Below, one piece after another: positions 1 to 63,648 of a stretch of DNA of 63,648 nt. Within the stretch, counting starts at the first letter, position 1. Every line of letters starts with the position of its first letter. The notes below the pieces were generated by a model. That model ran no database searches and was not told where the DNA came from. It was given only the letters and a program-made list of their open reading frames with translations. Origin of the DNA: Candidatus Dormiibacterota bacterium (GTDB lineage Bacteria > Chloroflexota > Dormibacteria > Aeolococcales > Aeolococcaceae); NCBI GenBank assembly GCA_003153125.1, contig PLWW01000083.1, positions 60,676-124,323 of the forward strand. The letters run 5' to 3'. The position numbers and the translations under genes are program-made.

Positions 1-1010
1 GCCGCGAGCTCGCGCACCTCATACTGCGCCTGCGCCGCAGCCAGTCCATAGCCGGGGACAATGATCACCCGACTGGCGTAGGTGAGCTGAATGGCTGCAT
101 CCTCCACCGAGAGTCGCCGGACATCGGCGCCGGTTCCCGGCAGGGCAGCAACGGCCGCGTCCCCGGTTCCGAAGCCACCAGAGATGATGTTGGGGATCGA
201 GCGATTCATGGCGTCGGCCATCAGCTTGGTAAGGATGCCGCCGGATGCTCCGACCAGCGCGCCCGCGATGATCAGGGCGGAGCTGTCGATGACGAAGCCC
301 GCCATTGCCACGGCGATGCCGGTGAAGGCGTTGAGCAGAGAGATCACGACCGGCATGTCGGCGCCGCCGATGGGCAGGACCATGGTGACCCCGAAGACCA
401 GGGCAGCCCCGGTGACGACGATCAGCAGCGCCATGCTGTCGGCCCCTGTCAGCAGGTAGGCGCTACCACCGACGGCCACAACTGCGAGCACCGCCGTGAG
501 GACCCGCGCGCCGGGAAAGACGAGGGGTTGCCCGCTGATCCATCCCTGCAGCTTGCCGGCGGCGATCAGTGACCCGGAGAAGGTGACGCCACCGATGATG
601 ACGTCGAGAATGGTTGCCACCATCACGCGTGTCGGGATCGAGGAGTTCTCGAGCCCGCTGAGGCGTACGAAGCCGGCGAGGGCGACGAGGGCCGCCGCAC
701 CACCACCCACGGCGTTGAAGAGGGAGACCAGCTGTGGTATCGCGGTCATCTTCACCCGCTGCGCCGTGCGCAGGCCGGCGCCAGCTCCGACGACTGCGCC
801 AGCACCCAGGACCGCCCAGCCCGTGCCCGTGATGGCGCCATCGTTGATGACCTTGAGCAGGGTAGCGGCGACGGCGAGGATCATCCCAGCCGCTGAGAGT
901 TGGTTTCCGCGGCGAGCGGTAGCAGGTGAGTTCATGCGGTGAAGGCCCACAACGAAGGCGACGGCTGCGGCGAGGTACGCAAGGGCGACCGCCGTGGTGA
1001 TCGCGTCCAT
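1..1010 (-). CDS. pntB: NAD(P) transhydrogenase subunit beta (PntB), C-terminus cut by window edge
   Basis: Absent from the ORF track because it runs off the edge. My minus-strand translation from ATG 1010..1008 gives MDAITTAVALAYLAAAVAFVVGLH... and, in frame, ...VTMVLPIGGADMPVVISLLNAFT... (PntB hallmark). It starts 7 nt after the stop of the small pntA subunit. Confidence 0.88.
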   Translation of the reverse strand, partial: MDAITTAVALAYLAAAVAFVVGLHRMNSPATARRGNQLSAAGMILAVAATLLKVINDGAITGTGWAVLGAGAVVGAGAGLRTAQRVKMTAIPQLVSLFNAVGGGAAALVALAGFVRLSGLENSSIPTRVMVATILDVIIGGVTFSGSLIAAGKLQGWISGQPLVFPGARVLTAVLAVVAVGGSAYLLTGADSMALLIVVTGAALVFGVTMVLPIGGADMPVVISLLNAFTGIAVAMAGFVIDSSALIIAGALVGASGGILTKLMADAMNRSIPNIISGGFGTGDAAVAALPGTGADVRRLSVEDAAIQLTYASRVIIVPGYGLAAAQAQYEVRELA

Positions 1011-1016
1011 GAGGTC

Positions 1017-1337
1017 TCAGGTGGCCTTCCGCGCGTCGTCAGCCTTTGCCGCCACCGGCTTCTGGCGGAACATCTGAAGCATCCGGTCCGTGACCATGAA
1101 CCCGCCGACCACATTCATGGCCGCGAAGGCGGATGCCAGGAACGCGAGCACGTAGCCCGCCGCGTTGGCGGCCTCGGCGGCCGTCACCATGGCGCCGACG
1201 AATACGATGCCGTGGATCGCGTTTGACGCCGACATCAGGGGCGTGTGGAGGGTTGAGGGTACCTTGCTGATGACCTCGAAGCCGACCAGCAGTGCAAGGA
1301 CGAAGATGCTGATATCGCTGAGCAATCCCGCGCTCAC
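1017..1337 (-). CDS. pntAB: NAD(P) transhydrogenase alpha subunit, membrane part 2
   Basis: 106 aa hydrophobic protein (...GFEVISKVPSTLHTPLMSASNAIHGIVFVGAM...). GTG start at 1337 overlaps the pntAA stop (GTGA). Confidence 0.88.
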   Translation of the reverse strand: MSAGLLSDISIFVLALLVGFEVISKVPSTLHTPLMSASNAIHGIVFVGAMVTAAEAANAAGYVLAFLASAFAAMNVVGGFMVTDRMLQMFRQKPVAAKADDARKAT

Positions 1338-2536
1338 CGAGCACCCACCAGCACCGGGGCGGGGGTGACAGTCTCGCGCACGACAGGATGCACCACCTCA
1401 CCATCATGGGTGATGACGACGCCGGCCTGGATCTCGTCGGCGAGGTTGATCAGCAGGGCAGCGTCGTGGACGATGTGCAGCAGCAGGGCGGCGACGTTGT
1501 GCGAGAACGCCACGGACGCCGCCGTGGGCATCTGGGCCGGCAGGTTGTCGGCGCCGATGACGGTGACCCCGTTCTCGGTGACGATCGTCTCACCCGGGAC
1601 CGAGCCTTCGACGTTGCCGCCGAGCGTGCTCGCCCCAAGGTCCACGAGCACCGACCCGGCGCGCATCGTGGCCAGCGCCGCGGCGGTGACAAGCAGCGGC
1701 GGGCGCCGCCCGGGAACCTGCGCGGTGGTGATGACGACGTCGAAGCGGGCGACGTGGGCGTTGAGCTCCTCCTGCTGAACCGTCTGCTCCTCGGATGTGA
1801 GGGCACGTGCGTAGCCACCCTGACCGGCGGCCGCGCCGACGGCGTCGAGCTCCAGGTAGCGGGCGCTGACCGATTCGATCTCGGCGCGCGTCTCGGCCCG
1901 CACGTCGTAGCCGGTGACCACGGCGCCCAGCCGATGAGCGGTGCCCATCGCCTGCAGCCCCGCGACGCCCGCGCCGATCACAAGGACATCTGCGGGCTTG
2001 GACGTGCCGGCGGCGGTGATCAGCATCGGGAAGAACCGCCCGAACGCATTGGCTGCGACCAGAGCGGCCTTGTATCCCGCCACATTGGCCTGGGACGACA
2101 GGGCATCCATCGCCTGCGCGCGACTGATGGTGCGCGTCAGGCCGTCCAGGCTGATCATGGTCACGTTTTGGTCAGCGAGCTGTTGCGCGAGCTGGGGCGC
2201 GGCGAGCGGCCTGAACATACCGATGGTCGTCTGCCCGGCTCGCAAGCGGCGAGCGCGCTCCGCAGAGAACGTGCCGACGGTGAGGATCACGTCTGCCCGG
2301 GCCATGGCCTCGTCAAGTGGGACCACGCTTGCGCCGGCACCGACGTAATCGGAATCGCTGAACCCGGCCGCGATCCCCGCACCCGCCTGGACCAAGACAT
2401 CGAGCCCGGCTTGCTGGAGTCGGGCGACGGTGTCAGGGGTCAGGGCCACGCGACGCTCGCCCGGCGCCGTCTCCTTGATGGCCGCGACCGTCAGTCGCGT
2501 CGCGGGCGCTGCGCCACGCTGGGGGATTTCACTCAC
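1334..2536 (-). CDS. pntAA: NAD(P) transhydrogenase alpha subunit part 1 (alanine-dehydrogenase-like)
   Basis: Translation has AIKETAPGERRVALTPDTV, VLVIGAGVAGLQAMGTA (Rossmann fold) and GGNVEGS. The ORF track extends to 2629, but GTG at 2536 is preceded by GGAG with 6 nt spacing. Confidence 0.88.
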   Translation of the reverse strand: MSEIPQRGAAPATRLTVAAIKETAPGERRVALTPDTVARLQQAGLDVLVQAGAGIAAGFSDSDYVGAGASVVPLDEAMARADVILTVGTFSAERARRLRAGQTTIGMFRPLAAPQLAQQLADQNVTMISLDGLTRTISRAQAMDALSSQANVAGYKAALVAANAFGRFFPMLITAAGTSKPADVLVIGAGVAGLQAMGTAHRLGAVVTGYDVRAETRAEIESVSARYLELDAVGAAAGQGGYARALTSEEQTVQQEELNAHVARFDVVITTAQVPGRRPPLLVTAAALATMRAGSVLVDLGASTLGGNVEGSVPGETIVTENGVTVIGADNLPAQMPTAASVAFSHNVAALLLHIVHDAALLINLADEIQAGVVITHDGEVVHPVVRETVTPAPVLVGAR

Positions 2537-2743
2537 AACCTTCTCCTGTTCGGTGACCGCACTGCCCGCTACCTTCGCGCTTCCCCGCGGTTTCGGACAC
2601 GGCCAAAGGTCCACACTTAGCCGGGCCACCTGTCACTTCCGGCGTCGCCAAAGGCGCCGCGGGAGGCGAGCGCCGAGCTTGATGTGGCCGACGTGACCCA
2701 CAGCCCTGGCCGCCTTGCTGGGGGGCGCCCGCAGGATCGTGGC

Positions 2744-2927
2744 ATGGATGAGCCGGTCGCTTTTGAGGATGGCACTCCCGCTCAGGTCATGGCACGGCTG
2801 CAGTCGCCGCATCTCTGCAGGTGGCGGTGGAGCGGGTTGATCTCGCGGACAACCGCGTGGTGCTGGCTGATCAGCGAACCCTCGCCTACGACCGCCTCGT
2901 CGTCAACGTCGTCGACATGCCGATCAA
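2744..2927 (+). pseudogene. Mosaic remnant of the sORF/SQR-like operon found intact at 15777-17972
   Basis: 2741-2770 matches 15774-15803 at 27/30. 2815-2892 matches 16935-17012 at 77/78. 2893-2927 matches 17160-17194 at 35/35. About 1.1 kb and 147 bp of the intact locus are missing, and homology beyond 2927 is much weaker. Confidence 0.6.
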
Positions 2928-3126
2928 CGGGTCGCGGACGTCATCTGCCCGGTTGGTTCGTCGCTGCGGGGTGCAGTGGGCGGCGGCCGGCGTCTCGCTG
3001 TCATCACGCCACCTCCGGTGGCACCGCAACCACCGGCGTATCAATGGCGGACCGGCCGCCGGGAGCGACCGCGCTGATCGGCGCCGAACACCTGTTGAAG
3101 TCTGCACAGCGCGTAGCCCGTCTCAC

Positions 3127-3957
3127 CTACGACAGCAGCATGCCGCCGTCGACAACGATGAGCACGCCCGTCATGTAATCGGCGGCAGACGATGCCAGGA
3201 AGACAGCCACCTTGGCGATGTCGTCAGGAACCCCCATGCGCTTCATTGGAATGCGCTGTGTAAACGCTGCCATCATCGCGTCAGTCTGTTCCTTGGTCAG
3301 GCCAGTCACTGGTTGCGAAGTTCCCTCCGTGGCGATGCCGCCGGGAGCGATCGCATTGACGGTGACATGATGTGGCGCCATCTCCAGCGCGAAGTTCTTG
3401 GTGAAGCTGAGGACCCCGCCCTTACTGGCGTCGTACGCTGCCAACCCAGGAAGTGACGGGTGCACCGAATCGATGGAGGCGATGTTGACGATCTTGCCGC
3501 CACGACCCTGTCTCACCATCTGGAGACCGGCGGCCTTTGACATGAACACGAGCCCACGCAGGTTGATGCCCAGCACGCGGTCGAAGAACTCCGGACTCAT
3601 CTCCAACACCGGGCTGCTCGGGAAGATTCCGGCATTGTTGACGAGGAGGTCAAGGGAACCGAACTCCTCAATGCAGCGCTGGACCGCAGCTTCGCAGTCG
3701 GCTTCGCTGCTGACATCGACACGCATCGCCACAGGTCGTCCTTCGTCCTGGGCCAGGTGCTCGGCAACATGCTGCGCCGCGGCAAGGTCGATATCGGCAA
3801 TGAGCACATTCGCTCCGCCCTCAGCAAGCCGATCGGCGATGCCACGACCGATGCCCTTGGCAGCACCGGTGACGAGCGCGTTGCGGCCGGCGACTGAGAA
3901 CGGCCCCCAGAGGTCAGGACGGGTTTCGATCTCGGAAGTGGGAGGTCGTTGAGCCAT
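3127..3957 (-). CDS. SDR family oxidoreductase
   Basis: TGAAKGIGRGIA glycine motif, NNAG, and YDASKGG (YxxxK). The second ATG (3957) has GAGGGTG upstream; the ORF track start is 3996. Confidence 0.85.
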   Translation of the reverse strand: MAQRPPTSEIETRPDLWGPFSVAGRNALVTGAAKGIGRGIADRLAEGGANVLIADIDLAAAQHVAEHLAQDEGRPVAMRVDVSSEADCEAAVQRCIEEFGSLDLLVNNAGIFPSSPVLEMSPEFFDRVLGINLRGLVFMSKAAGLQMVRQGRGGKIVNIASIDSVHPSLPGLAAYDASKGGVLSFTKNFALEMAPHHVTVNAIAPGGIATEGTSQPVTGLTKEQTDAMMAAFTQRIPMKRMGVPDDIAKVAVFLASSAADYMTGVLIVVDGGMLLS

Positions 3958-4240
3958 GGGAGCACCCTCAAGATTACGTCTGACGTCGATGGCCAATCGT
4001 CACCCTCTCGCGGAGCGAGCGGTAGAGGCGTCGGACCCGACAGCGCTGGGCACAAGGCCCCAGCCCGCCCACGTCGGCTCCCGCCCCGCGTGGCTCGGTG
4101 TCGAGGTCAGCCCCATGACCAGGGACGGTCTGAACGGCGGCGGGTGGGGTGCTGATCGGCGCTTGACGTCCGCGCAAGGGAGCCGGCGCCCGGCGTTTCT
4201 TTGCCAGGCCGACGGTCGTCACCCGGAGTGGACTCAGGCG

Positions 4241-4480
4241 TCAGACAGGGACCGGAGCAGGCTCGACCCGGAGGTGGACAGCGACGCGCTGGACGCCGGG
4301 CGCAGCAGCCGCAGCTCGACGGGCGGCATCGACCTCGCCCCACGAGGAGACACGGCCGGTCAGCGTGGCCACACCATCGCTGACGGTGACGTGCACGGAG
4401 TGCGCGTCGATGTCTGCCAGGCGATGCAGAGCAGCCGTGATGTCGCGGTCGATGTTGCGCGGTTCAGCACGCTGTTTCAA
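4241..4480 (-). CDS. BON domain protein (single domain; start unresolved, possibly a truncated gene)
   Basis: NIDRDITAALHRL...VHVTVSDGVATLTGRVSSWGEVDAARRAAAAAPGVQRVAVHLRV is a full BON domain. The only in-frame start downstream of the FmdB stop is TTG 4480, with no SD. The upstream frame still reads ...DAQGVVGITNDIV, like the tail of an earlier BON domain. Confidence 0.5.
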   Translation of the reverse strand: MKQRAEPRNIDRDITAALHRLADIDAHSVHVTVSDGVATLTGRVSSWGEVDAARRAAAAAPGVQRVAVHLRVEPAPVPV

Positions 4481-4583
4481 GACAATGTCGTTGGTGATAC
4501 CGACGACGCCCTGGGCGTCGCCAGCGTATGAGCGGCCTGCCCACCCGCGGTAGGGCCATTGGTCCTGCGCGGCGCGTCCGGGA

Positions 4584-4766
4584 TTACTCGCCAGCGGCGC
4601 CGGACGCGACCTTGCAGTGGAAGATACTGATGAGTTGGCGGGTTTCGCGACCGTTGCAGTGCGGGCACGGTGGTGGCTGGTCATGGAGCTTCTCGTGCTC
4701 GGCGAAGGTCGTGACCAGTTCGAACCGCTCGCCGCACGTTGTGCACGCATATTCGTACACAGGCAT
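4584..4766 (-). CDS. FmdB-family zinc-ribbon protein
   Basis: MPVYEYACTTCGERFE...CPHCNG (CxxC...CxxC). Strong SD GAGGAGGG lies upstream of ATG 4766. Confidence 0.8.
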   Translation of the reverse strand: MPVYEYACTTCGERFELVTTFAEHEKLHDQPPPCPHCNGRETRQLISIFHCKVASGAAGE

Positions 4767-4781
4767 CGCACCCTCCTCAGG

Positions 4782-5615
4782 TTATCGCTTCCCACTCCCG
4801 ACGCCGCGCACGCCGTCTGGGACTGTGAGATTGTCCTCAAGTCGACACTTGTCGATGAGGATGTTGACGTTCTCGGTGACGCCGTGAGCGTCAGATAGGG
4901 CGAGCAGGTCGGCGACGTCCTGATCGCTCACCTGCGTGAAGTCTCGATAGAACTGGCCCACGGCGCTGAAGCCCCCGGGAGCTTCGAGACACACGACCTC
5001 GTCGACAAGCTGGGCCATCTCAGCGATCGTCTCCGCCGGCGCGAGCGGCACTGCCACGACGATTCGGCGCGCTTTCTCGCGGCGGAGGAAGTCAACCGCA
5101 GCTCGAGCCGTGAATCCGGTGGCGAGGCCGTCATCAACGAGGATGACGGTGCGACCCATCACCGGCTCTCGCGGCCGTGCCCGACGATACCGTTGTACGC
5201 GCTGAGCCATCTCAGTCTCCTCGCGGGCGATGACCTCATTCACGTCCGCGTCGGTGAGCCCCGCGGCTGCGATGACCGATGCGTTGAGGGTGCGAACACC
5301 GCCTTCGCCGACAGCCCCCATGCCCAATTCGGGCTGCCACGGAACGCCAAGCTTGCGGACCACGAGGATGTCGAGGGGAGCATCGAGTGCAGCGGCCACC
5401 TCGAAGGCGACCGGCACTCCGCCACGGGGAAGAGCGATCACGAGGGGATCGTCGAATTGGGACGTGGCCAGCAGCTGCGCAAGACGGCGGCCCGCCTCCC
5501 TGCGGTCGGCGAACACTGTGATGTCGCCGCGCGCGTCGCGAAGTCGGCCCCAGAGGTCCAGACCGTCGGCGACCCGCTCGGTCACCGAGGCTTGGCCGGA
5601 CTCATGTTCTGACAT
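4782..5615 (-). CDS. Phosphoribosyltransferase-family protein
   Basis: LVIALPRGGVPVA and VILVDDGLATGFTARAA (PRPP-binding loop). ATG 5615 (MSEHESG) has AAGGAG 8 nt upstream; the ORF track start is 5723. Confidence 0.85.
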   Translation of the reverse strand: MSEHESGQASVTERVADGLDLWGRLRDARGDITVFADRREAGRRLAQLLATSQFDDPLVIALPRGGVPVAFEVAAALDAPLDILVVRKLGVPWQPELGMGAVGEGGVRTLNASVIAAAGLTDADVNEVIAREETEMAQRVQRYRRARPREPVMGRTVILVDDGLATGFTARAAVDFLRREKARRIVVAVPLAPAETIAEMAQLVDEVVCLEAPGGFSAVGQFYRDFTQVSDQDVADLLALSDAHGVTENVNILIDKCRLEDNLTVPDGVRGVGSGKR

Positions 5616-5694
5616 CGCTGCGCTCCTTGCAGGTGTGGCAAGCAAAGTGCGGCAAACCGCCTGGCCGACCCAGAGCCGAATGGCATCAGCCTCC

Positions 5695-5708
5695 GGGGCC
5701 TTGGTCCC
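5695..5708. promoter_or_regulatory. Weak DevR/NarL-type box-like palindrome upstream of the PRTase gene
   Basis: GGGGCCTTGGTCCC (reverse complement GGGACCAAGGCCCC), about 80 nt upstream of the PRTase start. It resembles the sites at 13908 and 16641. Confidence 0.25.
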
Positions 5709-6001
5709 GGTGGCAGGACGCACCGGGCCGCTCTCCCAGGCGCGGCCACAGGCGGGCCGCCGGTCCCGGCAGAGCCTTTAGCGGCGCCCGCGCCGCGAAA
5801 CCGTCGAGCGCCGCGAGCATGCGGTCGAGAAACGCGGGGTCGAGCCAATCTCCTCGCGCCACCCCAGAGGCCGCCTCGAGGCGGCTCGGGCGAACGTCAT
5901 GCGTGTCATGGCCGTTCGCCTCTGGTGGCAGCGCTCTGGGGGCACGACGCTGGGACACTCGATCAACATGCGAACACGGGCCGGATGAAAGGAGGCCGAA
6001 A

Positions 6002-6352
6002 ATGGTCGCTTCCACGGGAAGGGAGGTTGTGCGCTCCAGTGAGGAGATCGAAAGAATCCCTCATGAGCCGCTGGAACCCGGGATGATGGGCGTCGTCAAC
6101 GCAATTGTGCGCGAACATTGGGGCACGTACGCCGGCGTGATGCTCGTCGCATCCGGCTGCCGACTCCCGGAGCACCGCCACCCGACGATGAGCCACCACG
6201 TCTTCGTCCTCGCCGGAAGGGTCGAGGCGTTCGGCAGGACGCTGGGTCCTGGGTCGTACTGGTTCGTGCCCTCGGGAGAGGCCCATCACGTTCGCGGCCT
6301 GCCGCCAGACGGATGCACCCTGGGCTACGTCGACGTGCCCGACCAGTCGTAG
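6002..6352 (+). CDS. Cupin-domain protein
   Basis: ...LPEHRHPTMSHHVFVLAGRVEAFGRTLGPGSYWFVPSGEAHHV (cupin His motifs). ATG 6002 is preceded by AAGGAGG. Confidence 0.7.
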   Translation: MVASTGREVVRSSEEIERIPHEPLEPGMMGVVNAIVREHWGTYAGVMLVASGCRLPEHRHPTMSHHVFVLAGRVEAFGRTLGPGSYWFVPSGEAHHVRGLPPDGCTLGYVDVPDQS

Positions 6353-6407
6353 AGGTTGCCTGGCCGTTGGTTAGGCTTCGGGCTCCGACTATCTGGGGGC
6401 GCCATCC

Positions 6408-6563
6408 ATGCGGTCTGAGCCCACGACGATCGTTCTGGCGACGGACGGAGCTCCGGCCAGAGCCGACGCTTGCGCTGCTGCTGCGGACCTTGCCCGAGCG
6501 CCGATCCTGTTCGTCTCTGCACCGCTGCTCCGGCCGGCTAGAACGCGAGGCTCAGGCACATGA
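6408..6563 (+). pseudogene. Universal stress protein N-terminal remnant (51-codon ORF)
   Basis: My translation is MRSEPTTIVLATDGAPARADACAAAADLARAPILFVSA... It parallels KRILVATDGSATAQAALAWAADLA of the USP at 9508. Its stop overlaps the ATPase ATG (ATGA at 6560-6563). Too short for the ORF track. Confidence 0.35.
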
Positions 6564-9358
6564 ACACCGAGGGCTTGGCCCGCCTGATCGAGCTGCCCCG
6601 AGAGGAGATCTTTGCCGCACTGGGCTCACGCCCGGAGGGCCTCACGTCAGACGAGGTCCGAGAGCGCGCGGCACGGTTCGGTCCCAACGCGATCGTTGAG
6701 ACGCGCGGCCCGGGCCTGGTGCGGCGGCTCGGCGGCCAGTTCGTCCACCTCTTCGCCCTGCTTCTCTGGGCTGGAAGCATCCTCGCCATCCTCGCCGGTG
6801 AGGTCACTCTCGCCGCGGCGATTGCCGCCGTGGTCGTCATCAACGGTCTCTTCGGCTTCTGGCAAGAAAACCGTGCCCAGCGCGCCGTAGCGGCCCTGCG
6901 GCGCCTGCTGCCCGAGAGCGCGCTGCTCGTTCGTGGCGGACGCGAGCAGTCAGTTCCCGCACCCGAATTGGTCCCGGGTGACGTCATCCTCGTTGGAGAG
7001 GGCGACCGGATCTCCGCCGACTCGTGCTTGGTCGACTCAGTCGACCTGCGCGTGGACCAATCGGCCCTGACCGGCGAGTCCCATCCGGTCCACAAGGCCC
7101 CCGGGCCGGAGTCCCGCTTGGACCGGGTGGCAGACGCTCACAGCCTGATTCTCGCTGGCAGCACGGTGACGTCGGGGAGCGGCCGCGGCGTGGTCGTACG
7201 CACCGGAATGGTCACCGAGTTCGGCCGCATCGCCCACCTGACCCAGGCCGTCAGCGATGAGATCAGCCCTCTCCAACGGGAGGTCGCCGATGTCGCCCGC
7301 CGGGTCGCATTGCTGTCGGTGGTGATGGGCGTGTTCTTCTTCGTGGTCGGATTCGTCTCCGCCGGGCTGTCACTGCGCGATGGGGCAATCTTCGCGGTAG
7401 GGATCGTTCTCGGTAACGTGCCGGAGGGATTGCTGCCGACCATGACGCTATCTCTGGCCATGTCGGTGCAGCGCATGGCCCGACGCAAGGCGATCGTGAA
7501 GCGCCTCTCGTCGGCGGAAACCCTCGGCTCGTGCGATGTCATCTGTACCGACAAGACGGGCACCATCACCAGCAACGAGATGACAGTGCGCGAACTGTGG
7601 ACCGCTGGGGGAGCGGCGGCCACGCTGTCCGGAGCCGGCTACGAGCCTGTCGGGCGAATCACGTTCACGCACCGAGAAGCGCCCGCCGACGACGCGGCAA
7701 CAGTGCTTCCTCTGCTCCGCATCGGGATGCTCTGCAACGCCGCGCGGCTGCGGGGCGCGAGCGAAGGGACCGGCTGGAGCGTGATTGGAGATCCCACCGA
7801 AGGAGCGCTCCTCGTCGCGGCGGCCAAGGTGGGGTTGGAGCGTGAACACGAGCTCGCGATCCGGCCCTTGATCCGCCAGCTGGCCTTCGATCCCCGGCGC
7901 AAGCGGATGTCCACGGTGCACCGCACACCCGACAACGCAAGTGGAGCGGTCGCCTACGTCAAGGGCGCGCCGCGGGAACTGCTCGCCCATTGCACACACG
8001 CGCTGATCGCGGACCGCGAGGTCCCGTTGAGTTCCGACCTGCGGGCTACGGCGATCGCGGAGAACGATCGGATGGCCAGCTCGGGCCTTCGCGTCCTCGC
8101 TATGGCGTACCGGGCGCTGTCCGCCTCCGTGGCGAGCCGGCTCGCCACACTGAGCCCTGGAGTCGTCGAGGACGAGATGGTCTTCGTCGGACTGGCGGCG
8201 ATGCACGACCCACCCCGCCCCGAGGTTCGCGATGCCGTCATGCGCTGCCATGGTGCCGGCATCCGCGTGATCATGATCACCGGTGACTACGGCCTGACCG
8301 CTGAGGCCGTCGCCGCCGAGGTCGGTATCATCCGTGACGGGGCATCCCGGATCATCGACGGGGCCGAGCTCGACACCATCAGCGACGAACAACTCGGGCG
8401 GCTGCTTGGCGATGGTGCGTCGATCTTCGCGCGGACCACCCCGGAGCACAAGCTTCGTATCGTCGCCGAACTGCAGTCGATGGGCAGCGTCGTGGCGGTG
8501 ACCGGTGATGGCGTCAACGACGCGCCCGCATTGAAGAAGGCCGACATCGGCGTCGCCATGGGGCGCGGCGGAACAGATGTTGCCCGTGAGGCGGCTGATA
8601 TGGTCATCCTCGACGATAACTTCGCCACCATCGTCGCTGCCGTCGAAGAGGGCCGCGCCATCTTCGACAACATGCGCAAGTTCATCGTCTACATCTTTGC
8701 CCACCTTTCGCCGGAGGCGATCCCTTTCATCTTCTTCGCTCTGTTCCACACACCGCTGCCACTCATGGTGCTTCAAATCCTCGCCATCGATCTCGGCACC
8801 GAGACGCTGCCGGCTCTCGCCCTGGGCGTCGAGCGTGCAGAGCCCGACGTGATGAAGAGGCTGCCGCGCCGTCGATCCGAGCACTTGCTGGACAGCGCGA
8901 CGCTGGTGCGCGGCTACGCCTTTCTCGGCGGAATGAGCACGGTGATCGTGCTCGCCGCTTTCTTTGCGTTCCTGTTCCAGCACGGCTGGCATTGGGGGCA
9001 GCGCAACACCGCCAGCGCGACGGTCGCGGCAGGGGCGACCACCGTTGTCTTTCTGGCAATCGTCATCCTCCAGGTCGGCAACGCGTTCGCTTGTCGCACC
9101 GAGCGCACCTCCGCATTCGCTCGCGGTTTGCTGTCCAATCGATTCCTGCTGTTGGGCGTGCTCTTCGAACTGCTCTTTGCTGCCGCCCTGATCTACACCC
9201 CGCCCTTTCAGAGGCTGTTCGGCACTGCGGCTCTCGACCCTCGGTGGTGGCTTGTGCTCGCTGCGTTCATCGGCCCCGTCTTCGCGGTCGAGGAGATCCG
9301 AAAGCTGTTGCTGCGACGGAGATCCCGTGACCAGGGCGAGGCTGGCAGCCTGCCGTAG
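6560..9358 (+). CDS. P-type cation-transporting ATPase (P2/Ca-Mg type, CtpF-like)
   Basis: 932 aa with DKTGTIT, TGDGVNDAPALKKADIGVAMG, an N-terminal cation-ATPase-N motif (LTSDEVRERAARFGPN) and multiple TM segments. Confidence 0.95.
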   Translation: MNTEGLARLIELPREEIFAALGSRPEGLTSDEVRERAARFGPNAIVETRGPGLVRRLGGQFVHLFALLLWAGSILAILAGEVTLAAAIAAVVVINGLFGFWQENRAQRAVAALRRLLPESALLVRGGREQSVPAPELVPGDVILVGEGDRISADSCLVDSVDLRVDQSALTGESHPVHKAPGPESRLDRVADAHSLILAGSTVTSGSGRGVVVRTGMVTEFGRIAHLTQAVSDEISPLQREVADVARRVALLSVVMGVFFFVVGFVSAGLSLRDGAIFAVGIVLGNVPEGLLPTMTLSLAMSVQRMARRKAIVKRLSSAETLGSCDVICTDKTGTITSNEMTVRELWTAGGAAATLSGAGYEPVGRITFTHREAPADDAATVLPLLRIGMLCNAARLRGASEGTGWSVIGDPTEGALLVAAAKVGLEREHELAIRPLIRQLAFDPRRKRMSTVHRTPDNASGAVAYVKGAPRELLAHCTHALIADREVPLSSDLRATAIAENDRMASSGLRVLAMAYRALSASVASRLATLSPGVVEDEMVFVGLAAMHDPPRPEVRDAVMRCHGAGIRVIMITGDYGLTAEAVAAEVGIIRDGASRIIDGAELDTISDEQLGRLLGDGASIFARTTPEHKLRIVAELQSMGSVVAVTGDGVNDAPALKKADIGVAMGRGGTDVAREAADMVILDDNFATIVAAVEEGRAIFDNMRKFIVYIFAHLSPEAIPFIFFALFHTPLPLMVLQILAIDLGTETLPALALGVERAEPDVMKRLPRRRSEHLLDSATLVRGYAFLGGMSTVIVLAAFFAFLFQHGWHWGQRNTASATVAAGATTVVFLAIVILQVGNAFACRTERTSAFARGLLSNRFLLLGVLFELLFAAALIYTPPFQRLFGTAALDPRWWLVLAAFIGPVFAVEEIRKLLLRRRSRDQGEAGSLP

Positions 9359-9370
9359 GCTGCAGCGACG

Positions 9371-9403
9371 ACGCAGGGTAGCCGACGTGCGACCACCCTG
9401 CGT
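9371..9403 (+). terminator. Hairpin after the ATPase gene
   Basis: ACGCAGGGT (9371-9379) pairs with ACCCTGCGT (9395-9403), a perfect 9-bp stem with a 15-nt loop, 13 nt after the stop. No U tract. Confidence 0.4.
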
Positions 9404-9507
9404 TGGTGCCGAGCGGCCCGCCTCCCAGAGCACAATGACCCTGGTGCGGCGGTGATGGTGGCTGCGATTCTGGCCCCGTCTGAGGCAACATGAATGGGAG
9501 GAGCCAG

Positions 9508-10038
9508 GTGGCCATCAAGCGGATCCTCGTCGCCACCGACGGCTCGGCGACCGCTCAGGCAGCGCTGGCCTGGGCAGCGGACCTTGCCGTACCCCTTGGC
9601 GCGGAGGTGGTGGTGATCGCGGTGATCGACATTGCCATGCTCTATCCCGGTGCCCCGTTCCTCCCGGTGAGCGAAGAGCAGATGCGCGAGCGTCTCGACA
9701 AGGAGTTGAACGATGCGTGGACGGAGCGGATGCGAGACAGGGGCGTCCCGTTCCGTACTCTGCTTGGAGAGGGCAACCCTGCCGCTGTCATCGTCAAGAC
9801 GGCCGCTGCCGAAAAGGCCGACCTCATCGTCATGGGCTCGCGCGGCCATGGTGGCTTCACCGAACTCGTGATCGGCAGCGTTGCCCACCATGTGACGCAT
9901 CACGCCAGGATCCCGGTTGTGGTCGTACCGCCCGGTGCTGTGACCGCCGAGCAGGCCGAGGACGAGGTGGCGCGGGTGGAGCGGAGCGAGCCACCGGGAC
10001 CGGTGCAACCCGAGCGTCCGCCGGCTGATGGCGGCTAG
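9508..10038 (+). CDS. Universal stress protein
   Basis: IKRILVATDGS..., ADLIVMGSRGHGGFTELVIGSVAHHVTHHARIPVVVVP. GTG 9508 is preceded by GGGAGGAG; the ORF track start is 9490. Confidence 0.88.
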   Translation: MAIKRILVATDGSATAQAALAWAADLAVPLGAEVVVIAVIDIAMLYPGAPFLPVSEEQMRERLDKELNDAWTERMRDRGVPFRTLLGEGNPAAVIVKTAAAEKADLIVMGSRGHGGFTELVIGSVAHHVTHHARIPVVVVPPGAVTAEQAEDEVARVERSEPPGPVQPERPPADGG

Positions 10039-13018
10039 CCTCGCCCCCAGCCATTCGCGCCGCGCGGTGCGGTGCGCAGTCGCTCTCCCGGCGCCGATCG
10101 CCCGGCGATTCGAGGCGATCGTTTTCGATTGGGACGGGACCGCCGTTCCCGACCGGCAGGCCGACGCCGCGCCGGTGCGCGCGCTCGTCGAGGAGGCGTG
10201 CGCGCTGGGCATGGACCTCGCCATCGTCAGCGGGACACATGTCCGCAACGTCGACGGTCAGCTCGCTGCGCGGCCCACCGGGCCGGGGCGGCTGCTCCTC
10301 TGCCTGAACCGCGGATCCGAGGTGTTCGCCGTCGGCCGAGGAGGTCCCCGGCTGGTACACCGGCGCATCGCAACCCACCAAGAGGATGCCGCGCTCACCG
10401 CCGCCGCCGAGCTGACGGTTCAGCGGCTCGCCGATCGCGGAGTGGGTGCGGTGATCGTGTCGCAGCGGCTCAACCGCCGCAAGATCGACCTGATTCCCGA
10501 GCCGGCGTGGGCTGAGCCGCCGAAGGCGCGCATCGGCGAGCTCCTCGACGCCGTAGAGCGTCGCCTTCGCGCCCGTGGAGTGCGGTCGCTGCGGGGCGCA
10601 GTGGAGATCGCGCGTCGCGCCGCTGCCGACGTCGGCCTCCCCGACGCACGCGTGACCAGCGACGTCAAGCACGTGGAGATCGGCCTCACCGACAAGTCGG
10701 ACTCGGGCGCATGGGTGGTCAGCGACCTGTGGTCTCGAGGGGTCGCTCCCGACCTCGTGCTGGTCGCCGGCGACGAGATGGGCGAGCTTGGGGGCCTTCC
10801 GGGGAGCGACTCGCTCATGCTGGTCACCGAGGCGCCCGGCGTCACCGCGCTGTCGGTCGGCGTTGAGCCGCGCGGAGTCCCTGCTCACGTCATTCACATT
10901 CGCGGCGGTCCGGCTGCTTTCCTGGGCGTCCTCGAGGACCAGGTCAAGCGCAGGAAGCGTGGCGACGTGCCGCGAGTGACCGCTGACCCGACCTGGTCGC
11001 TGCACATCACCGGCGTCGACGACCGGCTCGAGCGCGCTCACGAATCCCTGCTCTGCGTCGCCGATGGCCGTCTGGGCAGCAACGGAGCGCCCCTGGTGGC
11101 GCATCCGGCGGCGGCACCATCGGTCGTGCTGGCAGGCGCCTACGAGGGCGACGGCGCCGACATCGCCCTGGTCGCGTGCCCGCGCTGGAACAGGCTGGCC
11201 GGCGGCCTGAGCGCGCCGGCCACGCTGCACCGGACCCTCGACCTTCGCACCGGTCTCATTCATCACCGGTGGGACGCATCGATGGGCAGGGTCGAGGCGG
11301 TCGCGTTCTCGTCGCTGGTGAGGCCGGCCACCGCCGTCCTCCGCGTCTCAGGAGTCGGCGGACCGCGGCCCGAGGTGCTGCCGCTCTCAACGGACGATCA
11401 GGCCGCATCCTCCCCTCGGAGCAACGACCTCCGATGGATCACGAGCGAGGCGAGTGCGGGTGCAGGGCAGGTCGTGGCGTCCGCGGTGACCCGGGCCACC
11501 GGCCCCGTCGCGGTGGAGCGGCTGGCCGTCTACGCGCTGCAATCGGACGCCAGCCAGGCCGCCTCCAGGTTGCGCTCGGGACGCCGGGCCGGGTTTGAGC
11601 GCCTTCTCGTGGAGCAGCGCATGGCATGGGCGAAGCGTTGGGCGAGCGCCGACATCGTCATCGAGGGAGACGATGCCCTGCAGCAGGCGGTCCGGCTGGG
11701 GCTCTCCACCCTGATGGCGTCGGCGGCGGACGTGGGTGAGGCAGCCGTCGGGGCGCGCGGGCTGACCGGCGAGGCATATCGCGGCCACGTCTTCTGGGAT
11801 ACCGACGTCTTCGTCCTGCCCTTCCTCGCGGCAACCCATCCCGCCGCTGCACGCGCCGTCCTCGAATACCGAGTGCGCCGCCTGCCCGCGGCGCTCGCCG
11901 CAGCACGCGCCAGGGGACGGTCGGGCGCGCGATTCCCATGGGAGTCCGCCGCGGATGGCGGCGACGTCACGCCGCACTGGGGAAGCGACCGCCTTGGCAA
12001 CGCCACCCGAATCCGCACCGGGGAGATGGAGGAACACATCGTTGCCGATGTCGCCTGGGCCGCCGCCTGTTACCAGGGTTGGACGGGCGACCCCATGTTC
12101 GCCGGCGGACCGGGCCGGGTGCTCCTTGTGGAGACCGCCCGCTACTGGGCCTCGCGAATCGAGGCAGATTCGAATGGCCGCGGGCATATCCGTCAGGTCA
12201 TCGGTCCCGACGAGTACCACGAAGAGGTCGACGACAACGCATTCACCAATGTGATGGCTCGTTGGAATCTTCGTACCGCCGCCGACGCAGCCGCAACCTC
12301 AGTCCCCGCCGCGGAGCGGCGGCGGTGGCTCGGGATCGCCGACTCGCTGGTCGACGGCTATGACGAGGCGACGGGACTGTACGAGCAGTTCGCCGGCTTT
12401 CAACGGCTCGAACCGCTGATCATCAGGGACCTCACCCCTCAGCGCCCGGTGGCCGCCACCATGCTGCTCGGGGCCGAGCGTGTGGCGGGCGCACAGGTGA
12501 TCAAACAGGCAGACGTCCTGATGCTCCATCACATGGTCCCCGACGAGGTGGCGCCGGGCTCATTGGTCGCCAACCTGGACTTCTATGAACCGCGCACCGC
12601 TCACGGCAGTTCGCTGTCTCCGGGGATCCACGCCGGACTCTTCGCTCGGGCCGGCCGCCTTGCGGATGCGCTGGCCGCGCTCCGCCTGACAGCTCGGATC
12701 GACATCGACGACCTCAGTGAGAGCAGCGCTGGCGGCCTGCACCTTGGAGCCATGGGCAGCCTGTGGCAGGCGCTCGTCCTTGGCTTCTGCGGCGTTCGGC
12801 CGCAGGGCGACGCGCTGCGTATCGATCCCCATCTGCCCGCGGAGTGGTCGGCGCTGGAGGTGCGGCTGCGCTTCCGAGCGAGCAACGTTCGAATGCGCAT
12901 CGAGTCGAGCAAGCTCACCGTCTGGGCGACCCCGCCCGCGAAGATCGTCTGGGACGAGAGCGTTGTGGAGGTGGACGCGATGGGCCACCAGTTCGGGATG
13001 GCCGAGCGGAAATCATGA
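10028..13018 (+). CDS. HAD-phosphatase-like domain fused to a glycoside hydrolase family 65 phosphorylase-like domain
   Basis: N-terminus has FDWDGTAV ... GDEMGE (HAD). The centre and C-terminus have GHVFWDTDVFVLPFL, RFPWESA, GPDEYHEEVDDNAFTN and VIKQADVLML (GH65 blocks). Confidence 0.88.
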   Translation: MAASLAPSHSRRAVRCAVALPAPIARRFEAIVFDWDGTAVPDRQADAAPVRALVEEACALGMDLAIVSGTHVRNVDGQLAARPTGPGRLLLCLNRGSEVFAVGRGGPRLVHRRIATHQEDAALTAAAELTVQRLADRGVGAVIVSQRLNRRKIDLIPEPAWAEPPKARIGELLDAVERRLRARGVRSLRGAVEIARRAAADVGLPDARVTSDVKHVEIGLTDKSDSGAWVVSDLWSRGVAPDLVLVAGDEMGELGGLPGSDSLMLVTEAPGVTALSVGVEPRGVPAHVIHIRGGPAAFLGVLEDQVKRRKRGDVPRVTADPTWSLHITGVDDRLERAHESLLCVADGRLGSNGAPLVAHPAAAPSVVLAGAYEGDGADIALVACPRWNRLAGGLSAPATLHRTLDLRTGLIHHRWDASMGRVEAVAFSSLVRPATAVLRVSGVGGPRPEVLPLSTDDQAASSPRSNDLRWITSEASAGAGQVVASAVTRATGPVAVERLAVYALQSDASQAASRLRSGRRAGFERLLVEQRMAWAKRWASADIVIEGDDALQQAVRLGLSTLMASAADVGEAAVGARGLTGEAYRGHVFWDTDVFVLPFLAATHPAAARAVLEYRVRRLPAALAAARARGRSGARFPWESAADGGDVTPHWGSDRLGNATRIRTGEMEEHIVADVAWAAACYQGWTGDPMFAGGPGRVLLVETARYWASRIEADSNGRGHIRQVIGPDEYHEEVDDNAFTNVMARWNLRTAADAAATSVPAAERRRWLGIADSLVDGYDEATGLYEQFAGFQRLEPLIIRDLTPQRPVAATMLLGAERVAGAQVIKQADVLMLHHMVPDEVAPGSLVANLDFYEPRTAHGSSLSPGIHAGLFARAGRLADALAALRLTARIDIDDLSESSAGGLHLGAMGSLWQALVLGFCGVRPQGDALRIDPHLPAEWSALEVRLRFRASNVRMRIESSKLTVWATPPAKIVWDESVVEVDAMGHQFGMAERKS

Positions 13019-13028
13019 GGAGAGGAGC

Positions 13029-13874
13029 GTGAGCAGGGTCATTGCTGCCGTCGACGACAGTGCGCAGGCTCTCGCCGTGGTCAGGACCGGCGAGGCGGTG
13101 GCGAGCTTGTGCGGGAGCACGCTCGAGGTCGTCCACGTCTGCGCGGGAGAAGACGATACGGCGCCTGCAGGACTCGCGTCTGGCGGGCACGAGGTGCGTC
13201 TGCTCAGAGGTCTCGGGAGCAGGGCAATCGCCGAGGCGGCGGCCGACCGAGATGTCGCGGCCGTCATCGTCGGTACCGGCCGCGCGCGCCCAGCCGAGGC
13301 CTTCGTCGGCAGCTGCGCACAGCAGGTCATCACCGCGGTCCCAGTTCCAGTCGTGGTGGTCCCGGCCCACGCCAGGGCGCCGACGACGATCCGGCGGATC
13401 CTGATCCCACTGGACGGGACGCGCGCTTCGAGTGACGCTCTCCGCCGTGCGATGGAGCTCAGCGCCCAAGCCGACGTCCGCCTCATCGCCCTCCATGTCC
13501 ACACCGATGCGTCGCTGCCGATGTTCAGCGACCAACCGCATCACGAGGTACGGGCGTGGAGTGCCGAGTTCATCCGCCGGCACGCGCTCCCGATGTCGGC
13601 CGAATCACCGCTGCGGCTGCGTGTGGGCCAAGCCGGCACTGAGGTGCTCGCCGCCGCCGTGCAGGAGGGGGCCGACCTCATCGTGCTCGGGTGGCGGCAG
13701 GACCTCTCAGCTGGCCGGGCGGCGGTCGTGCGCTCCACGGTGCTGGGCGCGACGGTCCCAGTCCTGCTGATCCCCACGCAACGGGAAGCGCAGAATCACT
13801 ACCCCGTTGTGAACACCCGTGGGCGCGCCGCAGCCGCAGCTCCATATCCGGCTTCCCGACCGGAATCGAGGTAG
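13029..13874 (+). CDS. Tandem universal stress protein
   Basis: Two USP halves (VIAAVDDS...VVVVP and RILIPLDGT...ADLIVLGW...VPVLLIP). GTG 13029 follows GGAGAGGAG. Confidence 0.85.
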   Translation: MSRVIAAVDDSAQALAVVRTGEAVASLCGSTLEVVHVCAGEDDTAPAGLASGGHEVRLLRGLGSRAIAEAAADRDVAAVIVGTGRARPAEAFVGSCAQQVITAVPVPVVVVPAHARAPTTIRRILIPLDGTRASSDALRRAMELSAQADVRLIALHVHTDASLPMFSDQPHHEVRAWSAEFIRRHALPMSAESPLRLRVGQAGTEVLAAAVQEGADLIVLGWRQDLSAGRAAVVRSTVLGATVPVLLIPTQREAQNHYPVVNTRGRAAAAAPYPASRPESR

Positions 13875-13907
13875 TCGCCGCCACGTCGATCCGTGCCACA
13901 CCAAGTC

Positions 13908-13921
13908 GGGACCAATGGCCC
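13908..13921. promoter_or_regulatory. Weak DevR/NarL-type box-like site
   Basis: GGGACCAATGGCCC, about 65 nt upstream of ATG 13987. It shares GGGACCAA with the reverse complement of the 5695 site. Confidence 0.25.
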
Positions 13922-13986
13922 TTCCGCAGCCGATGCGCTCGTCCTACCGTCGTGATGGACAGTCAGCTCAAACGGGGCGGAAGCTC

Positions 13987-14538
13987 ATGAGAACCGACAG
14001 GACGATGCGACATCCGAATGTGGTGCACGACCCCGTCGGGGATGCGATGGGCTGGCTCCTCGTCCTGTTCGATCAGGAGCGCGGACGGGTTTTCGAAGCC
14101 GCACCCGAAGGGTTCGCGGAATGGGAGCCGATCACCTCGCGTGAGGAGGTGGTGAACCCGGAGCGGCGGTGGAAAGGGATGGGGGCCCGCTACGGTCGCC
14201 ACGGGCAGCACGTGGCGGCGGGATCTCACGCTGAGGCCCACCGCGCTGAGGTCCAGCGGGAGCACGCGCGGGCCGTCGCCACTGTCGTGAACGATCACTT
14301 GCACCGGTATCCCGACGCGCGCATCTTCGTCGCCGGCCCGGTCAGAGACCGCGCCGCCCTCATCGCCGCTCTCCCTCGGTCGGCCCGCAGAGTGGCCGGT
14401 CAGCTGTCGATTCCAATGTTCGAGACATTGCCCGAGGTGGCCGTTCGATTCCGCACGGCGCTGGACGCTCTTGCCAAAAGGGTGACGGCCGTGACCGGCG
14501 AAGGTTGCACAACCATCGCGTCGACCACCGGGAGGTGA
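13987..14538 (+). CDS. Host-attachment-protein / bacterial eRF1-like family protein (tentative)
   Basis: WLLVLFDQERGRVFEA..., a central H/R-rich stretch, then ARIFVAGPVRDRAALIAALP. This matches the Host_attach layout as I remember it. The start could instead be 14047 (MGWLLV). Confidence 0.5.
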   Translation: MRTDRTMRHPNVVHDPVGDAMGWLLVLFDQERGRVFEAAPEGFAEWEPITSREEVVNPERRWKGMGARYGRHGQHVAAGSHAEAHRAEVQREHARAVATVVNDHLHRYPDARIFVAGPVRDRAALIAALPRSARRVAGQLSIPMFETLPEVAVRFRTALDALAKRVTAVTGEGCTTIASTTGR

Positions 14539-14544
14539 GGGCCC

Positions 14545-15675
14545 ATGGCCGGCCTCTTGTCACCGCCAGCATGGCACCCGACGGCGCGTGGCGGGGATCG
14601 CTTGAGGGTGGCGATCATCGCGCCTCCCTGGTACCCGCTGCCTCCACGGGGGTACGGTGGCGTCGAGCTCGTCGTGAGCCTCCTGGTTCGGGGACTCCGT
14701 GCTCGAGGCGACGAGGTGGTGGTGGTCGGCGCCGAGTGCTCGGCGCCCGGCACCGTCGAATTGGCACCCGCCGTCTGGGAAGCTGATCTCGGAGGTAGGT
14801 ACGGACCGGTCCGTGAGCTGACCTACCTTGCGCGGGTGTCGGCGCGGCTGCACCGCGACGGTCCCTTCGACGTCATCCACGATCACAGTGGCTTTGCCGG
14901 CCTCCTCGCAACCACCTTGATGGGGATCGCTCCGGTCGTCCACACCGTGCACGGTGTCCTCGGCGAGCCGGAACGGACCTTCTACCGCGCGATGCAGGAT
15001 CGCGCCGAACTGGTGGCGATCAGTTCGGCTCAACGCGCCAGCGCGGCGGAACTATCCTGGGTCTCGACAATCCACAACGCCGTCGACACCGACTCGTTGC
15101 TGACCGTGGCGCCGGCGGACAAGGGTGGCTACCTTCTCTGCCTCGCGCGTGTGTGTCGAGAGAAAGGGCAACACGTGGCCATCGAGGTGGCGCGCCGGAC
15201 CGGCCGGCGATTGGTTCTCGCCGGCAAGGTGGAGCCGACGCCCGACGGCGACCTCTACTTTCAAACCGCGGTGGCGCCGCACGTCGATGGGTCCCGGGTC
15301 ATCTACCACCGCAACGTCGCCGGCCGCGAGAAGTCGGAGTTGATCGCGCGCGCGTCGGCACTGGTGGCACCGATTGCCTGGGAGGAGCCGTTCGGGTTGT
15401 CGGTGGTGGAGGCGATGGCCAGTGGAACCCCGGCAGTCAGCTACGGGCGTGGAGCCGCAGCAGAGCTCATCGACGACGGCGTGACCGGGTTTGCGGTGAG
15501 ACCCGACGATGTGGAGGCGATGGCCGTCGCTGTGCTGGCGACGGCGGAGATCGACACTCGTCGGTGCGCTGACACTGCGCGGCGACGCTTCAACCCCGAG
15601 CGGATGGCCGGCGGGTACCATCGCGTGTACGCCGAGATCGCAGCGAGCACGCTCCGCAAGGCCGTGACGGCGTGA
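14545..15675 (+). CDS. Glycosyltransferase family 4
   Basis: RVAIIAPPWYPLPPRGYGGVELVV, then EPFGLSVVEAMASGTPAV (GT-B E-x7-E region). An alternative TTG start lies at 14602. Confidence 0.85.
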   Translation: MAGLLSPPAWHPTARGGDRLRVAIIAPPWYPLPPRGYGGVELVVSLLVRGLRARGDEVVVVGAECSAPGTVELAPAVWEADLGGRYGPVRELTYLARVSARLHRDGPFDVIHDHSGFAGLLATTLMGIAPVVHTVHGVLGEPERTFYRAMQDRAELVAISSAQRASAAELSWVSTIHNAVDTDSLLTVAPADKGGYLLCLARVCREKGQHVAIEVARRTGRRLVLAGKVEPTPDGDLYFQTAVAPHVDGSRVIYHRNVAGREKSELIARASALVAPIAWEEPFGLSVVEAMASGTPAVSYGRGAAAELIDDGVTGFAVRPDDVEAMAVAVLATAEIDTRRCADTARRRFNPERMAGGYHRVYAEIAASTLRKAVTA

Positions 15676-15776
15676 CAGCAGGGGAGCGCAACGGGGAACG
15701 GGGAGAGGCCAAAGGGCCTTCAAGGTGCCGCCCTACGGCCCTAGCGATGGCCTGGGGTCGTGCGCACGCTCGGGGC

Positions 15777-16088
15777 ATGGATGAGCAGATCGCTCTTGAG
15801 GATTTCGTGTCCCGGGGAGTGAGGGCGCGGCAGTCGCGCCTCTGTTCCTACGACCCAGGACTCATGCAGCAGTGTCCGTATGCCGTCATGGAGTGGCGGC
15901 ACGGTGACCAGACCTGCCGATACTTCAGCGTCGCCCTGACCGACGGCGGCATGGAGGCGTTGTGTCGCAGGCCCCGCCACATCGAGCTGGCCGGCCGCGG
16001 GCACCGAACGTCTGAATCGCTGAAGGGATCCGGGCGGTCGGAGCGATTGGCGGGTGCCGCGGTGACGGCACGGAACATGGGGGACTGA
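15777..16088 (+). CDS. Small Cys-rich hypothetical protein (103 aa)
   Basis: MDEQIALEDF...; four Cys. The stop lies 2 nt before the next gene. GC3 is about 79% by my count. Its 5' end is the part conserved in the decayed copy at 2744. Confidence 0.4.
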   Translation: MDEQIALEDFVSRGVRARQSRLCSYDPGLMQQCPYAVMEWRHGDQTCRYFSVALTDGGMEALCRRPRHIELAGRGHRTSESLKGSGRSERLAGAAVTARNMGD

Positions 16089-16090
16089 CG

Positions 16091-16540
16091 GTGCAGAAGC
16101 CGCGGATCATGCGGATATGGCTCGGCGGGCTGGTCGCCATCGGGGTCGGTCTGCTCGTTCTCCTCGTCGGCCTGGGTTTGATGCTGGGACTCAGCGGCAC
16201 CTGGAGAGGACCAAGCAACAGCGTCACCTTCACGCCTAGGTACGACGCGTTCTTCTGGGCAACGGCAGCCATGATGGTCACCGGCGGCACCACCCTCATC
16301 GGGGGGGCGATCACGCAGTGTGTTGCGTGGATCGGAGCGCTGATGAACACCTTTCGCGCCCAGGACAAGACGTGGTTCGTTGCGCTTCTGGCGCTTGGCC
16401 TGCTCGGCTTCCAGTTTCCAGCGATGATCGCGTACCTCGTCGCCGGCCCTGACGTTCGTGACCTGCCGCCGACCTGGGCCCCGACCTCCGCGCCGCCACT
16501 GCCGCCGCCGCCGCCGATGATCCACCCGCAGTCGGTGTGA
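16091..16540 (+). CDS. Hypothetical membrane protein with Pro-rich tail
   Basis: Four hydrophobic segments; KTWFVALLALGLLGFQFPAMIAYLVAGPD resembles the PLD-N-type short membrane motif. Confidence 0.6.
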   Translation: MQKPRIMRIWLGGLVAIGVGLLVLLVGLGLMLGLSGTWRGPSNSVTFTPRYDAFFWATAAMMVTGGTTLIGGAITQCVAWIGALMNTFRAQDKTWFVALLALGLLGFQFPAMIAYLVAGPDVRDLPPTWAPTSAPPLPPPPPMIHPQSV

Positions 16541-16640
16541 CCAACTGACACCAGGGCACCTGGGCCGCCACGGATGGCGAGCCAGCACCCCGTGGAAGTG
16601 CACCCGAGGTCGAGGTCATCGCGGAGCACGGCCTCAGGGC

Positions 16641-16654
16641 GGGATCAAAGTCCC
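16641..16654. promoter_or_regulatory. DevR/NarL-type box-like palindrome upstream of the SQR-like operon
   Basis: GGGATCAAAGTCCC matches 12/14 of the core GGGACTWWAGTCCC of the M. tuberculosis DevR consensus as I recall it. It lies 59 nt upstream of ATG 16713. Confidence 0.35.
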
Positions 16655-16712
16655 ACGCCCTTTGTGACCCTTGGCCGTGGTGGACCAGCATTTCTCGATG
16701 GATGCTCACGGC

Positions 16713-17972
16713 ATGACCAAGCACATCGTCATCCTCGGAGCGGGCACCGGCGGCACACTGGTCGCCAACCGCCTCCGTCGTCTCCACACCGACGAGGACG
16801 TGCGCATCACCGTCGTCGACCAGGACGGCGAACACCTGTACCAACCAGGGCTGCTCTTCGTTCCGTTCGGCCTCGCACATGGGGACAAGCTGGTGCGTCC
16901 GCGCCAGGACCAGTTGAACCGCGGCATTGAACTGCTGCAGGTGGCGGTGGAGCGGGTTGACCTCGCGGACAACCGCGTGGTGCTGGCTGATCAGCGAACC
17001 CTCGCCTACGACGTCCTCGTCGTTGCCACCGGAGCCACGCTGGTGCCGGGGGAGACCGACGGGCTCGTCGGGCCCGGGTGGATGGAGCGGGTGTTCACCT
17101 TCTACACGCTGGCTGGGGCAACCGCGCTTGCCGATGCGCTCGCACACTTCGATGAGGGGCGCCTCGTCGTCAACGTCGTCGACATGCCGATCAAGTGTCC
17201 GGTGGCGCCGCTCGAGTTCTGCTTCCTGGCGGATTGGTTCTTCCAGAGGCGCGGCGTCCGCGACCGGATCCAGATCACCTACGTGACGCCGCTGGACGGG
17301 GCGTTCACCAAGCCGGTGGCTTCGAAGATGCTCGGCTCGCTCCTGAAGGAGAAGGGTGTGGAGGTCGTCACCGAGTTCAATACGGGGACCGTTGACGGCG
17401 CCGGGGGACATCTGGTCGGCTACGACGGCAGAACGGTCGACTTCGACCTCGCGGTCGTCGTCCCCCTGCACGGCGGTGCGGACTACGTCGCCCGCTCACC
17501 GAGCCTCGGCGATGAGCTGAACTTCATCCCCACCAATGAGCACACGCTGCAGTCGCGGGTGCGGCCCAACGTCTTTGTGATCGGCGACGCAGCGGGCCTG
17601 CCCGCCTCCAAGGCGGGATCGGTCACCCACTTCGAGGGCGAGGTTGTCTGCGACAACGTGGACAGGTTCCTCGCCGGCGCAGAGCTGGTGGACGGCTACG
17701 ACGGTCACGCGAACTGCTTCATCGAGACCGGCTTCGGCAAAGCGCTGCTGATCGACTTCAACTACGACACGGAGCCGCTCCCCGGTCATTTCCCGTACCG
17801 GATCGGGCTCCCCCTGCTCGAGGAGTCGCGGCTCAACCACCTCGGCAAGCTGATGTTCGAGTGGGTGTACTGGCACCTGCTCCTGCCCGGCCGGGACATC
17901 CCCGGCGTGGGTTCGACGATGCCCCGTTCCGGAAAGCGATTGGTCAAGACACACCAGGAGGTGAAGGCATGA
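16713..17972 (+). CDS. FAD-dependent pyridine-nucleotide-disulfide oxidoreductase, sulfide:quinone oxidoreductase-like
   Basis: MTKHIVILGAGTGGTLVANRL (FAD fold) and FVIGDAAGLPASKAGS, about 420 aa. The ORF track start is 16671. Confidence 0.88.
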   Translation: MTKHIVILGAGTGGTLVANRLRRLHTDEDVRITVVDQDGEHLYQPGLLFVPFGLAHGDKLVRPRQDQLNRGIELLQVAVERVDLADNRVVLADQRTLAYDVLVVATGATLVPGETDGLVGPGWMERVFTFYTLAGATALADALAHFDEGRLVVNVVDMPIKCPVAPLEFCFLADWFFQRRGVRDRIQITYVTPLDGAFTKPVASKMLGSLLKEKGVEVVTEFNTGTVDGAGGHLVGYDGRTVDFDLAVVVPLHGGADYVARSPSLGDELNFIPTNEHTLQSRVRPNVFVIGDAAGLPASKAGSVTHFEGEVVCDNVDRFLAGAELVDGYDGHANCFIETGFGKALLIDFNYDTEPLPGHFPYRIGLPLLEESRLNHLGKLMFEWVYWHLLLPGRDIPGVGSTMPRSGKRLVKTHQEVKA

Positions 17973-18304
17973 TCGACACAATGATGGCGCCGACAGTGAC
18001 GCTTGCCGGGCTGACCGTCGACGTCAACGAAGAGGGGTTCTTCCTGCAACCCGAGCAGTGGGCCGAGACGATGGTTCCGGAGCTCGCGCGCGCAGAAGGC
18101 ATCGCCGACCTCACCGACCGCCACTGGCAGGTCATCCGGTTCATGCGTCGGCAGTTCGAGGAGAACGGAACCGGTCCGACCGTGAGAGTCCTTGGCAAGA
18201 CCTCCGGCGTGTCGATCAAGGAGCTCTACCAACTGTTTCCCAAGGGACCCGCGAAGGTGGCTGCGCGGATCGCCGGGATACCAAAGCCACGGGGGTGCAT
18301 CTGA
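17969..18304 (+). CDS. TusE/DsrC-family sulfur-relay protein
   Basis: 111 aa ending ...IAGIPKPRGCI (C-terminal reactive Cys arm). ATGA overlap with the upstream gene. Confidence 0.85.
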   Translation: MIDTMMAPTVTLAGLTVDVNEEGFFLQPEQWAETMVPELARAEGIADLTDRHWQVIRFMRRQFEENGTGPTVRVLGKTSGVSIKELYQLFPKGPAKVAARIAGIPKPRGCI

Positions 18305-18810
18305 TGACCACCGACGTGCTCGCACGACCGGCACCGGCCTCTAAACCTGAAACGATCACCAAGGTCTCCATCATCGTTTCGCGAGGATCACTGGACGGCG
18401 TGTATCCGGCCCTGATCATGGCCAACGGTGCCCGGGCCGAGGGCATCGAGGCAAACCTCTTCTTCACCTTCTTTGGCCTCGACGCCATCCATCGCAAGCG
18501 GCACGAGCACATCAAGATCTCCACCGTCGGCAACCCCGGGCTCCACCTGGCAACCTGGCTGGGCGGCGTGCCCGGCATGTCGTCGGTGATGACCCACTAC
18601 CTCGCGCAGAAGATGGAGAAGCTCGACATCCCATCCATCCCCGAATTCGTCGAAATGATCGCCGACACCGGCGCCGGGCTGTATGCATGCAAGGCTTCGG
18701 TCGACCTGTTCGGACTGAGTCGTGAGGATTTCATCGACCAGGTCACGGACATCATCACCGTCGGCGAATTCTACGCGCAGGCCGCCGGTGGCCAGATCAT
18801 CTTCACATGA
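18304..18810 (+). CDS. DsrE/DsrF-like family protein
   Basis: KVSIIVSRGSLDGVYPALIMANGA... and GLYACKASVDLFGL (conserved Cys). Its start overlaps the TusE stop. Confidence 0.85.
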   Translation: MTTDVLARPAPASKPETITKVSIIVSRGSLDGVYPALIMANGARAEGIEANLFFTFFGLDAIHRKRHEHIKISTVGNPGLHLATWLGGVPGMSSVMTHYLAQKMEKLDIPSIPEFVEMIADTGAGLYACKASVDLFGLSREDFIDQVTDIITVGEFYAQAAGGQIIFT

Positions 18811-18935
18811 ATGAGCAACTTCTTCGCAACCCACGACCAAGACAGCGGGTTGAGGCTACCGCCCTCCGCAACAGGCAGCCATGAGCGCAATCGCATGTGT
18901 TGCTTTCGCAGACTCGGCGCGACGGGACGGCACAG

Positions 18936-19945
18936 TCACGACTGCCCGTAGACACTGCTATTGGCGGCACGCAGCACGCTGACGTAGCCCGCGCGCTCGT
19001 GTGCGGACTCGTCCGTGTCGGGCGGCACCGAGAGCATTCCGCGGAGCTCGGCGACTGTCGCAAATCCCTTGCGCTCCATCCAACTGGACAGGCCGGCAAG
19101 GAGTTCGGCCGCATACTCGGGGCCGTGCCGGAGCAGCGCTGAGGCGGTCATGACCACGTCTGCGCCGGCGAGGAGGAACTTGACGACGTCGTCCGGACCC
19201 TCGACGCCCGTCGTCGCAGCCAGTGCTGCTCGCACACGTCTATGCAAGATCGATATCCACGTGCGTGGCAACCGGGCTTCGGCCGGGCTGGACAGGTCGA
19301 CAGTGGACACGACGGCGAGGGTCTCCGGGTCGATGTCCGGCTGCAGGAACCGGTTGAACAGCACGAGCCCGTCCGCCCCAGCCTCGTCCAACCGCAGCGC
19401 CATCTCGCCCGTCGAGCTGAAATATGGGCTGAGTTTGACCGCCACCGGCACGGTGACGGCGGCCTTCACCCGGGTCAGGATGTCGAGGTGGCGCTGCTCG
19501 ACATCGCGGCCGGAGACGTGCGGGTCGCCGGGAACAAGATAGATGTTCAACTCGATCGCGGCAGCGCCGCAGTCCTGCATCGCCCGCGCGTAATCGACCC
19601 AACCGCCGGCCGTGACCCCGTTGAGGCTGCCCAACACCGGCACCTCAACGGCCGCTGCAGCGCGCTCCAGCAGGCGCAGATACCGGGTCGGGCCGACCTC
19701 CGTGTCGGCGTCGGTCGGGAAATATGAGAGCGACTCCGCGAAGCTCTCGGTGCCGGCGTCCGCCAGCCGCGCGTTCTGCGCCGCCTCACGGCGCAACTGC
19801 TCCTCGAAGAGGGAGAAGAGCACCACCGCGCCGATGCCGGCATCCGCCAAGCGCTGAACGCCGGCGACGGTCTGGGACAGCGGGGAGGGTGACGCCACGA
19901 GCGGGTTGCGCAGCCGGAGGCCCATGTAGTCGGTCGAAAGGTCCA

Positions 19946-19946
<1 letters not shown>
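18936..19946 (-). CDS. Dihydroorotate-dehydrogenase-like (PreA-like) flavoprotein, no ferredoxin tail
   Basis: MDLSTDYMGLRLRNPLVASPSPLS..., a class-1 DHOD-like TIM-barrel pattern. 1-nt overlap with the PFOR stop. Confidence 0.82.
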
Positions 19947-23514
<3,568 letters not shown>

Positions 23515-23515
<1 letters not shown>

Positions 23516-25149
23516 CACGCTGGCTCCGGGACCATCTCGATCGCGTGGACAGGGCACTGCTCAAAACACGCGCCGCAGCCCGTGCAACGGTCGTAGTCGA
23601 ACTTGTAGCGGTGTCCGACGCCCAGTTTGATCACCGCAACCTCTGGGCACGCGCCGAGGCAGCCGTCGCACTCGAAGCAATTGCCGCACGACAGGCACCG
23701 GCGCGCCTCATACGTCGCCTCTTCTTCGGAGAGGCCGCCGACCACCTCGCCGAAATCGGCAACGCGCTCCCCAGCCGCGAGTTCGGGCTGCTGTCGACGG
23801 GCCGCGTCGCCGAAATACCACAGGTGCAAACTGTCGAACGTGGCCAGTTCGTGCTTTGGCGGGCTTGCGGCCACGGCGCCACGCAGGTACGCGTCTATGT
23901 GGCGTGCAGCCTTCTTGCCGTGCCCGACGCCGACCGTCACGGTGCGCTCGCTCGGCACCATGTCGCCACCCGCGAACACGCCGGGACATCCGGTCATCAG
24001 AGACGACGACACCAGCACGGTGCCGTCCGGCTCGAATTCCACCCCCGGGACCTCACGCAGGAACGCGGTGTCCGTCTGCTGGCCGAGCGCCAGGATCACG
24101 GTGTCCGCGGCAAGCGTCTCGAACCGTCCGGTCGGGCGCGGGTATCCGGACTCGTCCAACTCCATGACCTCAACCGTCAGTGCTGGGCCGTCGAAGGCCG
24201 TGATCGTCCGAAGCCAGTTGATCCGAACGCCTTCTCGCTCGGCGTCCTCAGCCTCTTCGACGTGGGCCGGCATCTGGGCGCGGGTGCGGCGGTAGACGAT
24301 GAGAGCCTCGTCCGCACCCAGCCGACGGGCAACCCGGGCGGCGTCCATCGCGGTGTTGCCGCCACCGTAAACCGCGACGCGCCGCCCGACCACTGGCCGC
24401 TCGCCAGAGGCGACGCTGCGCAGGAACGAGACTGCGTCCACGATGCGTGCGGCATCCCGGGCCGGGATATCGACGCGCTTGGACAGGTGGGCACCCACCG
24501 CCACGAAGACTGCGTCGAACCCGCCCTCCCGCTGCTCCGCCGCGAGGTCCTCGACCCGGTGCTCACAGATGATCCGCACGCCCAGTGCCGTGATCCGGGT
24601 CAGCTCGGCGTCGAGGATCTCGCGGGGCATCCGATACGACGGGATGCCATACCGCATCATCCCGCCGGGTTCGGCGCCCGCGTCTCGGATCTCGACCTCG
24701 TGGCCGAGCCGGGTCAGGTGGTAGGCCGCGGACAACCCACTCGGCCCAGCCCCTATGACAAGAACACGCTTACCGCTGCTGGTCGGCGGGGGGTCGAGCC
24801 TCCAACCGCGCTCCAGCGCGAGGTCGCTGAGGAACCGCTCGACAGAGTGGATCGAGACTGCGCTATCGAGGTTCGCACGGTTGCAGACGCTCTCGCACGG
24901 GTGGTAGCAGACCCGCCCGTGGATCGCCGGGAAAGGGTTGTCCTGCACCAGCTCACGCCACGCCTCCTCGTGGCGGCCAGCCTGGGCGTGGGCGAGCCAG
25001 GCCTGGATGTTCTCCCCAGCCGGGCAGCCTGCGTTGCACGTCGGCAGGAGGTCCACGTAGACGGGGCGGCGCTCCCGGACCGGCCCGGCGCGGACACGCC
25101 CGTGCAGCAGATCCGGCAGTGGCGTGACGTCTCGCGGCAGCCCGGTCAT
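23515..25149 (-). CDS. GltD/NfnB-like NAD(P)H-FAD oxidoreductase with C-terminal 2x[4Fe-4S] ferredoxin domain
   Basis: Contains NPFPAIHGRVCYHPCESVCNR, VLVIGAGPSGLSAAYHL and VAVYGGGNTAMDAAR. The C-terminus has CLSCGNCFECDGCLGACP and CTGCGACFEQCP. Confidence 0.85.
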
Positions 25150-25471
25150 TCCGCCGGGCTCCGCGTCGCCCCGGCGTCTCGCTGCGGACGGGTAGCCACG
25201 TCAGCAGAGTACTCGCTTAGCGGAGGCCAGCCTGCAGTGCTGGCACAACATCCGTCCTGCGCGGCCTCGGGGCGAGCGAGGGTGTCGGCGGATCCGGCTG
25301 CGCCTGACGCCATTGGCGCCGTCACCCCTGCGCTGCGGCGACGCTGTTCACTCATGGTCATGCGTCGCCCATCGGTCCTGTCGGCTTCAGTCGCTCCGCG
25401 GTCGAGGCGGTGGCGAAGGACTGAGAGACGTGGCTCATCGCACCGTCGCCACCGTTGAATAAGCGGGTACG

Positions 25472-25620
25472 TCAGTTCCCACCGTCGGCGCGGAAGATCG
25501 GCCACCCCGTCTCCGTTTCCCACTCGGTGGGGTCCGGGGTGTCGTGCCAGTCGTGCAGGTAGTACTCACGCAGCGGCCCATCGACGCTGATCTCGTGACC
25601 GGTCACCCCGGAGAGACTGA

Positions 25621-25648
<28 letters not shown>
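25472..25648 (-). pseudogene. C-terminal remnant of a GyrI-like/MerR effector-binding domain
   Basis: My translation is ...ISLSGVTGHEISVDGPLREYYLHDWHDTPDPTEWETETGWPIFRADGGN*. The frame opens only 58 codons upstream, inside the 3' end of the ABC ATPase gene, and has no plausible start. Confidence 0.45.
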
Positions 25649-26721
<1,073 letters not shown>

Positions 26722-26730
26722 TTGCTGCCC

Positions 26731-27645
26731 TCACTTGACCGCCCCGGCAAGCATGCCGCGGACAAAATATCTCTGGAAGCTGAAGAACACGATGAGCGGA
26801 ACGATGATCGAGATGATCCCACCGGTGGACACAATCCAGTAGTTGGAGGCCAGTTCGCGCACCTGGTCGAAGAGGAAGACTGTCAGGGGTGCGTGGGCGT
26901 TGCCACCGAGGAAGATCAGGGCGACCAGGAGGTCGTTCCACACCCAGATGAACTGGAAGATGGCCAGTGACGCCGCGGCTGGAACACCAAGGGGCAGGAC
27001 GACCCGCCGGAAGAGCTTCCACTCGCCCGCCCCGTCGATGCGCCCGGCCTCGAGGAGGTCACGAGGTATCCCGTTGTAGAAGTTGCGCATCAGGAAGATG
27101 CCGAAGGGCAGACCGAATGCGACGTGGAAGATGACCACGCCGACGACGGTGCCGAAGGGGTTGAAGCCCGTCGCCGAGCCGAACAGCTTGTAGAGGCTCG
27201 CGACGGGGAGCAGCGCCATCTGGACCGGCACAACCATGAGCGCGACGACGACGAGGAACACGGCGTCGCGACCGCGCCACCTGCCGAAGACGAGCGAGTA
27301 CGCGGCAAGGCTGGACAGCGAGGTGACCAGGATGGTCGTGGGCACCGTGATCACGGCGGAGGTGATCAGCGAGTCGAGCAGGCCTCCCGGTCGCAACCCC
27401 TGCGAGAAGAGCGTGGTGTAGTTCTGGATGGTGAGCCGCGACGGCGCGGTCAGCACCGTCCACCAGCCCGACTGAGTGAAGGCCGATTCCGGCCGGAGCG
27501 ACACCACCAAAAGCCCGATCGAAGGCACCAGCCAGAAGATGGCGATGAGGGCGAGCACGACGTTGAGGACCGGCCGCCGCCGGCGCAGGCGCGACCTCCA
27601 CCCACCGGTGCGCACAGGGACGGCGCTGATGGCCGCGGTTGTCAT
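26731..27645 (-). CDS. Carbohydrate ABC transporter permease (MalG-like)
   Basis: MTTAAISAV... is polytopic and has the EAGRIDGAGEWKLFRRVVLP (EAA) motif. ATGA overlap with the upstream permease; the ORF track start is 27921. Confidence 0.9.
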   Translation of the reverse strand: MTTAAISAVPVRTGGWRSRLRRRRPVLNVVLALIAIFWLVPSIGLLVVSLRPESAFTQSGWWTVLTAPSRLTIQNYTTLFSQGLRPGGLLDSLITSAVITVPTTILVTSLSSLAAYSLVFGRWRGRDAVFLVVVALMVVPVQMALLPVASLYKLFGSATGFNPFGTVVGVVIFHVAFGLPFGIFLMRNFYNGIPRDLLEAGRIDGAGEWKLFRRVVLPLGVPAAASLAIFQFIWVWNDLLVALIFLGGNAHAPLTVFLFDQVRELASNYWIVSTGGIISIIVPLIVFFSFQRYFVRGMLAGAVK

Positions 27646-29135
27646 GTGCCTCTGATCCTCCTCAGGTTCAGCAGCATGGCCGGGATCACCAGGATGAAGA
27701 GCAGCACGCACAGCGCGCTCGCCAGGCCCGTGGCCGGGTTGGCGGTGAAACCGGTGTTGTAGATCAGCAGCGCGAGGGTACTGGCATCCTGCTGCGATGT
27801 CCCCGGGGGCATGTTCAGGATGATGTCGAAGATCTTGAGGACGTTGATGAGCATGGTCACGAAAACGACGATGAGGACGGGCAGCAGCATCGGGATGGTC
27901 ACCCGGCGCAGCGTCTGCCACTCAGTCGCGCCGTCCATGTGCGCAGCCTCGAGCACCTCACGGTTGAGCGACGCCAGCCCGGCGCCGATGGCGACCATGG
28001 CAAAGCCCGCCCAGATCCACAGCATCGCGATGATCATCGCGATGTCCACCAGCGGCACGCTGAGCAGCGCCTGAGCGGTCCTGCTCAGGCTGGCCGTCGG
28101 AGTGATCGACTGCGTGCCGAGGAACGAGATGCCGGTGAAGCCGGACCCGAAGTTGCTCGAGTCCACCTGGACGTGGAACTGGCCCTGACCGACGTTGTCG
28201 AAGTGGAACGCGCCGTTGAGGCCGGTCGTGGCGGTGGCAGCGGAACTCCCGTCGCTGCGCAGCAGGCTCACGTGCAAGCTGGGCAGTCCGTCCTCATCGG
28301 GGAACACCGTGCCCTTGACTCCGACGTGGGTGGGCGAGAAGTCGCGCCAGACGACACCGACGACACCCCCGGAGGCCGCCGAGGGCACCTGGACCTTCTG
28401 CGCGTTGAGCATCTGCAGCGTGAACGGGCTGATCCCCACCAGTCCCAGCTTGGCGACGCCCCCACTCGAGACAGTCGACGTGCTCTGCAGGGTGGCGGAG
28501 GCGGTGGCCGCGACGTTGGTCGACGCCAGGTTGGACAGCGACTGCCCCGCCGACTTGTCGATGGGATAGAGGCCGGGTGGGTTGAACACGTCGCTCACCG
28601 TCTGCACGGCCGCGTTGACCATGCCGACGTGGGGGTCGAGATCGAACACCGCGCGCCAGATCAGGGCTGAGGCGGTGAGGCTGAAGACGATCGGCATGAA
28701 CACGACAGTCTTGAAGGCCGTCGCCCAGCGGATGCGCTCGGTGAGCACGGCGAACACGAGGCCGAGGAAGGTGACGGTGAAGGGAAAGACGATGACCCAG
28801 ATGACGTTGTTGCGAAGTCCGATAAGGATGTCGTCGGTGGCGAAGATCTCCTTGTAGTTGCCGAGGCCGACGAAGCTGCTCCCGTTGTTGTTGTCGAACA
28901 GGCTGCGGACGAGGGTGGCGACGAGAGGGTAGACAACGATGGCGCCGAGGAAGATCGCGGCGGGCAGGATGAACAGCAGCGAACCTGTGTGGGAACGCCA
29001 GCCGCCACCGCCGCCCGGCTGCTTCGCCATCGCCAACGGTGCGGCGCCGAGCGGCGTGTCCGGGGCAGGGACAGGCACCGCCACCGCTCGCGCGGTCGAC
29101 GGGCGGCGCAGCCCGAAAGTTCTCCCGCTCAGCAT
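27642..29135 (-). CDS. Carbohydrate ABC transporter permease (MalF-like) with large extracytoplasmic insert
   Basis: EAAHMDGATEWQTLRRVTIP (EAA motif). An insert of about 185 aa lies between TM segments. The start is provisional (MLSGR at 29135, AGGA upstream; MAKQ at 29030 is an alternative). Confidence 0.85.
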   Translation of the reverse strand: MLSGRTFGLRRPSTARAVAVPVPAPDTPLGAAPLAMAKQPGGGGGWRSHTGSLLFILPAAIFLGAIVVYPLVATLVRSLFDNNNGSSFVGLGNYKEIFATDDILIGLRNNVIWVIVFPFTVTFLGLVFAVLTERIRWATAFKTVVFMPIVFSLTASALIWRAVFDLDPHVGMVNAAVQTVSDVFNPPGLYPIDKSAGQSLSNLASTNVAATASATLQSTSTVSSGGVAKLGLVGISPFTLQMLNAQKVQVPSAASGGVVGVVWRDFSPTHVGVKGTVFPDEDGLPSLHVSLLRSDGSSAATATTGLNGAFHFDNVGQGQFHVQVDSSNFGSGFTGISFLGTQSITPTASLSRTAQALLSVPLVDIAMIIAMLWIWAGFAMVAIGAGLASLNREVLEAAHMDGATEWQTLRRVTIPMLLPVLIVVFVTMLINVLKIFDIILNMPPGTSQQDASTLALLIYNTGFTANPATGLASALCVLLFILVIPAMLLNLRRIRGT

Positions 29136-29356
29136 GGGCGCACATCCTATGCCCCGGATCGTGGTAGTACAACGCGTTTGTGAGACCGACCCAGCAGGCG
29201 CTTCGGCGGCGTAATGCTTTGGCCAGCGGGCCCCGTCGCCGCGACAGAAATCATCCCGCCGAGTGATGGATGTTCGCGTCCGGTCGGCCCATACTGCCGG
29301 GCGACGCATCAAGCTGCCGGTGGGCTGACCTCGCCGGAGCGAAACGGAGGCCCTCT

Positions 29357-30742
29357 GTGAATCACGTCAAACGATCCGGCCGGTTTGCTGCCGGGGCCAT
29401 GATGGTGGCGGGGGTCGCCGCCTGCGGCTCAACCTCATCCACGTCCCCGTCCAGTTCGTCATCGTCTGGAACATCCAGTCAGAAGATCGGCGGGTCAGTC
29501 AGTGTCTGGGCGGAGTGGACCGGTCAGGAGCAGCAGGCCTTCGAGGCAGCCCTGCAGCCATTCGAGACAGCCACAGGCGTCACCGTCAACTACGCCGGGA
29601 AGGGAAACAACACGGACACCGCGCTGGTCTCGGCCATCCAGGGCGGAGCGCCACCTGACGTCGCCCTCGTCCCGGACCCGGGCACGCTGCAGACCCTGGC
29701 GAAGCAGGGATCCATCAAGGACATCACCAGCGTGCTGGGGAGCCTCAGCGGCGACTACAGCTCGGCCTGGAACCAGCTCGCCACCTACAACGGCAAGCTG
29801 TTCGGCGTCTGGTTCAAGGGCGCCAACAAGAACACCATCTGGTACAACCCGGCAGAGTTCACCGCCGCCGGGATCAGCTCACCTCCAACCACGTGGGAGC
29901 AGCTGATCACAGATGCCGCACAGCTCCAGGCGGCGGGCGTGACGCCCTTCTCGCTGTGCACCGACGTGGGATGGCCACTTGCGGACTTCTGGCAGAACCT
30001 GTACCTCAAGGTTGCGGGCGCGACGGCCTACAACCAGCTCGCCACCCATGCGCTGAAGTGGACGGATCCCACCGTCACCACCACGTTCAGCACGCTGGCG
30101 CAGCTCTTTGGCAAGACCGGCTACCTTGCCGGCGGCCTCTCGGGCTCGCTGTCGAACACGTTCCCGCAGTGCGTTGACAAGGTGTTCCCGAAGACAGGCA
30201 ACCCGCAGGCGGCGATGGTCGTCGAGGCCGACTTTGTCGTCTCCGAGATCACCGGCAACAGCGCCACCTACGCTGGTGGAACCACGGGGACGGGTGGTGC
30301 CGCGTGCACCGCGGACCCGACCAAGACTCCCTGCTACGACTTCTTCGCGTTCCCGGCGCCGGCCGCGGACAGCGCCAACAGCACCGCGATCCAGGGTGCC
30401 GGTGACGTAGCCATGATGGTCAACAGCACGGCGCAGTCCCAGGCCCTGATCAAGTACCTGGCGGGCCCGGACGGTGCGTCGATCTGGGCGCACCTCGGCG
30501 GCTTCGCCACGGCCAACAAGTCGGTGCCGCTCAGCGCCTACCCCGACCCGGTCACCAAGGCGGACGCGCAGGCCCTGGTCAATGCCAGCAGCTTCGTCTT
30601 CAGTCTCGATGACCTCCAGGGGAGCTGGGAGCACATGATGTGGGCCGACCTCATCAACTTCCTCAAGGACCCGAGTTCAGGCAACGTCTCGGCGCTCGAG
30701 GCGACCATGGACACGCAGGCCACGGCGGGCCTCGGCCACTAG
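29357..30742 (+). CDS. Extracellular solute-binding lipoprotein (sugar ABC)
   Basis: GTG 29357 follows GGAGG. Lipobox MMVAGVAACGS is followed by a Ser-rich linker. Divergent from the permease operon. Confidence 0.85.
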   Translation: MNHVKRSGRFAAGAMMVAGVAACGSTSSTSPSSSSSSGTSSQKIGGSVSVWAEWTGQEQQAFEAALQPFETATGVTVNYAGKGNNTDTALVSAIQGGAPPDVALVPDPGTLQTLAKQGSIKDITSVLGSLSGDYSSAWNQLATYNGKLFGVWFKGANKNTIWYNPAEFTAAGISSPPTTWEQLITDAAQLQAAGVTPFSLCTDVGWPLADFWQNLYLKVAGATAYNQLATHALKWTDPTVTTTFSTLAQLFGKTGYLAGGLSGSLSNTFPQCVDKVFPKTGNPQAAMVVEADFVVSEITGNSATYAGGTTGTGGAACTADPTKTPCYDFFAFPAPAADSANSTAIQGAGDVAMMVNSTAQSQALIKYLAGPDGASIWAHLGGFATANKSVPLSAYPDPVTKADAQALVNASSFVFSLDDLQGSWEHMMWADLINFLKDPSSGNVSALEATMDTQATAGLGH

Positions 30743-30755
30743 ACCCGATGCGAGT

Positions 30756-30788
30756 GAGCGGGACTCCGCGCCGTGCGGAGTCCCGCTC
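30756..30788 (+). terminator. Strong hairpin after the solute-binding protein gene
   Basis: GAGCGGGACTCCGC (30756-30769) pairs with GCGGAGTCCCGCTC (30775-30788), a perfect 14-bp stem with a 5-nt loop. No U tract. Confidence 0.55.
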
Positions 30789-30802
30789 AGAGGGACCTGA
30801 GC

Positions 30803-31711
30803 ATGACCATCGCGATGTCAGCCTCGGCAGCAGAATCCGGTGCACCTACGCCGTCCTCGCTGCAGACCTCGGTGTCGGCGCGGACGCTCGGTTTCCTCGA
30901 GGAGATGGGGTGGCTCGAAAGCCTCGGCCAGCGCATCGGAGCGCTGCTGCAGCCGATCAGCGACCAGCGCTCGATGATGGACGTCCTCCACGGTCGCTGG
31001 CTCGGACACGCGCTGCACCCTGTCCTCAGCGATCTGCCCATCGGCTTCTGGGCGGCCGTACCGGTGCTCGACGCGATCGGTGACGACGGCGGCGCCATCG
31101 CCCTGACGGCCGCGGGATGTGCGGCGGCCGTCGCGACCGCCGCGACCGGCACCGCTGACTGGACGGTCAGCGATGGCCGCGAGAGGCGCCTCGGCCTGCT
31201 CCACGGCCTGGTCAACACCGCCGGGCTCGCCCTCCAATTGGGTGCGCTGGCCGCTCGATCCACGGGGCGGCGGGGTGCCGGCCGGTTGCTCAGCTTCACC
31301 GGGCTCGGCGTCAGCACCGCCGCCGCGTACGTGGGCGGCGAGCTAGTCTTCGGTCGTGGCCTCATGGTCGACCACGATGCGTGGAAGGCGGGTCCCTCCG
31401 ACTGGACCGCGGTGGCCGACGCCGCGGCCCTTGATGAGGGTCACACCAAGGCCGTCGACCTCGAGGGCCGCAAGGTACTGCTCGCCCGTGTTGACGGCGT
31501 GGTCTGCGCGATGGAAGACGCCTGCAGCCACAGCGGTGGTCCGCTGTCAGAGGGAACGGTCGAGGATGGCGTCGTCACGTGTCCGTGGCATGGGTCGCGG
31601 TTCCGGCTTCGCGACGGCGCGGTCGCCGGCGGCCCGGCGACCTTTCCTCAGCTGCGCCTGGAGAGCCGGGTGGTCGACGGACGCGTCGAGGTGCGGGGGC
31701 GTCCTGGATGA
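30803..31711 (+). CDS. DUF2231-like membrane domain fused to a Rieske [2Fe-2S] domain
   Basis: The N-terminal half has HPVLSDLPIGFW and TM segments. The C-terminus has CSHSGGPL...CPWHGSRF. Confidence 0.8.
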   Translation: MTIAMSASAAESGAPTPSSLQTSVSARTLGFLEEMGWLESLGQRIGALLQPISDQRSMMDVLHGRWLGHALHPVLSDLPIGFWAAVPVLDAIGDDGGAIALTAAGCAAAVATAATGTADWTVSDGRERRLGLLHGLVNTAGLALQLGALAARSTGRRGAGRLLSFTGLGVSTAAAYVGGELVFGRGLMVDHDAWKAGPSDWTAVADAAALDEGHTKAVDLEGRKVLLARVDGVVCAMEDACSHSGGPLSEGTVEDGVVTCPWHGSRFRLRDGAVAGGPATFPQLRLESRVVDGRVEVRGRPG

Positions 31712-31733
31712 GGAGCGAGCGCCGAGCGTTCGG

Positions 31734-32180
31734 TCAGGTCGGCGCCTGTGGCCAGCGCGGTACGGGCAGCCCGTCAGGGACCTCACTGCCATGCGGTGCG
31801 TACACGAGCACGTCTCGCAGCGACCACTCCATGTAGGCGCGGAGGCTGGCGCGGAGACCGGGGTCGTCGGGAAGCCCCGCATCGTCCATCGCGCCGACGA
31901 AACACGCCACGAAACGACGCCCCAGGTCGTCCATCGATCCGTTGTTTGCATGGAGGGTCAGCATCGCGGACTGGGTGCCGCCCGACACCGAGAAGCGGGC
32001 TGGTCCGCCGAGGGCCTCGGCCCAGTACCACGCCAGCCTCTCGACGTGCATGGGACTGACCCCCTGCGAGAAGGGGTGGTTCAGCTCCGGGTCCTCGAGG
32101 CAGCGCCTGTGATGCGCGGCGGCCAGAGCGAGGAATGCGGCCTCGCCGCCCGCCTGTTCGAAGAGTGACAGGCCGACCAT
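31734..32180 (-). CDS. glbO: Group II truncated haemoglobin
   Basis: [33 protein letters not shown]...W..AL.G, a trHbO-type pattern; 148 aa. Confidence 0.78.
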
Positions 32181-32279
32181 GGAGGCGATTATCCGACGCG
32201 CGGCAACTCAGGGGCTCGGCGAGATGCGGTCGGCGCGAACCTGGACCGCGGCGCGGGACAGGTTTCCTATGCTCGACGC

Positions 32280-33242
32280 ATGGACATGCAGTATCGCCGC
32301 CTCGGACGCTCTGGACTCAAGGTCAGTGTCCTCTCGTTCGGTTCCTGGGTCAGCTTCGGGCCGCAACTGGCCGGGGACAACGCGCGCGAGTGTCTCGCGG
32401 CGGCCTACGACGCCGGCATCAACTTCTTCGACAACGCCGAGGTCTACGCCGCCGGGAGGTCGGAGTCGATCATGGGCGAGGCCATCGCGCAACTGGCCTG
32501 GCCGCGGCACAGCTACGTGGTGTCGAGCAAGTTCTTCTGGGGCATCGAGGGCTCCGTCAACACCCGCAACACGCTCAACCGCAAGTACCTGCTCCAGGCC
32601 GTTGACGGCTCACTGCGCAGGCTGCGGCTGGATTTCCTCGACCTCATCTTCTGCCATCGCCCTGATCCCGAGACACCCGTCGCCGAGACGGTGTGGGCCA
32701 TGCACGACATCATCGAGTCCGGCCGCGCGCTCTACTGGGGCACATCGGAGTGGAGTGCGGATGCGATCCGGGAAGCCTGGGCAGTGGCCGAGCGCGATCA
32801 CCTGCATCGTCCGGTGATGGAACAGCCGCAATACAACCTCACCGAACGAACCAAGGTCGAGGAGGAATTCGCGCCGCTGTACGACGAGATCGGCCTCGGC
32901 TTGACCACCTGGAGCCCGCTTGCCTCGGGACTGCTCAGCGGCAAGTACCTCGACGGGATCCCCGCGGGCAGCCGCGCCACCCTCCCCGGGTACGGCTGGC
33001 TGCGCACGCAGCTCACCGATCCCGGGGCCAGCCGGCGGGTGCGGGCGCTCAAGGTGATCGCCGACGAGCTGAGCGTGTCGCTGGCGCAGCTGTCGATCGC
33101 CTGGTGCGCGGCCAACCCGCACGTGTCCACGGTGATCACCGGCGCCAGCCGGGTCGAGCAGATCCACGAGAACCTCGGGGCGCTCGACGCCTTGTCGCGG
33201 CTCACCCCGGACGTGTTGAAGAGGATCGACGCCATCTTCTGA
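32280..33242 (+). CDS. Aldo/keto reductase (Kv-beta-like)
   Basis: [46 protein letters not shown]. Confidence 0.9.
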
Positions 33243-33329
33243 CGCGGCCGCGTCAGCGTCATCCGGCGGCGTTCGAGCTCCCTGCCATACTTGACAGCGC
33301 CGTCAGGTTCCACGTCAGCGAGGTGTCCC

Positions 33330-33527
33330 GTGCCCGTCATCCAGAAGTGCGACAACTGCGGCACGCCCACCCCCATCTACCGGCTTGCGGCGGTGATCCT
33401 CGACGGCCACATGGCCCAGATCTGCCCGCGCTGCCTGTCGACGGAGCAGGCGCGCGTCGACCTGCCCTACTCGCCACGCACCGACCAGGGCGCCATCCAG
33501 CCGAGCACGAGCCGCGACGCTTGGTAG
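33330..33527 (+). CDS. Small zinc-ribbon protein (65 aa)
   Basis: CDNCG...CPRC, high GC3, GTG 33330 after GAGGTG. Its stop overlaps the proposed pyrF TTG start by 7 nt. Confidence 0.5.
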   Translation: MPVIQKCDNCGTPTPIYRLAAVILDGHMAQICPRCLSTEQARVDLPYSPRTDQGAIQPSTSRDAW

Positions 33528-34318
33528 CGACCGTCGAGACGTTCGCCTCCCGTCTCGCCTCGGCCGCCGCCGCCAGCGGTTCGCTGCTCTGCCTCGGTCT
33601 CGACCCCGACGGTATGGCCGACGCCGCCGCCGCCGAGCGGCAGTGCCATCAGCTCCTCGAGGCAACCCTCGACTGCGTGTGTGCGGTCAAGCCCAACCTC
33701 GCCTTCTTCGAGCAGTTCGGCAGCGCCGGGTACGCGGTGCTGGAGCGCCTCCGCGCCGCCGTTCCCAGCGACCGGCTGCTCATCTTGGACGGCAAGCGCA
33801 GCGACATCGCCAGCACCATGACCGCATACGCGGTCGCTCTTTTCGATGTGCTCGGCGCCGACGCGGTCACCGTCAACCCGCTCCTCGGCGGCGACAGCAT
33901 CGCCCCCATGCTGAATCGCCCCGGCCGCGGCGTCTTCGTGCTGGCGCGGACCAGCAACGCGGGCGCCGCCGACTTCCTCGACCGACCGCTCGGCCCCGGT
34001 GATGTGCCCCTCTACCAGCGCGTCGTCGATGAGGCGCTCGGCTGGGGCCCAGCCGGCGCGGTGGGCTTCGTCGTCGGGACCACCGCCCCCGACGCGGTCG
34101 CTGAAGTGCGCCGCCTGGCACCGTCAGCGCCGCTGTTGCTCCCGGGAGTGGGAGCCCAGGGCGGCGCGCTCGAAGCAGCGCTGGAGGCCGGCCTCGACGC
34201 CGACGGAGGCGGTGCGCTGGTGTCGGTCAGCCGGGGAATCGCCGCCGCTGAGGAGGGCGCCGCCGTTGCTGCACGCGACCTGCGCGACCGCATCAACGCG
34301 GTGCGCTCCGGGACCTGA
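33521..34318 (+). CDS. pyrF: Orotidine 5'-phosphate decarboxylase, type 2
   Basis: LCLGLDP, VKPNLAFFE, LILDGKRSDI, and GADAVTVNP. TTG 33521 is the only start near the homology onset. Confidence 0.85.
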   Translation: MVATVETFASRLASAAAASGSLLCLGLDPDGMADAAAAERQCHQLLEATLDCVCAVKPNLAFFEQFGSAGYAVLERLRAAVPSDRLLILDGKRSDIASTMTAYAVALFDVLGADAVTVNPLLGGDSIAPMLNRPGRGVFVLARTSNAGAADFLDRPLGPGDVPLYQRVVDEALGWGPAGAVGFVVGTTAPDAVAEVRRLAPSAPLLLPGVGAQGGALEAALEAGLDADGGGALVSVSRGIAAAEEGAAVAARDLRDRINAVRSGT

Positions 34319-34322
34319 CGGG

Positions 34323-35261
34323 GTGGGCCGCGTCGCCATCGTCGAGGACGGCAGGCACCTCGGCCATTTCTCCGAGGGGCACCCCGAGCGCCCGGATCGC
34401 GTGGAGACGATTCGCGCCCACCTCTCGTCGAGCCCGGCGATGCGCGCCTTGGCGCGGCTCCCCGCCGAGGCCGTCGACGACGACGTGTTGCTCCGTGTGC
34501 ACTCCCAGCAGCACCTCGACCGCGTCGCGGCGCTGTGTGCCGCCGGCGGTGGGAGCTTCGACCTTGACACATACGCGACCGCGTTCTCCGACAAGGCGGC
34601 GCGAATATCCGCGGGCGGGGCCGTACGTGCCGTCGACGCCGTCGTCGTCGAGGGCTTCGATGCCTCTTTCGCGGTGGTGCGCCCACCCGGGCACCACGCC
34701 ACCACCGGGAGCGCGATGGGCTTCTGCGTCTACAACAACGTCGCCGTCGCCGTCGAGCACGCCCGCGCCACCCTTGGGATCGCCCGCTGCGCCATCGTCG
34801 ACATCGACGTCCACCATGGCAACGGCAGCGAGGCCACCTTCTGGAACGATCCCGCCGTGCTGTACACGTCTCTCCACGAGTACCCGTTCTACCCAGGCAC
34901 CGGCGCCCTCGCTGACCGCGGTGGCCCGGGGGCGGAGGGCCTCACCGTCAACGTCCCGCTTGCCGCGGGGACGTCGGCGGCCACGTGGCTGCAGGGATTC
35001 GACGACGCTGTGCTCCCGGCGCTCCGCGCCTTCGAGCCCGAGCTCATCGTGGTCAGCTGTGGCTTCGACGCGCACCGCGACGATCCCCTCGCCGACCTGC
35101 GCCTCGACACAGCGACGTACGCCGCCGTCGCCGAGCGGCTGGCGTCGCTCACCGCGCTGCCCGCCGCCGGCCGAACGGTGTGGGTGCTGGAAGGCGGCTA
35201 CGACCTCGACGCCCTGACGGCGTCGACCCAGGCGGTGCTGGACGCGCTCATCGCAGCGTGA
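34323..35261 (+). CDS. Histone-deacetylase-family amidohydrolase (AcuC/Aph-like)
   Basis: VRPPGHHA, IVDIDVHHGNGS, GFDAHRDDPL, and EGGY. Confidence 0.87.
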   Translation: MGRVAIVEDGRHLGHFSEGHPERPDRVETIRAHLSSSPAMRALARLPAEAVDDDVLLRVHSQQHLDRVAALCAAGGGSFDLDTYATAFSDKAARISAGGAVRAVDAVVVEGFDASFAVVRPPGHHATTGSAMGFCVYNNVAVAVEHARATLGIARCAIVDIDVHHGNGSEATFWNDPAVLYTSLHEYPFYPGTGALADRGGPGAEGLTVNVPLAAGTSAATWLQGFDDAVLPALRAFEPELIVVSCGFDAHRDDPLADLRLDTATYAAVAERLASLTALPAAGRTVWVLEGGYDLDALTASTQAVLDALIAA

Positions 35262-35287
35262 CCACGGTGCGATACGGTGGCACCGCC

Positions 35288-36100
35288 ATGCGCATGCGTT
35301 GGATCCCGGTCGCGCTCGCCGTCGCCGTGCTGGCCGGCTGCGGCCCGGGCACCAGCGCACCGACGGGAATCGCCACCAATCCACCGGTGCAGGGCACCGC
35401 GTCGACAGGCGGGGCGACGCCCTCGGCGAACCCGGCCTCCGGCGTGCGGACCGTGCTCAGTACGCTGGGCCTCAACATCCGTGGGGCCCCGGCGCTCACC
35501 GGCCCCGTCCTGGGCACAGCCGCACAGGGAGCGCAGCTCAGTGTCGTCGGCCACACCGACCAGAACGGGGGCTGGTACCAGGTGCAGGGCCAGACGGTCA
35601 GCGGATGGATCACCGCCGACCCCTCGCTGAGCGCGGCCGGCCAGTTTCAGCAATACCAGTCGCAGGATCGCCAGTTCAGCGCGCTCTACCCGATGACCTG
35701 GACGTTCTCGGAGACAACGGCGGCGGCCCTTTTCCTCCCCATGACGGGCGCGCAGACGATCGTGGTCCGCAACGGGGCGCACACCGCCGACTTCGGGGCC
35801 GGAGGCGGTGCCGGCTTCGTCGGCTCCGGACAGCAGACCGTGGTGGTCTGCGGCGTCACCGGTGACCTCAACGCGTACGCCCACCAGGGCGCCGCGGCGC
35901 CCACGCCCGCGCCGGGCACGGCGGGGCCGCTGGCGTTCCTGGACCAGATCCGCCTCCGCCTCGACGCCACCCACGCACTGGCACTCGATTTCAACTACAG
36001 CGCCGCCGCGGACGTCGACGTGTTCAGCGCGTTCTACAACTCGATGACCTTCCCGTTCCCGCAGTGCCAGAAGCCGGCGCCATCAGCGTCGCCCACCTGA
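35288..36100 (+). CDS. Lipoprotein with bacterial SH3 domain
   Basis: MRMRWIPVALAVAVLAGCG (lipobox). LNIRGAPALTGPVLGTAAQGAQLSVVGHTDQNGGWYQVQGQTVSGWI is SH3b-like. Confidence 0.7.
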   Translation: MRMRWIPVALAVAVLAGCGPGTSAPTGIATNPPVQGTASTGGATPSANPASGVRTVLSTLGLNIRGAPALTGPVLGTAAQGAQLSVVGHTDQNGGWYQVQGQTVSGWITADPSLSAAGQFQQYQSQDRQFSALYPMTWTFSETTAAALFLPMTGAQTIVVRNGAHTADFGAGGGAGFVGSGQQTVVVCGVTGDLNAYAHQGAAAPTPAPGTAGPLAFLDQIRLRLDATHALALDFNYSAAADVDVFSAFYNSMTFPFPQCQKPAPSASPT

Positions 36101-36109
36101 GGCGGTCGA

Positions 36110-37087
36110 TCAGACGACCTGCTGGCCGATGCCGTGCGAAAGAAGGGTGCTGTGAGCGGCCGACATGCCCACCGCGCTGATCACCAGCATGGCGACGTAG
36201 GCGAGGCCGATGGCCGTGCGCACGTATGACGGGAGCGGTGGCGGATCGAGGCCGGCGTGGCTGCTGCGGAAGCGGCCGACGGTGCTGAAGATGCCGAAGA
36301 GCAGGATGATGATCAGGAACGGGTTGATGTTCGCGCCGCTCGCCCAGTAGCCGCCGATGAGCACCACGAGAACGCCGATCCCCGCCACGTTGGCCCACTT
36401 GGACACCGCGCTGGCGACCCGTCCGCCGTCCAGGGGCGACATGGGGATGAGGTTGAAGAGGTTGACCAGGCACCCCCAGTACGCGAGAGCCAGGAACAGG
36501 TAGCGGGTCTGCCCCTCGGGGAGCGCCAGCGCGAAGGCGTAGCAGAGTAGCGCCGCCGCCGTGCCCACCACCGGGCCGCCGATGGCGACGATCGCCTCCT
36601 GGCGCGCGTCGCGGAATCCGCGGGTGGTCACCACGGCGCCGAAGCCGAAGAGGAAGAAGGGGCTGGACACCGGGAGCTTCTGGGCGTGCGCGAAGATCAT
36701 GTGACCGCTCTCGTGGATGGCGATGAGCAGGAGTGCGCCCAGGCCGAACTGCCAGCCGAACAGGCCGATGTAGATGAGCAACGACAGTCCGAAGCTGATG
36801 AACGTGCCGCTCAGCTTGCCGAACTTGAGCAGGACGAAGCCGTATTTGAACGCCGCAGCAAGAGCGGCGAGGACGCCGCCGGCGAGGCCGCCGCGGCGCT
36901 GCTGGTTGCGGGCAGGGGCGCGGTGGATCGATGCGGGGGTGAGGGGTGCGGCCGGGCCGCCCTCGGCGCGCCAGCTGTAGCCGTCGCCGCTGGGGATCAG
37001 CGCGGCGGGTGGGGGAGGGGGCGCAGACGGCGGCGCCGCCCACCCGTAGCCGCCCGGCGTTCCCGCTGCCGGGATCTCGTCTGCCAT
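36110..37087 (-). CDS. Site-2 protease family (M50) membrane metalloprotease with Pro-rich N-terminus
   Basis: HESGH and NLIPMSPLDGG motifs; polytopic. Confidence 0.8.
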   Translation of the reverse strand: MADEIPAAGTPGGYGWAAPPSAPPPPPAALIPSGDGYSWRAEGGPAAPLTPASIHRAPARNQQRRGGLAGGVLAALAAAFKYGFVLLKFGKLSGTFISFGLSLLIYIGLFGWQFGLGALLLIAIHESGHMIFAHAQKLPVSSPFFLFGFGAVVTTRGFRDARQEAIVAIGGPVVGTAAALLCYAFALALPEGQTRYLFLALAYWGCLVNLFNLIPMSPLDGGRVASAVSKWANVAGIGVLVVLIGGYWASGANINPFLIIILLFGIFSTVGRFRSSHAGLDPPPLPSYVRTAIGLAYVAMLVISAVGMSAAHSTLLSHGIGQQVV

Positions 37088-37132
37088 GCGTTCATCATCG
37101 CACCGCCTCCCGGGACCGCCGACTCCTCAGTC

Positions 37133-37894
37133 TCAGCGGATGGCAACAAGCACGCGGTCGGCGAGGTGCTGCCAGAGCGTGTCCACCTCGGCAAAGCCTG
37201 CTTGGCGCAGCAACATGACGTGGGCAGCGAGGTCTGCCTGGTTCTCGTGGTCGGGATGGTCGTGGTGACGGAGGTTGCGCTCGGCGACCTCGGCGGCGAG
37301 ACCCGGGTCGGCGTCGACAGCCTCCCACCACTGCTCCCACGACTCGCTGGAGCCGCCCGCCGGCGCGCGGCGCCGGTTGCGAATGCTCAGGGCGGCGGCG
37401 GCGAGTCGCGGTTCTGTCGCCGGCAGGGCCATGCCGTCGCCGTTGACGAACACCCCTCCCGGTCGCAGGACGGTGCCGAGATGCCGGTACAGACCCGCGA
37501 GAGCATCGAGCTTGAGCCAGTGCAGGGCGGTGGCCGACACCGCGGCGTCGACCGGTCCCGCCGCCTGTGCGCTCCACCGTGAGCGCAGGTCGGCGTCGAG
37601 CCAGGACAACCGACCACCCATGTCGCCGAGGGCGTTGCGACCGATGGCCAGGAGCACGGGATCCATGTCGATGGCGGTGACGCGCGCCCCGGGCAGGCGT
37701 TCGATGATGCGGCGCGCCAGCGAACCGGGACCTGAACCGAGGTCGGCGACATGCGGCGCGGTGCCGCAGAGGTCCACCAGAACGTCGATCATGGCCGCGA
37801 ACCGCTCCTCGCGGTCGGGCATTTCGCGCCCCTGCTGTGCCTCCCAGCGGTCGAGCCACCTCGACCAGTCCGTCGCCGCCGTCTGATCAGTCAT
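37133..37894 (-). CDS. Class I SAM-dependent methyltransferase
   Basis: VADLGSGPGSLARRI (motif I) and VTAIDMDP. ATG 37894 (MTDQTAA); the ORF track start is 37954. Confidence 0.8.
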   Translation of the reverse strand: MTDQTAATDWSRWLDRWEAQQGREMPDREERFAAMIDVLVDLCGTAPHVADLGSGPGSLARRIIERLPGARVTAIDMDPVLLAIGRNALGDMGGRLSWLDADLRSRWSAQAAGPVDAAVSATALHWLKLDALAGLYRHLGTVLRPGGVFVNGDGMALPATEPRLAAAALSIRNRRRAPAGGSSESWEQWWEAVDADPGLAAEVAERNLRHHDHPDHENQADLAAHVMLLRQAGFAEVDTLWQHLADRVLVAIR

Positions 37895-37913
37895 GACCGG
37901 ACGTTCGCACACA

Positions 37914-37927
37914 CACGACGTGTCGTG
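37914..37927. promoter_or_regulatory. Palindrome in the 49-bp divergent methyltransferase/ligase promoter region
   Basis: CACGAC-GT-GTCGTG has perfect 6-bp arms and lies centrally between ATG 37894 (minus strand) and ATG 37944 (plus strand). Confidence 0.3.
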
Positions 37928-37943
37928 ACAGTATTCGACGCCC

Positions 37944-39191
37944 ATGCCTGCCACTCACGTGATCGGCCTGCTCCTCGGCGCCGAGGAGGACTGGCCGGCG
38001 GCGTTCGAGTCCCTGTTGGAGCGCGTCGCCCCATCCATCACGCAGGGTGGCGTGACCCACGAGTTCACGACGGAGCGGGTCACGATCGAGCCCTTCAACC
38101 TGCGCGCCGTGCCCCGCTATTCGCTGGTCATCGACCGTCTCGCCTGGTGGTACCACATGCCGCGCGAGTGGCTCAAGAAGGTGGCACTGATGAACGAGGT
38201 GCACCTTCTCAACAACCCATTCACATTCCAGTCGATGGAGAAGCACGCCGCCTACTGCGCGATGATGCGCCTCGGACTGCGCGTCCCCGAGACGTGGATG
38301 GTGCCCAACAAGGTGCCGCCGGACAATCCCCGTTTCGCCACCACGGCCGACCGATACGTGCGCCGCTTCGACCTCGAGGGCGTGGCGGACGCCGTCGGCA
38401 TGCCGCTGTACATGAAGCCGTTCGACGGCGGCGCCTGGGTGGGCGTGACCCGTATCGAGGACCATGCCGCCCTGCATCGCGCCTACGACGAGTCCGCCGA
38501 GCGGCTCATGCACCTGCAGGCCGCGGTTGAGGATTTCGACGTCTTCGCGCGCAGCCTCGGCATCGGCGCCGAGACGATGGTGATGCGCTTCAACCCGTCG
38601 CGGCCGATGCACTCGCGCTACTCGGTGGCGCACAACTTCCTCGATGACGACACCGGCACCGAGGTGGTCACCATCGCGCGTCTCGTCAACGCCTTCTTCC
38701 GGTGGGAGTTGAACAGCTGCGAGACGCTCCTCAAGGACGGGGTCGTGTATCCCATCGACTACGCCAACGCCACCCCCGACCTCGCGGTCACGAGCCTGCA
38801 CTACTACTTTCCCTGGGCCATCCGCACGCTTCTCAAGTGGGTCATCTTCTGCTGTGTCACCGGGCGGCGCCCCACCGTCGACCTCGACACCGAGAAGTAC
38901 TTCGAGATCGCCGACCGCGAGGGGCTGACCTACGGCGATCGACTCAACGAGTACAGGCGGCTGGCCGACCGCCAGCTCGACGTGGATCGCTACCAGGAGT
39001 TCTGCGCGCGCCACCTCGCCGACGTCGATGAGATCACCGTCGACTGGGTGGAGAGCGACGACTTCGACCGCCTGCTCATCAGGACGGTGATCTCGACCTA
39101 CCCCGAGCACGAGCGCGAGATGTTCCTCGGCCACTTCCGTGGCCTGCTCGGGCTCTGGGCACACGACCAGCGCGTGGCGGCGTCGGCGTAG
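37944..39191 (+). CDS. Atypical ATP-grasp-like ligase (family not identified)
   Basis: PLYMKPFDGGAWVGVTRI..., then MHLQAAV and YPIDYANATPD, an ATP-grasp-like order of blocks. The stop lies 2 nt before the GCS2 gene. Confidence 0.65.
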   Translation: MPATHVIGLLLGAEEDWPAAFESLLERVAPSITQGGVTHEFTTERVTIEPFNLRAVPRYSLVIDRLAWWYHMPREWLKKVALMNEVHLLNNPFTFQSMEKHAAYCAMMRLGLRVPETWMVPNKVPPDNPRFATTADRYVRRFDLEGVADAVGMPLYMKPFDGGAWVGVTRIEDHAALHRAYDESAERLMHLQAAVEDFDVFARSLGIGAETMVMRFNPSRPMHSRYSVAHNFLDDDTGTEVVTIARLVNAFFRWELNSCETLLKDGVVYPIDYANATPDLAVTSLHYYFPWAIRTLLKWVIFCCVTGRRPTVDLDTEKYFEIADREGLTYGDRLNEYRRLADRQLDVDRYQEFCARHLADVDEITVDWVESDDFDRLLIRTVISTYPEHEREMFLGHFRGLLGLWAHDQRVAASA

Positions 39192-39193
39192 CG

Positions 39194-40378
39194 GTGTCCA
39201 TCGATTTCGTGTCCAGTGCCGGGCCCAGCCTGGGAGTCGAGATGGAGCTGGCCATCATCGACCCGGGCTCGCGCGAACTCGTCAAGGGTGGCCACGAGTT
39301 GCTCATCGAGATGGGCGCGGGTCACGACGGCGGCATTCATCCGAAGGCCAAGGCCGAGCTCCTGCAATCCACGATCGAGATCATCACCGGCATCTGTCGG
39401 AACGTCGCGGAAGCGCGAGCCGACCTCGCCGCCACGCTCGAGGAGGTCACCGCGTACACAGAGCGCCGCGGCCTGCTGCTGATGTGTGCGGGGACGCACC
39501 CTTTCAGCAACCCCATGCTCCAGGAGATCACGCCCAACGACCGTTACCGGCGCCTGGTGGAAGAGATGCAGTGGCCGGCGCGGCAGATGCAGATCTTCGG
39601 TATCCACGTCCACGTCGGCGTGCGCAGCGGCGAGAAGGCGATCGCCATGGTCAACGCGCTGACCGCTTACATCCCGCATTTCCTGGCCCTGAGCGCCTCA
39701 AGCCCGTACTGGATGAGCCACGACACGGGGTTGGCGTCGACGCGGTCGAAGGTGTTCGAGGGGCTTCCGACCGCGGGGCCTCCATGGCAGCTCAGTGGCT
39801 GGGCACAGTTCGAGCGCTTCATGGACACGCTCATCGCAGCGCACACGATCGCCAGCATTCGCGAGGTGTGGTGGGACATCCGGCCCCACCCCGGGTTCGG
39901 CACGGTCGAGCTGCGCATCTGCGATGGCATGCCGACGCTGCGCGAGGTGGCGGTGGTTGCCGCGCTGAGCCAGTGCCTCGTGCACAGCATGGACACGCTC
40001 ATCGACCGCGGTCACACCCTGCCGGTGCCGCGCGCCTGGGTCGTGCGCGAGAACAAGTGGCGCGCCGCGCGCCACGGCATCGACGCCTCGATCATCACCG
40101 ACGACGACGGCACCACCGTGCCGCTCCGCGAGGCGATCCCCGAGCTTGTCGAGGAACTGATGCCCATCGCGCAGCATCTGGGATGCGCAGCCGAGCTCCG
40201 GGATACACTGACCATCATCGACCGCGGTCCGAGTTACATCAGGCAGCGTGAGGTGGTCGCGGACGGCGGCACGCTCATCGACGTCGTCGACACCCTTGTC
40301 GCCGAGCTGCGCAGTGCGTCGCCACTGCCGCGCCGCCTCCCATCGGCTGCGCCGGCCGCGAATGGTCAGCCGGCGTAG
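39194..40378 (+). CDS. Carboxylate-amine ligase, glutamate-cysteine ligase family 2 (YbdK-like)
   Basis: LGVEMELAIID, ELLQSTIEIITG, GTHPFS, RYRRLVEEMQWPARQMQIFGIHVHVGV. Confidence 0.9.
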   Translation: MSIDFVSSAGPSLGVEMELAIIDPGSRELVKGGHELLIEMGAGHDGGIHPKAKAELLQSTIEIITGICRNVAEARADLAATLEEVTAYTERRGLLLMCAGTHPFSNPMLQEITPNDRYRRLVEEMQWPARQMQIFGIHVHVGVRSGEKAIAMVNALTAYIPHFLALSASSPYWMSHDTGLASTRSKVFEGLPTAGPPWQLSGWAQFERFMDTLIAAHTIASIREVWWDIRPHPGFGTVELRICDGMPTLREVAVVAALSQCLVHSMDTLIDRGHTLPVPRAWVVRENKWRAARHGIDASIITDDDGTTVPLREAIPELVEELMPIAQHLGCAAELRDTLTIIDRGPSYIRQREVVADGGTLIDVVDTLVAELRSASPLPRRLPSAAPAANGQPA

Positions 40379-41586
40379 ATCTGCAGCTCTCCGGCGAAGC
40401 GATCGGCGATGCCGATGCATGCCGACAGCTCGGGGTGGCGCACGATGACCCACCCGTCGGAGAGCAGCGTCTGACGCCAGTCGCGGCGGGGCGAGCCCAC
40501 CGAGAGCAGGTCGACAGCGGCCACCCACTCGCCGAGCTCGCCGAGCAGCCGGCCCAGTCCCTCGATGGCGGTGATCCGCCCCTGTCCCTGCGCCCTCTTG
40601 CACACCGCCGCGCTGTTGAATGAGCGCGTGACCTCCTCGGTGAAGCCGCCGAGCACAACCGCCTCCGCCCAGCGTGTGTAGAGGTCGCTGTCACACGTGA
40701 AGTTCATGACGTCGACGGTGCGCGCTCCCGGCGGGCGCGCACCGATCTCGCCGAACACGACCTCGCCGTCTTGCCGGCGATACCACTCCATGTGGGTGAA
40801 GCCGTCGCGAAAGCCAAGCGCGCCCAACACCGCCCGGCCCATCGCCCGGCCGCCGGCGAGGTGTTCGACGCTGGGGTCGCGCAGCGCCAGCGTGATCGGG
40901 CTGATCCACTCCAACGAGCGCGCGATCAGCGGTCGCGGCCGATACCAGGAGATATTCTCGTAGAGGACCTGCCCGTCGGCGCAGATGGTGTCGAAGGTGA
41001 ACTCCTCGCCGTCGACGAATTCCTCCACGCTCACGTCGGCGACGTTGACGACCTCAGGCAGCACCGCCTCGAGGTCGGCGGCGCTGTCCACGCGGTAGGT
41101 GTGCGCGGACCCAGCGCCAGCGATGGGCTTGACGACGAGTGGGAAACCGATGTCCTCCGCAGCCTGGCGCACGCCGTTGACGGTGGCGGCGCGATGGTGA
41201 CGCGGGGTGCGGATCCCGGCGGCGTCGAGGACGCGCTTCATCTCCTCCTTGTCGCGGAAGGGGATCGTCTGCTCCACCGTCATGCCCGGCACGTCGAGCA
41301 TCTCGCGCAGGCGCGCGGCCAGCATCATGGTCGGCTCCCACAGCGACTCAACCTGGTCGATGCGAACGTGCGCGGCGTGCCGTCGCACGGCTTCGACGAT
41401 GCCGTGCTCATCGCCGAAGGAAGGCACCTGCCAGTAGGCGTCGAGGTTCTCCTGGGCCATGGCAGGAAGCGAGGTCGCCGGCTGGTCACCGACACCGACC
41501 ACACGCGCTCCGTTGGCGGCCAATCCGCGGACGAAGAACGGCATCTCCGCGGGGTACCCGGGCGAGATCAGGAGCACGGTACGCAC
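40366..41586 (-). CDS. ATP-grasp ligase, paralog 1 (L-amino-acid-ligase-like)
   Basis: FRDKEEMKRVL, PLVVKPIAGAGS, THMEWY, GEIGARPPG. GTG start lies 2 nt after the stop of paralog 2. Confidence 0.85.
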   Translation of the reverse strand: MRTVLLISPGYPAEMPFFVRGLAANGARVVGVGDQPATSLPAMAQENLDAYWQVPSFGDEHGIVEAVRRHAAHVRIDQVESLWEPTMMLAARLREMLDVPGMTVEQTIPFRDKEEMKRVLDAAGIRTPRHHRAATVNGVRQAAEDIGFPLVVKPIAGAGSAHTYRVDSAADLEAVLPEVVNVADVSVEEFVDGEEFTFDTICADGQVLYENISWYRPRPLIARSLEWISPITLALRDPSVEHLAGGRAMGRAVLGALGFRDGFTHMEWYRRQDGEVVFGEIGARPPGARTVDVMNFTCDSDLYTRWAEAVVLGGFTEEVTRSFNSAAVCKRAQGQGRITAIEGLGRLLGELGEWVAAVDLLSVGSPRRDWRQTLLSDGWVIVRHPELSACIGIADRFAGELQIYAG

Positions 41587-41588
41587 CG

Positions 41589-42815
41589 TCAGTCGTCGCT
41601 CATCTCGACGATGGCCACCTCGCTGATGCGGCGCAGCGCTGCCGCGACGGTGTCCGTGTCATCGCCACGGAGGATGACGTAGCCCTCACCCTCGTACGAC
41701 TCGCTGCGCGGCTGCCCCTCGTGAGGAAGACGCGCCTCCACCACCAGGTCGCCCAACTCATGCTGCAGCGTCTCGAGGCCGTGCACGCCACGGACCACCC
41801 CGTGTCCCTGACCGCGCAGGTACACGGCGCCCACCGCGTGGCGCCGCTGCGGCGGGTCGAACTCCCCGAGGATCTCCAGCCTCGCCCAGACCGTGTACAT
41901 GTCGGCGTCGTGCGCGTAGGAGAGCAGGGACGTGAACTGCGCGCCGGGTGGCCGCGCGGCCACCTCGGAGATGGCGATGCGCCCCTCATTGAGCAGGAAC
42001 CACTCCATGTGGCTGAAACCGCTGTCCATACCGAGCGCGCGCAGTGCGCGCGCGGCGCCGTCACGGATGGCGTCGAACTCGTGCCCGGCGATGGAGCGGG
42101 GGAGGAGCACCGCCCACTGGATCCACGGGTTCTGCAGCACCTCGAGCGGGGTGGGCTGATACCTCGAGATGGAGTGCCACGCCACCTCACCACCGACGCA
42201 GACGCTGTCGAAGCTGTGCTCGGCGCCGCTCACAAGCTCCTCGAGGAGCGCGGGTTCCGACGCCGTCGGCGGATCGACGCGAAGCCACGCCGCCAGCTGG
42301 TCGGCGCTGTCCACGCGGAAGGTGCCGTGCGCGCCTGCGCCCGCGGGCGGCTTGACCACCACCGGCAGGCCGAGCTGGTCGGTGATCGACGACGCCTGTC
42401 CCGCGGACGTGGCAACTCCGTGTCGAGCGCAGGGCACACCGTGGGCTGTGAACACGTCCTTCATCCGCGATTTGTCGCGGAAGTTGCGAGCCACCTCGGC
42501 GCCCATCCCGGGGAGGTGAAGCGCGTCGCGCACCTCACCGAGGGGCACCTGCAACTGCTCGAGCATGCCGACCAAGCGATCGACGCCGCCGAGGTGTCGC
42601 GCCAGGGCGCTGGTGGCGCCGGCGATCTGGGCGGCGTCGACGCCGTCGTCGACGCGCCAGTGCGCGGCCAGCTTGTTGCGGAGCGACTGAGGGAGCTTCT
42701 CCTCGGGGTCCTGGCTCACCACTGCCAGCCTCACCCCGGGCAGGGAGGCGGCCGCGTCGATGAAGCGCACCGTGGCGTCGAGCAGGAACGGCGCGACGAA
42801 CACGGCGGTGGGCAC
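41589..42815 (-). CDS. ATP-grasp ligase, paralog 2
   Basis: FRDKSRMKDVF, PVVVKPPAGAGA, SHMEWF, SEVAARPPG. GTG 42815 is chosen by N-terminal alignment to the paralogs (AVFVAPF vs VLLISPG/VIFIEPA). The ORF track TTG at 42878 would collide with the divergent gene's ATG. Confidence 0.8.
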   Translation of the reverse strand: MPTAVFVAPFLLDATVRFIDAAASLPGVRLAVVSQDPEEKLPQSLRNKLAAHWRVDDGVDAAQIAGATSALARHLGGVDRLVGMLEQLQVPLGEVRDALHLPGMGAEVARNFRDKSRMKDVFTAHGVPCARHGVATSAGQASSITDQLGLPVVVKPPAGAGAHGTFRVDSADQLAAWLRVDPPTASEPALLEELVSGAEHSFDSVCVGGEVAWHSISRYQPTPLEVLQNPWIQWAVLLPRSIAGHEFDAIRDGAARALRALGMDSGFSHMEWFLLNEGRIAISEVAARPPGAQFTSLLSYAHDADMYTVWARLEILGEFDPPQRRHAVGAVYLRGQGHGVVRGVHGLETLQHELGDLVVEARLPHEGQPRSESYEGEGYVILRGDDTDTVAAALRRISEVAIVEMSDD

Positions 42816-42877
42816 GACGGCACCATACAGGCCCGCGGGCACCGCCGCGACGACCGCGCCGGTAGGATCGAGCCGCA

Positions 42878-44095
42878 ATGAACGTTATCTTCATCGAGCC
42901 GGCATTTCCCCTCAACCAGCGCGAGTTCATGCGCGGGCTCGCCGCGGCCGGCGCCACCGTGATCGGCATCGGGGAGCGGCCGCTTGACCACCTCGACCCC
43001 GAACTGCAGGGCTGGATGCTCCATTACCAGCAGGTCGGCAACGTCACGGATGTCGGCGCGGTCACAGACGTGGTGCGCTGGGTGCAGGAACGCCTCTGGG
43101 TCGACCGCCTCGAGGCGGCGGTGGAGGCGCACACCATGGCGGCCGCCCAGGTCCGCGAGAACTGCACCATCCCGGGCACGTCGGTGCGCACCGCCTGGTT
43201 GTGCCGCGACAAGCCGTCGATGAAGGAGGTGCTGCGCGGGGCGGGCGTGCCCACCGCCGCGTCCACGGCGGCTCACTCGGCAGCCGAGGTCCGTGATTTC
43301 GCGGCACGGGTCGGCTACCCGCTCATCGTCAAGCCGCGTGCCGGCGCCGGCGCCTCGGGAACTGTCCGCGTCGAGAGCGCGGCCGAGCTCGACGGTGCCC
43401 TGGCGGGTTTCGGCTCGGCGGAGTCGATTGCCGTCGAGGAGTTCGTCGAGGGCCACGAGGCCTTCTACGACACGCTGTCGATCAACGGCGAGCCCGTCTA
43501 CGACTTCGTCACGCACTACTACCCCAACGTGCTCGACGCGATGCGCACGCGCTGGATCAGCCCGCAGTTCGTGGCCACCAACCGCGTCGACACCGTCGCC
43601 GACTACGCCGAGGTGCGCGAGATGGGGCGGCGCGTCACCGAGGCCCTGGGGATCAGCACGTCGGCGACGCACATGGAGTGGTTCTTCGGTCCGCGGGGCC
43701 TGCGCTTCAGTGAGATCGGTTGCCGCCCGCCCGGGGTTCGCGCCTGGGACCTCTACGCGGCCGGCAACGACATCGACATCTATCGCGAATGGGCCAACGC
43801 CGTCCTGCATGGGCGCGTCGATCGCCCCCTGTCGCGACGTCGCGCCGCCGGCCTGGTCGCGCTCCGCCCCGACCGGGACGGGCAGATCACCCACTACGAC
43901 GGCGTCGACGAGGTGCAGCACCGATTCGGCGAGCACATCCTCGATGTGCACCTCCCCGAGCCCGGAACGCCCACCCAGCCGGTGGAGGCCGGGTACATGG
44001 CCAACGCCTGGGTCCGCCTCGTCCACCCCGACTACGACACGCTGCGGGCCATGCTCGACTCGGTCGGGCAGATCCTCAAAGTCCACGCCTCGTGA
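42878..44095 (+). CDS. ATP-grasp ligase, paralog 3
   Basis: CRDKPSMKEVL, PLIVKPRAGAGA, THMEWF, SEIGCRPPG. TAGGAT lies 9 nt upstream of the ATG (leaderless-type). Confidence 0.85.
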   Translation: MNVIFIEPAFPLNQREFMRGLAAAGATVIGIGERPLDHLDPELQGWMLHYQQVGNVTDVGAVTDVVRWVQERLWVDRLEAAVEAHTMAAAQVRENCTIPGTSVRTAWLCRDKPSMKEVLRGAGVPTAASTAAHSAAEVRDFAARVGYPLIVKPRAGAGASGTVRVESAAELDGALAGFGSAESIAVEEFVEGHEAFYDTLSINGEPVYDFVTHYYPNVLDAMRTRWISPQFVATNRVDTVADYAEVREMGRRVTEALGISTSATHMEWFFGPRGLRFSEIGCRPPGVRAWDLYAAGNDIDIYREWANAVLHGRVDRPLSRRRAAGLVALRPDRDGQITHYDGVDEVQHRFGEHILDVHLPEPGTPTQPVEAGYMANAWVRLVHPDYDTLRAMLDSVGQILKVHAS

Positions 44096-45021
44096 GCGTT
44101 GCCGTCCTGCTCGGGCCGGCCGGCCCCGAGACGGTTGCGGGCGAGTTCGGCCGCCTCGGCGTCGACGGCCCGATCGCCCTGGTCACGGCGGGCTGGGAGG
44201 AGCGTGAGCGCAACGACGCCGAGCTCGACCGCGCGGTCGGGGGGGGCACACGCAACCTCGGGCTCTTCGGCAGACGCCTCGACATCCTCGAGAGTGACCC
44301 GGAGTACGCCGAAGAGATGCGCCGCGTGCGCACCCTGCTCACCTCGCTCCGCGAGGTGTACCTCGTGCAGTTGCGCCACGCGCTGCTTGGCATCGAGGCT
44401 GTGCGTCAGCACGATGCCGGGGCGCGGCGCCTGTCCGGCGTTCAACTCGACGAGGCGATCGAGACCGTCCGTGCCCTCGACGAGCGCCATGCCGCCCGTC
44501 TCGAGGCGGTGCTCGGTGAGTTCTACGCGCTCTACCCACCGCACGAGCGTCCCGCGATCGCCTCTCACCGCGACGCCGTGGCCTCGATCGTCGCGCAGTG
44601 CTCCGCGGTGGCCATCGCCGGCGGCCACGTCGGTGTTCTCACGGACTGCCTGCACGTATGCAACCTCGGCGCCGCCCTGGCCGACGTGCCCGTGGTGGCG
44701 TGGTCGTCGGGCGCGATGGCGATCGCCGAGCGGGTCATGATCGTCGACGATCACGACCTCGGCGGCGTCCCCGATGAGGTGTATGGCGCCGGGATCGGCC
44801 TGGCCCGCGGCGTGGTGCCGCTGCCGGCCTCGGCGAGCCGGCTGCGCATCGATGACCGCAACCATCTCGCCCTCCTCGCCCGGCGGCTGGCGCCGCGCGT
44901 CTGCGTGCTGCTCGACGAGGGCGACCGCATCGCCGTCGTCGACGGTGGCCCCGCGGACTTCAGAAACGCACGCGTGGTCGGGCCGGACGGCATGGTGCGG
45001 TCGGCAGCGACCGCGGCGTGA
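44092..45021 (+). CDS. Peptidase S51 (cyanophycinase/PepE)-like protein with long helical insert (tentative)
   Basis: PIALVTAG, AVAIAGGHVGVL, VVAWSSGAMAIA (GxSAGA-like) and GIGLARGVVPLPA. GTGA overlap with the upstream ligase. Confidence 0.5.
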   Translation: MSVAVLLGPAGPETVAGEFGRLGVDGPIALVTAGWEERERNDAELDRAVGGGTRNLGLFGRRLDILESDPEYAEEMRRVRTLLTSLREVYLVQLRHALLGIEAVRQHDAGARRLSGVQLDEAIETVRALDERHAARLEAVLGEFYALYPPHERPAIASHRDAVASIVAQCSAVAIAGGHVGVLTDCLHVCNLGAALADVPVVAWSSGAMAIAERVMIVDDHDLGGVPDEVYGAGIGLARGVVPLPASASRLRIDDRNHLALLARRLAPRVCVLLDEGDRIAVVDGGPADFRNARVVGPDGMVRSAATAA

Positions 45022-46181
45022 CCGCCACCTCGCCGAACGCGCCCCGGCGTCGCGCGCTCACCAAGCTGCGCGCCGACGGGGTGCGGGTCGCAGCCATCGA
45101 CCAGCTCCTCGCTGAGAACCGCGTCCCGCTCATCGAAGGGGTCGCCTGCACCTTCCTCTTCCGCGGCCGCGCTGATGGGGTCGCCGTGGAGCACGCCATC
45201 AGCGGCCTCCCCGCGCCGCTGCCGCTGAAGCGACTGCGGCGCAGCGACCTCTGGTACGCCTCCATCGAGCTGCCTCCGGGCTCTCGCGTCGAGTACCGGC
45301 TCCTGGTCCGCCACGGCGACCGGGTCGACAACATCCTCGACCCGCTCAACCCCGAGTCGGTCACCGGTCCGGCGAGCACGATGTCCGTTCTGCGCGCCGA
45401 GGGCTACACGACACCGTCGTGGGCGCTGCCCGACCCCGCGGTGGTGACCGGCGAGCTCACCGAACTCCGTTTCCACAGCAAGGCTCTGCGCCGCGAGGCT
45501 CACGTGACGCTGTACTCACCGGCGCGGATGCGCCGCGAGGATCGCCTCCCCCTGCTCGTGGTGCACGACGGTGGTGACTACCTCAAGCACGCGTCGTTCG
45601 GGACGGTTCTCGACAACCTCATGGACCAGCGCACAATGTCCGGCTGCGTGGTTGCGTTCACCCATCCCGGCGAGAGGCTGCGTGAGTACGGCGCCAGTGC
45701 CGCGCACAGCCGCTTCCTCACCGCCGAGCTCGTGCCTCTCCTCGAGGAGCGGCTTCCCCTGCGCGCGGAGCCGGCCGGCCGGGTCCTCGCCGGGGCGAGC
45801 TTCGGGGCCATCGCGGCACTGTCGGCGGCATGGCGAGCGCCGGGTTTCTACGGCGGCCTGCTGTTGCAGTCGGCTTCGTTCCTCTACACCGTGGTGGGCC
45901 GCGAGCACCAGGGCGGCCCCGCGTTCGACCCCGTGGTGCGCTTCGTCAACGCCATCCGCGCGCAGCCGCAATTGACGGTGGAACAGATCTTTCTCAGCTA
46001 CGGCGCGTTCGAGCCGTCGGCCCAGCGCAACCTCGCCATGGTCGACGTGCTCCGTCGGATGGCGTCGGAGGTCAAAGTGGTGGAATCCCTCGACGGTCAC
46101 ACATGGACGGGGTGGCGCGACCATCTCCGTGACGGCCTCAGCTGGCTGTTCCCGGGCGAGAAGCGCTTGCTCTACCCCTGA
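45018..46181 (+). CDS. Esterase (enterochelin-esterase-like, N-terminal Ig-like domain plus alpha/beta hydrolase)
   Basis: SDLWYASIELPPGSRVEYRLLV, PLLVVHDGGDYL, GASFG (GxSxG). GTGA overlap with the upstream gene. Confidence 0.75.
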   Translation: MTATSPNAPRRRALTKLRADGVRVAAIDQLLAENRVPLIEGVACTFLFRGRADGVAVEHAISGLPAPLPLKRLRRSDLWYASIELPPGSRVEYRLLVRHGDRVDNILDPLNPESVTGPASTMSVLRAEGYTTPSWALPDPAVVTGELTELRFHSKALRREAHVTLYSPARMRREDRLPLLVVHDGGDYLKHASFGTVLDNLMDQRTMSGCVVAFTHPGERLREYGASAAHSRFLTAELVPLLEERLPLRAEPAGRVLAGASFGAIAALSAAWRAPGFYGGLLLQSASFLYTVVGREHQGGPAFDPVVRFVNAIRAQPQLTVEQIFLSYGAFEPSAQRNLAMVDVLRRMASEVKVVESLDGHTWTGWRDHLRDGLSWLFPGEKRLLYP

Positions 46182-46200
46182 TGCGCCAGACTCCGCCCTC

Positions 46201-46926
46201 ATGAAAATGCGCGATCGCTGGTATTCGTCGCGGCTCGAGAGCGACGTGACCGTGGTGCGGTGGGGCCATTTCGGGCGCCCGGTGATCGTGTTTCCGACCG
46301 CCGGCGGCGACGCCGAGGAGGTCGAGCGCATGCTGCTCATCGACGCACTCGCCGAACTCATCGAGGCGGGGCGTATCAAGGTGTACTCCTGCGACAGCAT
46401 CGCCGGCTACGCGATGGTCCGCGGTGACGGCGACGCACGCTATCGAGCCGCCCTGCTCAACGGGTTCCACGAGTTCGTCCGTGAGGAGATGATTCCCGCC
46501 ATCTGGGCCGATTGCCGGACACCGGGCGCCGACGTGGTGGTCAGCGGGGCGTCAATCGGTGCCTTCAACGCAATTGCGGTGCTCTGCCGGTACCCCGAGG
46601 TCGTCAGCCACGCCATCGCCATGAGCGGGACCTTCGACGTCGCCTCCTTCATCGGCCCCGACGCCGGAGAGGCGTTGTATTTCGCGACCCCGCTGTACTT
46701 CCTGCCCGGCCTGCAGGGCCAGGCCCTTCAGCGCCTGCAGCACCGCTTCGCCGTCCTCGCGTCCGGAGAGGGGCGGTGGGAGAACATCGAGAACTCCTGG
46801 CGCCTCGCTGAGGTGATGGGGCAGAAGGGCATTCCCAACCGCGTCGACCCCTGGGGGCCGGAATACGACCACGACTGGCCGACGTGGCGGGCGATGCTGC
46901 CCCACTACCTGAGCCAGATGTCATGA
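46201..46926 (+). CDS. Esterase-family alpha/beta hydrolase
   Basis: RPVIVFPTAGGDAEE and VSGASIGAFNA (GxSxG). ATG 46201; the ORF track start is 46129. Confidence 0.7.
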   Translation: MKMRDRWYSSRLESDVTVVRWGHFGRPVIVFPTAGGDAEEVERMLLIDALAELIEAGRIKVYSCDSIAGYAMVRGDGDARYRAALLNGFHEFVREEMIPAIWADCRTPGADVVVSGASIGAFNAIAVLCRYPEVVSHAIAMSGTFDVASFIGPDAGEALYFATPLYFLPGLQGQALQRLQHRFAVLASGEGRWENIENSWRLAEVMGQKGIPNRVDPWGPEYDHDWPTWRAMLPHYLSQMS

Positions 46927-47801
46927 GCGACGTGACCGACCACCCACTGCGCGAGATCCGCCTCGCCGTCATCGGCACCGGTGTGATGGGCGAGGCGATG
47001 ATGGCCGGGCTGGTGGATCGCCGGCTCGTCGACGCCGCGCGCGTGGTCTGCAGCCACCCCCGCGCCGAGCGCCGCGACGCGCTCGTTGCCGCGCACGGTG
47101 TCGGTGTCACCGCCGACAACGCGGCGGCAGCGAGCACGGCCGACATCGTGCTGCTGGCCGTCAAGCCGCAGATGCTCGCGCCCGTCCTGGCAGAGCTGCG
47201 CGGCACCTTGCGCGAGGATCAGCTGGTGGTCAGCGTCATCGCCGGCGCGAGCACACATGCGCTGGCGACGAACCTGCAGCACCCCGCCGTGGTGCGCACC
47301 ATGCCCAACACGCCCGCGCAGATCGGCCAGGGCGTGACCGTGTGGTTCGCCACCGACAGCGTCGACGAGCGCGGCCGCGCCCGCGTCCGGGCCATGCTCA
47401 GCGCCCTGGGGCGGGAGTTCGAGGTTCACGACGAGCGCCAGGTGGCCATGGCCACGGCGGTCAGCGGCACCGGCCCCACCTACGTCTTCCTGTTCATCGA
47501 AGCGTTGACCGACGCCGCCGTCCATCTCGGCTTCCCCCGCCACGTCGCACGCGAGCTCGTCCTCGACACGATGTCCGGGTCGGCGGAGTTCGCGCTGCGA
47601 AGCGGCCGTCACGTCGCCGAGCTCCGCGACATGGTCACCTCCCCGGGGGGGACCTCCGCCGAGGCGTTGTACGAACTGGAGAAGGGACGCCTGCGCACCG
47701 TCGTCAGCGACGCGGTCTGGGCGGCCTTCGAAAGAACCCTGCAGCTGGAGGCGCGGCTGGAAGGAACCGACACCGAGAAGGACCAGCGCCGGCGCCGCTG
47801 A
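46923..47801 (+). CDS. proC: Pyrroline-5-carboxylate reductase
   Basis: IRLAVIGTGVMGEAM, VLLAVKPQ, RTMPNTPAQIGQG, TSPGGTSAEAL. ATGA overlap with the esterase stop. Confidence 0.9.
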   Translation: MSDVTDHPLREIRLAVIGTGVMGEAMMAGLVDRRLVDAARVVCSHPRAERRDALVAAHGVGVTADNAAAASTADIVLLAVKPQMLAPVLAELRGTLREDQLVVSVIAGASTHALATNLQHPAVVRTMPNTPAQIGQGVTVWFATDSVDERGRARVRAMLSALGREFEVHDERQVAMATAVSGTGPTYVFLFIEALTDAAVHLGFPRHVARELVLDTMSGSAEFALRSGRHVAELRDMVTSPGGTSAEALYELEKGRLRTVVSDAVWAAFERTLQLEARLEGTDTEKDQRRRR

Positions 47802-47856
47802 CCCCGGTCATTCGCGGCCTCCCAGCACGCTCGCGCGCCAAGTACCCTTTGCGCCC

Positions 47857-48288
47857 ATGAACTGCGCTTCCTGCGGGTCGGTGCATCGGGAAGGACGGCG
47901 ATTCTGCGGCAAGTGCGGGGCTCCCCTGGCCAAGGTGTGCGCGGCCTGCAACGCCGTCAACGACAACGACGAGAGCTTCTGCGGCCAGTGCGGCGCCGCC
48001 GCCCGTTTGGCCATCGCCCGTGGGCGCCACCTCGAGGTCGCGGCTCTGCTCCGCGACGCGGTCGACCTCTTCGAGTCCATGAAGATGCCCTTCTGGGTCG
48101 CAGTGACGCGCCTCGAGCACGCCGAGGGGCTCATCACGCAGGGCCGCTCGGCGGACGCCGACGACCTCCTTGCGCTCGCGTCCGCGACGTTTGCCGAGCT
48201 CCACGCGGTGCCCTGGCATCGGCGCGCCACCCAGGCCGCGCACGACGGGCCCGCCGCCAAGGAGGCCGCCACCGCGTTGCCTGCGTGA
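47857..48288 (+). CDS. Double zinc-ribbon protein with short TPR-like C-terminus
   Basis: CASCGS...CGKCG...CAACN...CGQCG, followed by about 95 aa that look helical. Confidence 0.6.
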   Translation: MNCASCGSVHREGRRFCGKCGAPLAKVCAACNAVNDNDESFCGQCGAAARLAIARGRHLEVAALLRDAVDLFESMKMPFWVAVTRLEHAEGLITQGRSADADDLLALASATFAELHAVPWHRRATQAAHDGPAAKEAATALPA

Positions 48289-50063
48289 CGGCCACGACGG
48301 CCGCGGTGGAGGGACAACCCGAGAAGCGGGCCAAGGTCGGCTATCGCTCGCTCTTCGGGATCCGCGACTACAGGTTGTTGTTCGCCGGTCTGGTGACCTC
48401 GCAGAGCGGGTCCTGGGCATACAACGTCGCCCTCGTCGTCTACGTGTTCAACGCCACGCACTCGCCCGCCTGGGTCGCGGCCGCGTCGATGGCGCGCTTC
48501 CTCTCCGCGCTGCTGTCGAGCGCGTTCGGCGGTGTGATCGCCGACCGTGTGGAGCGGGTCCGGCTCATGGTGACGCTCGACACCATCGCGATGGTCGTGC
48601 AGGCTGGGCTGGCCGCCGCCGCCGCGCTGAATACGCCCGCGCTGCTCATCATCGTGCTGGCGACCCTGACCTCGGTCACCACCGCCTCATACGACCCGAC
48701 AGCTCGGGCCACGATCCCCGCCGTCGTCGGTGAGGAGCACCTCGCGGCGGCCAACAGCGTCCAAGCCGCGGTCGAGAACCTGACCATCATCATCGGTCCG
48801 GCGATCGGTGGGCTGCTCCTGCTGGTCGGGCCCGCGCCGCTCGTGTTCGCCATCAACGCGGCCACGTTCGGGTTCTCGGCGCTCGTGGTCGGCCGGGTTC
48901 GGGCGCGGAGCGTGCCCGGGGACGCCACCGAGGGCGGGACGTTGGGCCCCATCCAGCAGATGGGGGTGGGGATCAAGGCGTTCTTCAGCTCGTCGACGGT
49001 GGTGGTGCTGGCCGGGTTCAGCATCGTCGCCAGCTTCCTGTACGGGACCGACACGGTGCTGTTCGTGGTGCTGAGCAAGCAGCAGCTGGGCACCGGCAGC
49101 GAGGGCTACGGGTACCTCCTCGCCGCGCTCGGCGTGGGCGGCCTGGTGATGGCCCCCTTCATGAACCGGATCTCAGCGATGCGCCGCCTGGGGACGATCA
49201 TCGTGGCCGCCCTCACCGTCTACGGACTTCCCACCGCGCTCCTCGCCGTGGTCCATTCGCCGGTGCTCGCATTCGCGCTCGAGGCCGTGCGAGGCGGGGG
49301 CACCCTGGTCGTCGACGTGCTCGCCATCACCGCCCTGCAGCGCGCCGTGTCGCCCGACGTCGTCGCCCGGGTCTTCGGCGTGTTCTTCGCGCTTGTGCTC
49401 TCCGCGATCGCGCTCGGGGCGCTGCTCATGCCGATCCTGCTGGGCGCCTTCGGGCTCACCAGCACGCTGCTCATCGTCGGCTTCTCGATCCCGGCGCTGA
49501 GCCTGCTGTCCTATCCCAAGGTGCGCCAGGTCGACCGCCAGGCGGTGGGCCAGCTCGCCGCCATCGAACCTCGCATCGCCATCATGCAGCGCCTCGACAT
49601 CCTCGGCGGCGCCAGCCGGGCGACCCTGGAGCGCCTCGCCCTGTCGGCGGGTGAGGAGACGGTGCCGGCTCGCCAGGTGATCATCCAGGAGGGCGACGAG
49701 GCGGACGACTTCTTCGTGCTCGTCGGCGGCGAGGCAGAGGTCATCGCGGCGGGGGAGGCGGGTGTGGCGCAGATGCTGGGCACGCTGACGCCGCCCAACT
49801 ATTTCGGAGAGATCGGGCTGTTGGCGCGCCGCCCCCGGACGGCGACGGTGCGGGCCGTCACCGAGTGCAGCCTGTACCGCATCAGGGGCGACGAGTTCGT
49901 CGACGCGCTCACTGCCGCGTCGCTCTCGGCGGCGACCCTCGGGGGCGCGCAGCGGCGCCTCGCGCGCACCCACCCGTCGCTGTCGATCGACCTCGCACGC
50001 CAAGTGCAGGCGACGGAGCCCCGCGAGGCGCCGCCCACCGGGGGGCCGCCGCAAGAAGGCTAG
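48285..50063 (+). CDS. MFS transporter fused to a C-terminal cyclic-nucleotide-binding domain
   Basis: About 12 TM segments (DRVERVRLM motif region), then ...FFVLVGGEAEV...FGEIGLLARRPRTATVRA. GTGA overlap with the upstream gene. Confidence 0.85.
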   Translation: MTATTAAVEGQPEKRAKVGYRSLFGIRDYRLLFAGLVTSQSGSWAYNVALVVYVFNATHSPAWVAAASMARFLSALLSSAFGGVIADRVERVRLMVTLDTIAMVVQAGLAAAAALNTPALLIIVLATLTSVTTASYDPTARATIPAVVGEEHLAAANSVQAAVENLTIIIGPAIGGLLLLVGPAPLVFAINAATFGFSALVVGRVRARSVPGDATEGGTLGPIQQMGVGIKAFFSSSTVVVLAGFSIVASFLYGTDTVLFVVLSKQQLGTGSEGYGYLLAALGVGGLVMAPFMNRISAMRRLGTIIVAALTVYGLPTALLAVVHSPVLAFALEAVRGGGTLVVDVLAITALQRAVSPDVVARVFGVFFALVLSAIALGALLMPILLGAFGLTSTLLIVGFSIPALSLLSYPKVRQVDRQAVGQLAAIEPRIAIMQRLDILGGASRATLERLALSAGEETVPARQVIIQEGDEADDFFVLVGGEAEVIAAGEAGVAQMLGTLTPPNYFGEIGLLARRPRTATVRAVTECSLYRIRGDEFVDALTAASLSAATLGGAQRRLARTHPSLSIDLARQVQATEPREAPPTGGPPQEG

Positions 50064-50076
50064 TCAGCGGCGGCGA

Positions 50077-50927
50077 TCACAGCTCGCGGCGGCGAAAGGC
50101 CACGATGGTGAGCGCGACCACGGCCGCCACCCAGAGGAGCGCCCAGGCCAGGTACGCACCGGTGGGCGCGCTCAACGAGGTGAAGGGGTTGGCCGCCGCC
50201 TCGCGGCTGCCGGAGGCCGCCGCCACCACCGTGGCGGGCTCGAGGTTGTAGATGGCGCCGCGCCACAGTCCGTCCGAGGGCAGGAGCATCCGGCTGATCG
50301 TCCCGGTCGCCTCGATGGGCCCGTTGTGCAGGACGGTTCCGACCGCGCCGGCGACCCCCGCGATCCAGGTGATGAAGAAGAGCATGAGCGCGATGACGCC
50401 GGCGGTGATTCCCGAGAGGCGCACGCTCAGGCCGAGCGTCAGGGTGAGCAGCACAAGGCCCTCGGCGGCGACGAAGGCCGCTGCCGCGGCCGGGTTGGGG
50501 GGGAGGTAGCCCGTCGCCCAGTGCACCACCACGAACTCGACGGAGGTGGCGACGGCGGCGTACACGACGATCAGTGAGCCGAGGCCGAGCCATTTGCCCA
50601 GGATCACCTGGAAGCGCTCGATCGGGCGCGCCAGGACGGCCAGCGCCTGCCCGGACTCGACCTCGGCCGACACCGACTGCGCCGCCACCATGACGGCGCC
50701 GAGGCCGAGGACCGCGCTGAACATGAAGAGCACGAAGATGAGCAGCTGGGAGGAGATCAGGGTCACGTCAGCGGGCGAGAGCGGGACTCCCCGGTCGTGG
50801 AGCCCGGGGAGACGGCTGAACCCCCACCCGGTCAGCGCGATAGCCGCGCCACTAAGCACGCCGAGGGCGAGCACCAGGCGGCGCCGGCTCACCTCGCGCA
50901 CGGTCATCAGGGCGATGGTCACCACGC

Positions 50928-50931
<4 letters not shown>
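50077..50931 (-). CDS. ABC-2-type transporter permease
   Basis: Six hydrophobic segments. GTG 50931 overlaps the ATPase stop (GTGA); the ORF track start is 51249. Confidence 0.75.
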
Positions 50932-51888
<957 letters not shown>

Positions 51889-51908
<20 letters not shown>

Positions 51909-52986
51909 TGTCGAGCACCTCGTTCTGGGACAACAGGCCGCCGACAGCGTAGACGACCCCGTTCTTCTCCCAGATCACGGCGCTGCCGAGGCCGGTCGAG
52001 TCACCCGTCACGACCCCCTGCACACCGTCGATGGAGATGGTCTGGGAGGTCATCAGGCCGGCGATCACCGGGATCGGCAGCGTGCTGGAGGCGTTGCCGA
52101 TGGCGCGGATCTCGGCGGCCAACTGCGGGGAGACACCGGGCTGGGCGACGAGGAAGTCCTCGAGCTGCTGCAGGGTGGCGCCATTGGTCGAGGCGGCGGG
52201 TCGCACGCTCTCCGCGATCACCAGCGTCGGCGTCGCCGTCAGCGGGTCGCTCGACGCGGCGCTCGAGCCGCCATAGAGCGTGACCATCGCCGGCCCGGCG
52301 GTGACGGTCACCGTGGTGCCGTTCATCCCGGCCGGGATGTCGGGCGCGGCCCTGCCGGCGCGTGCCGCGGCCGCGTCGGCGGTGGCGGTGTCGAAGGTGA
52401 ACGTGGCGCTGCCGTTGCCGATCACCTCCCAGCGCACGGCGGTGGGCACGTCGGCGGGCAGCACGGGGCGCAGGGCGTTCAGGCCGGTGGCCGCCGCCGC
52501 CTGGGCGGCGTCGGCGACCTCGCGCGGCTCCACGTTGCTGAGGTGCATGTGGCCGTACCCGGAGAGATCGGGCAGGCCGCTCAGGTCGCCGACGGTGAGC
52601 GCCACGGGGGCCACCTGGGTGGGGGAGAAGGTCGACAGCCAACCCGCCGCGTTGGCCGACACCACGAGGCCGGCCGCAACCACGGGCACGACCACAGCTC
52701 CGATCGCCCAGCGGCGCACGGCCACCCGCGGAGGCGTGGTCAGGGCGCGCCCGGCCTGCGCACCCGCGGCGATGCGCCGGCGCAGGCGCCCCAGGGCCGC
52801 ATCGGCGGACGCTGTCTCCGCCTCGGGGCGGGCCAGGAGCGCTGCCGCGAAGGTCGCGTCGGCGGCGACGCCTCGTGCCCGCTGCCGGCAACGGTCGCAC
52901 CGGTCGAGGTGTTCGCGCTCGCGGTTGGATCCCGCGAACCTGTCATCGTGGACGCGCCGCAGCGCTCCGTCACTGAGATGCCGCAC
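51889..52986 (-). CDS. Anti-sigma factor (zinc-finger N-terminus, one TM, extracytoplasmic domain)
   Basis: HLDRCDRCRQR, TM segment WAIGAVVVPVVAAGLVV. GTG 52986 lies 6 nt after AAGGAGG and overlaps the sigma gene by 17 nt. Confidence 0.7.
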
Positions 52987-53512
52987 GTCCGACCTCCTTT
53001 CGCAGCGCCAATTCAGCGCGCCGCACCATTGTTCCAACCGCTCCCTGCTTGACGCCCATCGCGGTGGCCACCGCCGCATAGCTGAGGCCGCTGTGGCGGA
53101 GCACAAGAACTGTGGCCGCCCGTTGCGGCAACCGCGCCAGCGCAGCGCGCAACATCCGTCCGTCGTCGGCCTGCTCCGCCGCGACGGCGGGGTCGATGGT
53201 CTCTGCCGGGGAGGCGGCCAGCTGCTCACGCCGCGACCGTCTCCTGTCGGCGCGCAGGACGTTCAACGCGGCGTGCGCCGCGGCCGCGCACACCCACCCT
53301 CCGGCCCAGGCCTGCTCGCTGCAGTGGCGGCTGTGAAGGGCGAGGAAGGCGTCCTGGGCGACGTCCTCCGCCTTGCTGCGATCTCCCAGCACCCGAGTGG
53401 CGATGCCGACCACTCTGGCGTATTCAGCGCGAAAGACGCGATCGAACGCCTTGTCGGTGATCTCGGCGACGGTGGGGGGGACGGTCATGCGCCAGACGGC
53501 CTCTCCATTCAT
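52970..53512 (-). CDS. ECF-type RNA polymerase sigma factor
   Basis: Region 2 (AEDVAQDAFLAL) and region 4 (VLVLRHSGLSYAAVATAMGVKQGAVGTMVRRA). Confidence 0.87.
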   Translation of the reverse strand: MNGEAVWRMTVPPTVAEITDKAFDRVFRAEYARVVGIATRVLGDRSKAEDVAQDAFLALHSRHCSEQAWAGGWVCAAAAHAALNVLRADRRRSRREQLAASPAETIDPAVAAEQADDGRMLRAALARLPQRAATVLVLRHSGLSYAAVATAMGVKQGAVGTMVRRAELALRKEVGRAASQ

Positions 53513-53568
53513 ACATGTACAGCACCGCCGACGCCCATCCTGTGACGCGACGCGGCGCCGGAGCCCGG

Positions 53569-54477
53569 CTAGAAGTTGGCGTTGGCCAGCGGCACTGTGG
53601 CGTCGGGGAGGCTGCCGGCCTCGGCGGCGCCGGCCTCGGCGGCGCCGTCCTCGGCTGGAGCCGTTGGCGGGCCGGCACCGAGGCCGTAGGCGGCCATCGA
53701 GAGGCTGCCGTACGCGCAGCCATCGACGAGGACATCGAGGGTCTCGCCCGATGCGGCCGCAAGGCCCGCGACGAAGACGGACGGGAGGAAGTGCTCGGGG
53801 GTCGGCACCGCCATCGTGAAATCGGCGTGCCCGCGCAGGTCGAGGATCGACCCGGGCTCCTCGGTGAGGATGGCACGGGCGTCGCGGTCGAAGCGCTGCG
53901 CCCAGTCGAACCCGGTGTGCGGCCGGCTCCCGTCCATGCGGGGCAGGTTGTGGACGATGTTGCCGCTCCCCAGGATGAGCACGCCCTGGTCGCGGAGCGG
54001 CGCCAGGCGCCGGCCGAGGTCAAGGTGGTAGTCGAACGGCTTGGTGGCGTCGATCGACAGCTGCACAACCGGGACGTCGGCGTCCGGGTACATGTGGCAG
54101 AGCACCGACCAGGTGCCATGGTCGATGCCCCATTGATCGCCGTCGAGGCCGACCCACACAGGGTCGACGACACGCACCACCTCGTCGGCGAGGTCCGCGG
54201 AGCCGGGTGCGGCGTATTCCACGGCGAACAGGGCGTCGGGGAATCCATAGAAGTCATGGATGGTTCGGGGCCTTGCCATGGCGGTGACCGCGGTGCCGGT
54301 GATGTACCAGTGGGCCGAGACGGCGAGGATGGCCGCCGGCCGCGGAATCGCCGCGGCGAAGGCGCGCCAGGCATCGGTGTAATGGTTGTGCTCGAGCGCG
54401 TTCATGGGGCTGCCGTGGCCGATGAACGCCGCGGGCATGCGGGGCGCTGGCGTCGCGGTGGGAGAGACCCCGGTCAT
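53569..54477 (-). CDS. Class III extradiol dioxygenase (LigB family; 4,5-DOPA dioxygenase YgiD-like)
   Basis: MPAAFIGHGSPMNAL, ILAVSAHW, IDHGTWSVL, LILGSGNIVHNL. ATG 54477; the ORF track start is 54654. Confidence 0.85.
   Translation of the reverse strand: MTGVSPTATPAPRMPAAFIGHGSPMNALEHNHYTDAWRAFAAAIPRPAAILAVSAHWYITGTAVTAMARPRTIHDFYGFPDALFAVEYAAPGSADLADEVVRVVDPVWVGLDGDQWGIDHGTWSVLCHMYPDADVPVVQLSIDATKPFDYHLDLGRRLAPLRDQGVLILGSGNIVHNLPRMDGSRPHTGFDWAQRFDRDARAILTEEPGSILDLRGHADFTMAVPTPEHFLPSVFVAGLAAASGETLDVLVDGCAYGSLSMAAYGLGAGPPTAPAEDGAAEAGAAEAGSLPDATVPLANANF
53614..53655. repeat. 15-bp tandem repeat, about 2.8 copies, inside the dioxygenase 3' end
   Basis: GCCGGCCTCGGCGGC x2, then GCCGTCCTCGGC. 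It encodes the ...AEDGAAEAGAAEAG... tail on the minus strand. Confidence 0.8.
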
Positions 54478-54744
54478 CGTGACAGGATACGCACGATCGT
54501 CTCGCGCGCGGCTGGCGGGGAGCGGTCGTCGCGGTCGGTGGTCGCAGCGGCGGACCGTCAGCTGGTGCCGGCGTCGCGGGCAAGCCGCACGGCTGCAGAT
54601 CCTCCCGTCGCTTGAGACAACCCGCCCAGCATACGGGCAGCGGTTACCCGGCAACCCCCGGCTGGAGCCCGTTCGGGAGCGCCCTCGCCGTCGCCGGGGG
54701 AGGGCAGACGAGCCACGGCAGCCGGCTAAGACCGGCCCTCAGAA

Positions 54745-55052
54745 CTACTGATAATGCATATTCTCACGATACAGGGCCTCCGGCGTGCCACGGAGCGCGG
54801 CTTCCCTCCCCGAGGGCGTGTCGGCGCCCCCGTTCGGCCGACACGCTGCGAGGTGTGGGCGGTTCAGCACCTCTCCTGGACGCCCCCGCCACCCGAGAAC
54901 CCCCCGTAGAGCGCGTGCAGCGCGTCCGTGGCTTCCTGGAGTTGGGCGGTGACGGCATCCCGCGCGGGCCCGATGTCCAGGTCCGTCGCGCGGTCGACGG
55001 CGCCTCGACGCCCGCCGCGATGACCCCATGGATCCTGCAAGCTCCTGATAAT
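54745..55052 (+). other. AT-rich patch and two direct CTnCTGATAAT copies upstream of or within the recombinase 5' region
   Basis: CTACTGATAAT at 54745-54755 lies within the AT-rich stretch 54741-54775. CTCCTGATAAT is at 55042-55052, 297 bp apart. Confidence 0.4.
54816..54846. other. Perfect 10-bp-stem hairpin in the gene-free stretch
   Basis: GCGTGTCGGC (54816-54825) pairs with GCCGACACGC (54837-54846); 11-nt loop. Confidence 0.5.
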
Positions 55053-56114
55053 ACGGGCGTGGCCACCACCTCTGCGACCCGGCGGCGCCCCACCGCACCG
55101 GCCGCAACGCGGCTCCCCGCCTGGGCTGCCGAGATCCCCGGACCGTCGGATCCCCTCCCCGACCAGGTGCAGCAGTTCCTGGACTGGCTGCGCATCCAGC
55201 GCAACCGCCCGCTCACCACCGTGCGCGCCTACCGCCAGGACCTCGCCAAGTTCGTCGCCTTCCTGCGCCGCCACCCTCTCGCCGAGGATTTCACAGCGGC
55301 CGTGGACCGCGCCCTGCTCCGTCGCTACCAGGTCGAGCTCGCCGAGGTGCTCCCCAACCCGCGCACCCGCGCTCGCGCCCTGGTCGCACTGCGGCAATTC
55401 CTCTCCTACGCATACGACGAGGGCTGGAGCGAGGCCGAGCTGAGCCGGCAGGTGAGCGTGCCGCGTTATGTCGTCGGTGACCCTCACCCCGTGGCCACCC
55501 AGACGGTCCCGCGCCTCCTCGCCGCCCTCCCCACCGCGACACTGCGCGATCTCCGCGATCGGGCGCTCATCAATCTGCTCGTGAGCACGGGCTGCCGCAT
55601 CGCCGAGGCGTGTGCGCTCAACCGCGGCGATGTGCGCCGCGACGGCTTCCGCGTGCTCGGCAAGGGCGGCAAGCACCGCACCGTGTATTTGACCGCCGGT
55701 GCCCATGACGCTGTGCAGGACTATCTCCGTCTTCGCGGGCCCGACCCCGCCCCGGCGCTCTTCATCAGCGTGGCCAGACCGGACATCCCCGGGGGCCGGG
55801 CCCTCCCCCACAACCGGCTGACCACCGATGGCGCGCGCCACGCGCTGCGGGCACTGCGTCACCGCTTCAGCGTCGACCCGGCGCTCTTCGCGCTCATCGA
55901 CGACCTGCGCACGCCCCATGCAGCGCGGCACACGGCGGCCACGACGTTGCTCGAGGCGACCGACGGCGACGTCCGCCTCGTGCAGGAGGTGCTCGGACAC
56001 GCCACCCTGGAAACCCTCCGCGTCTACACGGAGATCACCGACAAGCGCAAACGGGCAGCCTATGAGCGTCTTGGCGACTACCTCGAGGAGGTCGGTACTG
56101 GCGCAGCCGGCTGA
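55020..56114 (+). CDS. Tyrosine site-specific recombinase (XerC/D / phage-integrase family)
   Basis: N-terminal SAM-like block (TVRAYRQDLAKFVAFL), then LVSTGCRIAEACAL, GKGGKHRTVYL, HAARHTAATTLL and LGHATLETLRVYT (R..HxxR..Y catalytic pattern). The start is uncertain. Confidence 0.82.
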   Translation: MTPWILQAPDNTGVATTSATRRRPTAPAATRLPAWAAEIPGPSDPLPDQVQQFLDWLRIQRNRPLTTVRAYRQDLAKFVAFLRRHPLAEDFTAAVDRALLRRYQVELAEVLPNPRTRARALVALRQFLSYAYDEGWSEAELSRQVSVPRYVVGDPHPVATQTVPRLLAALPTATLRDLRDRALINLLVSTGCRIAEACALNRGDVRRDGFRVLGKGGKHRTVYLTAGAHDAVQDYLRLRGPDPAPALFISVARPDIPGGRALPHNRLTTDGARHALRALRHRFSVDPALFALIDDLRTPHAARHTAATTLLEATDGDVRLVQEVLGHATLETLRVYTEITDKRKRAAYERLGDYLEEVGTGAAG

Positions 56115-56977
56115 AGCGTGTCCAGCCACCCCTCGACGACCTCGACGAAGCTGTCCGGCTGTTCGAGTTGTGGGACGTGGCCCGTGTCGGCCAGCACCCG
56201 GAAGTCCCAGTCCGGCCGAAGCGACGCCACGGCCTCGGACGCCGCCAGGCTGACGACGAGGTCGTGGTCACCGTGGATGAGCAGGGTGGGCGCACGCACC
56301 TCGAGGATGTGGCGGTGCAGGGTCCGCCGCCGCCACAGCCAGCGCACCAGTGACCGGGTCGCGTCCACCACCGCACGACCGGCCTGGTCCTGCGCGCCCC
56401 GCCAGCGGGTCAGCTCGATCTCCGCTTCGCGGGTGGCCGGGGAGACGCGCGACATGTCCACGGTGCACAGCCTCAGCACCTCGTCGACGAGACGCTCGGC
56501 GCCGCGGCGGCGGGAGTGGAGGCGGAGCAGCCACGGCCCCACCACCGGGGCCGCCATGACCAGGAAGGCGACGATGACCACGCTGGGCCGGCTGTAGCGC
56601 ACCCGCGGCAGCGCCGGGTCGACCAGCACCAGGGCCGCGATTCGCTGTGGTTGCCGGGACGCCTCGACGATGGCGATGAGCCCTCCCATCGAGTTGCCGA
56701 CGAGCACCACGCCCCGGCCGTTCGCGATGTGCTCGACAACCCGGTCGACCACCTCCTGGTTCTGCGTGATGGTCGCGGAGCGCCCGGCCAGCGGCGTGCG
56801 TCCGAAGCCGATCAGGTCCAGCGACCAGACGTGATGTCGCCGCGTCAGCGGCTCGGCGACGTCGCGCCAGTCGAGCAGCGAACCGCCGAGACCGTGCACC
56901 AGGAGCATCGGGGCGCCGTGACCGCCGTGGTCGACGATGTGCACCGGGCCGCCGACGTCGAGGGAGAGGTCGTCCAC
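56078..56977 (-). CDS. Alpha/beta hydrolase
   Basis: PMLLVHGLGGS and LVGNSMGG (GxSxG). Confidence 0.85.
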   Translation of the reverse strand: MDDLSLDVGGPVHIVDHGGHGAPMLLVHGLGGSLLDWRDVAEPLTRRHHVWSLDLIGFGRTPLAGRSATITQNQEVVDRVVEHIANGRGVVLVGNSMGGLIAIVEASRQPQRIAALVLVDPALPRVRYSRPSVVIVAFLVMAAPVVGPWLLRLHSRRRGAERLVDEVLRLCTVDMSRVSPATREAEIELTRWRGAQDQAGRAVVDATRSLVRWLWRRRTLHRHILEVRAPTLLIHGDHDLVVSLAASEAVASLRPDWDFRVLADTGHVPQLEQPDSFVEVVEGWLDTLQPAAPVPTSSR

Positions 56978-57019
56978 CGCTCGATGCTATCGCCTCGCCT
57001 CCCAGGGTCCGCCGCCGAG

Positions 57020-57475
57020 TCAGACCGAGGGGCGCCAGACGTTGCCGAGGACGCGCACCGGCCCCTCGAATTCCTCCGCCCAGCAGGCCAGCACCGCCTC
57101 CCCGATCGGGGGGTGCAGGTCGATCGTGGCCAACTCGTCGCGATCGTGCCAGGCCACGTCGTCGAGGACCCCGTCGCGACCGACGCGCAACGTCCCTCCT
57201 GGCGGTGTCGTGCCCGCAAAGACCAGGTTGAGCAGGTGCCGGCCGGCCGGCTCGATCGCCTCACACACCAGCACGAGCCGTCCGACGGTGACCACGAGCC
57301 CCGTCTCCTCGAGCATCTCGCGAACAGCGGCGCCGACCATGGTCTCTCCCGCCTCCACCCCGCCGCCGGGGAGGAGCCAGTGCCGCCGGCCGTGTTTCAC
57401 ATGCTCGGCGAGCAGGATCCGATCGCCGTCGCGGAGGCACACGGCGACCCTCACGCGGACGCCGTTGCTGCTCAC
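57020..57475 (-). CDS. NUDIX hydrolase
   Basis: LPGGGVEAGETMVGAAVREMLEETGL (Nudix box). GTG 57475; the ORF track start is 57550. Confidence 0.85.
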   Translation of the reverse strand: MSSNGVRVRVAVCLRDGDRILLAEHVKHGRRHWLLPGGGVEAGETMVGAAVREMLEETGLVVTVGRLVLVCEAIEPAGRHLLNLVFAGTTPPGGTLRVGRDGVLDDVAWHDRDELATIDLHPPIGEAVLACWAEEFEGPVRVLGNVWRPSV

Positions 57476-57505
57476 GCGGCGGATTATCCCTGCCCGCAGG
57501 CGGGC

Positions 57506-57534
57506 TTGACACGAACAGGTGTTCGATGTACGGT
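57506..57534 (+). promoter_or_regulatory. Promoter with embedded perfect SOS (LexA) box
   Basis: TTGACA (57506-57511), a 17-nt spacer, then TACGGT (57529-34). The spacer contains CGAACAGGTGTTCG (57512-57525), a perfect CGAAC-N4-GTTCG palindrome. Confidence 0.75.
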
Positions 57535-57540
57535 GGGCGC

Positions 57541-57891
57541 GTGGGAACATCTGTTTGGGGCGAGGCGCCCTTCATCACCGACCTCAGCCGCGCCGTTCGC
57601 CGTCCGCGCCGGCGGGGTCTGCGGCGCAACCCTCGGGTTGTCGCGGCCGGGGTGGTCACCGCCGCCATAGGTGTGCTGTTCCTCGGCAGCAACGTCTACG
57701 GCGGCTTCAACGTGGCCGCGCCGGCCCACATCAAGGTCCATGCCGGCGACACGCTGTGGGCCATCGCCGCCGGCCACTACCAGGGTGGTGATGTGCGCGA
57801 CCACATCGACCAGATCATCAGCCTGAACCACCTGGCTGGGAGTTCGATCAATCCCGGCGAGGACCTGCTCCTACCGGCACCCGGGTCGTAG
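57541..57891 (+). CDS. LysM-domain membrane protein, probable SOS-induced (YneA/ChiZ-like)
   Basis: One TM (VVAAGVVTAAIGVLFLG) plus LysM (HIKVHAGDTLWAIAAGHY...IISLNHL...INPGEDLLLP). GTG 57541 lies 7 nt after the -10 element, so the mRNA may be leaderless; the ORF track start is 57526. Confidence 0.75.
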   Translation: MGTSVWGEAPFITDLSRAVRRPRRRGLRRNPRVVAAGVVTAAIGVLFLGSNVYGGFNVAAPAHIKVHAGDTLWAIAAGHYQGGDVRDHIDQIISLNHLAGSSINPGEDLLLPAPGS

Positions 57892-58879
57892 CCGGCACCG
57901 GTTCCGGCACGGTTCGCCCGGCGTTCAGGTCGGCGAGCCAGGCCGCCGCGCCCGACGGGTGCGGACTGGGCCGGTCGCTGTCACGGCGCCGACCACCTCC
58001 TCCCCCATCATCATCGCCCCCGTCATCGTCTGCGGGCGCCTCGTTGAGCATGCGTACAAAGACGACCCCGAACGCCGTGAACAGCGCGATCTTGCTGACC
58101 AGTGCAATGCAAGCCCCGGCGATCTGCTGGTCGGTCAGGACATCGAGCCCGAAGAGGCGCGGAGCGCTCGCGTAGGTCGGGTAGAGCGCATGCTTGGCGA
58201 GGGCAACGGTGATGCCGCCGAAGGTCTGTGGGATCGTGGCCACGAGGATGTAGCCGAGGGTGGCCCAGCGGCTGAGCACGCGCCGATCACCAAGCGGCAC
58301 CACGATGGGCCACCAGAACATCGCCGAAGCCGCCAGCAGGGTCAATTGCTGGAGTGCGTACAGCTCCTGGTTGCGCAGAGAGGCGTCGTAGGCGCCCGTG
58401 AGGTGCCAGCCGAAGAAGGCCGCGTTGATGGCCACGATCCCGCTGAGGGGATGCACAAGAGCGCGGGCCACGCGACGCAGCGGCCGCGGCAGGACGACCG
58501 TGCATCTCGTCGGGAGCGCCAGGAGAAGCAGCGGTGGCACCACCCCCATGATCAGCGTGATCTGCGCGAGGTGGGCGGTCAGCAGGTAGTGCGACGCCAC
58601 TGTCTGAAGCGGCGACACCCACGCCGCCGCCAGGAGGAGGACGGCCGCGACACCCGACCATCGCCTCCAGGTCCAGCCTGGCTCGCCACGCATGGCGCGC
58701 GCCGACGCGACCACGATTCCGCCCACCGTGACCAGCCCCGCGGCGAGCACGGGGTCGAACGTCACTCCGGCCGGCGATGGCAGCACCCCCACACCGTAGC
58801 GCAGCGGCCGGCCTTTCGCGAGCCGGTCGAGCGGCTGTGAGGGGACCCGCGGCCCGCGGTGGCAGTCGGAAAAAGGCAT
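57848..58879 (-). CDS. Cytochrome c oxidase assembly factor CtaG-like (Caa3_CtaG family) membrane protein
   Basis: Polytopic: SHYLLTAHLAQITLIMGVVPPLLLLALP, HPLSGIVAINAAFFGWH, AMFWWPIV. Has a Gly/Asp-rich tail. The start is provisional. Confidence 0.68.
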   Translation of the reverse strand: MPFSDCHRGPRVPSQPLDRLAKGRPLRYGVGVLPSPAGVTFDPVLAAGLVTVGGIVVASARAMRGEPGWTWRRWSGVAAVLLLAAAWVSPLQTVASHYLLTAHLAQITLIMGVVPPLLLLALPTRCTVVLPRPLRRVARALVHPLSGIVAINAAFFGWHLTGAYDASLRNQELYALQQLTLLAASAMFWWPIVVPLGDRRVLSRWATLGYILVATIPQTFGGITVALAKHALYPTYASAPRLFGLDVLTDQQIAGACIALVSKIALFTAFGVVFVRMLNEAPADDDGGDDDGGGGGRRRDSDRPSPHPSGAAAWLADLNAGRTVPEPVPATTRVPVGAGPRRD

Positions 58880-59025
58880 GCTGGTGGCCCGAGGTGGGCG
58901 GCCGTCTGAGGGCTTGAGATCAGATGCGAGCCTGCGCGAAGGCCGCCGGAAGGCGTACAAAGGGTTCGGCGCGATTCGCGCGCGGCTCCGTGCGGCAGCC
59001 TGGAGTCCGTGTCCACGCATGAGCG

Positions 59026-59484
59026 ATGTCCACCAACCCCTACCAATTCTCGCTTCGGACCAGCCGGGTTCCCGGTGACGTCCTCGACGACGTGGCCGCG
59101 CGCCCGCTGCCCGGAATCGCCGTGGCGGAACGGGGCACCCACTACCTGGTCCTCCGACCGCTCAGCCGCCACCGCTTCGGTTCCGACCTCGCCGCGGGTG
59201 CCGCGGTGGTTATCGTCATGGCTGTTCTCATCGCCACAGCGTGGAACGTCGTCCTCATCAGCGCGCTGCCGCTGGCGATCCTGCCGGCGATCCCGCTGCT
59301 GCTGGACCGGCGCCGTCCCGACCTTGCCGTCAGCGCCGTCGCCGACGACAGTGGGGGGACCAGGGTGACCGTCCACGGCGAAGCGTCCGAGGAGCTGGCC
59401 GCCGCTGTCGACGCGTACCTCGGTGCACTGCCCGACGCGCCGCGCGTGGACGAACAGCCGGACCAGGTCGCGTCGACCGGCTAG
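59026..59484 (+). CDS. Hypothetical membrane protein
   Basis: 152 aa with two adjacent hydrophobic segments (AAVVIVMAVLIATAWNVVLISALPLAILPAIPLLL). I recognise no family. Confidence 0.5.
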   Translation: MSTNPYQFSLRTSRVPGDVLDDVAARPLPGIAVAERGTHYLVLRPLSRHRFGSDLAAGAAVVIVMAVLIATAWNVVLISALPLAILPAIPLLLDRRRPDLAVSAVADDSGGTRVTVHGEASEELAAAVDAYLGALPDAPRVDEQPDQVASTG

Positions 59485-59494
59485 GTTGCCCGGC

Positions 59495-60139
59495 TCAGCC
59501 GATCACCCGGATCACGGCTGTCACGACCCCCTCGATGGCGATGTCGCGAGGGAACATCGGCTCCAGGCTCGGATTCTCGGGCTGGAGGCGGACCCTGCCG
59601 TTCTCGCGGAAGAAGCGCTTGACGGTCACCTCGCCCTCGCCCGTGGTCTCGTTCTCGATGCGTGCCACCACGATGGTGCCGTTGGCCGGAGCATCGCGCC
59701 GCGGGCGCACGAGCACGATGTCACCATCGTTGATGCCGGCGCCGATCATGCTGTCGCCGTGCACGGTCAGGGCGTATGCGTCATCGCCGCCGGCGATCTC
59801 CGGACCGACAGTGATGTGGTCCTCCACGTTCTCCTCGGCGAGCACCGGGGTGCCGGCGGCGACGCGGCCGACGAGGGGCAGGCGCAGGACGTTGGATGCC
59901 ACGGGCAGCGTGAGCACCGCCTCGGCGCCAACCACCTCGACGGTCCGGGACTTGGTGGGGTCCCGCCGGATCAGGCCCTTGGTCTCGAGGGCGTTGAGGT
60001 GGTTCTGCACGGTGGACGAGGAACTCAGCCCGACGGCGTGGCCGATCTCGCGCACGGTGGGAGGGTAGGAGTGCTGGCGGGCGTGGGTGCGAAGGAACTC
60101 GAGGATCTGGCGCTGACGCCCCTCGACGGGCTCGGTCAT
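59495..60139 (-). CDS. lexA: LexA repressor
   Basis: RQRQILEFL...PPTVREIG...STVQNHLNALETKGLIRRD, the VAAGTP cleavage region, and GDSMIGAGINDGD...TVKRF. ATG 60139 follows GGAGG. Confidence 0.95.
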   Translation of the reverse strand: MTEPVEGRQRQILEFLRTHARQHSYPPTVREIGHAVGLSSSSTVQNHLNALETKGLIRRDPTKSRTVEVVGAEAVLTLPVASNVLRLPLVGRVAAGTPVLAEENVEDHITVGPEIAGGDDAYALTVHGDSMIGAGINDGDIVLVRPRRDAPANGTIVVARIENETTGEGEVTVKRFFRENGRVRLQPENPSLEPMFPRDIAIEGVVTAVIRVIG

Positions 60140-60194
60140 GTGTACCTCCAAGCCTTCTGTGGCCGCCGCAATGTACCACGGATCCGTCGATAGC

Positions 60195-60209
60195 GCAAAC
60201 GGATGTTCC
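60195..60209. promoter_or_regulatory. Candidate degenerate SOS box in the lexA promoter
   Basis: GCAAACGGATGTTCC is AAAC-N4-GTTC, one mismatch to GAAC-N4-GTTC. On the minus strand it overlaps a putative -35 element upstream of TACATT. Confidence 0.4.
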
Positions 60210-60348
60210 CATCCCGCCGCCGACCCGGGAGGCGGACTTTCAACGTTCCGGTGTCGAGTGCGTGAACGGCCGGTGCGCACGGCGGTCACAACGAGCACCA
60301 CGTCCTACGATGCTGAGGCTCCCACGGCACCCACGCAAGCATGGTCAA

Positions 60349-61053
60349 ATGAGTAGAACCGGCGCCCCGGCGCAGCAGCAGGCCTTTGATGAGGCAAACA
60401 TGGATGACCCGACGGTGCCCGTCCGGCAACCCGGCGGTGGCGCCCTGCCCGTCGTGATGCGCTGCGGCGAGGCTGGCTGCGACGCCCAGCCGGTCGAGGC
60501 GTGCGCCTATGTCGACAGCCGCGGCAACGCCTGCCGCACCCATTGGTGCGAGGAGCACGGTTCGGAAGTCTCCGGGCGGCGCTACTGCCGCCGTCACGCT
60601 GGGACCGTGGCGGCGCTGGGAAGCAAGGCCAACAATCCTCGCGCGCTCCCCGACGTCGGCCACCGCGGCGCGTCTTTGGTGCGCTGGGTCTACCGCGACC
60701 TCGACCCGGCACTGACCATCATCCTGGAGAAGGTCAGCCTCGCCAACGAGCACCTCCTCCGGGACACCGAGGTCGCGGTCGGCCGCGCCGCCGACGGCAG
60801 CCGCTGCTGGGAGATGAGTTGGAAGCTGGCGTCGCCGTCAGGGGTCCGTATGCGGATCACCCTGATGGTCGAGGAGAAGGACGACTCGGTCGTGTTTGTG
60901 CGCATGGGCGACAACGTCCTGGCCAGCGGGGTGCCACCGTGGATCGAGGCCCGCCGCTCAGGACAGACGCTGACCGAGGATGAGGACCGCGAGCAACGCC
61001 GCAGCTTCTACGCCTTCCTCGAGCAGTACCTCACCGAAGCAGTCAGCCAGTAG
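60349..61053 (+). CDS. Hypothetical protein with Cys/His-rich N-terminal region, divergent from lexA
   Basis: CGEAGC...C...C.THWCEEH...YCRRH, then a C-terminal domain I do not recognise. The start is provisional (60349 or 60400). Confidence 0.5.
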   Translation: MSRTGAPAQQQAFDEANMDDPTVPVRQPGGGALPVVMRCGEAGCDAQPVEACAYVDSRGNACRTHWCEEHGSEVSGRRYCRRHAGTVAALGSKANNPRALPDVGHRGASLVRWVYRDLDPALTIILEKVSLANEHLLRDTEVAVGRAADGSRCWEMSWKLASPSGVRMRITLMVEEKDDSVVFVRMGDNVLASGVPPWIEARRSGQTLTEDEDREQRRSFYAFLEQYLTEAVSQ

Positions 61054-61975
61054 TCAGCACACCCAGCACCGCGGACGCCAGGTCTGAGGTCGTCGTCACC
61101 CCGGTGCGCTCGAGGCGCAGCGCGGCAGGCTCGTGGCGGAACCACGTGCGCTGGGCCTTGACGTACTGCCGGGTTCGCTGAGTGGCGGTTGCGCAGGCCT
61201 CCTCGACGGTCATCGTGGCCGCAACGACGGCCACGGCCTCGCGGTAGCCGATGCCGGCACGAGCCAGGACACCCGGGGCCGTGCCGGCCCGGAGCTCCGC
61301 TCGCACCTCGTCGAGGATGGCACCTCCGCGGAACATCGACGCGATCCGCGCCTCGAGCACGTGCCGGTGCAGGTCGCGGTCGGCGTCGAGCACGACCAGG
61401 TTCAGCTCGGGCCCGGCAGAGCGCTGCCGTCGTTCGGCGAGGCCGCCTTCCCCGGCGCGAAGCACCTCGAGGGCGCGGACCACTCGGCGCGGGTTGGCCA
61501 CGTCCAGGGTGGCTGCCCCGGCGGGATCGCGCGTGCGCAGTTCCGCGACCAGGAGCCCCAGCCCCTCAGGGGTTGCCGCCGCCGCGCTGAGCTGGTCGCG
61601 TTCGACCGGGTGCGGTGCGGCGCCGCCGAAGTCCCATCCCTCGCGGAGCGCGCGGATGTACTGGCCGGTCCCCCCGACCACCACCGCAGGGACGCCCCGC
61701 GCGGCCAGCCCGGCGAGGACGTCGCGGGCCAAGGCGAGCCACTGCGCAACGGTGAACAGCTCACCCGGCTCGCACACCGCCAGCAGGTGGCAGGGCACCC
61801 CACGCAGTTCCGCAACGGTCGGTGCAGCTGTCCCGGCCACCAGGCGGCGGAGTACCTGGCGGGAATCCGCGTTGACAATCTCCCCCCCGATGCGCCGCGC
61901 CACCTCGACGGCAAGCACTGTCTTACCGGTGGCGGTCGGGCCCCCGATGGCGAGAATCGGTGGCGGCGGAGTCAC
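61043..61975 (-). CDS. miaA: tRNA dimethylallyltransferase
   Basis: ILAIGGPTATGKT, EIVNADSRQV, and VVVGGTGQYIRAL. GTG 61975 overlaps the mutL stop (GTGA); the ORF track start is 62509. Confidence 0.9.
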   Translation of the reverse strand: MTPPPPILAIGGPTATGKTVLAVEVARRIGGEIVNADSRQVLRRLVAGTAAPTVAELRGVPCHLLAVCEPGELFTVAQWLALARDVLAGLAARGVPAVVVGGTGQYIRALREGWDFGGAAPHPVERDQLSAAAATPEGLGLLVAELRTRDPAGAATLDVANPRRVVRALEVLRAGEGGLAERRQRSAGPELNLVVLDADRDLHRHVLEARIASMFRGGAILDEVRAELRAGTAPGVLARAGIGYREAVAVVAATMTVEEACATATQRTRQYVKAQRTWFRHEPAALRLERTGVTTTSDLASAVLGVLTTG

Positions 61976-63648
61976 CCCGGGGGGCGTCGGAAGATGCGCC
62001 GCAGCATGTCGTCGTCGAAGAGCGCCAGCGCAGGCCGGCCGTGCGGGCAGGTGAGGCCGCCGGGGGTGGCGACCAGGCCGTCGAGGAGGCGTTGCTGAGC
62101 ATCTGGGGACAGCTCGTCGCCGAACCTGACCGCGCCATGGCAGGCGATCAGCGCGGCGGCGCGGTGACGCTGCTCGGTGACCGGGCCTCCCGCCCCGAGC
62201 GAATCGAGGAGGTCGCCGACGAGGCGGCTCGGATCCGTCGCCGCCACCCCGGCCGGGACGGCGGTGCAGCGCAGGCTGTTCGGGCCGAACGCCTCGACGG
62301 TGAAGCCGCACAGGGCGAGGAGGGCGCCGTGGGCCGCGAACAGCTCCATGCGCCGGGCATCGCATTCCAGCACCGCCGGGATGAGCAACAACTGCCCGGC
62401 CGGCGACCCGGACGACCATTCCTGGAGAAGCTGCGTGTACAGCACCTTCTCGTGGGCGGCATGGGGGTCGACGATGACCACCCCCACCCCGGAGGTGGCC
62501 AGCAGCCACCGGCCGCCCTGCTGTCCCAGGGCTCGGAGCGGGCGCAGGGACTCGAGCAACGTCCGCGACGCCGGCACCCCCGTGCCCGGCAGCGCGGGCG
62601 GCGCGGGCTCATCGCTCGTGCGGCTTCCCGCCGGGTCGCCCGCTCCTCCCGGCGCAGCATCCCGCGCGTTCCCCGTCGGGATCCATGACGAGGATGCGTC
62701 GAGAAATCCGAGGCCCGCGCCGTGACCGTCCTCAGCGTGGTACACCGACGCGCCCCGCAGCGCCGTCCAGCAGGCGCGCTGCACCGCCGCGAACACCGCC
62801 CGCTCATCGCGGAAGCGCACCTCACGCTTGGTTGGGTGCACGTTGACGTCCACCTCGAGCGGATCGACGGCGACGCTGAGCACCCCGAAGGGATACCTTC
62901 GCGCCGGGACGAGGCCGCGATACGCCTCGGCGACGGCGGCAACCAGGGCGCGGTTGTGCACGCGACGGCCGTTGACAACGATCACCAGCCCCGAGCGGTT
63001 CCCGCGGTGGCGGCGCGGCTCGCTGATCGCACCGGCGACGTTGATGTCACCCTCGGCGGCAAGAGGCAGCAGCTCTGCCGCCTCGGACCCGAACACGCAG
63101 CGCAAAGCGTCGTCGAGCCCGCTTCCCGGCGAACGCAGGCGGGTGCGACCGTCGACCACGCACCTGACGCGCAGCTCTGGCTGGACGAGCGCAAGGTCGC
63201 TGACAACCGCCAGCGCGGCAGCGACTTCGGCCCGCTCGCCGCGGAGGAAACGCAGCCGGGCCGGCGTGGCGGCGAAGAGGTCGAGCACCTCCACAGCCGT
63301 CCCGACTGGACCGCCCCATCCGCCCTCCTCCACCGTCTCGCCATGGCGCACACGCAGGCGCGCCCCAGCGGGGGCCCCGGCCACGCGCGAACACAGGGTC
63401 ACGTCGGCCACCGCCGCGATGCTCGCCAGCGCCTCGCCACGAAACCCCAGTGTGGTCACGGTCTCGAGGTCGGCGGCCAGGCTGATCTTCGAGGTGGCGT
63501 GTCGCGCCATGGCCAGGCCGAGCTGGGCGGCGGGGATGCCCGTGCCGTTGTCGACAACCCTGATGCGCACGGTTCCCCCGGAGTCGACGGCCACGTCGAT
63601 GCTTGTGGCGCCGGCGTCGACCGCGTTCTCGCACAGCTCCTTGACCAC
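61972..63648 (-). CDS. mutL: DNA mismatch repair protein MutL, N-terminus cut by window edge
   Basis: VKELCENAVDAGATSIDV, VVDNGTGI, TLGFRGEALASI, and HPTKREVRF. About 25 N-terminal residues are missing. Confidence 0.93.
   Translation of the reverse strand: MVKELCENAVDAGATSIDVAVDSGGTVRIRVVDNGTGIPAAQLGLAMARHATSKISLAADLETVTTLGFRGEALASIAAVADVTLCSRVAGAPAGARLRVRHGETVEEGGWGGPVGTAVEVLDLFAATPARLRFLRGERAEVAAALAVVSDLALVQPELRVRCVVDGRTRLRSPGSGLDDALRCVFGSEAAELLPLAAEGDINVAGAISEPRRHRGNRSGLVIVVNGRRVHNRALVAAVAEAYRGLVPARRYPFGVLSVAVDPLEVDVNVHPTKREVRFRDERAVFAAVQRACWTALRGASVYHAEDGHGAGLGFLDASSSWIPTGNARDAAPGGAGDPAGSRTSDEPAPPALPGTGVPASRTLLESLRPLRALGQQGGRWLLATSGVGVVIVDPHAAHEKVLYTQLLQEWSSGSPAGQLLLIPAVLECDARRMELFAAHGALLALCGFTVEAFGPNSLRCTAVPAGVAATDPSRLVGDLLDSLGAGGPVTEQRHRAAALIACHGAVRFGDELSPDAQQRLLDGLVATPGGLTCPHGRPALALFDDDMLRRIFRRPPG

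Follow-up and report, generated by a model that had tools for sequence, protein, structure and literature searches.

Gene content and organization of the locus

Does a compact group of ligase and hydrolase genes on a bacterial chromosome form a pathway of its own, and what would such a pathway make? Within the window (the whole stretch of DNA analysed, 63,648 nucleotides), positions 37133-47801 code for a methyltransferase, an ATP-grasp protein (P2), a YbdK/GCS2 ligase (GCS2), three ATP-grasp paralogues (AGD, AGE and AGF), an S51-family protein (P7), two PF00756 serine hydrolases (Est1 and Est2) and proC. All genes listed in an earlier note, made from the sequence alone, are present at the positions it gave, and their codon-position GC pattern is that of real genes (GC3 0.83-0.93). 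The observation as a whole is thus confirmed, while its interpretation as a dedicated amide-ligase pathway is supported in part. The host, taken there for a member of Actinomycetota, belongs instead to Candidatus Dormibacterota. The tight packing described earlier holds for most junctions (2-nt gaps at P2/GCS2 and AGE/AGD, 4-nt overlaps at AGF/P7, P7/Est1 and Est2/proC), but Est1 and Est2 are separated by 19 nt; the convergent GCS2 and AGD genes overlap by 13 nt. The label 'island' is not appropriate, as the region resembles its flanks in GC content, and these flanks, which hold core metabolic genes, show the same degree of synteny. Searches for an NRPS, a precursor peptide, a riboswitch or a defence-system signature found none, the translated cluster proteins show no evident signal peptide, and no published description of this gene set was found in the literature.

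ATP-grasp ligases

P2 (37944..39191, plus strand), previously described as an atypical ATP-grasp-like protein, is a true ATP-grasp protein of the Ddl/RimK/LysX-like branch; in hhalign, its profile matches the catalytic core shared by the paralogues with a probability of 96.6%. It has no Pfam hit and founds an ATP-grasp family without a Pfam model. A profile built from diverse members (A5) matches 104 ATP-grasp chains in PDB, with a Ddl match at 4.6e-6 and the longest match to RimK (residues 52-209). The rimK_fam model weakly matches 6 of the 18 family members, all RimK-like scores being far under cut-off. The ATP-grasp catalytic positions are kept; from invariant positions, Lys158 is predicted to bind ATP, and Glu260, Asp272 and Asn275 are the predicted metal ligands. 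The C-terminus is a helical region of ~125 aa, and the structure model (pLDDT 41) was of no use. P2 is 72-87% identical across Dormibacterota and 62-67% identical to its Thermoleophilia counterparts. The family comprises two deep clades, with gene linkage present in both; one distant relative lies 6 nt downstream of a Pfam-verified S51 gene (L084), and another is near a PF00756 gene (L085). One remote relative adjoins a C39-ABC exporter and a 44-aa lantibiotic-like ORF.

The three paralogues, reported before as mutually similar, are indeed 33-35% identical, and all of them carry the four shared blocks (F/C)RDK..MK, (V/I)VKP.AGAG, (T/S)HMEW and E(I/V)..RPPG. AGD (40366..41586, minus strand, 406 aa) has weak ATP-grasp and ATPgrasp_N Pfam hits, AGE (41589..42815, minus strand, 408-429 aa) scores 32.5 bits for Pfam ATP-grasp, and AGF (42878..44095, plus strand, 405 aa) has a weak LAL_C2 hit. 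The ORF of AGE could reach 42878; its start is probably at 42815, where homologues begin. In PDB, AGF is most similar to two L-amino-acid ligases, 4wd3 (2.5e-13) and 3vot, and the three proteins are anciently diverged paralogues of the L-amino-acid-ligase type. AGF opens the AGF-P7-Est1-Est2-proC operon and is the paralogue linked most tightly to the hydrolase/P2 core, with P2-AGF pairs in three loci (L092, L102 and L106), and in another (L078) there is an apparent read-through fusion of AGE and AGD.

None of the four proteins (P2, AGD, AGE and AGF) reaches the cut-off of any named family, and the NCBIfam matches are all far below. AGE scores 91.8 bits, under the cut-off, against NF002563 (ATP-grasp fused to an argininosuccinate-lyase-like domain), and cyanophycin synthetase models give the cluster ATP-grasp proteins 27-37 bits against cut-offs of 850-877. 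Checked against the characterised families, the four ligases lie outside all of them, which leaves the pathway idea standing.

Hydrolases and peripheral genes

For P7 (44092..45021, plus strand), the description as S51-like was borne out: the top nine Foldseek matches in PDB are all S51, orthologues in other lineages pass the Pfam S51 cut-off (PF03575 34-41 bits, cut-off 23.9), and hhalign also aligned P7 to the Pfam-verified S51 protein of L084. The AlphaFold2 model has a pLDDT of 72 and a pTM of 0.72, and a helical insertion of ~110 aa occupies residues 58-168. P7 keeps the nucleophile Ser205 and the acidic Asp275, but has Ala246 at the position of the catalytic His. This His is missing in all 18 Dormibacterota sequences, while orthologues in other lineages retain 'LPH'; the gene itself is missing from L026. 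Because Dormibacterota P7 lacks the S51 catalytic His, its turnover role there is uncertain, and turnover by an S51 enzyme may not hold in the window's own organism. In L090, P7 and Est1 are fused through a Pro/Ala linker.

Est1 (45018..46181, plus strand; PF00756 71.7 bits) is enterochelin-esterase (Fes)-like with an N-terminal E-set-type domain, and matches the Fes structures 2b20 (7e-11) and 3mga (2e-9). Est2 (46201..46926, plus strand) is a short PF00756 serine hydrolase (35.9 bits) whose neighbour is always P2 or Est1. The Ser and His residues, Ser261 (within GASFGA) and His361 (within DGHTW) in Est1, Ser118 (within GASIGA) and His224 (within DHDW) in Est2, are invariant across phyla. PF00756 enzymes are usually esterases, thioesterases or acyltransferases and not amidases, so the target bond of Est1 and Est2 may be an ester or thioester.

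GCS2 (39194..40378, plus strand) is a YbdK-type carboxylate-amine ligase (PF04107 217 bits; NF010043 570, cut-off 409) with the GhExE signature (PMC2588565) as GVEME at residue 14. It is the direct neighbour of P2 in all 32 Dormibacterota loci; beyond these, the pairing occurs only in L046 and L104. The gene proC (46923..47801, plus strand; pyrroline-5-carboxylate reductase, TIGR00112 249 bits, cut-off 196.75), whose start overlaps the Est2 stop, is present in 27 of the 32 loci and in most others of the phylum lies directly upstream of P2, with a gap of 3 nt in L026. Both are additions made by Dormibacterota and are not linked to the cluster outside this phylum. The class I SAM methyltransferase (37133..37894, minus strand; Methyltransf_25 54.8 bits), transcribed away from P2 and probably starting at 37894, is a peripheral gene outside the conserved set: only 8 of the 32 Dormibacterota loci have it beside P2, and no locus of another phylum does. 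The earlier note saw no exporter, but just downstream is an exporter-type MFS_3 gene (about 48312..50063, plus strand, the start being approximate; PF05977 92.9 bits, PF07690 and cNMP_binding) for an EntS-like 'transmembrane secretion effector' with a cyclic-nucleotide-binding domain. Only L001 and L003 have such a gene near the cluster, and it is not conserved with the system.

Conservation of the gene set

Gene order is conserved in 29 of the 32 Dormibacterota loci, where AGD, AGE and AGF are linked in 29, P7 in 27 and Est1 in 26, and the rearranged L026 still groups P2, AGD, AGE, AGF, Est1, Est2, GCS2 and proC. In a distant Dormibacterota class the cluster ligases match proC in conservation (65-73%), whereas the flanking HDAC-like and M50-like genes show only 40-55%. 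Since the upstream HDAC-like, SH3-domain and M50-like genes are equally syntenic, a shared order within the phylum is weak evidence by itself.

The core consists of seven genes, P2, AGD, AGE, AGF, P7, Est1 and Est2, which recur jointly in at least four other gene orders outside Dormibacterota with about 25-69% protein identity (for example, AGD- AGE- AGF+ P7+ Est1+ Est2+ P2+ and AGF- AGE+ AGD+ P7+ Est1+ P2+ Est2+ in metagenomes). Orthologues in rearranged loci are 49-67% (AGD), 45-57% (AGE) and 48-69% (AGF) identical, and proteins of the metagenome loci are 41-63% (P2), 24-43% (P7) and 35-53% (Est1) identical. In Thermoleophilia only Est1-Est2-P2 is kept (29-30 of 30 loci), and the remaining neighbours vary. 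The gene order, conserved within the phylum and rearranged in distant lineages, does not speak against the pathway idea. Given the families checked and the recurrent gene set, the data support, as a functional unit, a dedicated amide-ligase pathway with its own hydrolases that is distinct from NRPS, RiPP and canonical cyanophycin systems; this case rests on the metagenome loci. The kind of product, oligopeptide or polymer, is something we infer.

Relation to known systems

P2 aligns with the RimK / D-Ala-D-Ala ligase branch at its ATP-binding strand and metal-binding positions, but it is far under the cut-offs, has no Pfam family, and differs by its helical C-terminus and constant PF00756 linkage. 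Est1 resembles Fes (PF00756 + Enterochelin_N) in having two domains in the same layout, a GxSxG serine and a His near the C-terminus; however, it scores 96 bits for NF007758 (cut-off 222), has no enterobactin/NRPS context, and comes with another, short esterase and with ATP-grasp ligases. In glutathionylspermidine synthetase/amidase, a ligase and a hydrolase for one bond are encoded or act together; unlike its CHAP amidase, the cluster hydrolases are alpha/beta and S51 proteins, and no similarity in sequence to this enzyme was detected.

Two known systems come closest, cyanophycin metabolism and stand-alone L-amino-acid-ligase pathways. Cyanophycin metabolism (the synthetase CphA1 and the S51 cyanophycinase CphB; PMC9239234) likewise involves a cytoplasmic, ATP-grasp-built non-ribosomal amino-acid product, a co-encoded S51 enzyme for aspartyl bonds (the bonds cut by all characterised S51 enzymes) and a logic of storage and turnover. 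The cluster, however, lacks the Mur-ligase-like M domain and the N domain of CphA, its ligases are four separate proteins, it has two additional PF00756 hydrolases, and P7 differs from CphB by its insertion and, in Dormibacterota, the missing His. The three-domain ATP-grasp layout of L-amino-acid ligases (4wd3, 3vot) recurs in AGD, AGE and AGF, whose best matches are such enzymes, and PnaB/PnaC of phosphonoalamide biosynthesis provide a precedent for several ligases per pathway (PMC11867202). In contrast to such systems, warhead and tailoring genes are absent, the distribution is phylum-wide rather than patchy, and the ligases are coupled with three hydrolases and with P2, an ATP-grasp protein of another type; their identity to any characterised ligase is low (E 2.5e-13 at best).

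Alternative explanations

It is rather unlikely that the genes serve to make a small soluble metabolite (a low-molecular-weight thiol, compatible solute or cofactor side chain), with P2 and an esterase as a synthetase/hydrolase pair setting its level, in the manner of glutathionylspermidine synthetase/amidase, and GCS2 supplying a gamma-glutamyl block. GCS2 exceeds the cut-off of NF010043 'glutamate--cysteine ligase' besides adjoining P2 throughout Dormibacterota, proC-P2-GCS2 is operon-like in most of the phylum, glutathione synthetase is an ATP-grasp enzyme, S-formylglutathione hydrolases belong to PF00756, and the presence of four distinct groups of ligase orthologues, separated long ago, points to four defined bonds more than to a homopolymer. 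However, GCS2 and proC are unlinked outside the phylum, the Fes-like Est1 matched none of the S-formylglutathione hydrolase models, Thermoleophilia have two hydrolases for one ligase, and three hydrolases, one with an extra binding-type domain, are a large number for a small conjugate. Post-translational tagging, in which P2 and the paralogues would tag a protein with amino acids that the hydrolases take off again, as RimK acts on ribosomal protein S6 and the tubulin-tyrosine-ligase (TTL) family on tubulin, appears improbable. The RimK matches of P2 and its unusual conservation between phyla (62-67%, compared with 30-35% for the adjacent esterases) are consistent with it, but those matches are all far under cut-off, paralogues of the L-amino-acid-ligase type are known for ligating free amino acids, and none of the arrangements examined includes a conserved gene or small ORF that could encode the substrate.

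Slightly less probable again is a secondary-metabolite cluster for a secreted peptide antibiotic or siderophore-like compound, exported by the MFS protein, with Fes-like esterases freeing iron from it or giving self-protection. The resemblance of Est1 to enterochelin esterase, the adjacent MFS_3 transporter of an EntS-type family, the exporter and lantibiotic-like ORF beside the remote P2 relative, and the status of stand-alone L-amino-acid-ligase pathways as classic antibiotic routes (PMC11867202) point in this direction. Against it, the cluster is near-universal in the phylum, with strong sequence conservation, native GC and core-metabolic flanks; the MFS gene is not conserved with it, and warhead, catechol/hydroxamate, receptor and resistance genes as well as NRPS domains are absent. 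That the adjacency is merely inherited synteny, without a functional unit, is hardly credible: the equally syntenic upstream genes and the unrelated genes that separate GCS2 from AGD in several loci would fit, but the seven families recur elsewhere in other orders and strands, and gene fusions occur. Inherited synteny is thus contradicted for the seven-gene core, and is possible for the methyltransferase and MFS genes.

Proposed pathway and its possible biological role

The data show which domains the proteins carry, that catalytic residues are conserved and that the genes are linked across lineages. On balance we somewhat favour the Dormibacterota version of a chromosomal, cytoplasmic, ribosome-independent system that would build and turn over an Asp/Glu-type oligopeptide or poly(amino acid), the seven-gene core being supplemented in this phylum by the YbdK-type ligase and proC. 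Each ligase would turn a carboxylate into an acyl phosphate and then couple an amine, and together they may make a defined acidic (Asp/Glu-containing) oligopeptide; the convergent action of two L-amino-acid ligases can yield tripeptides (PMC11867202). Alternatively, the product could be a cyanophycin-like poly(amino acid), with the backbone made by P2 and decoration by AGD, AGE and AGF, and the Est1-Est2-P2 module of Thermoleophilia would handle both synthesis and breakdown of the undecorated product. Specific bonds of the product would be cut by the S51 and alpha/beta hydrolases, so that it would be made and mobilised within the cell, as a store or homeostatic metabolite and not as a secreted antibiotic.

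Gene content and setting of the cluster

Between 37.1 and 47.8 kb, codon-position GC assigned each stretch clearly to a single gene. These genes encode a class I SAM methyltransferase (37133-37894, minus strand); P2, a 415-aa protein without a Pfam family (37944-39191, plus); the YbdK-type ligase GCS2 (39194-40378, plus; PF04107 217 bits, NF010043 570 bits against a cut-off of 409); three L-amino-acid-ligase-like paralogues with weak generic ATP-grasp matches, AGD (40366-41586, minus), AGE (41589-42815, minus) and AGF (42878-44095, plus); P7, a putative S51-type protein of 309 aa without Pfam or NCBIfam match (44092-45021, plus); two PF00756 proteins, Est1 (45018-46181, plus) and Est2 (46201-46926, plus); and ProC (46923-47801, plus). 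This agrees with the genes that the earlier note had read at 37133-47801, and the paralogues carry exactly the sequence blocks it listed. Translational coupling in the cluster is tight, with 2-nt gaps at the P2/GCS2 and AGE/AGD junctions and 4-nt start/stop overlaps at AGF/P7, P7/Est1 and Est2/proC. The overlaps of 1-4 nt and gaps of 2-3 nt claimed earlier therefore hold for most junctions, but not for Est1 and Est2, which are 19 nt apart, or for the convergent GCS2 and AGD, which overlap by 13 nt. Signal peptides were found in none of the cluster proteins. A promoter and terminator scan gave results at chance level, and no riboswitch or leader was found with Rfam, the sole match being sub-threshold.

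The GC content of the cluster (0.66-0.72) is the same as that of its flanks, and the other genes of the window have core functions (among them alanine dehydrogenase, a GH65 phosphorylase, pyruvate:ferredoxin oxidoreductase, LexA and sugar ABC transport), so that the term 'island', used for the cluster before, is not appropriate; a horizontally acquired or mobile element is ruled out by the GC content and the syntenic flanks. P2 shares 97% identity with a protein from a Candidatus Dormibacterota MAG and 90% with one from Ca. Aeolococcus gillhamiae. The window is therefore from Dormibacterota, and not from Actinomycetota as first guessed.

Throughout Dormibacterota, three genes are conserved on the upstream side of the cluster (33999-37087); they encode an HDAC-family deacetylase, a protein that has an SH3 domain and a hydrophobic N-terminal segment, and an M50-like membrane metalloprotease. 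No functional tie between them and the cluster was found. Downstream, a 143-aa ORF (47857-48288, plus) combines a double zinc-ribbon N-terminus (CxxCG...RFCGKCG) with a short C-terminal segment. Its parts correspond to the two termini of a 1438-aa regulator of the zinc-ribbon/cyclase/ATPase/TPR type in the related contig L003 (12030-16346), where the regulator adjoins the same MFS gene, and the sequence suggests that the ORF is what an internal deletion has left of that regulator gene. The MFS_3 (EntS-like) transporter itself, with a fused C-terminal cyclic-nucleotide-binding domain, occupies about 48312-50063 (plus); the annotated start at 47913 adds an Arg-rich extension of about 130 aa, which is probably not translated.

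Linkage of the genes across lineages

Gene order is kept in Dormibacterota for GCS2 (32/32 loci), AGD/AGE/AGF (29/32), P7 (27/32) and proC (27/32, located either at the cluster end or just upstream of P2). The HDAC-like, SH3-domain and M50-like genes upstream share this conservation, which makes synteny inside a single phylum a weak argument. Four other lines of evidence weigh more. Est1-Est2-P2 are together in 29-30 of the 30 Thermoleophilia loci, with all surroundings variable. With remote P2 relatives as the starting point, a scan yielded 80 metagenome loci, in which the genes occur in the orders AGD- AGE- AGF+ P7+ Est1+ Est2+ P2+, AGF- AGE+ AGD+ P7+ Est1+ P2+ Est2+, P7+ Est1+ P2+ Est2+ (paralogues nearby) and P7 Est1 P2 AGF, with protein identities in the seven families down to 24-45%. 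The P2 family comprises two deep clades (42-45% mutual identity), and the linkage was seen in both. Within Dormibacterota, locus L026 still has P2, AGD, AGE, AGF, Est1, Est2, GCS2 and proC together despite a move of GCS2 and the loss of P7.

Two apparent gene fusions were read from the sequences, each on a single contig: a 730-aa P7-Est1 protein with a Pro/Ala-rich linker (L090, 4077-6266), and an 815-aa AGE-AGD read-through caused by loss of the stop codon (L078, 13383-15827), the latter a possible assembly error. In contig L084 a remote P2 relative starts 6 nt after an S51 gene, and in L085 another one lies near a PF00756 gene. An apparent fusion of Est2 to P2 in L050 was discarded, since the C-terminus of Est2 is frameshifted there. 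The rearranged orders, the Thermoleophilia module, the metagenome loci and the fusions and remote pairs exclude chance juxtaposition, the case which the earlier note had set against its own proposal, for a seven-gene core of P2, AGD, AGE, AGF, P7, Est1 and Est2.

The dedicated pathway proposed from the sequence thus survives as a seven-gene functional unit, but without three of its supposed members: GCS2 and proC are Dormibacterota-specific add-ons, and the methyltransferase (8/32 loci), like the MFS_3/cNMP transporter, is an inconsistent partner. The insertions that separate GCS2 from AGD in some loci, such as genes for a glycosyltransferase and a MarR regulator, were dismissed as unrelated. 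Two loci labelled Candidatus Acidiferrales (L010) and Candidatus Saccharimonadales (L037) show the Dormibacterota gene order at 72-75% identity, and these labels probably reflect mis-binning or mislabelling of MAGs.

The ligases

A profile of 18 diverse P2 family members matched 104 ATP-grasp chains in the PDB, among them D-Ala-D-Ala ligases (4.6e-6), biotin carboxylases and RimK (residues 52-209). In profile-profile comparison with the three paralogues (hhalign, probability 96.6%), K158 of P2 was superposed on the Lys of (V/I)VKP, E260 on the Glu of (T/S)HMEW, and D272 and N275 on the E..RPPG block. All four residues are invariant among the 18 members, and P2 thereby has the ATP-strand Lys and the acidic/Asn metal ligands in the C-terminal half that are expected of the ATP-grasp superfamily. 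None of the 18 members reached a Pfam or NCBIfam cut-off for a named ATP-grasp family, the best family matches being weak ones to Dala_Dala_lig_C, rimK_fam and LysX, all far under cut-off, and an exhaustive search of 1.84 billion representatives returned only 244 clusters at E<1e-30. The PDB matches, the invariant catalytic residues, the cut-offs not reached and the small number of clusters mark P2 as a true ATP-grasp enzyme whose family is compact and unnamed. A cluster look-up gave 'hypothetical protein' names only (one from Planctomycetota), word-indexed homologue searches gave only close, unnamed Dormibacterota proteins, and a search in plasmids gave no match. The AlphaFold2 model of P2, built with 11 close homologues, was unusable (pLDDT 41).

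Several remote P2 relatives have other neighbors. In L086 (8001-13070) one of them (30% identity) is followed by an overlapping gene for a 447-aa protein of unknown function, then by an ABC exporter with a C39 peptidase and by an ORF of 44 aa that weakly matches type-A lantibiotics; for this branch of the family, the context looks like one of peptide maturation. HEAT-repeat proteins are found beside remote P2 relatives in two unrelated contigs, L084 (3654-7991), which carries the S51 gene, and L085 (6749-14419; a Planctomycetota MAG), which carries the PF00756 esterase. The relatives P0262 and P0347 are located in unrelated gene contexts.

AGD, AGE and AGF share 33-35% identity, and their best PDB matches are the L-amino-acid ligases 4wd3 (2.5e-13) and 3vot (2e-9). 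The paralogues reached just 18.3 bits on LAL_C2 (cut-off 29.4) and 27-32 bits on the BacD model (850). With cut-offs not reached by the ATP-grasp ligases, their placement in characterised families, which would have spoken against the earlier note, was not found. Each paralogue has its own orthologue in the metagenome loci at 45-69% identity, against 33-35% among the paralogues, which shows that the triplication is an old one and that none of the three is redundant. AGE (41589-42878) also scored 91.8 bits, far under cut-off, on NF002563, a model of ATP-grasp fused to an argininosuccinate-lyase-like domain, and this match, like the S51 protein, hints at aspartate chemistry. GCS2 is a predicted carboxylate-amine ligase by family membership: it passes the PF04107 and NCBIfam cut-offs and carries, as GVEME at residue 14, the GhExE signature defined for GCS2/YbdK ligases (PMC2588565).

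The hydrolases

The assignment of P7 came from fold search and orthologues alone, as sequence and profile searches against the PDB returned noise only. With the AlphaFold2 model (pLDDT 72, pTM 0.72) as query, the nine best Foldseek matches in the PDB were all S51 proteins (PepE, pseudo-CphB; target-normalised TM-scores 0.53-0.66), so that P7 is predicted to have the S51 fold, with a helical insertion of about 110 residues in the model. The window P7 did not match PF03575 (cut-off 23.9 bits), while four of five orthologues in other lineages scored 34-41 bits. The 'S51-like' call made from the sequence is thus upheld by the fold search and the orthologue scores. A Dormibacterota P7 profile also aligned with the Pfam-verified S51 protein of L084 (hhalign, probability 71%, E 3.7e-5), placing Ser205 on the S-A-G nucleophile of the latter.

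The S51 triad is Ser-His-Glu/Asp, in PepE Ser120/His157/Glu192 (PMC9239234). In the window P7, Asp275 is at the acidic position and Ala246 at that of the catalytic His, which is absent from 18/18 Dormibacterota sequences (Ala or another residue), whereas orthologues outside the phylum mostly have 'LPH' there. Judged by these alignments, the canonical triad is incomplete in Dormibacterota. In L026 (1-9292), P7 is missing, Est1 is 272 aa long without its N-terminal domain, and GCS2 now follows Est2. The loss of P7 in this locus and the phylum-wide loss of the His suggest that the S51 function is decaying in Dormibacterota.

Est1 (71.7 bits) and Est2 (35.9 bits) exceed the PF00756 cut-off of 22, and 14-15 sequences from both phyla retain the GxSxG Ser and the catalytic His of each without exception; both are thus predicted alpha/beta serine hydrolases. 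Est1 carries an extra E-set-type domain and scored 96.2 bits on the Fes equivalog NF007758 (cut-off 222), which makes it Fes-like but not an equivalog. As members of PF00756 mostly act on esters or thioesters, the product may be ester-linked.

Comparison with known systems

The cluster resembles cyanophycin metabolism in pairing ATP-grasp synthesis with an S51 enzyme, but is not a member of it. Its ATP-grasp proteins scored 27-37 bits on the cyanophycin synthetase models (TIGR02068/NF010623, cut-offs 850-877) over only about 90 residues, and no protein of the region has a Mur-ligase domain, whereas cyanophycin synthetase has a Mur-ligase-like M domain. The logic is also similar to that of stand-alone L-amino-acid-ligase pathways, to which the cluster does not belong; this resemblance, like that of Est1 to Fes, is sub-threshold. 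No small conserved ORF that could be a graspetide/RiPP precursor was found in the window or the related loci (intergenic spaces are 2-62 nt), and the cluster methyltransferase scored 16.9 bits against 380 on the ATP-grasp peptide maturase methyltransferase model TIGR04188. Pfam searches of all genes at 29-52 kb detected no NRPS adenylation, condensation or carrier domain and no NIS IucA/IucC domain. The misfit to graspetide/RiPP, NRPS and canonical cyanophycin templates recognised at first reading is thus confirmed. PADLOC gave no anti-phage match for the ligases and hydrolases, and only a generic methyltransferase match for the methyltransferase. Literature searches found no description of the gene set, although the amidoligase survey of Iyer et al. 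(2009) may list part of the neighbourhood. The ligase/hydrolase system is real and widely conserved, apparently undescribed, and a new combination of known enzyme superfamilies.

Possible product of the system

The four ATP-grasp enzymes have their catalytic positions intact in sequence; the ligases would form amide bonds via acyl phosphates, and the hydrolases would cut the bonds of the ligases' own product. Characterised S51 enzymes (PepE, cyanophycinase and MccG) all cut an aspartyl amide bond (PMC9239234), and there is precedent for the convergent use of several L-amino-acid ligases (PMC11867202). The Thermoleophilia set of one ligase and two hydrolases, one with the E-set-type domain, would suit a polymerase with endo- and exo-depolymerases, and the ligases are conserved in Dormibacterota at housekeeping level. 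The S51 specificity, the Thermoleophilia module and this conservation point to a stored and mobilised product, and we consider it somewhat probable that the system makes and turns over a cytoplasmic acidic amino-acid oligomer or polymer. A bolder version, which we regard as rather doubtful, assumes a previously unknown intracellular biopolymer. P2 would polymerise its backbone through amide or even ester bonds, the three dedicated paralogues would decorate it, and the S51 enzyme and the two Fes/PHB-depolymerase-like hydrolases would mobilise it, giving Dormibacterota, Thermoleophilia and other soil lineages a cyanophycin-like reserve with a different enzymatic plan.

If the product were instead a small metabolite, such as a thiol, an osmolyte or a cofactor tail, kept in homeostasis by synthetases and hydrolases, this would account for the constant P2-GCS2 and proC-P2 adjacency in Dormibacterota; we regard this as unlikely, and the absence of GCS2 and proC elsewhere counts against it. 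RimK-style protein tagging would be consistent with the high conservation of P2; as no substrate gene was found, it seems quite improbable. The least probable of these three rivals is a secreted antibiotic or siderophore, for which the similarity of Est1 to Fes and the presence of an EntS-type MFS next to the cluster could speak, and against which stand the distribution, the conservation and the missing accessory genes.

Whatever the product, P2 founds a sizeable ATP-grasp family that Pfam does not model, the P7 group forms a subfamily of S51 that has a helical insertion and in one lineage has lost the catalytic His, and esterase-esterase-P2 is a neat module of three genes that lends itself to testing. 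Dormibacterota are abundant, mostly uncultured soil bacteria known for persistence, and the cluster is present in nearly all of their loci examined. Should the cluster make a reserve polymer or an important small peptide (thiol or osmolyte), it would be a missing piece of Dormibacterota dormancy physiology, and would also offer a new ATP-grasp route to peptides or poly(amino acids), with a biotechnological interest comparable to that of cyanophycin.
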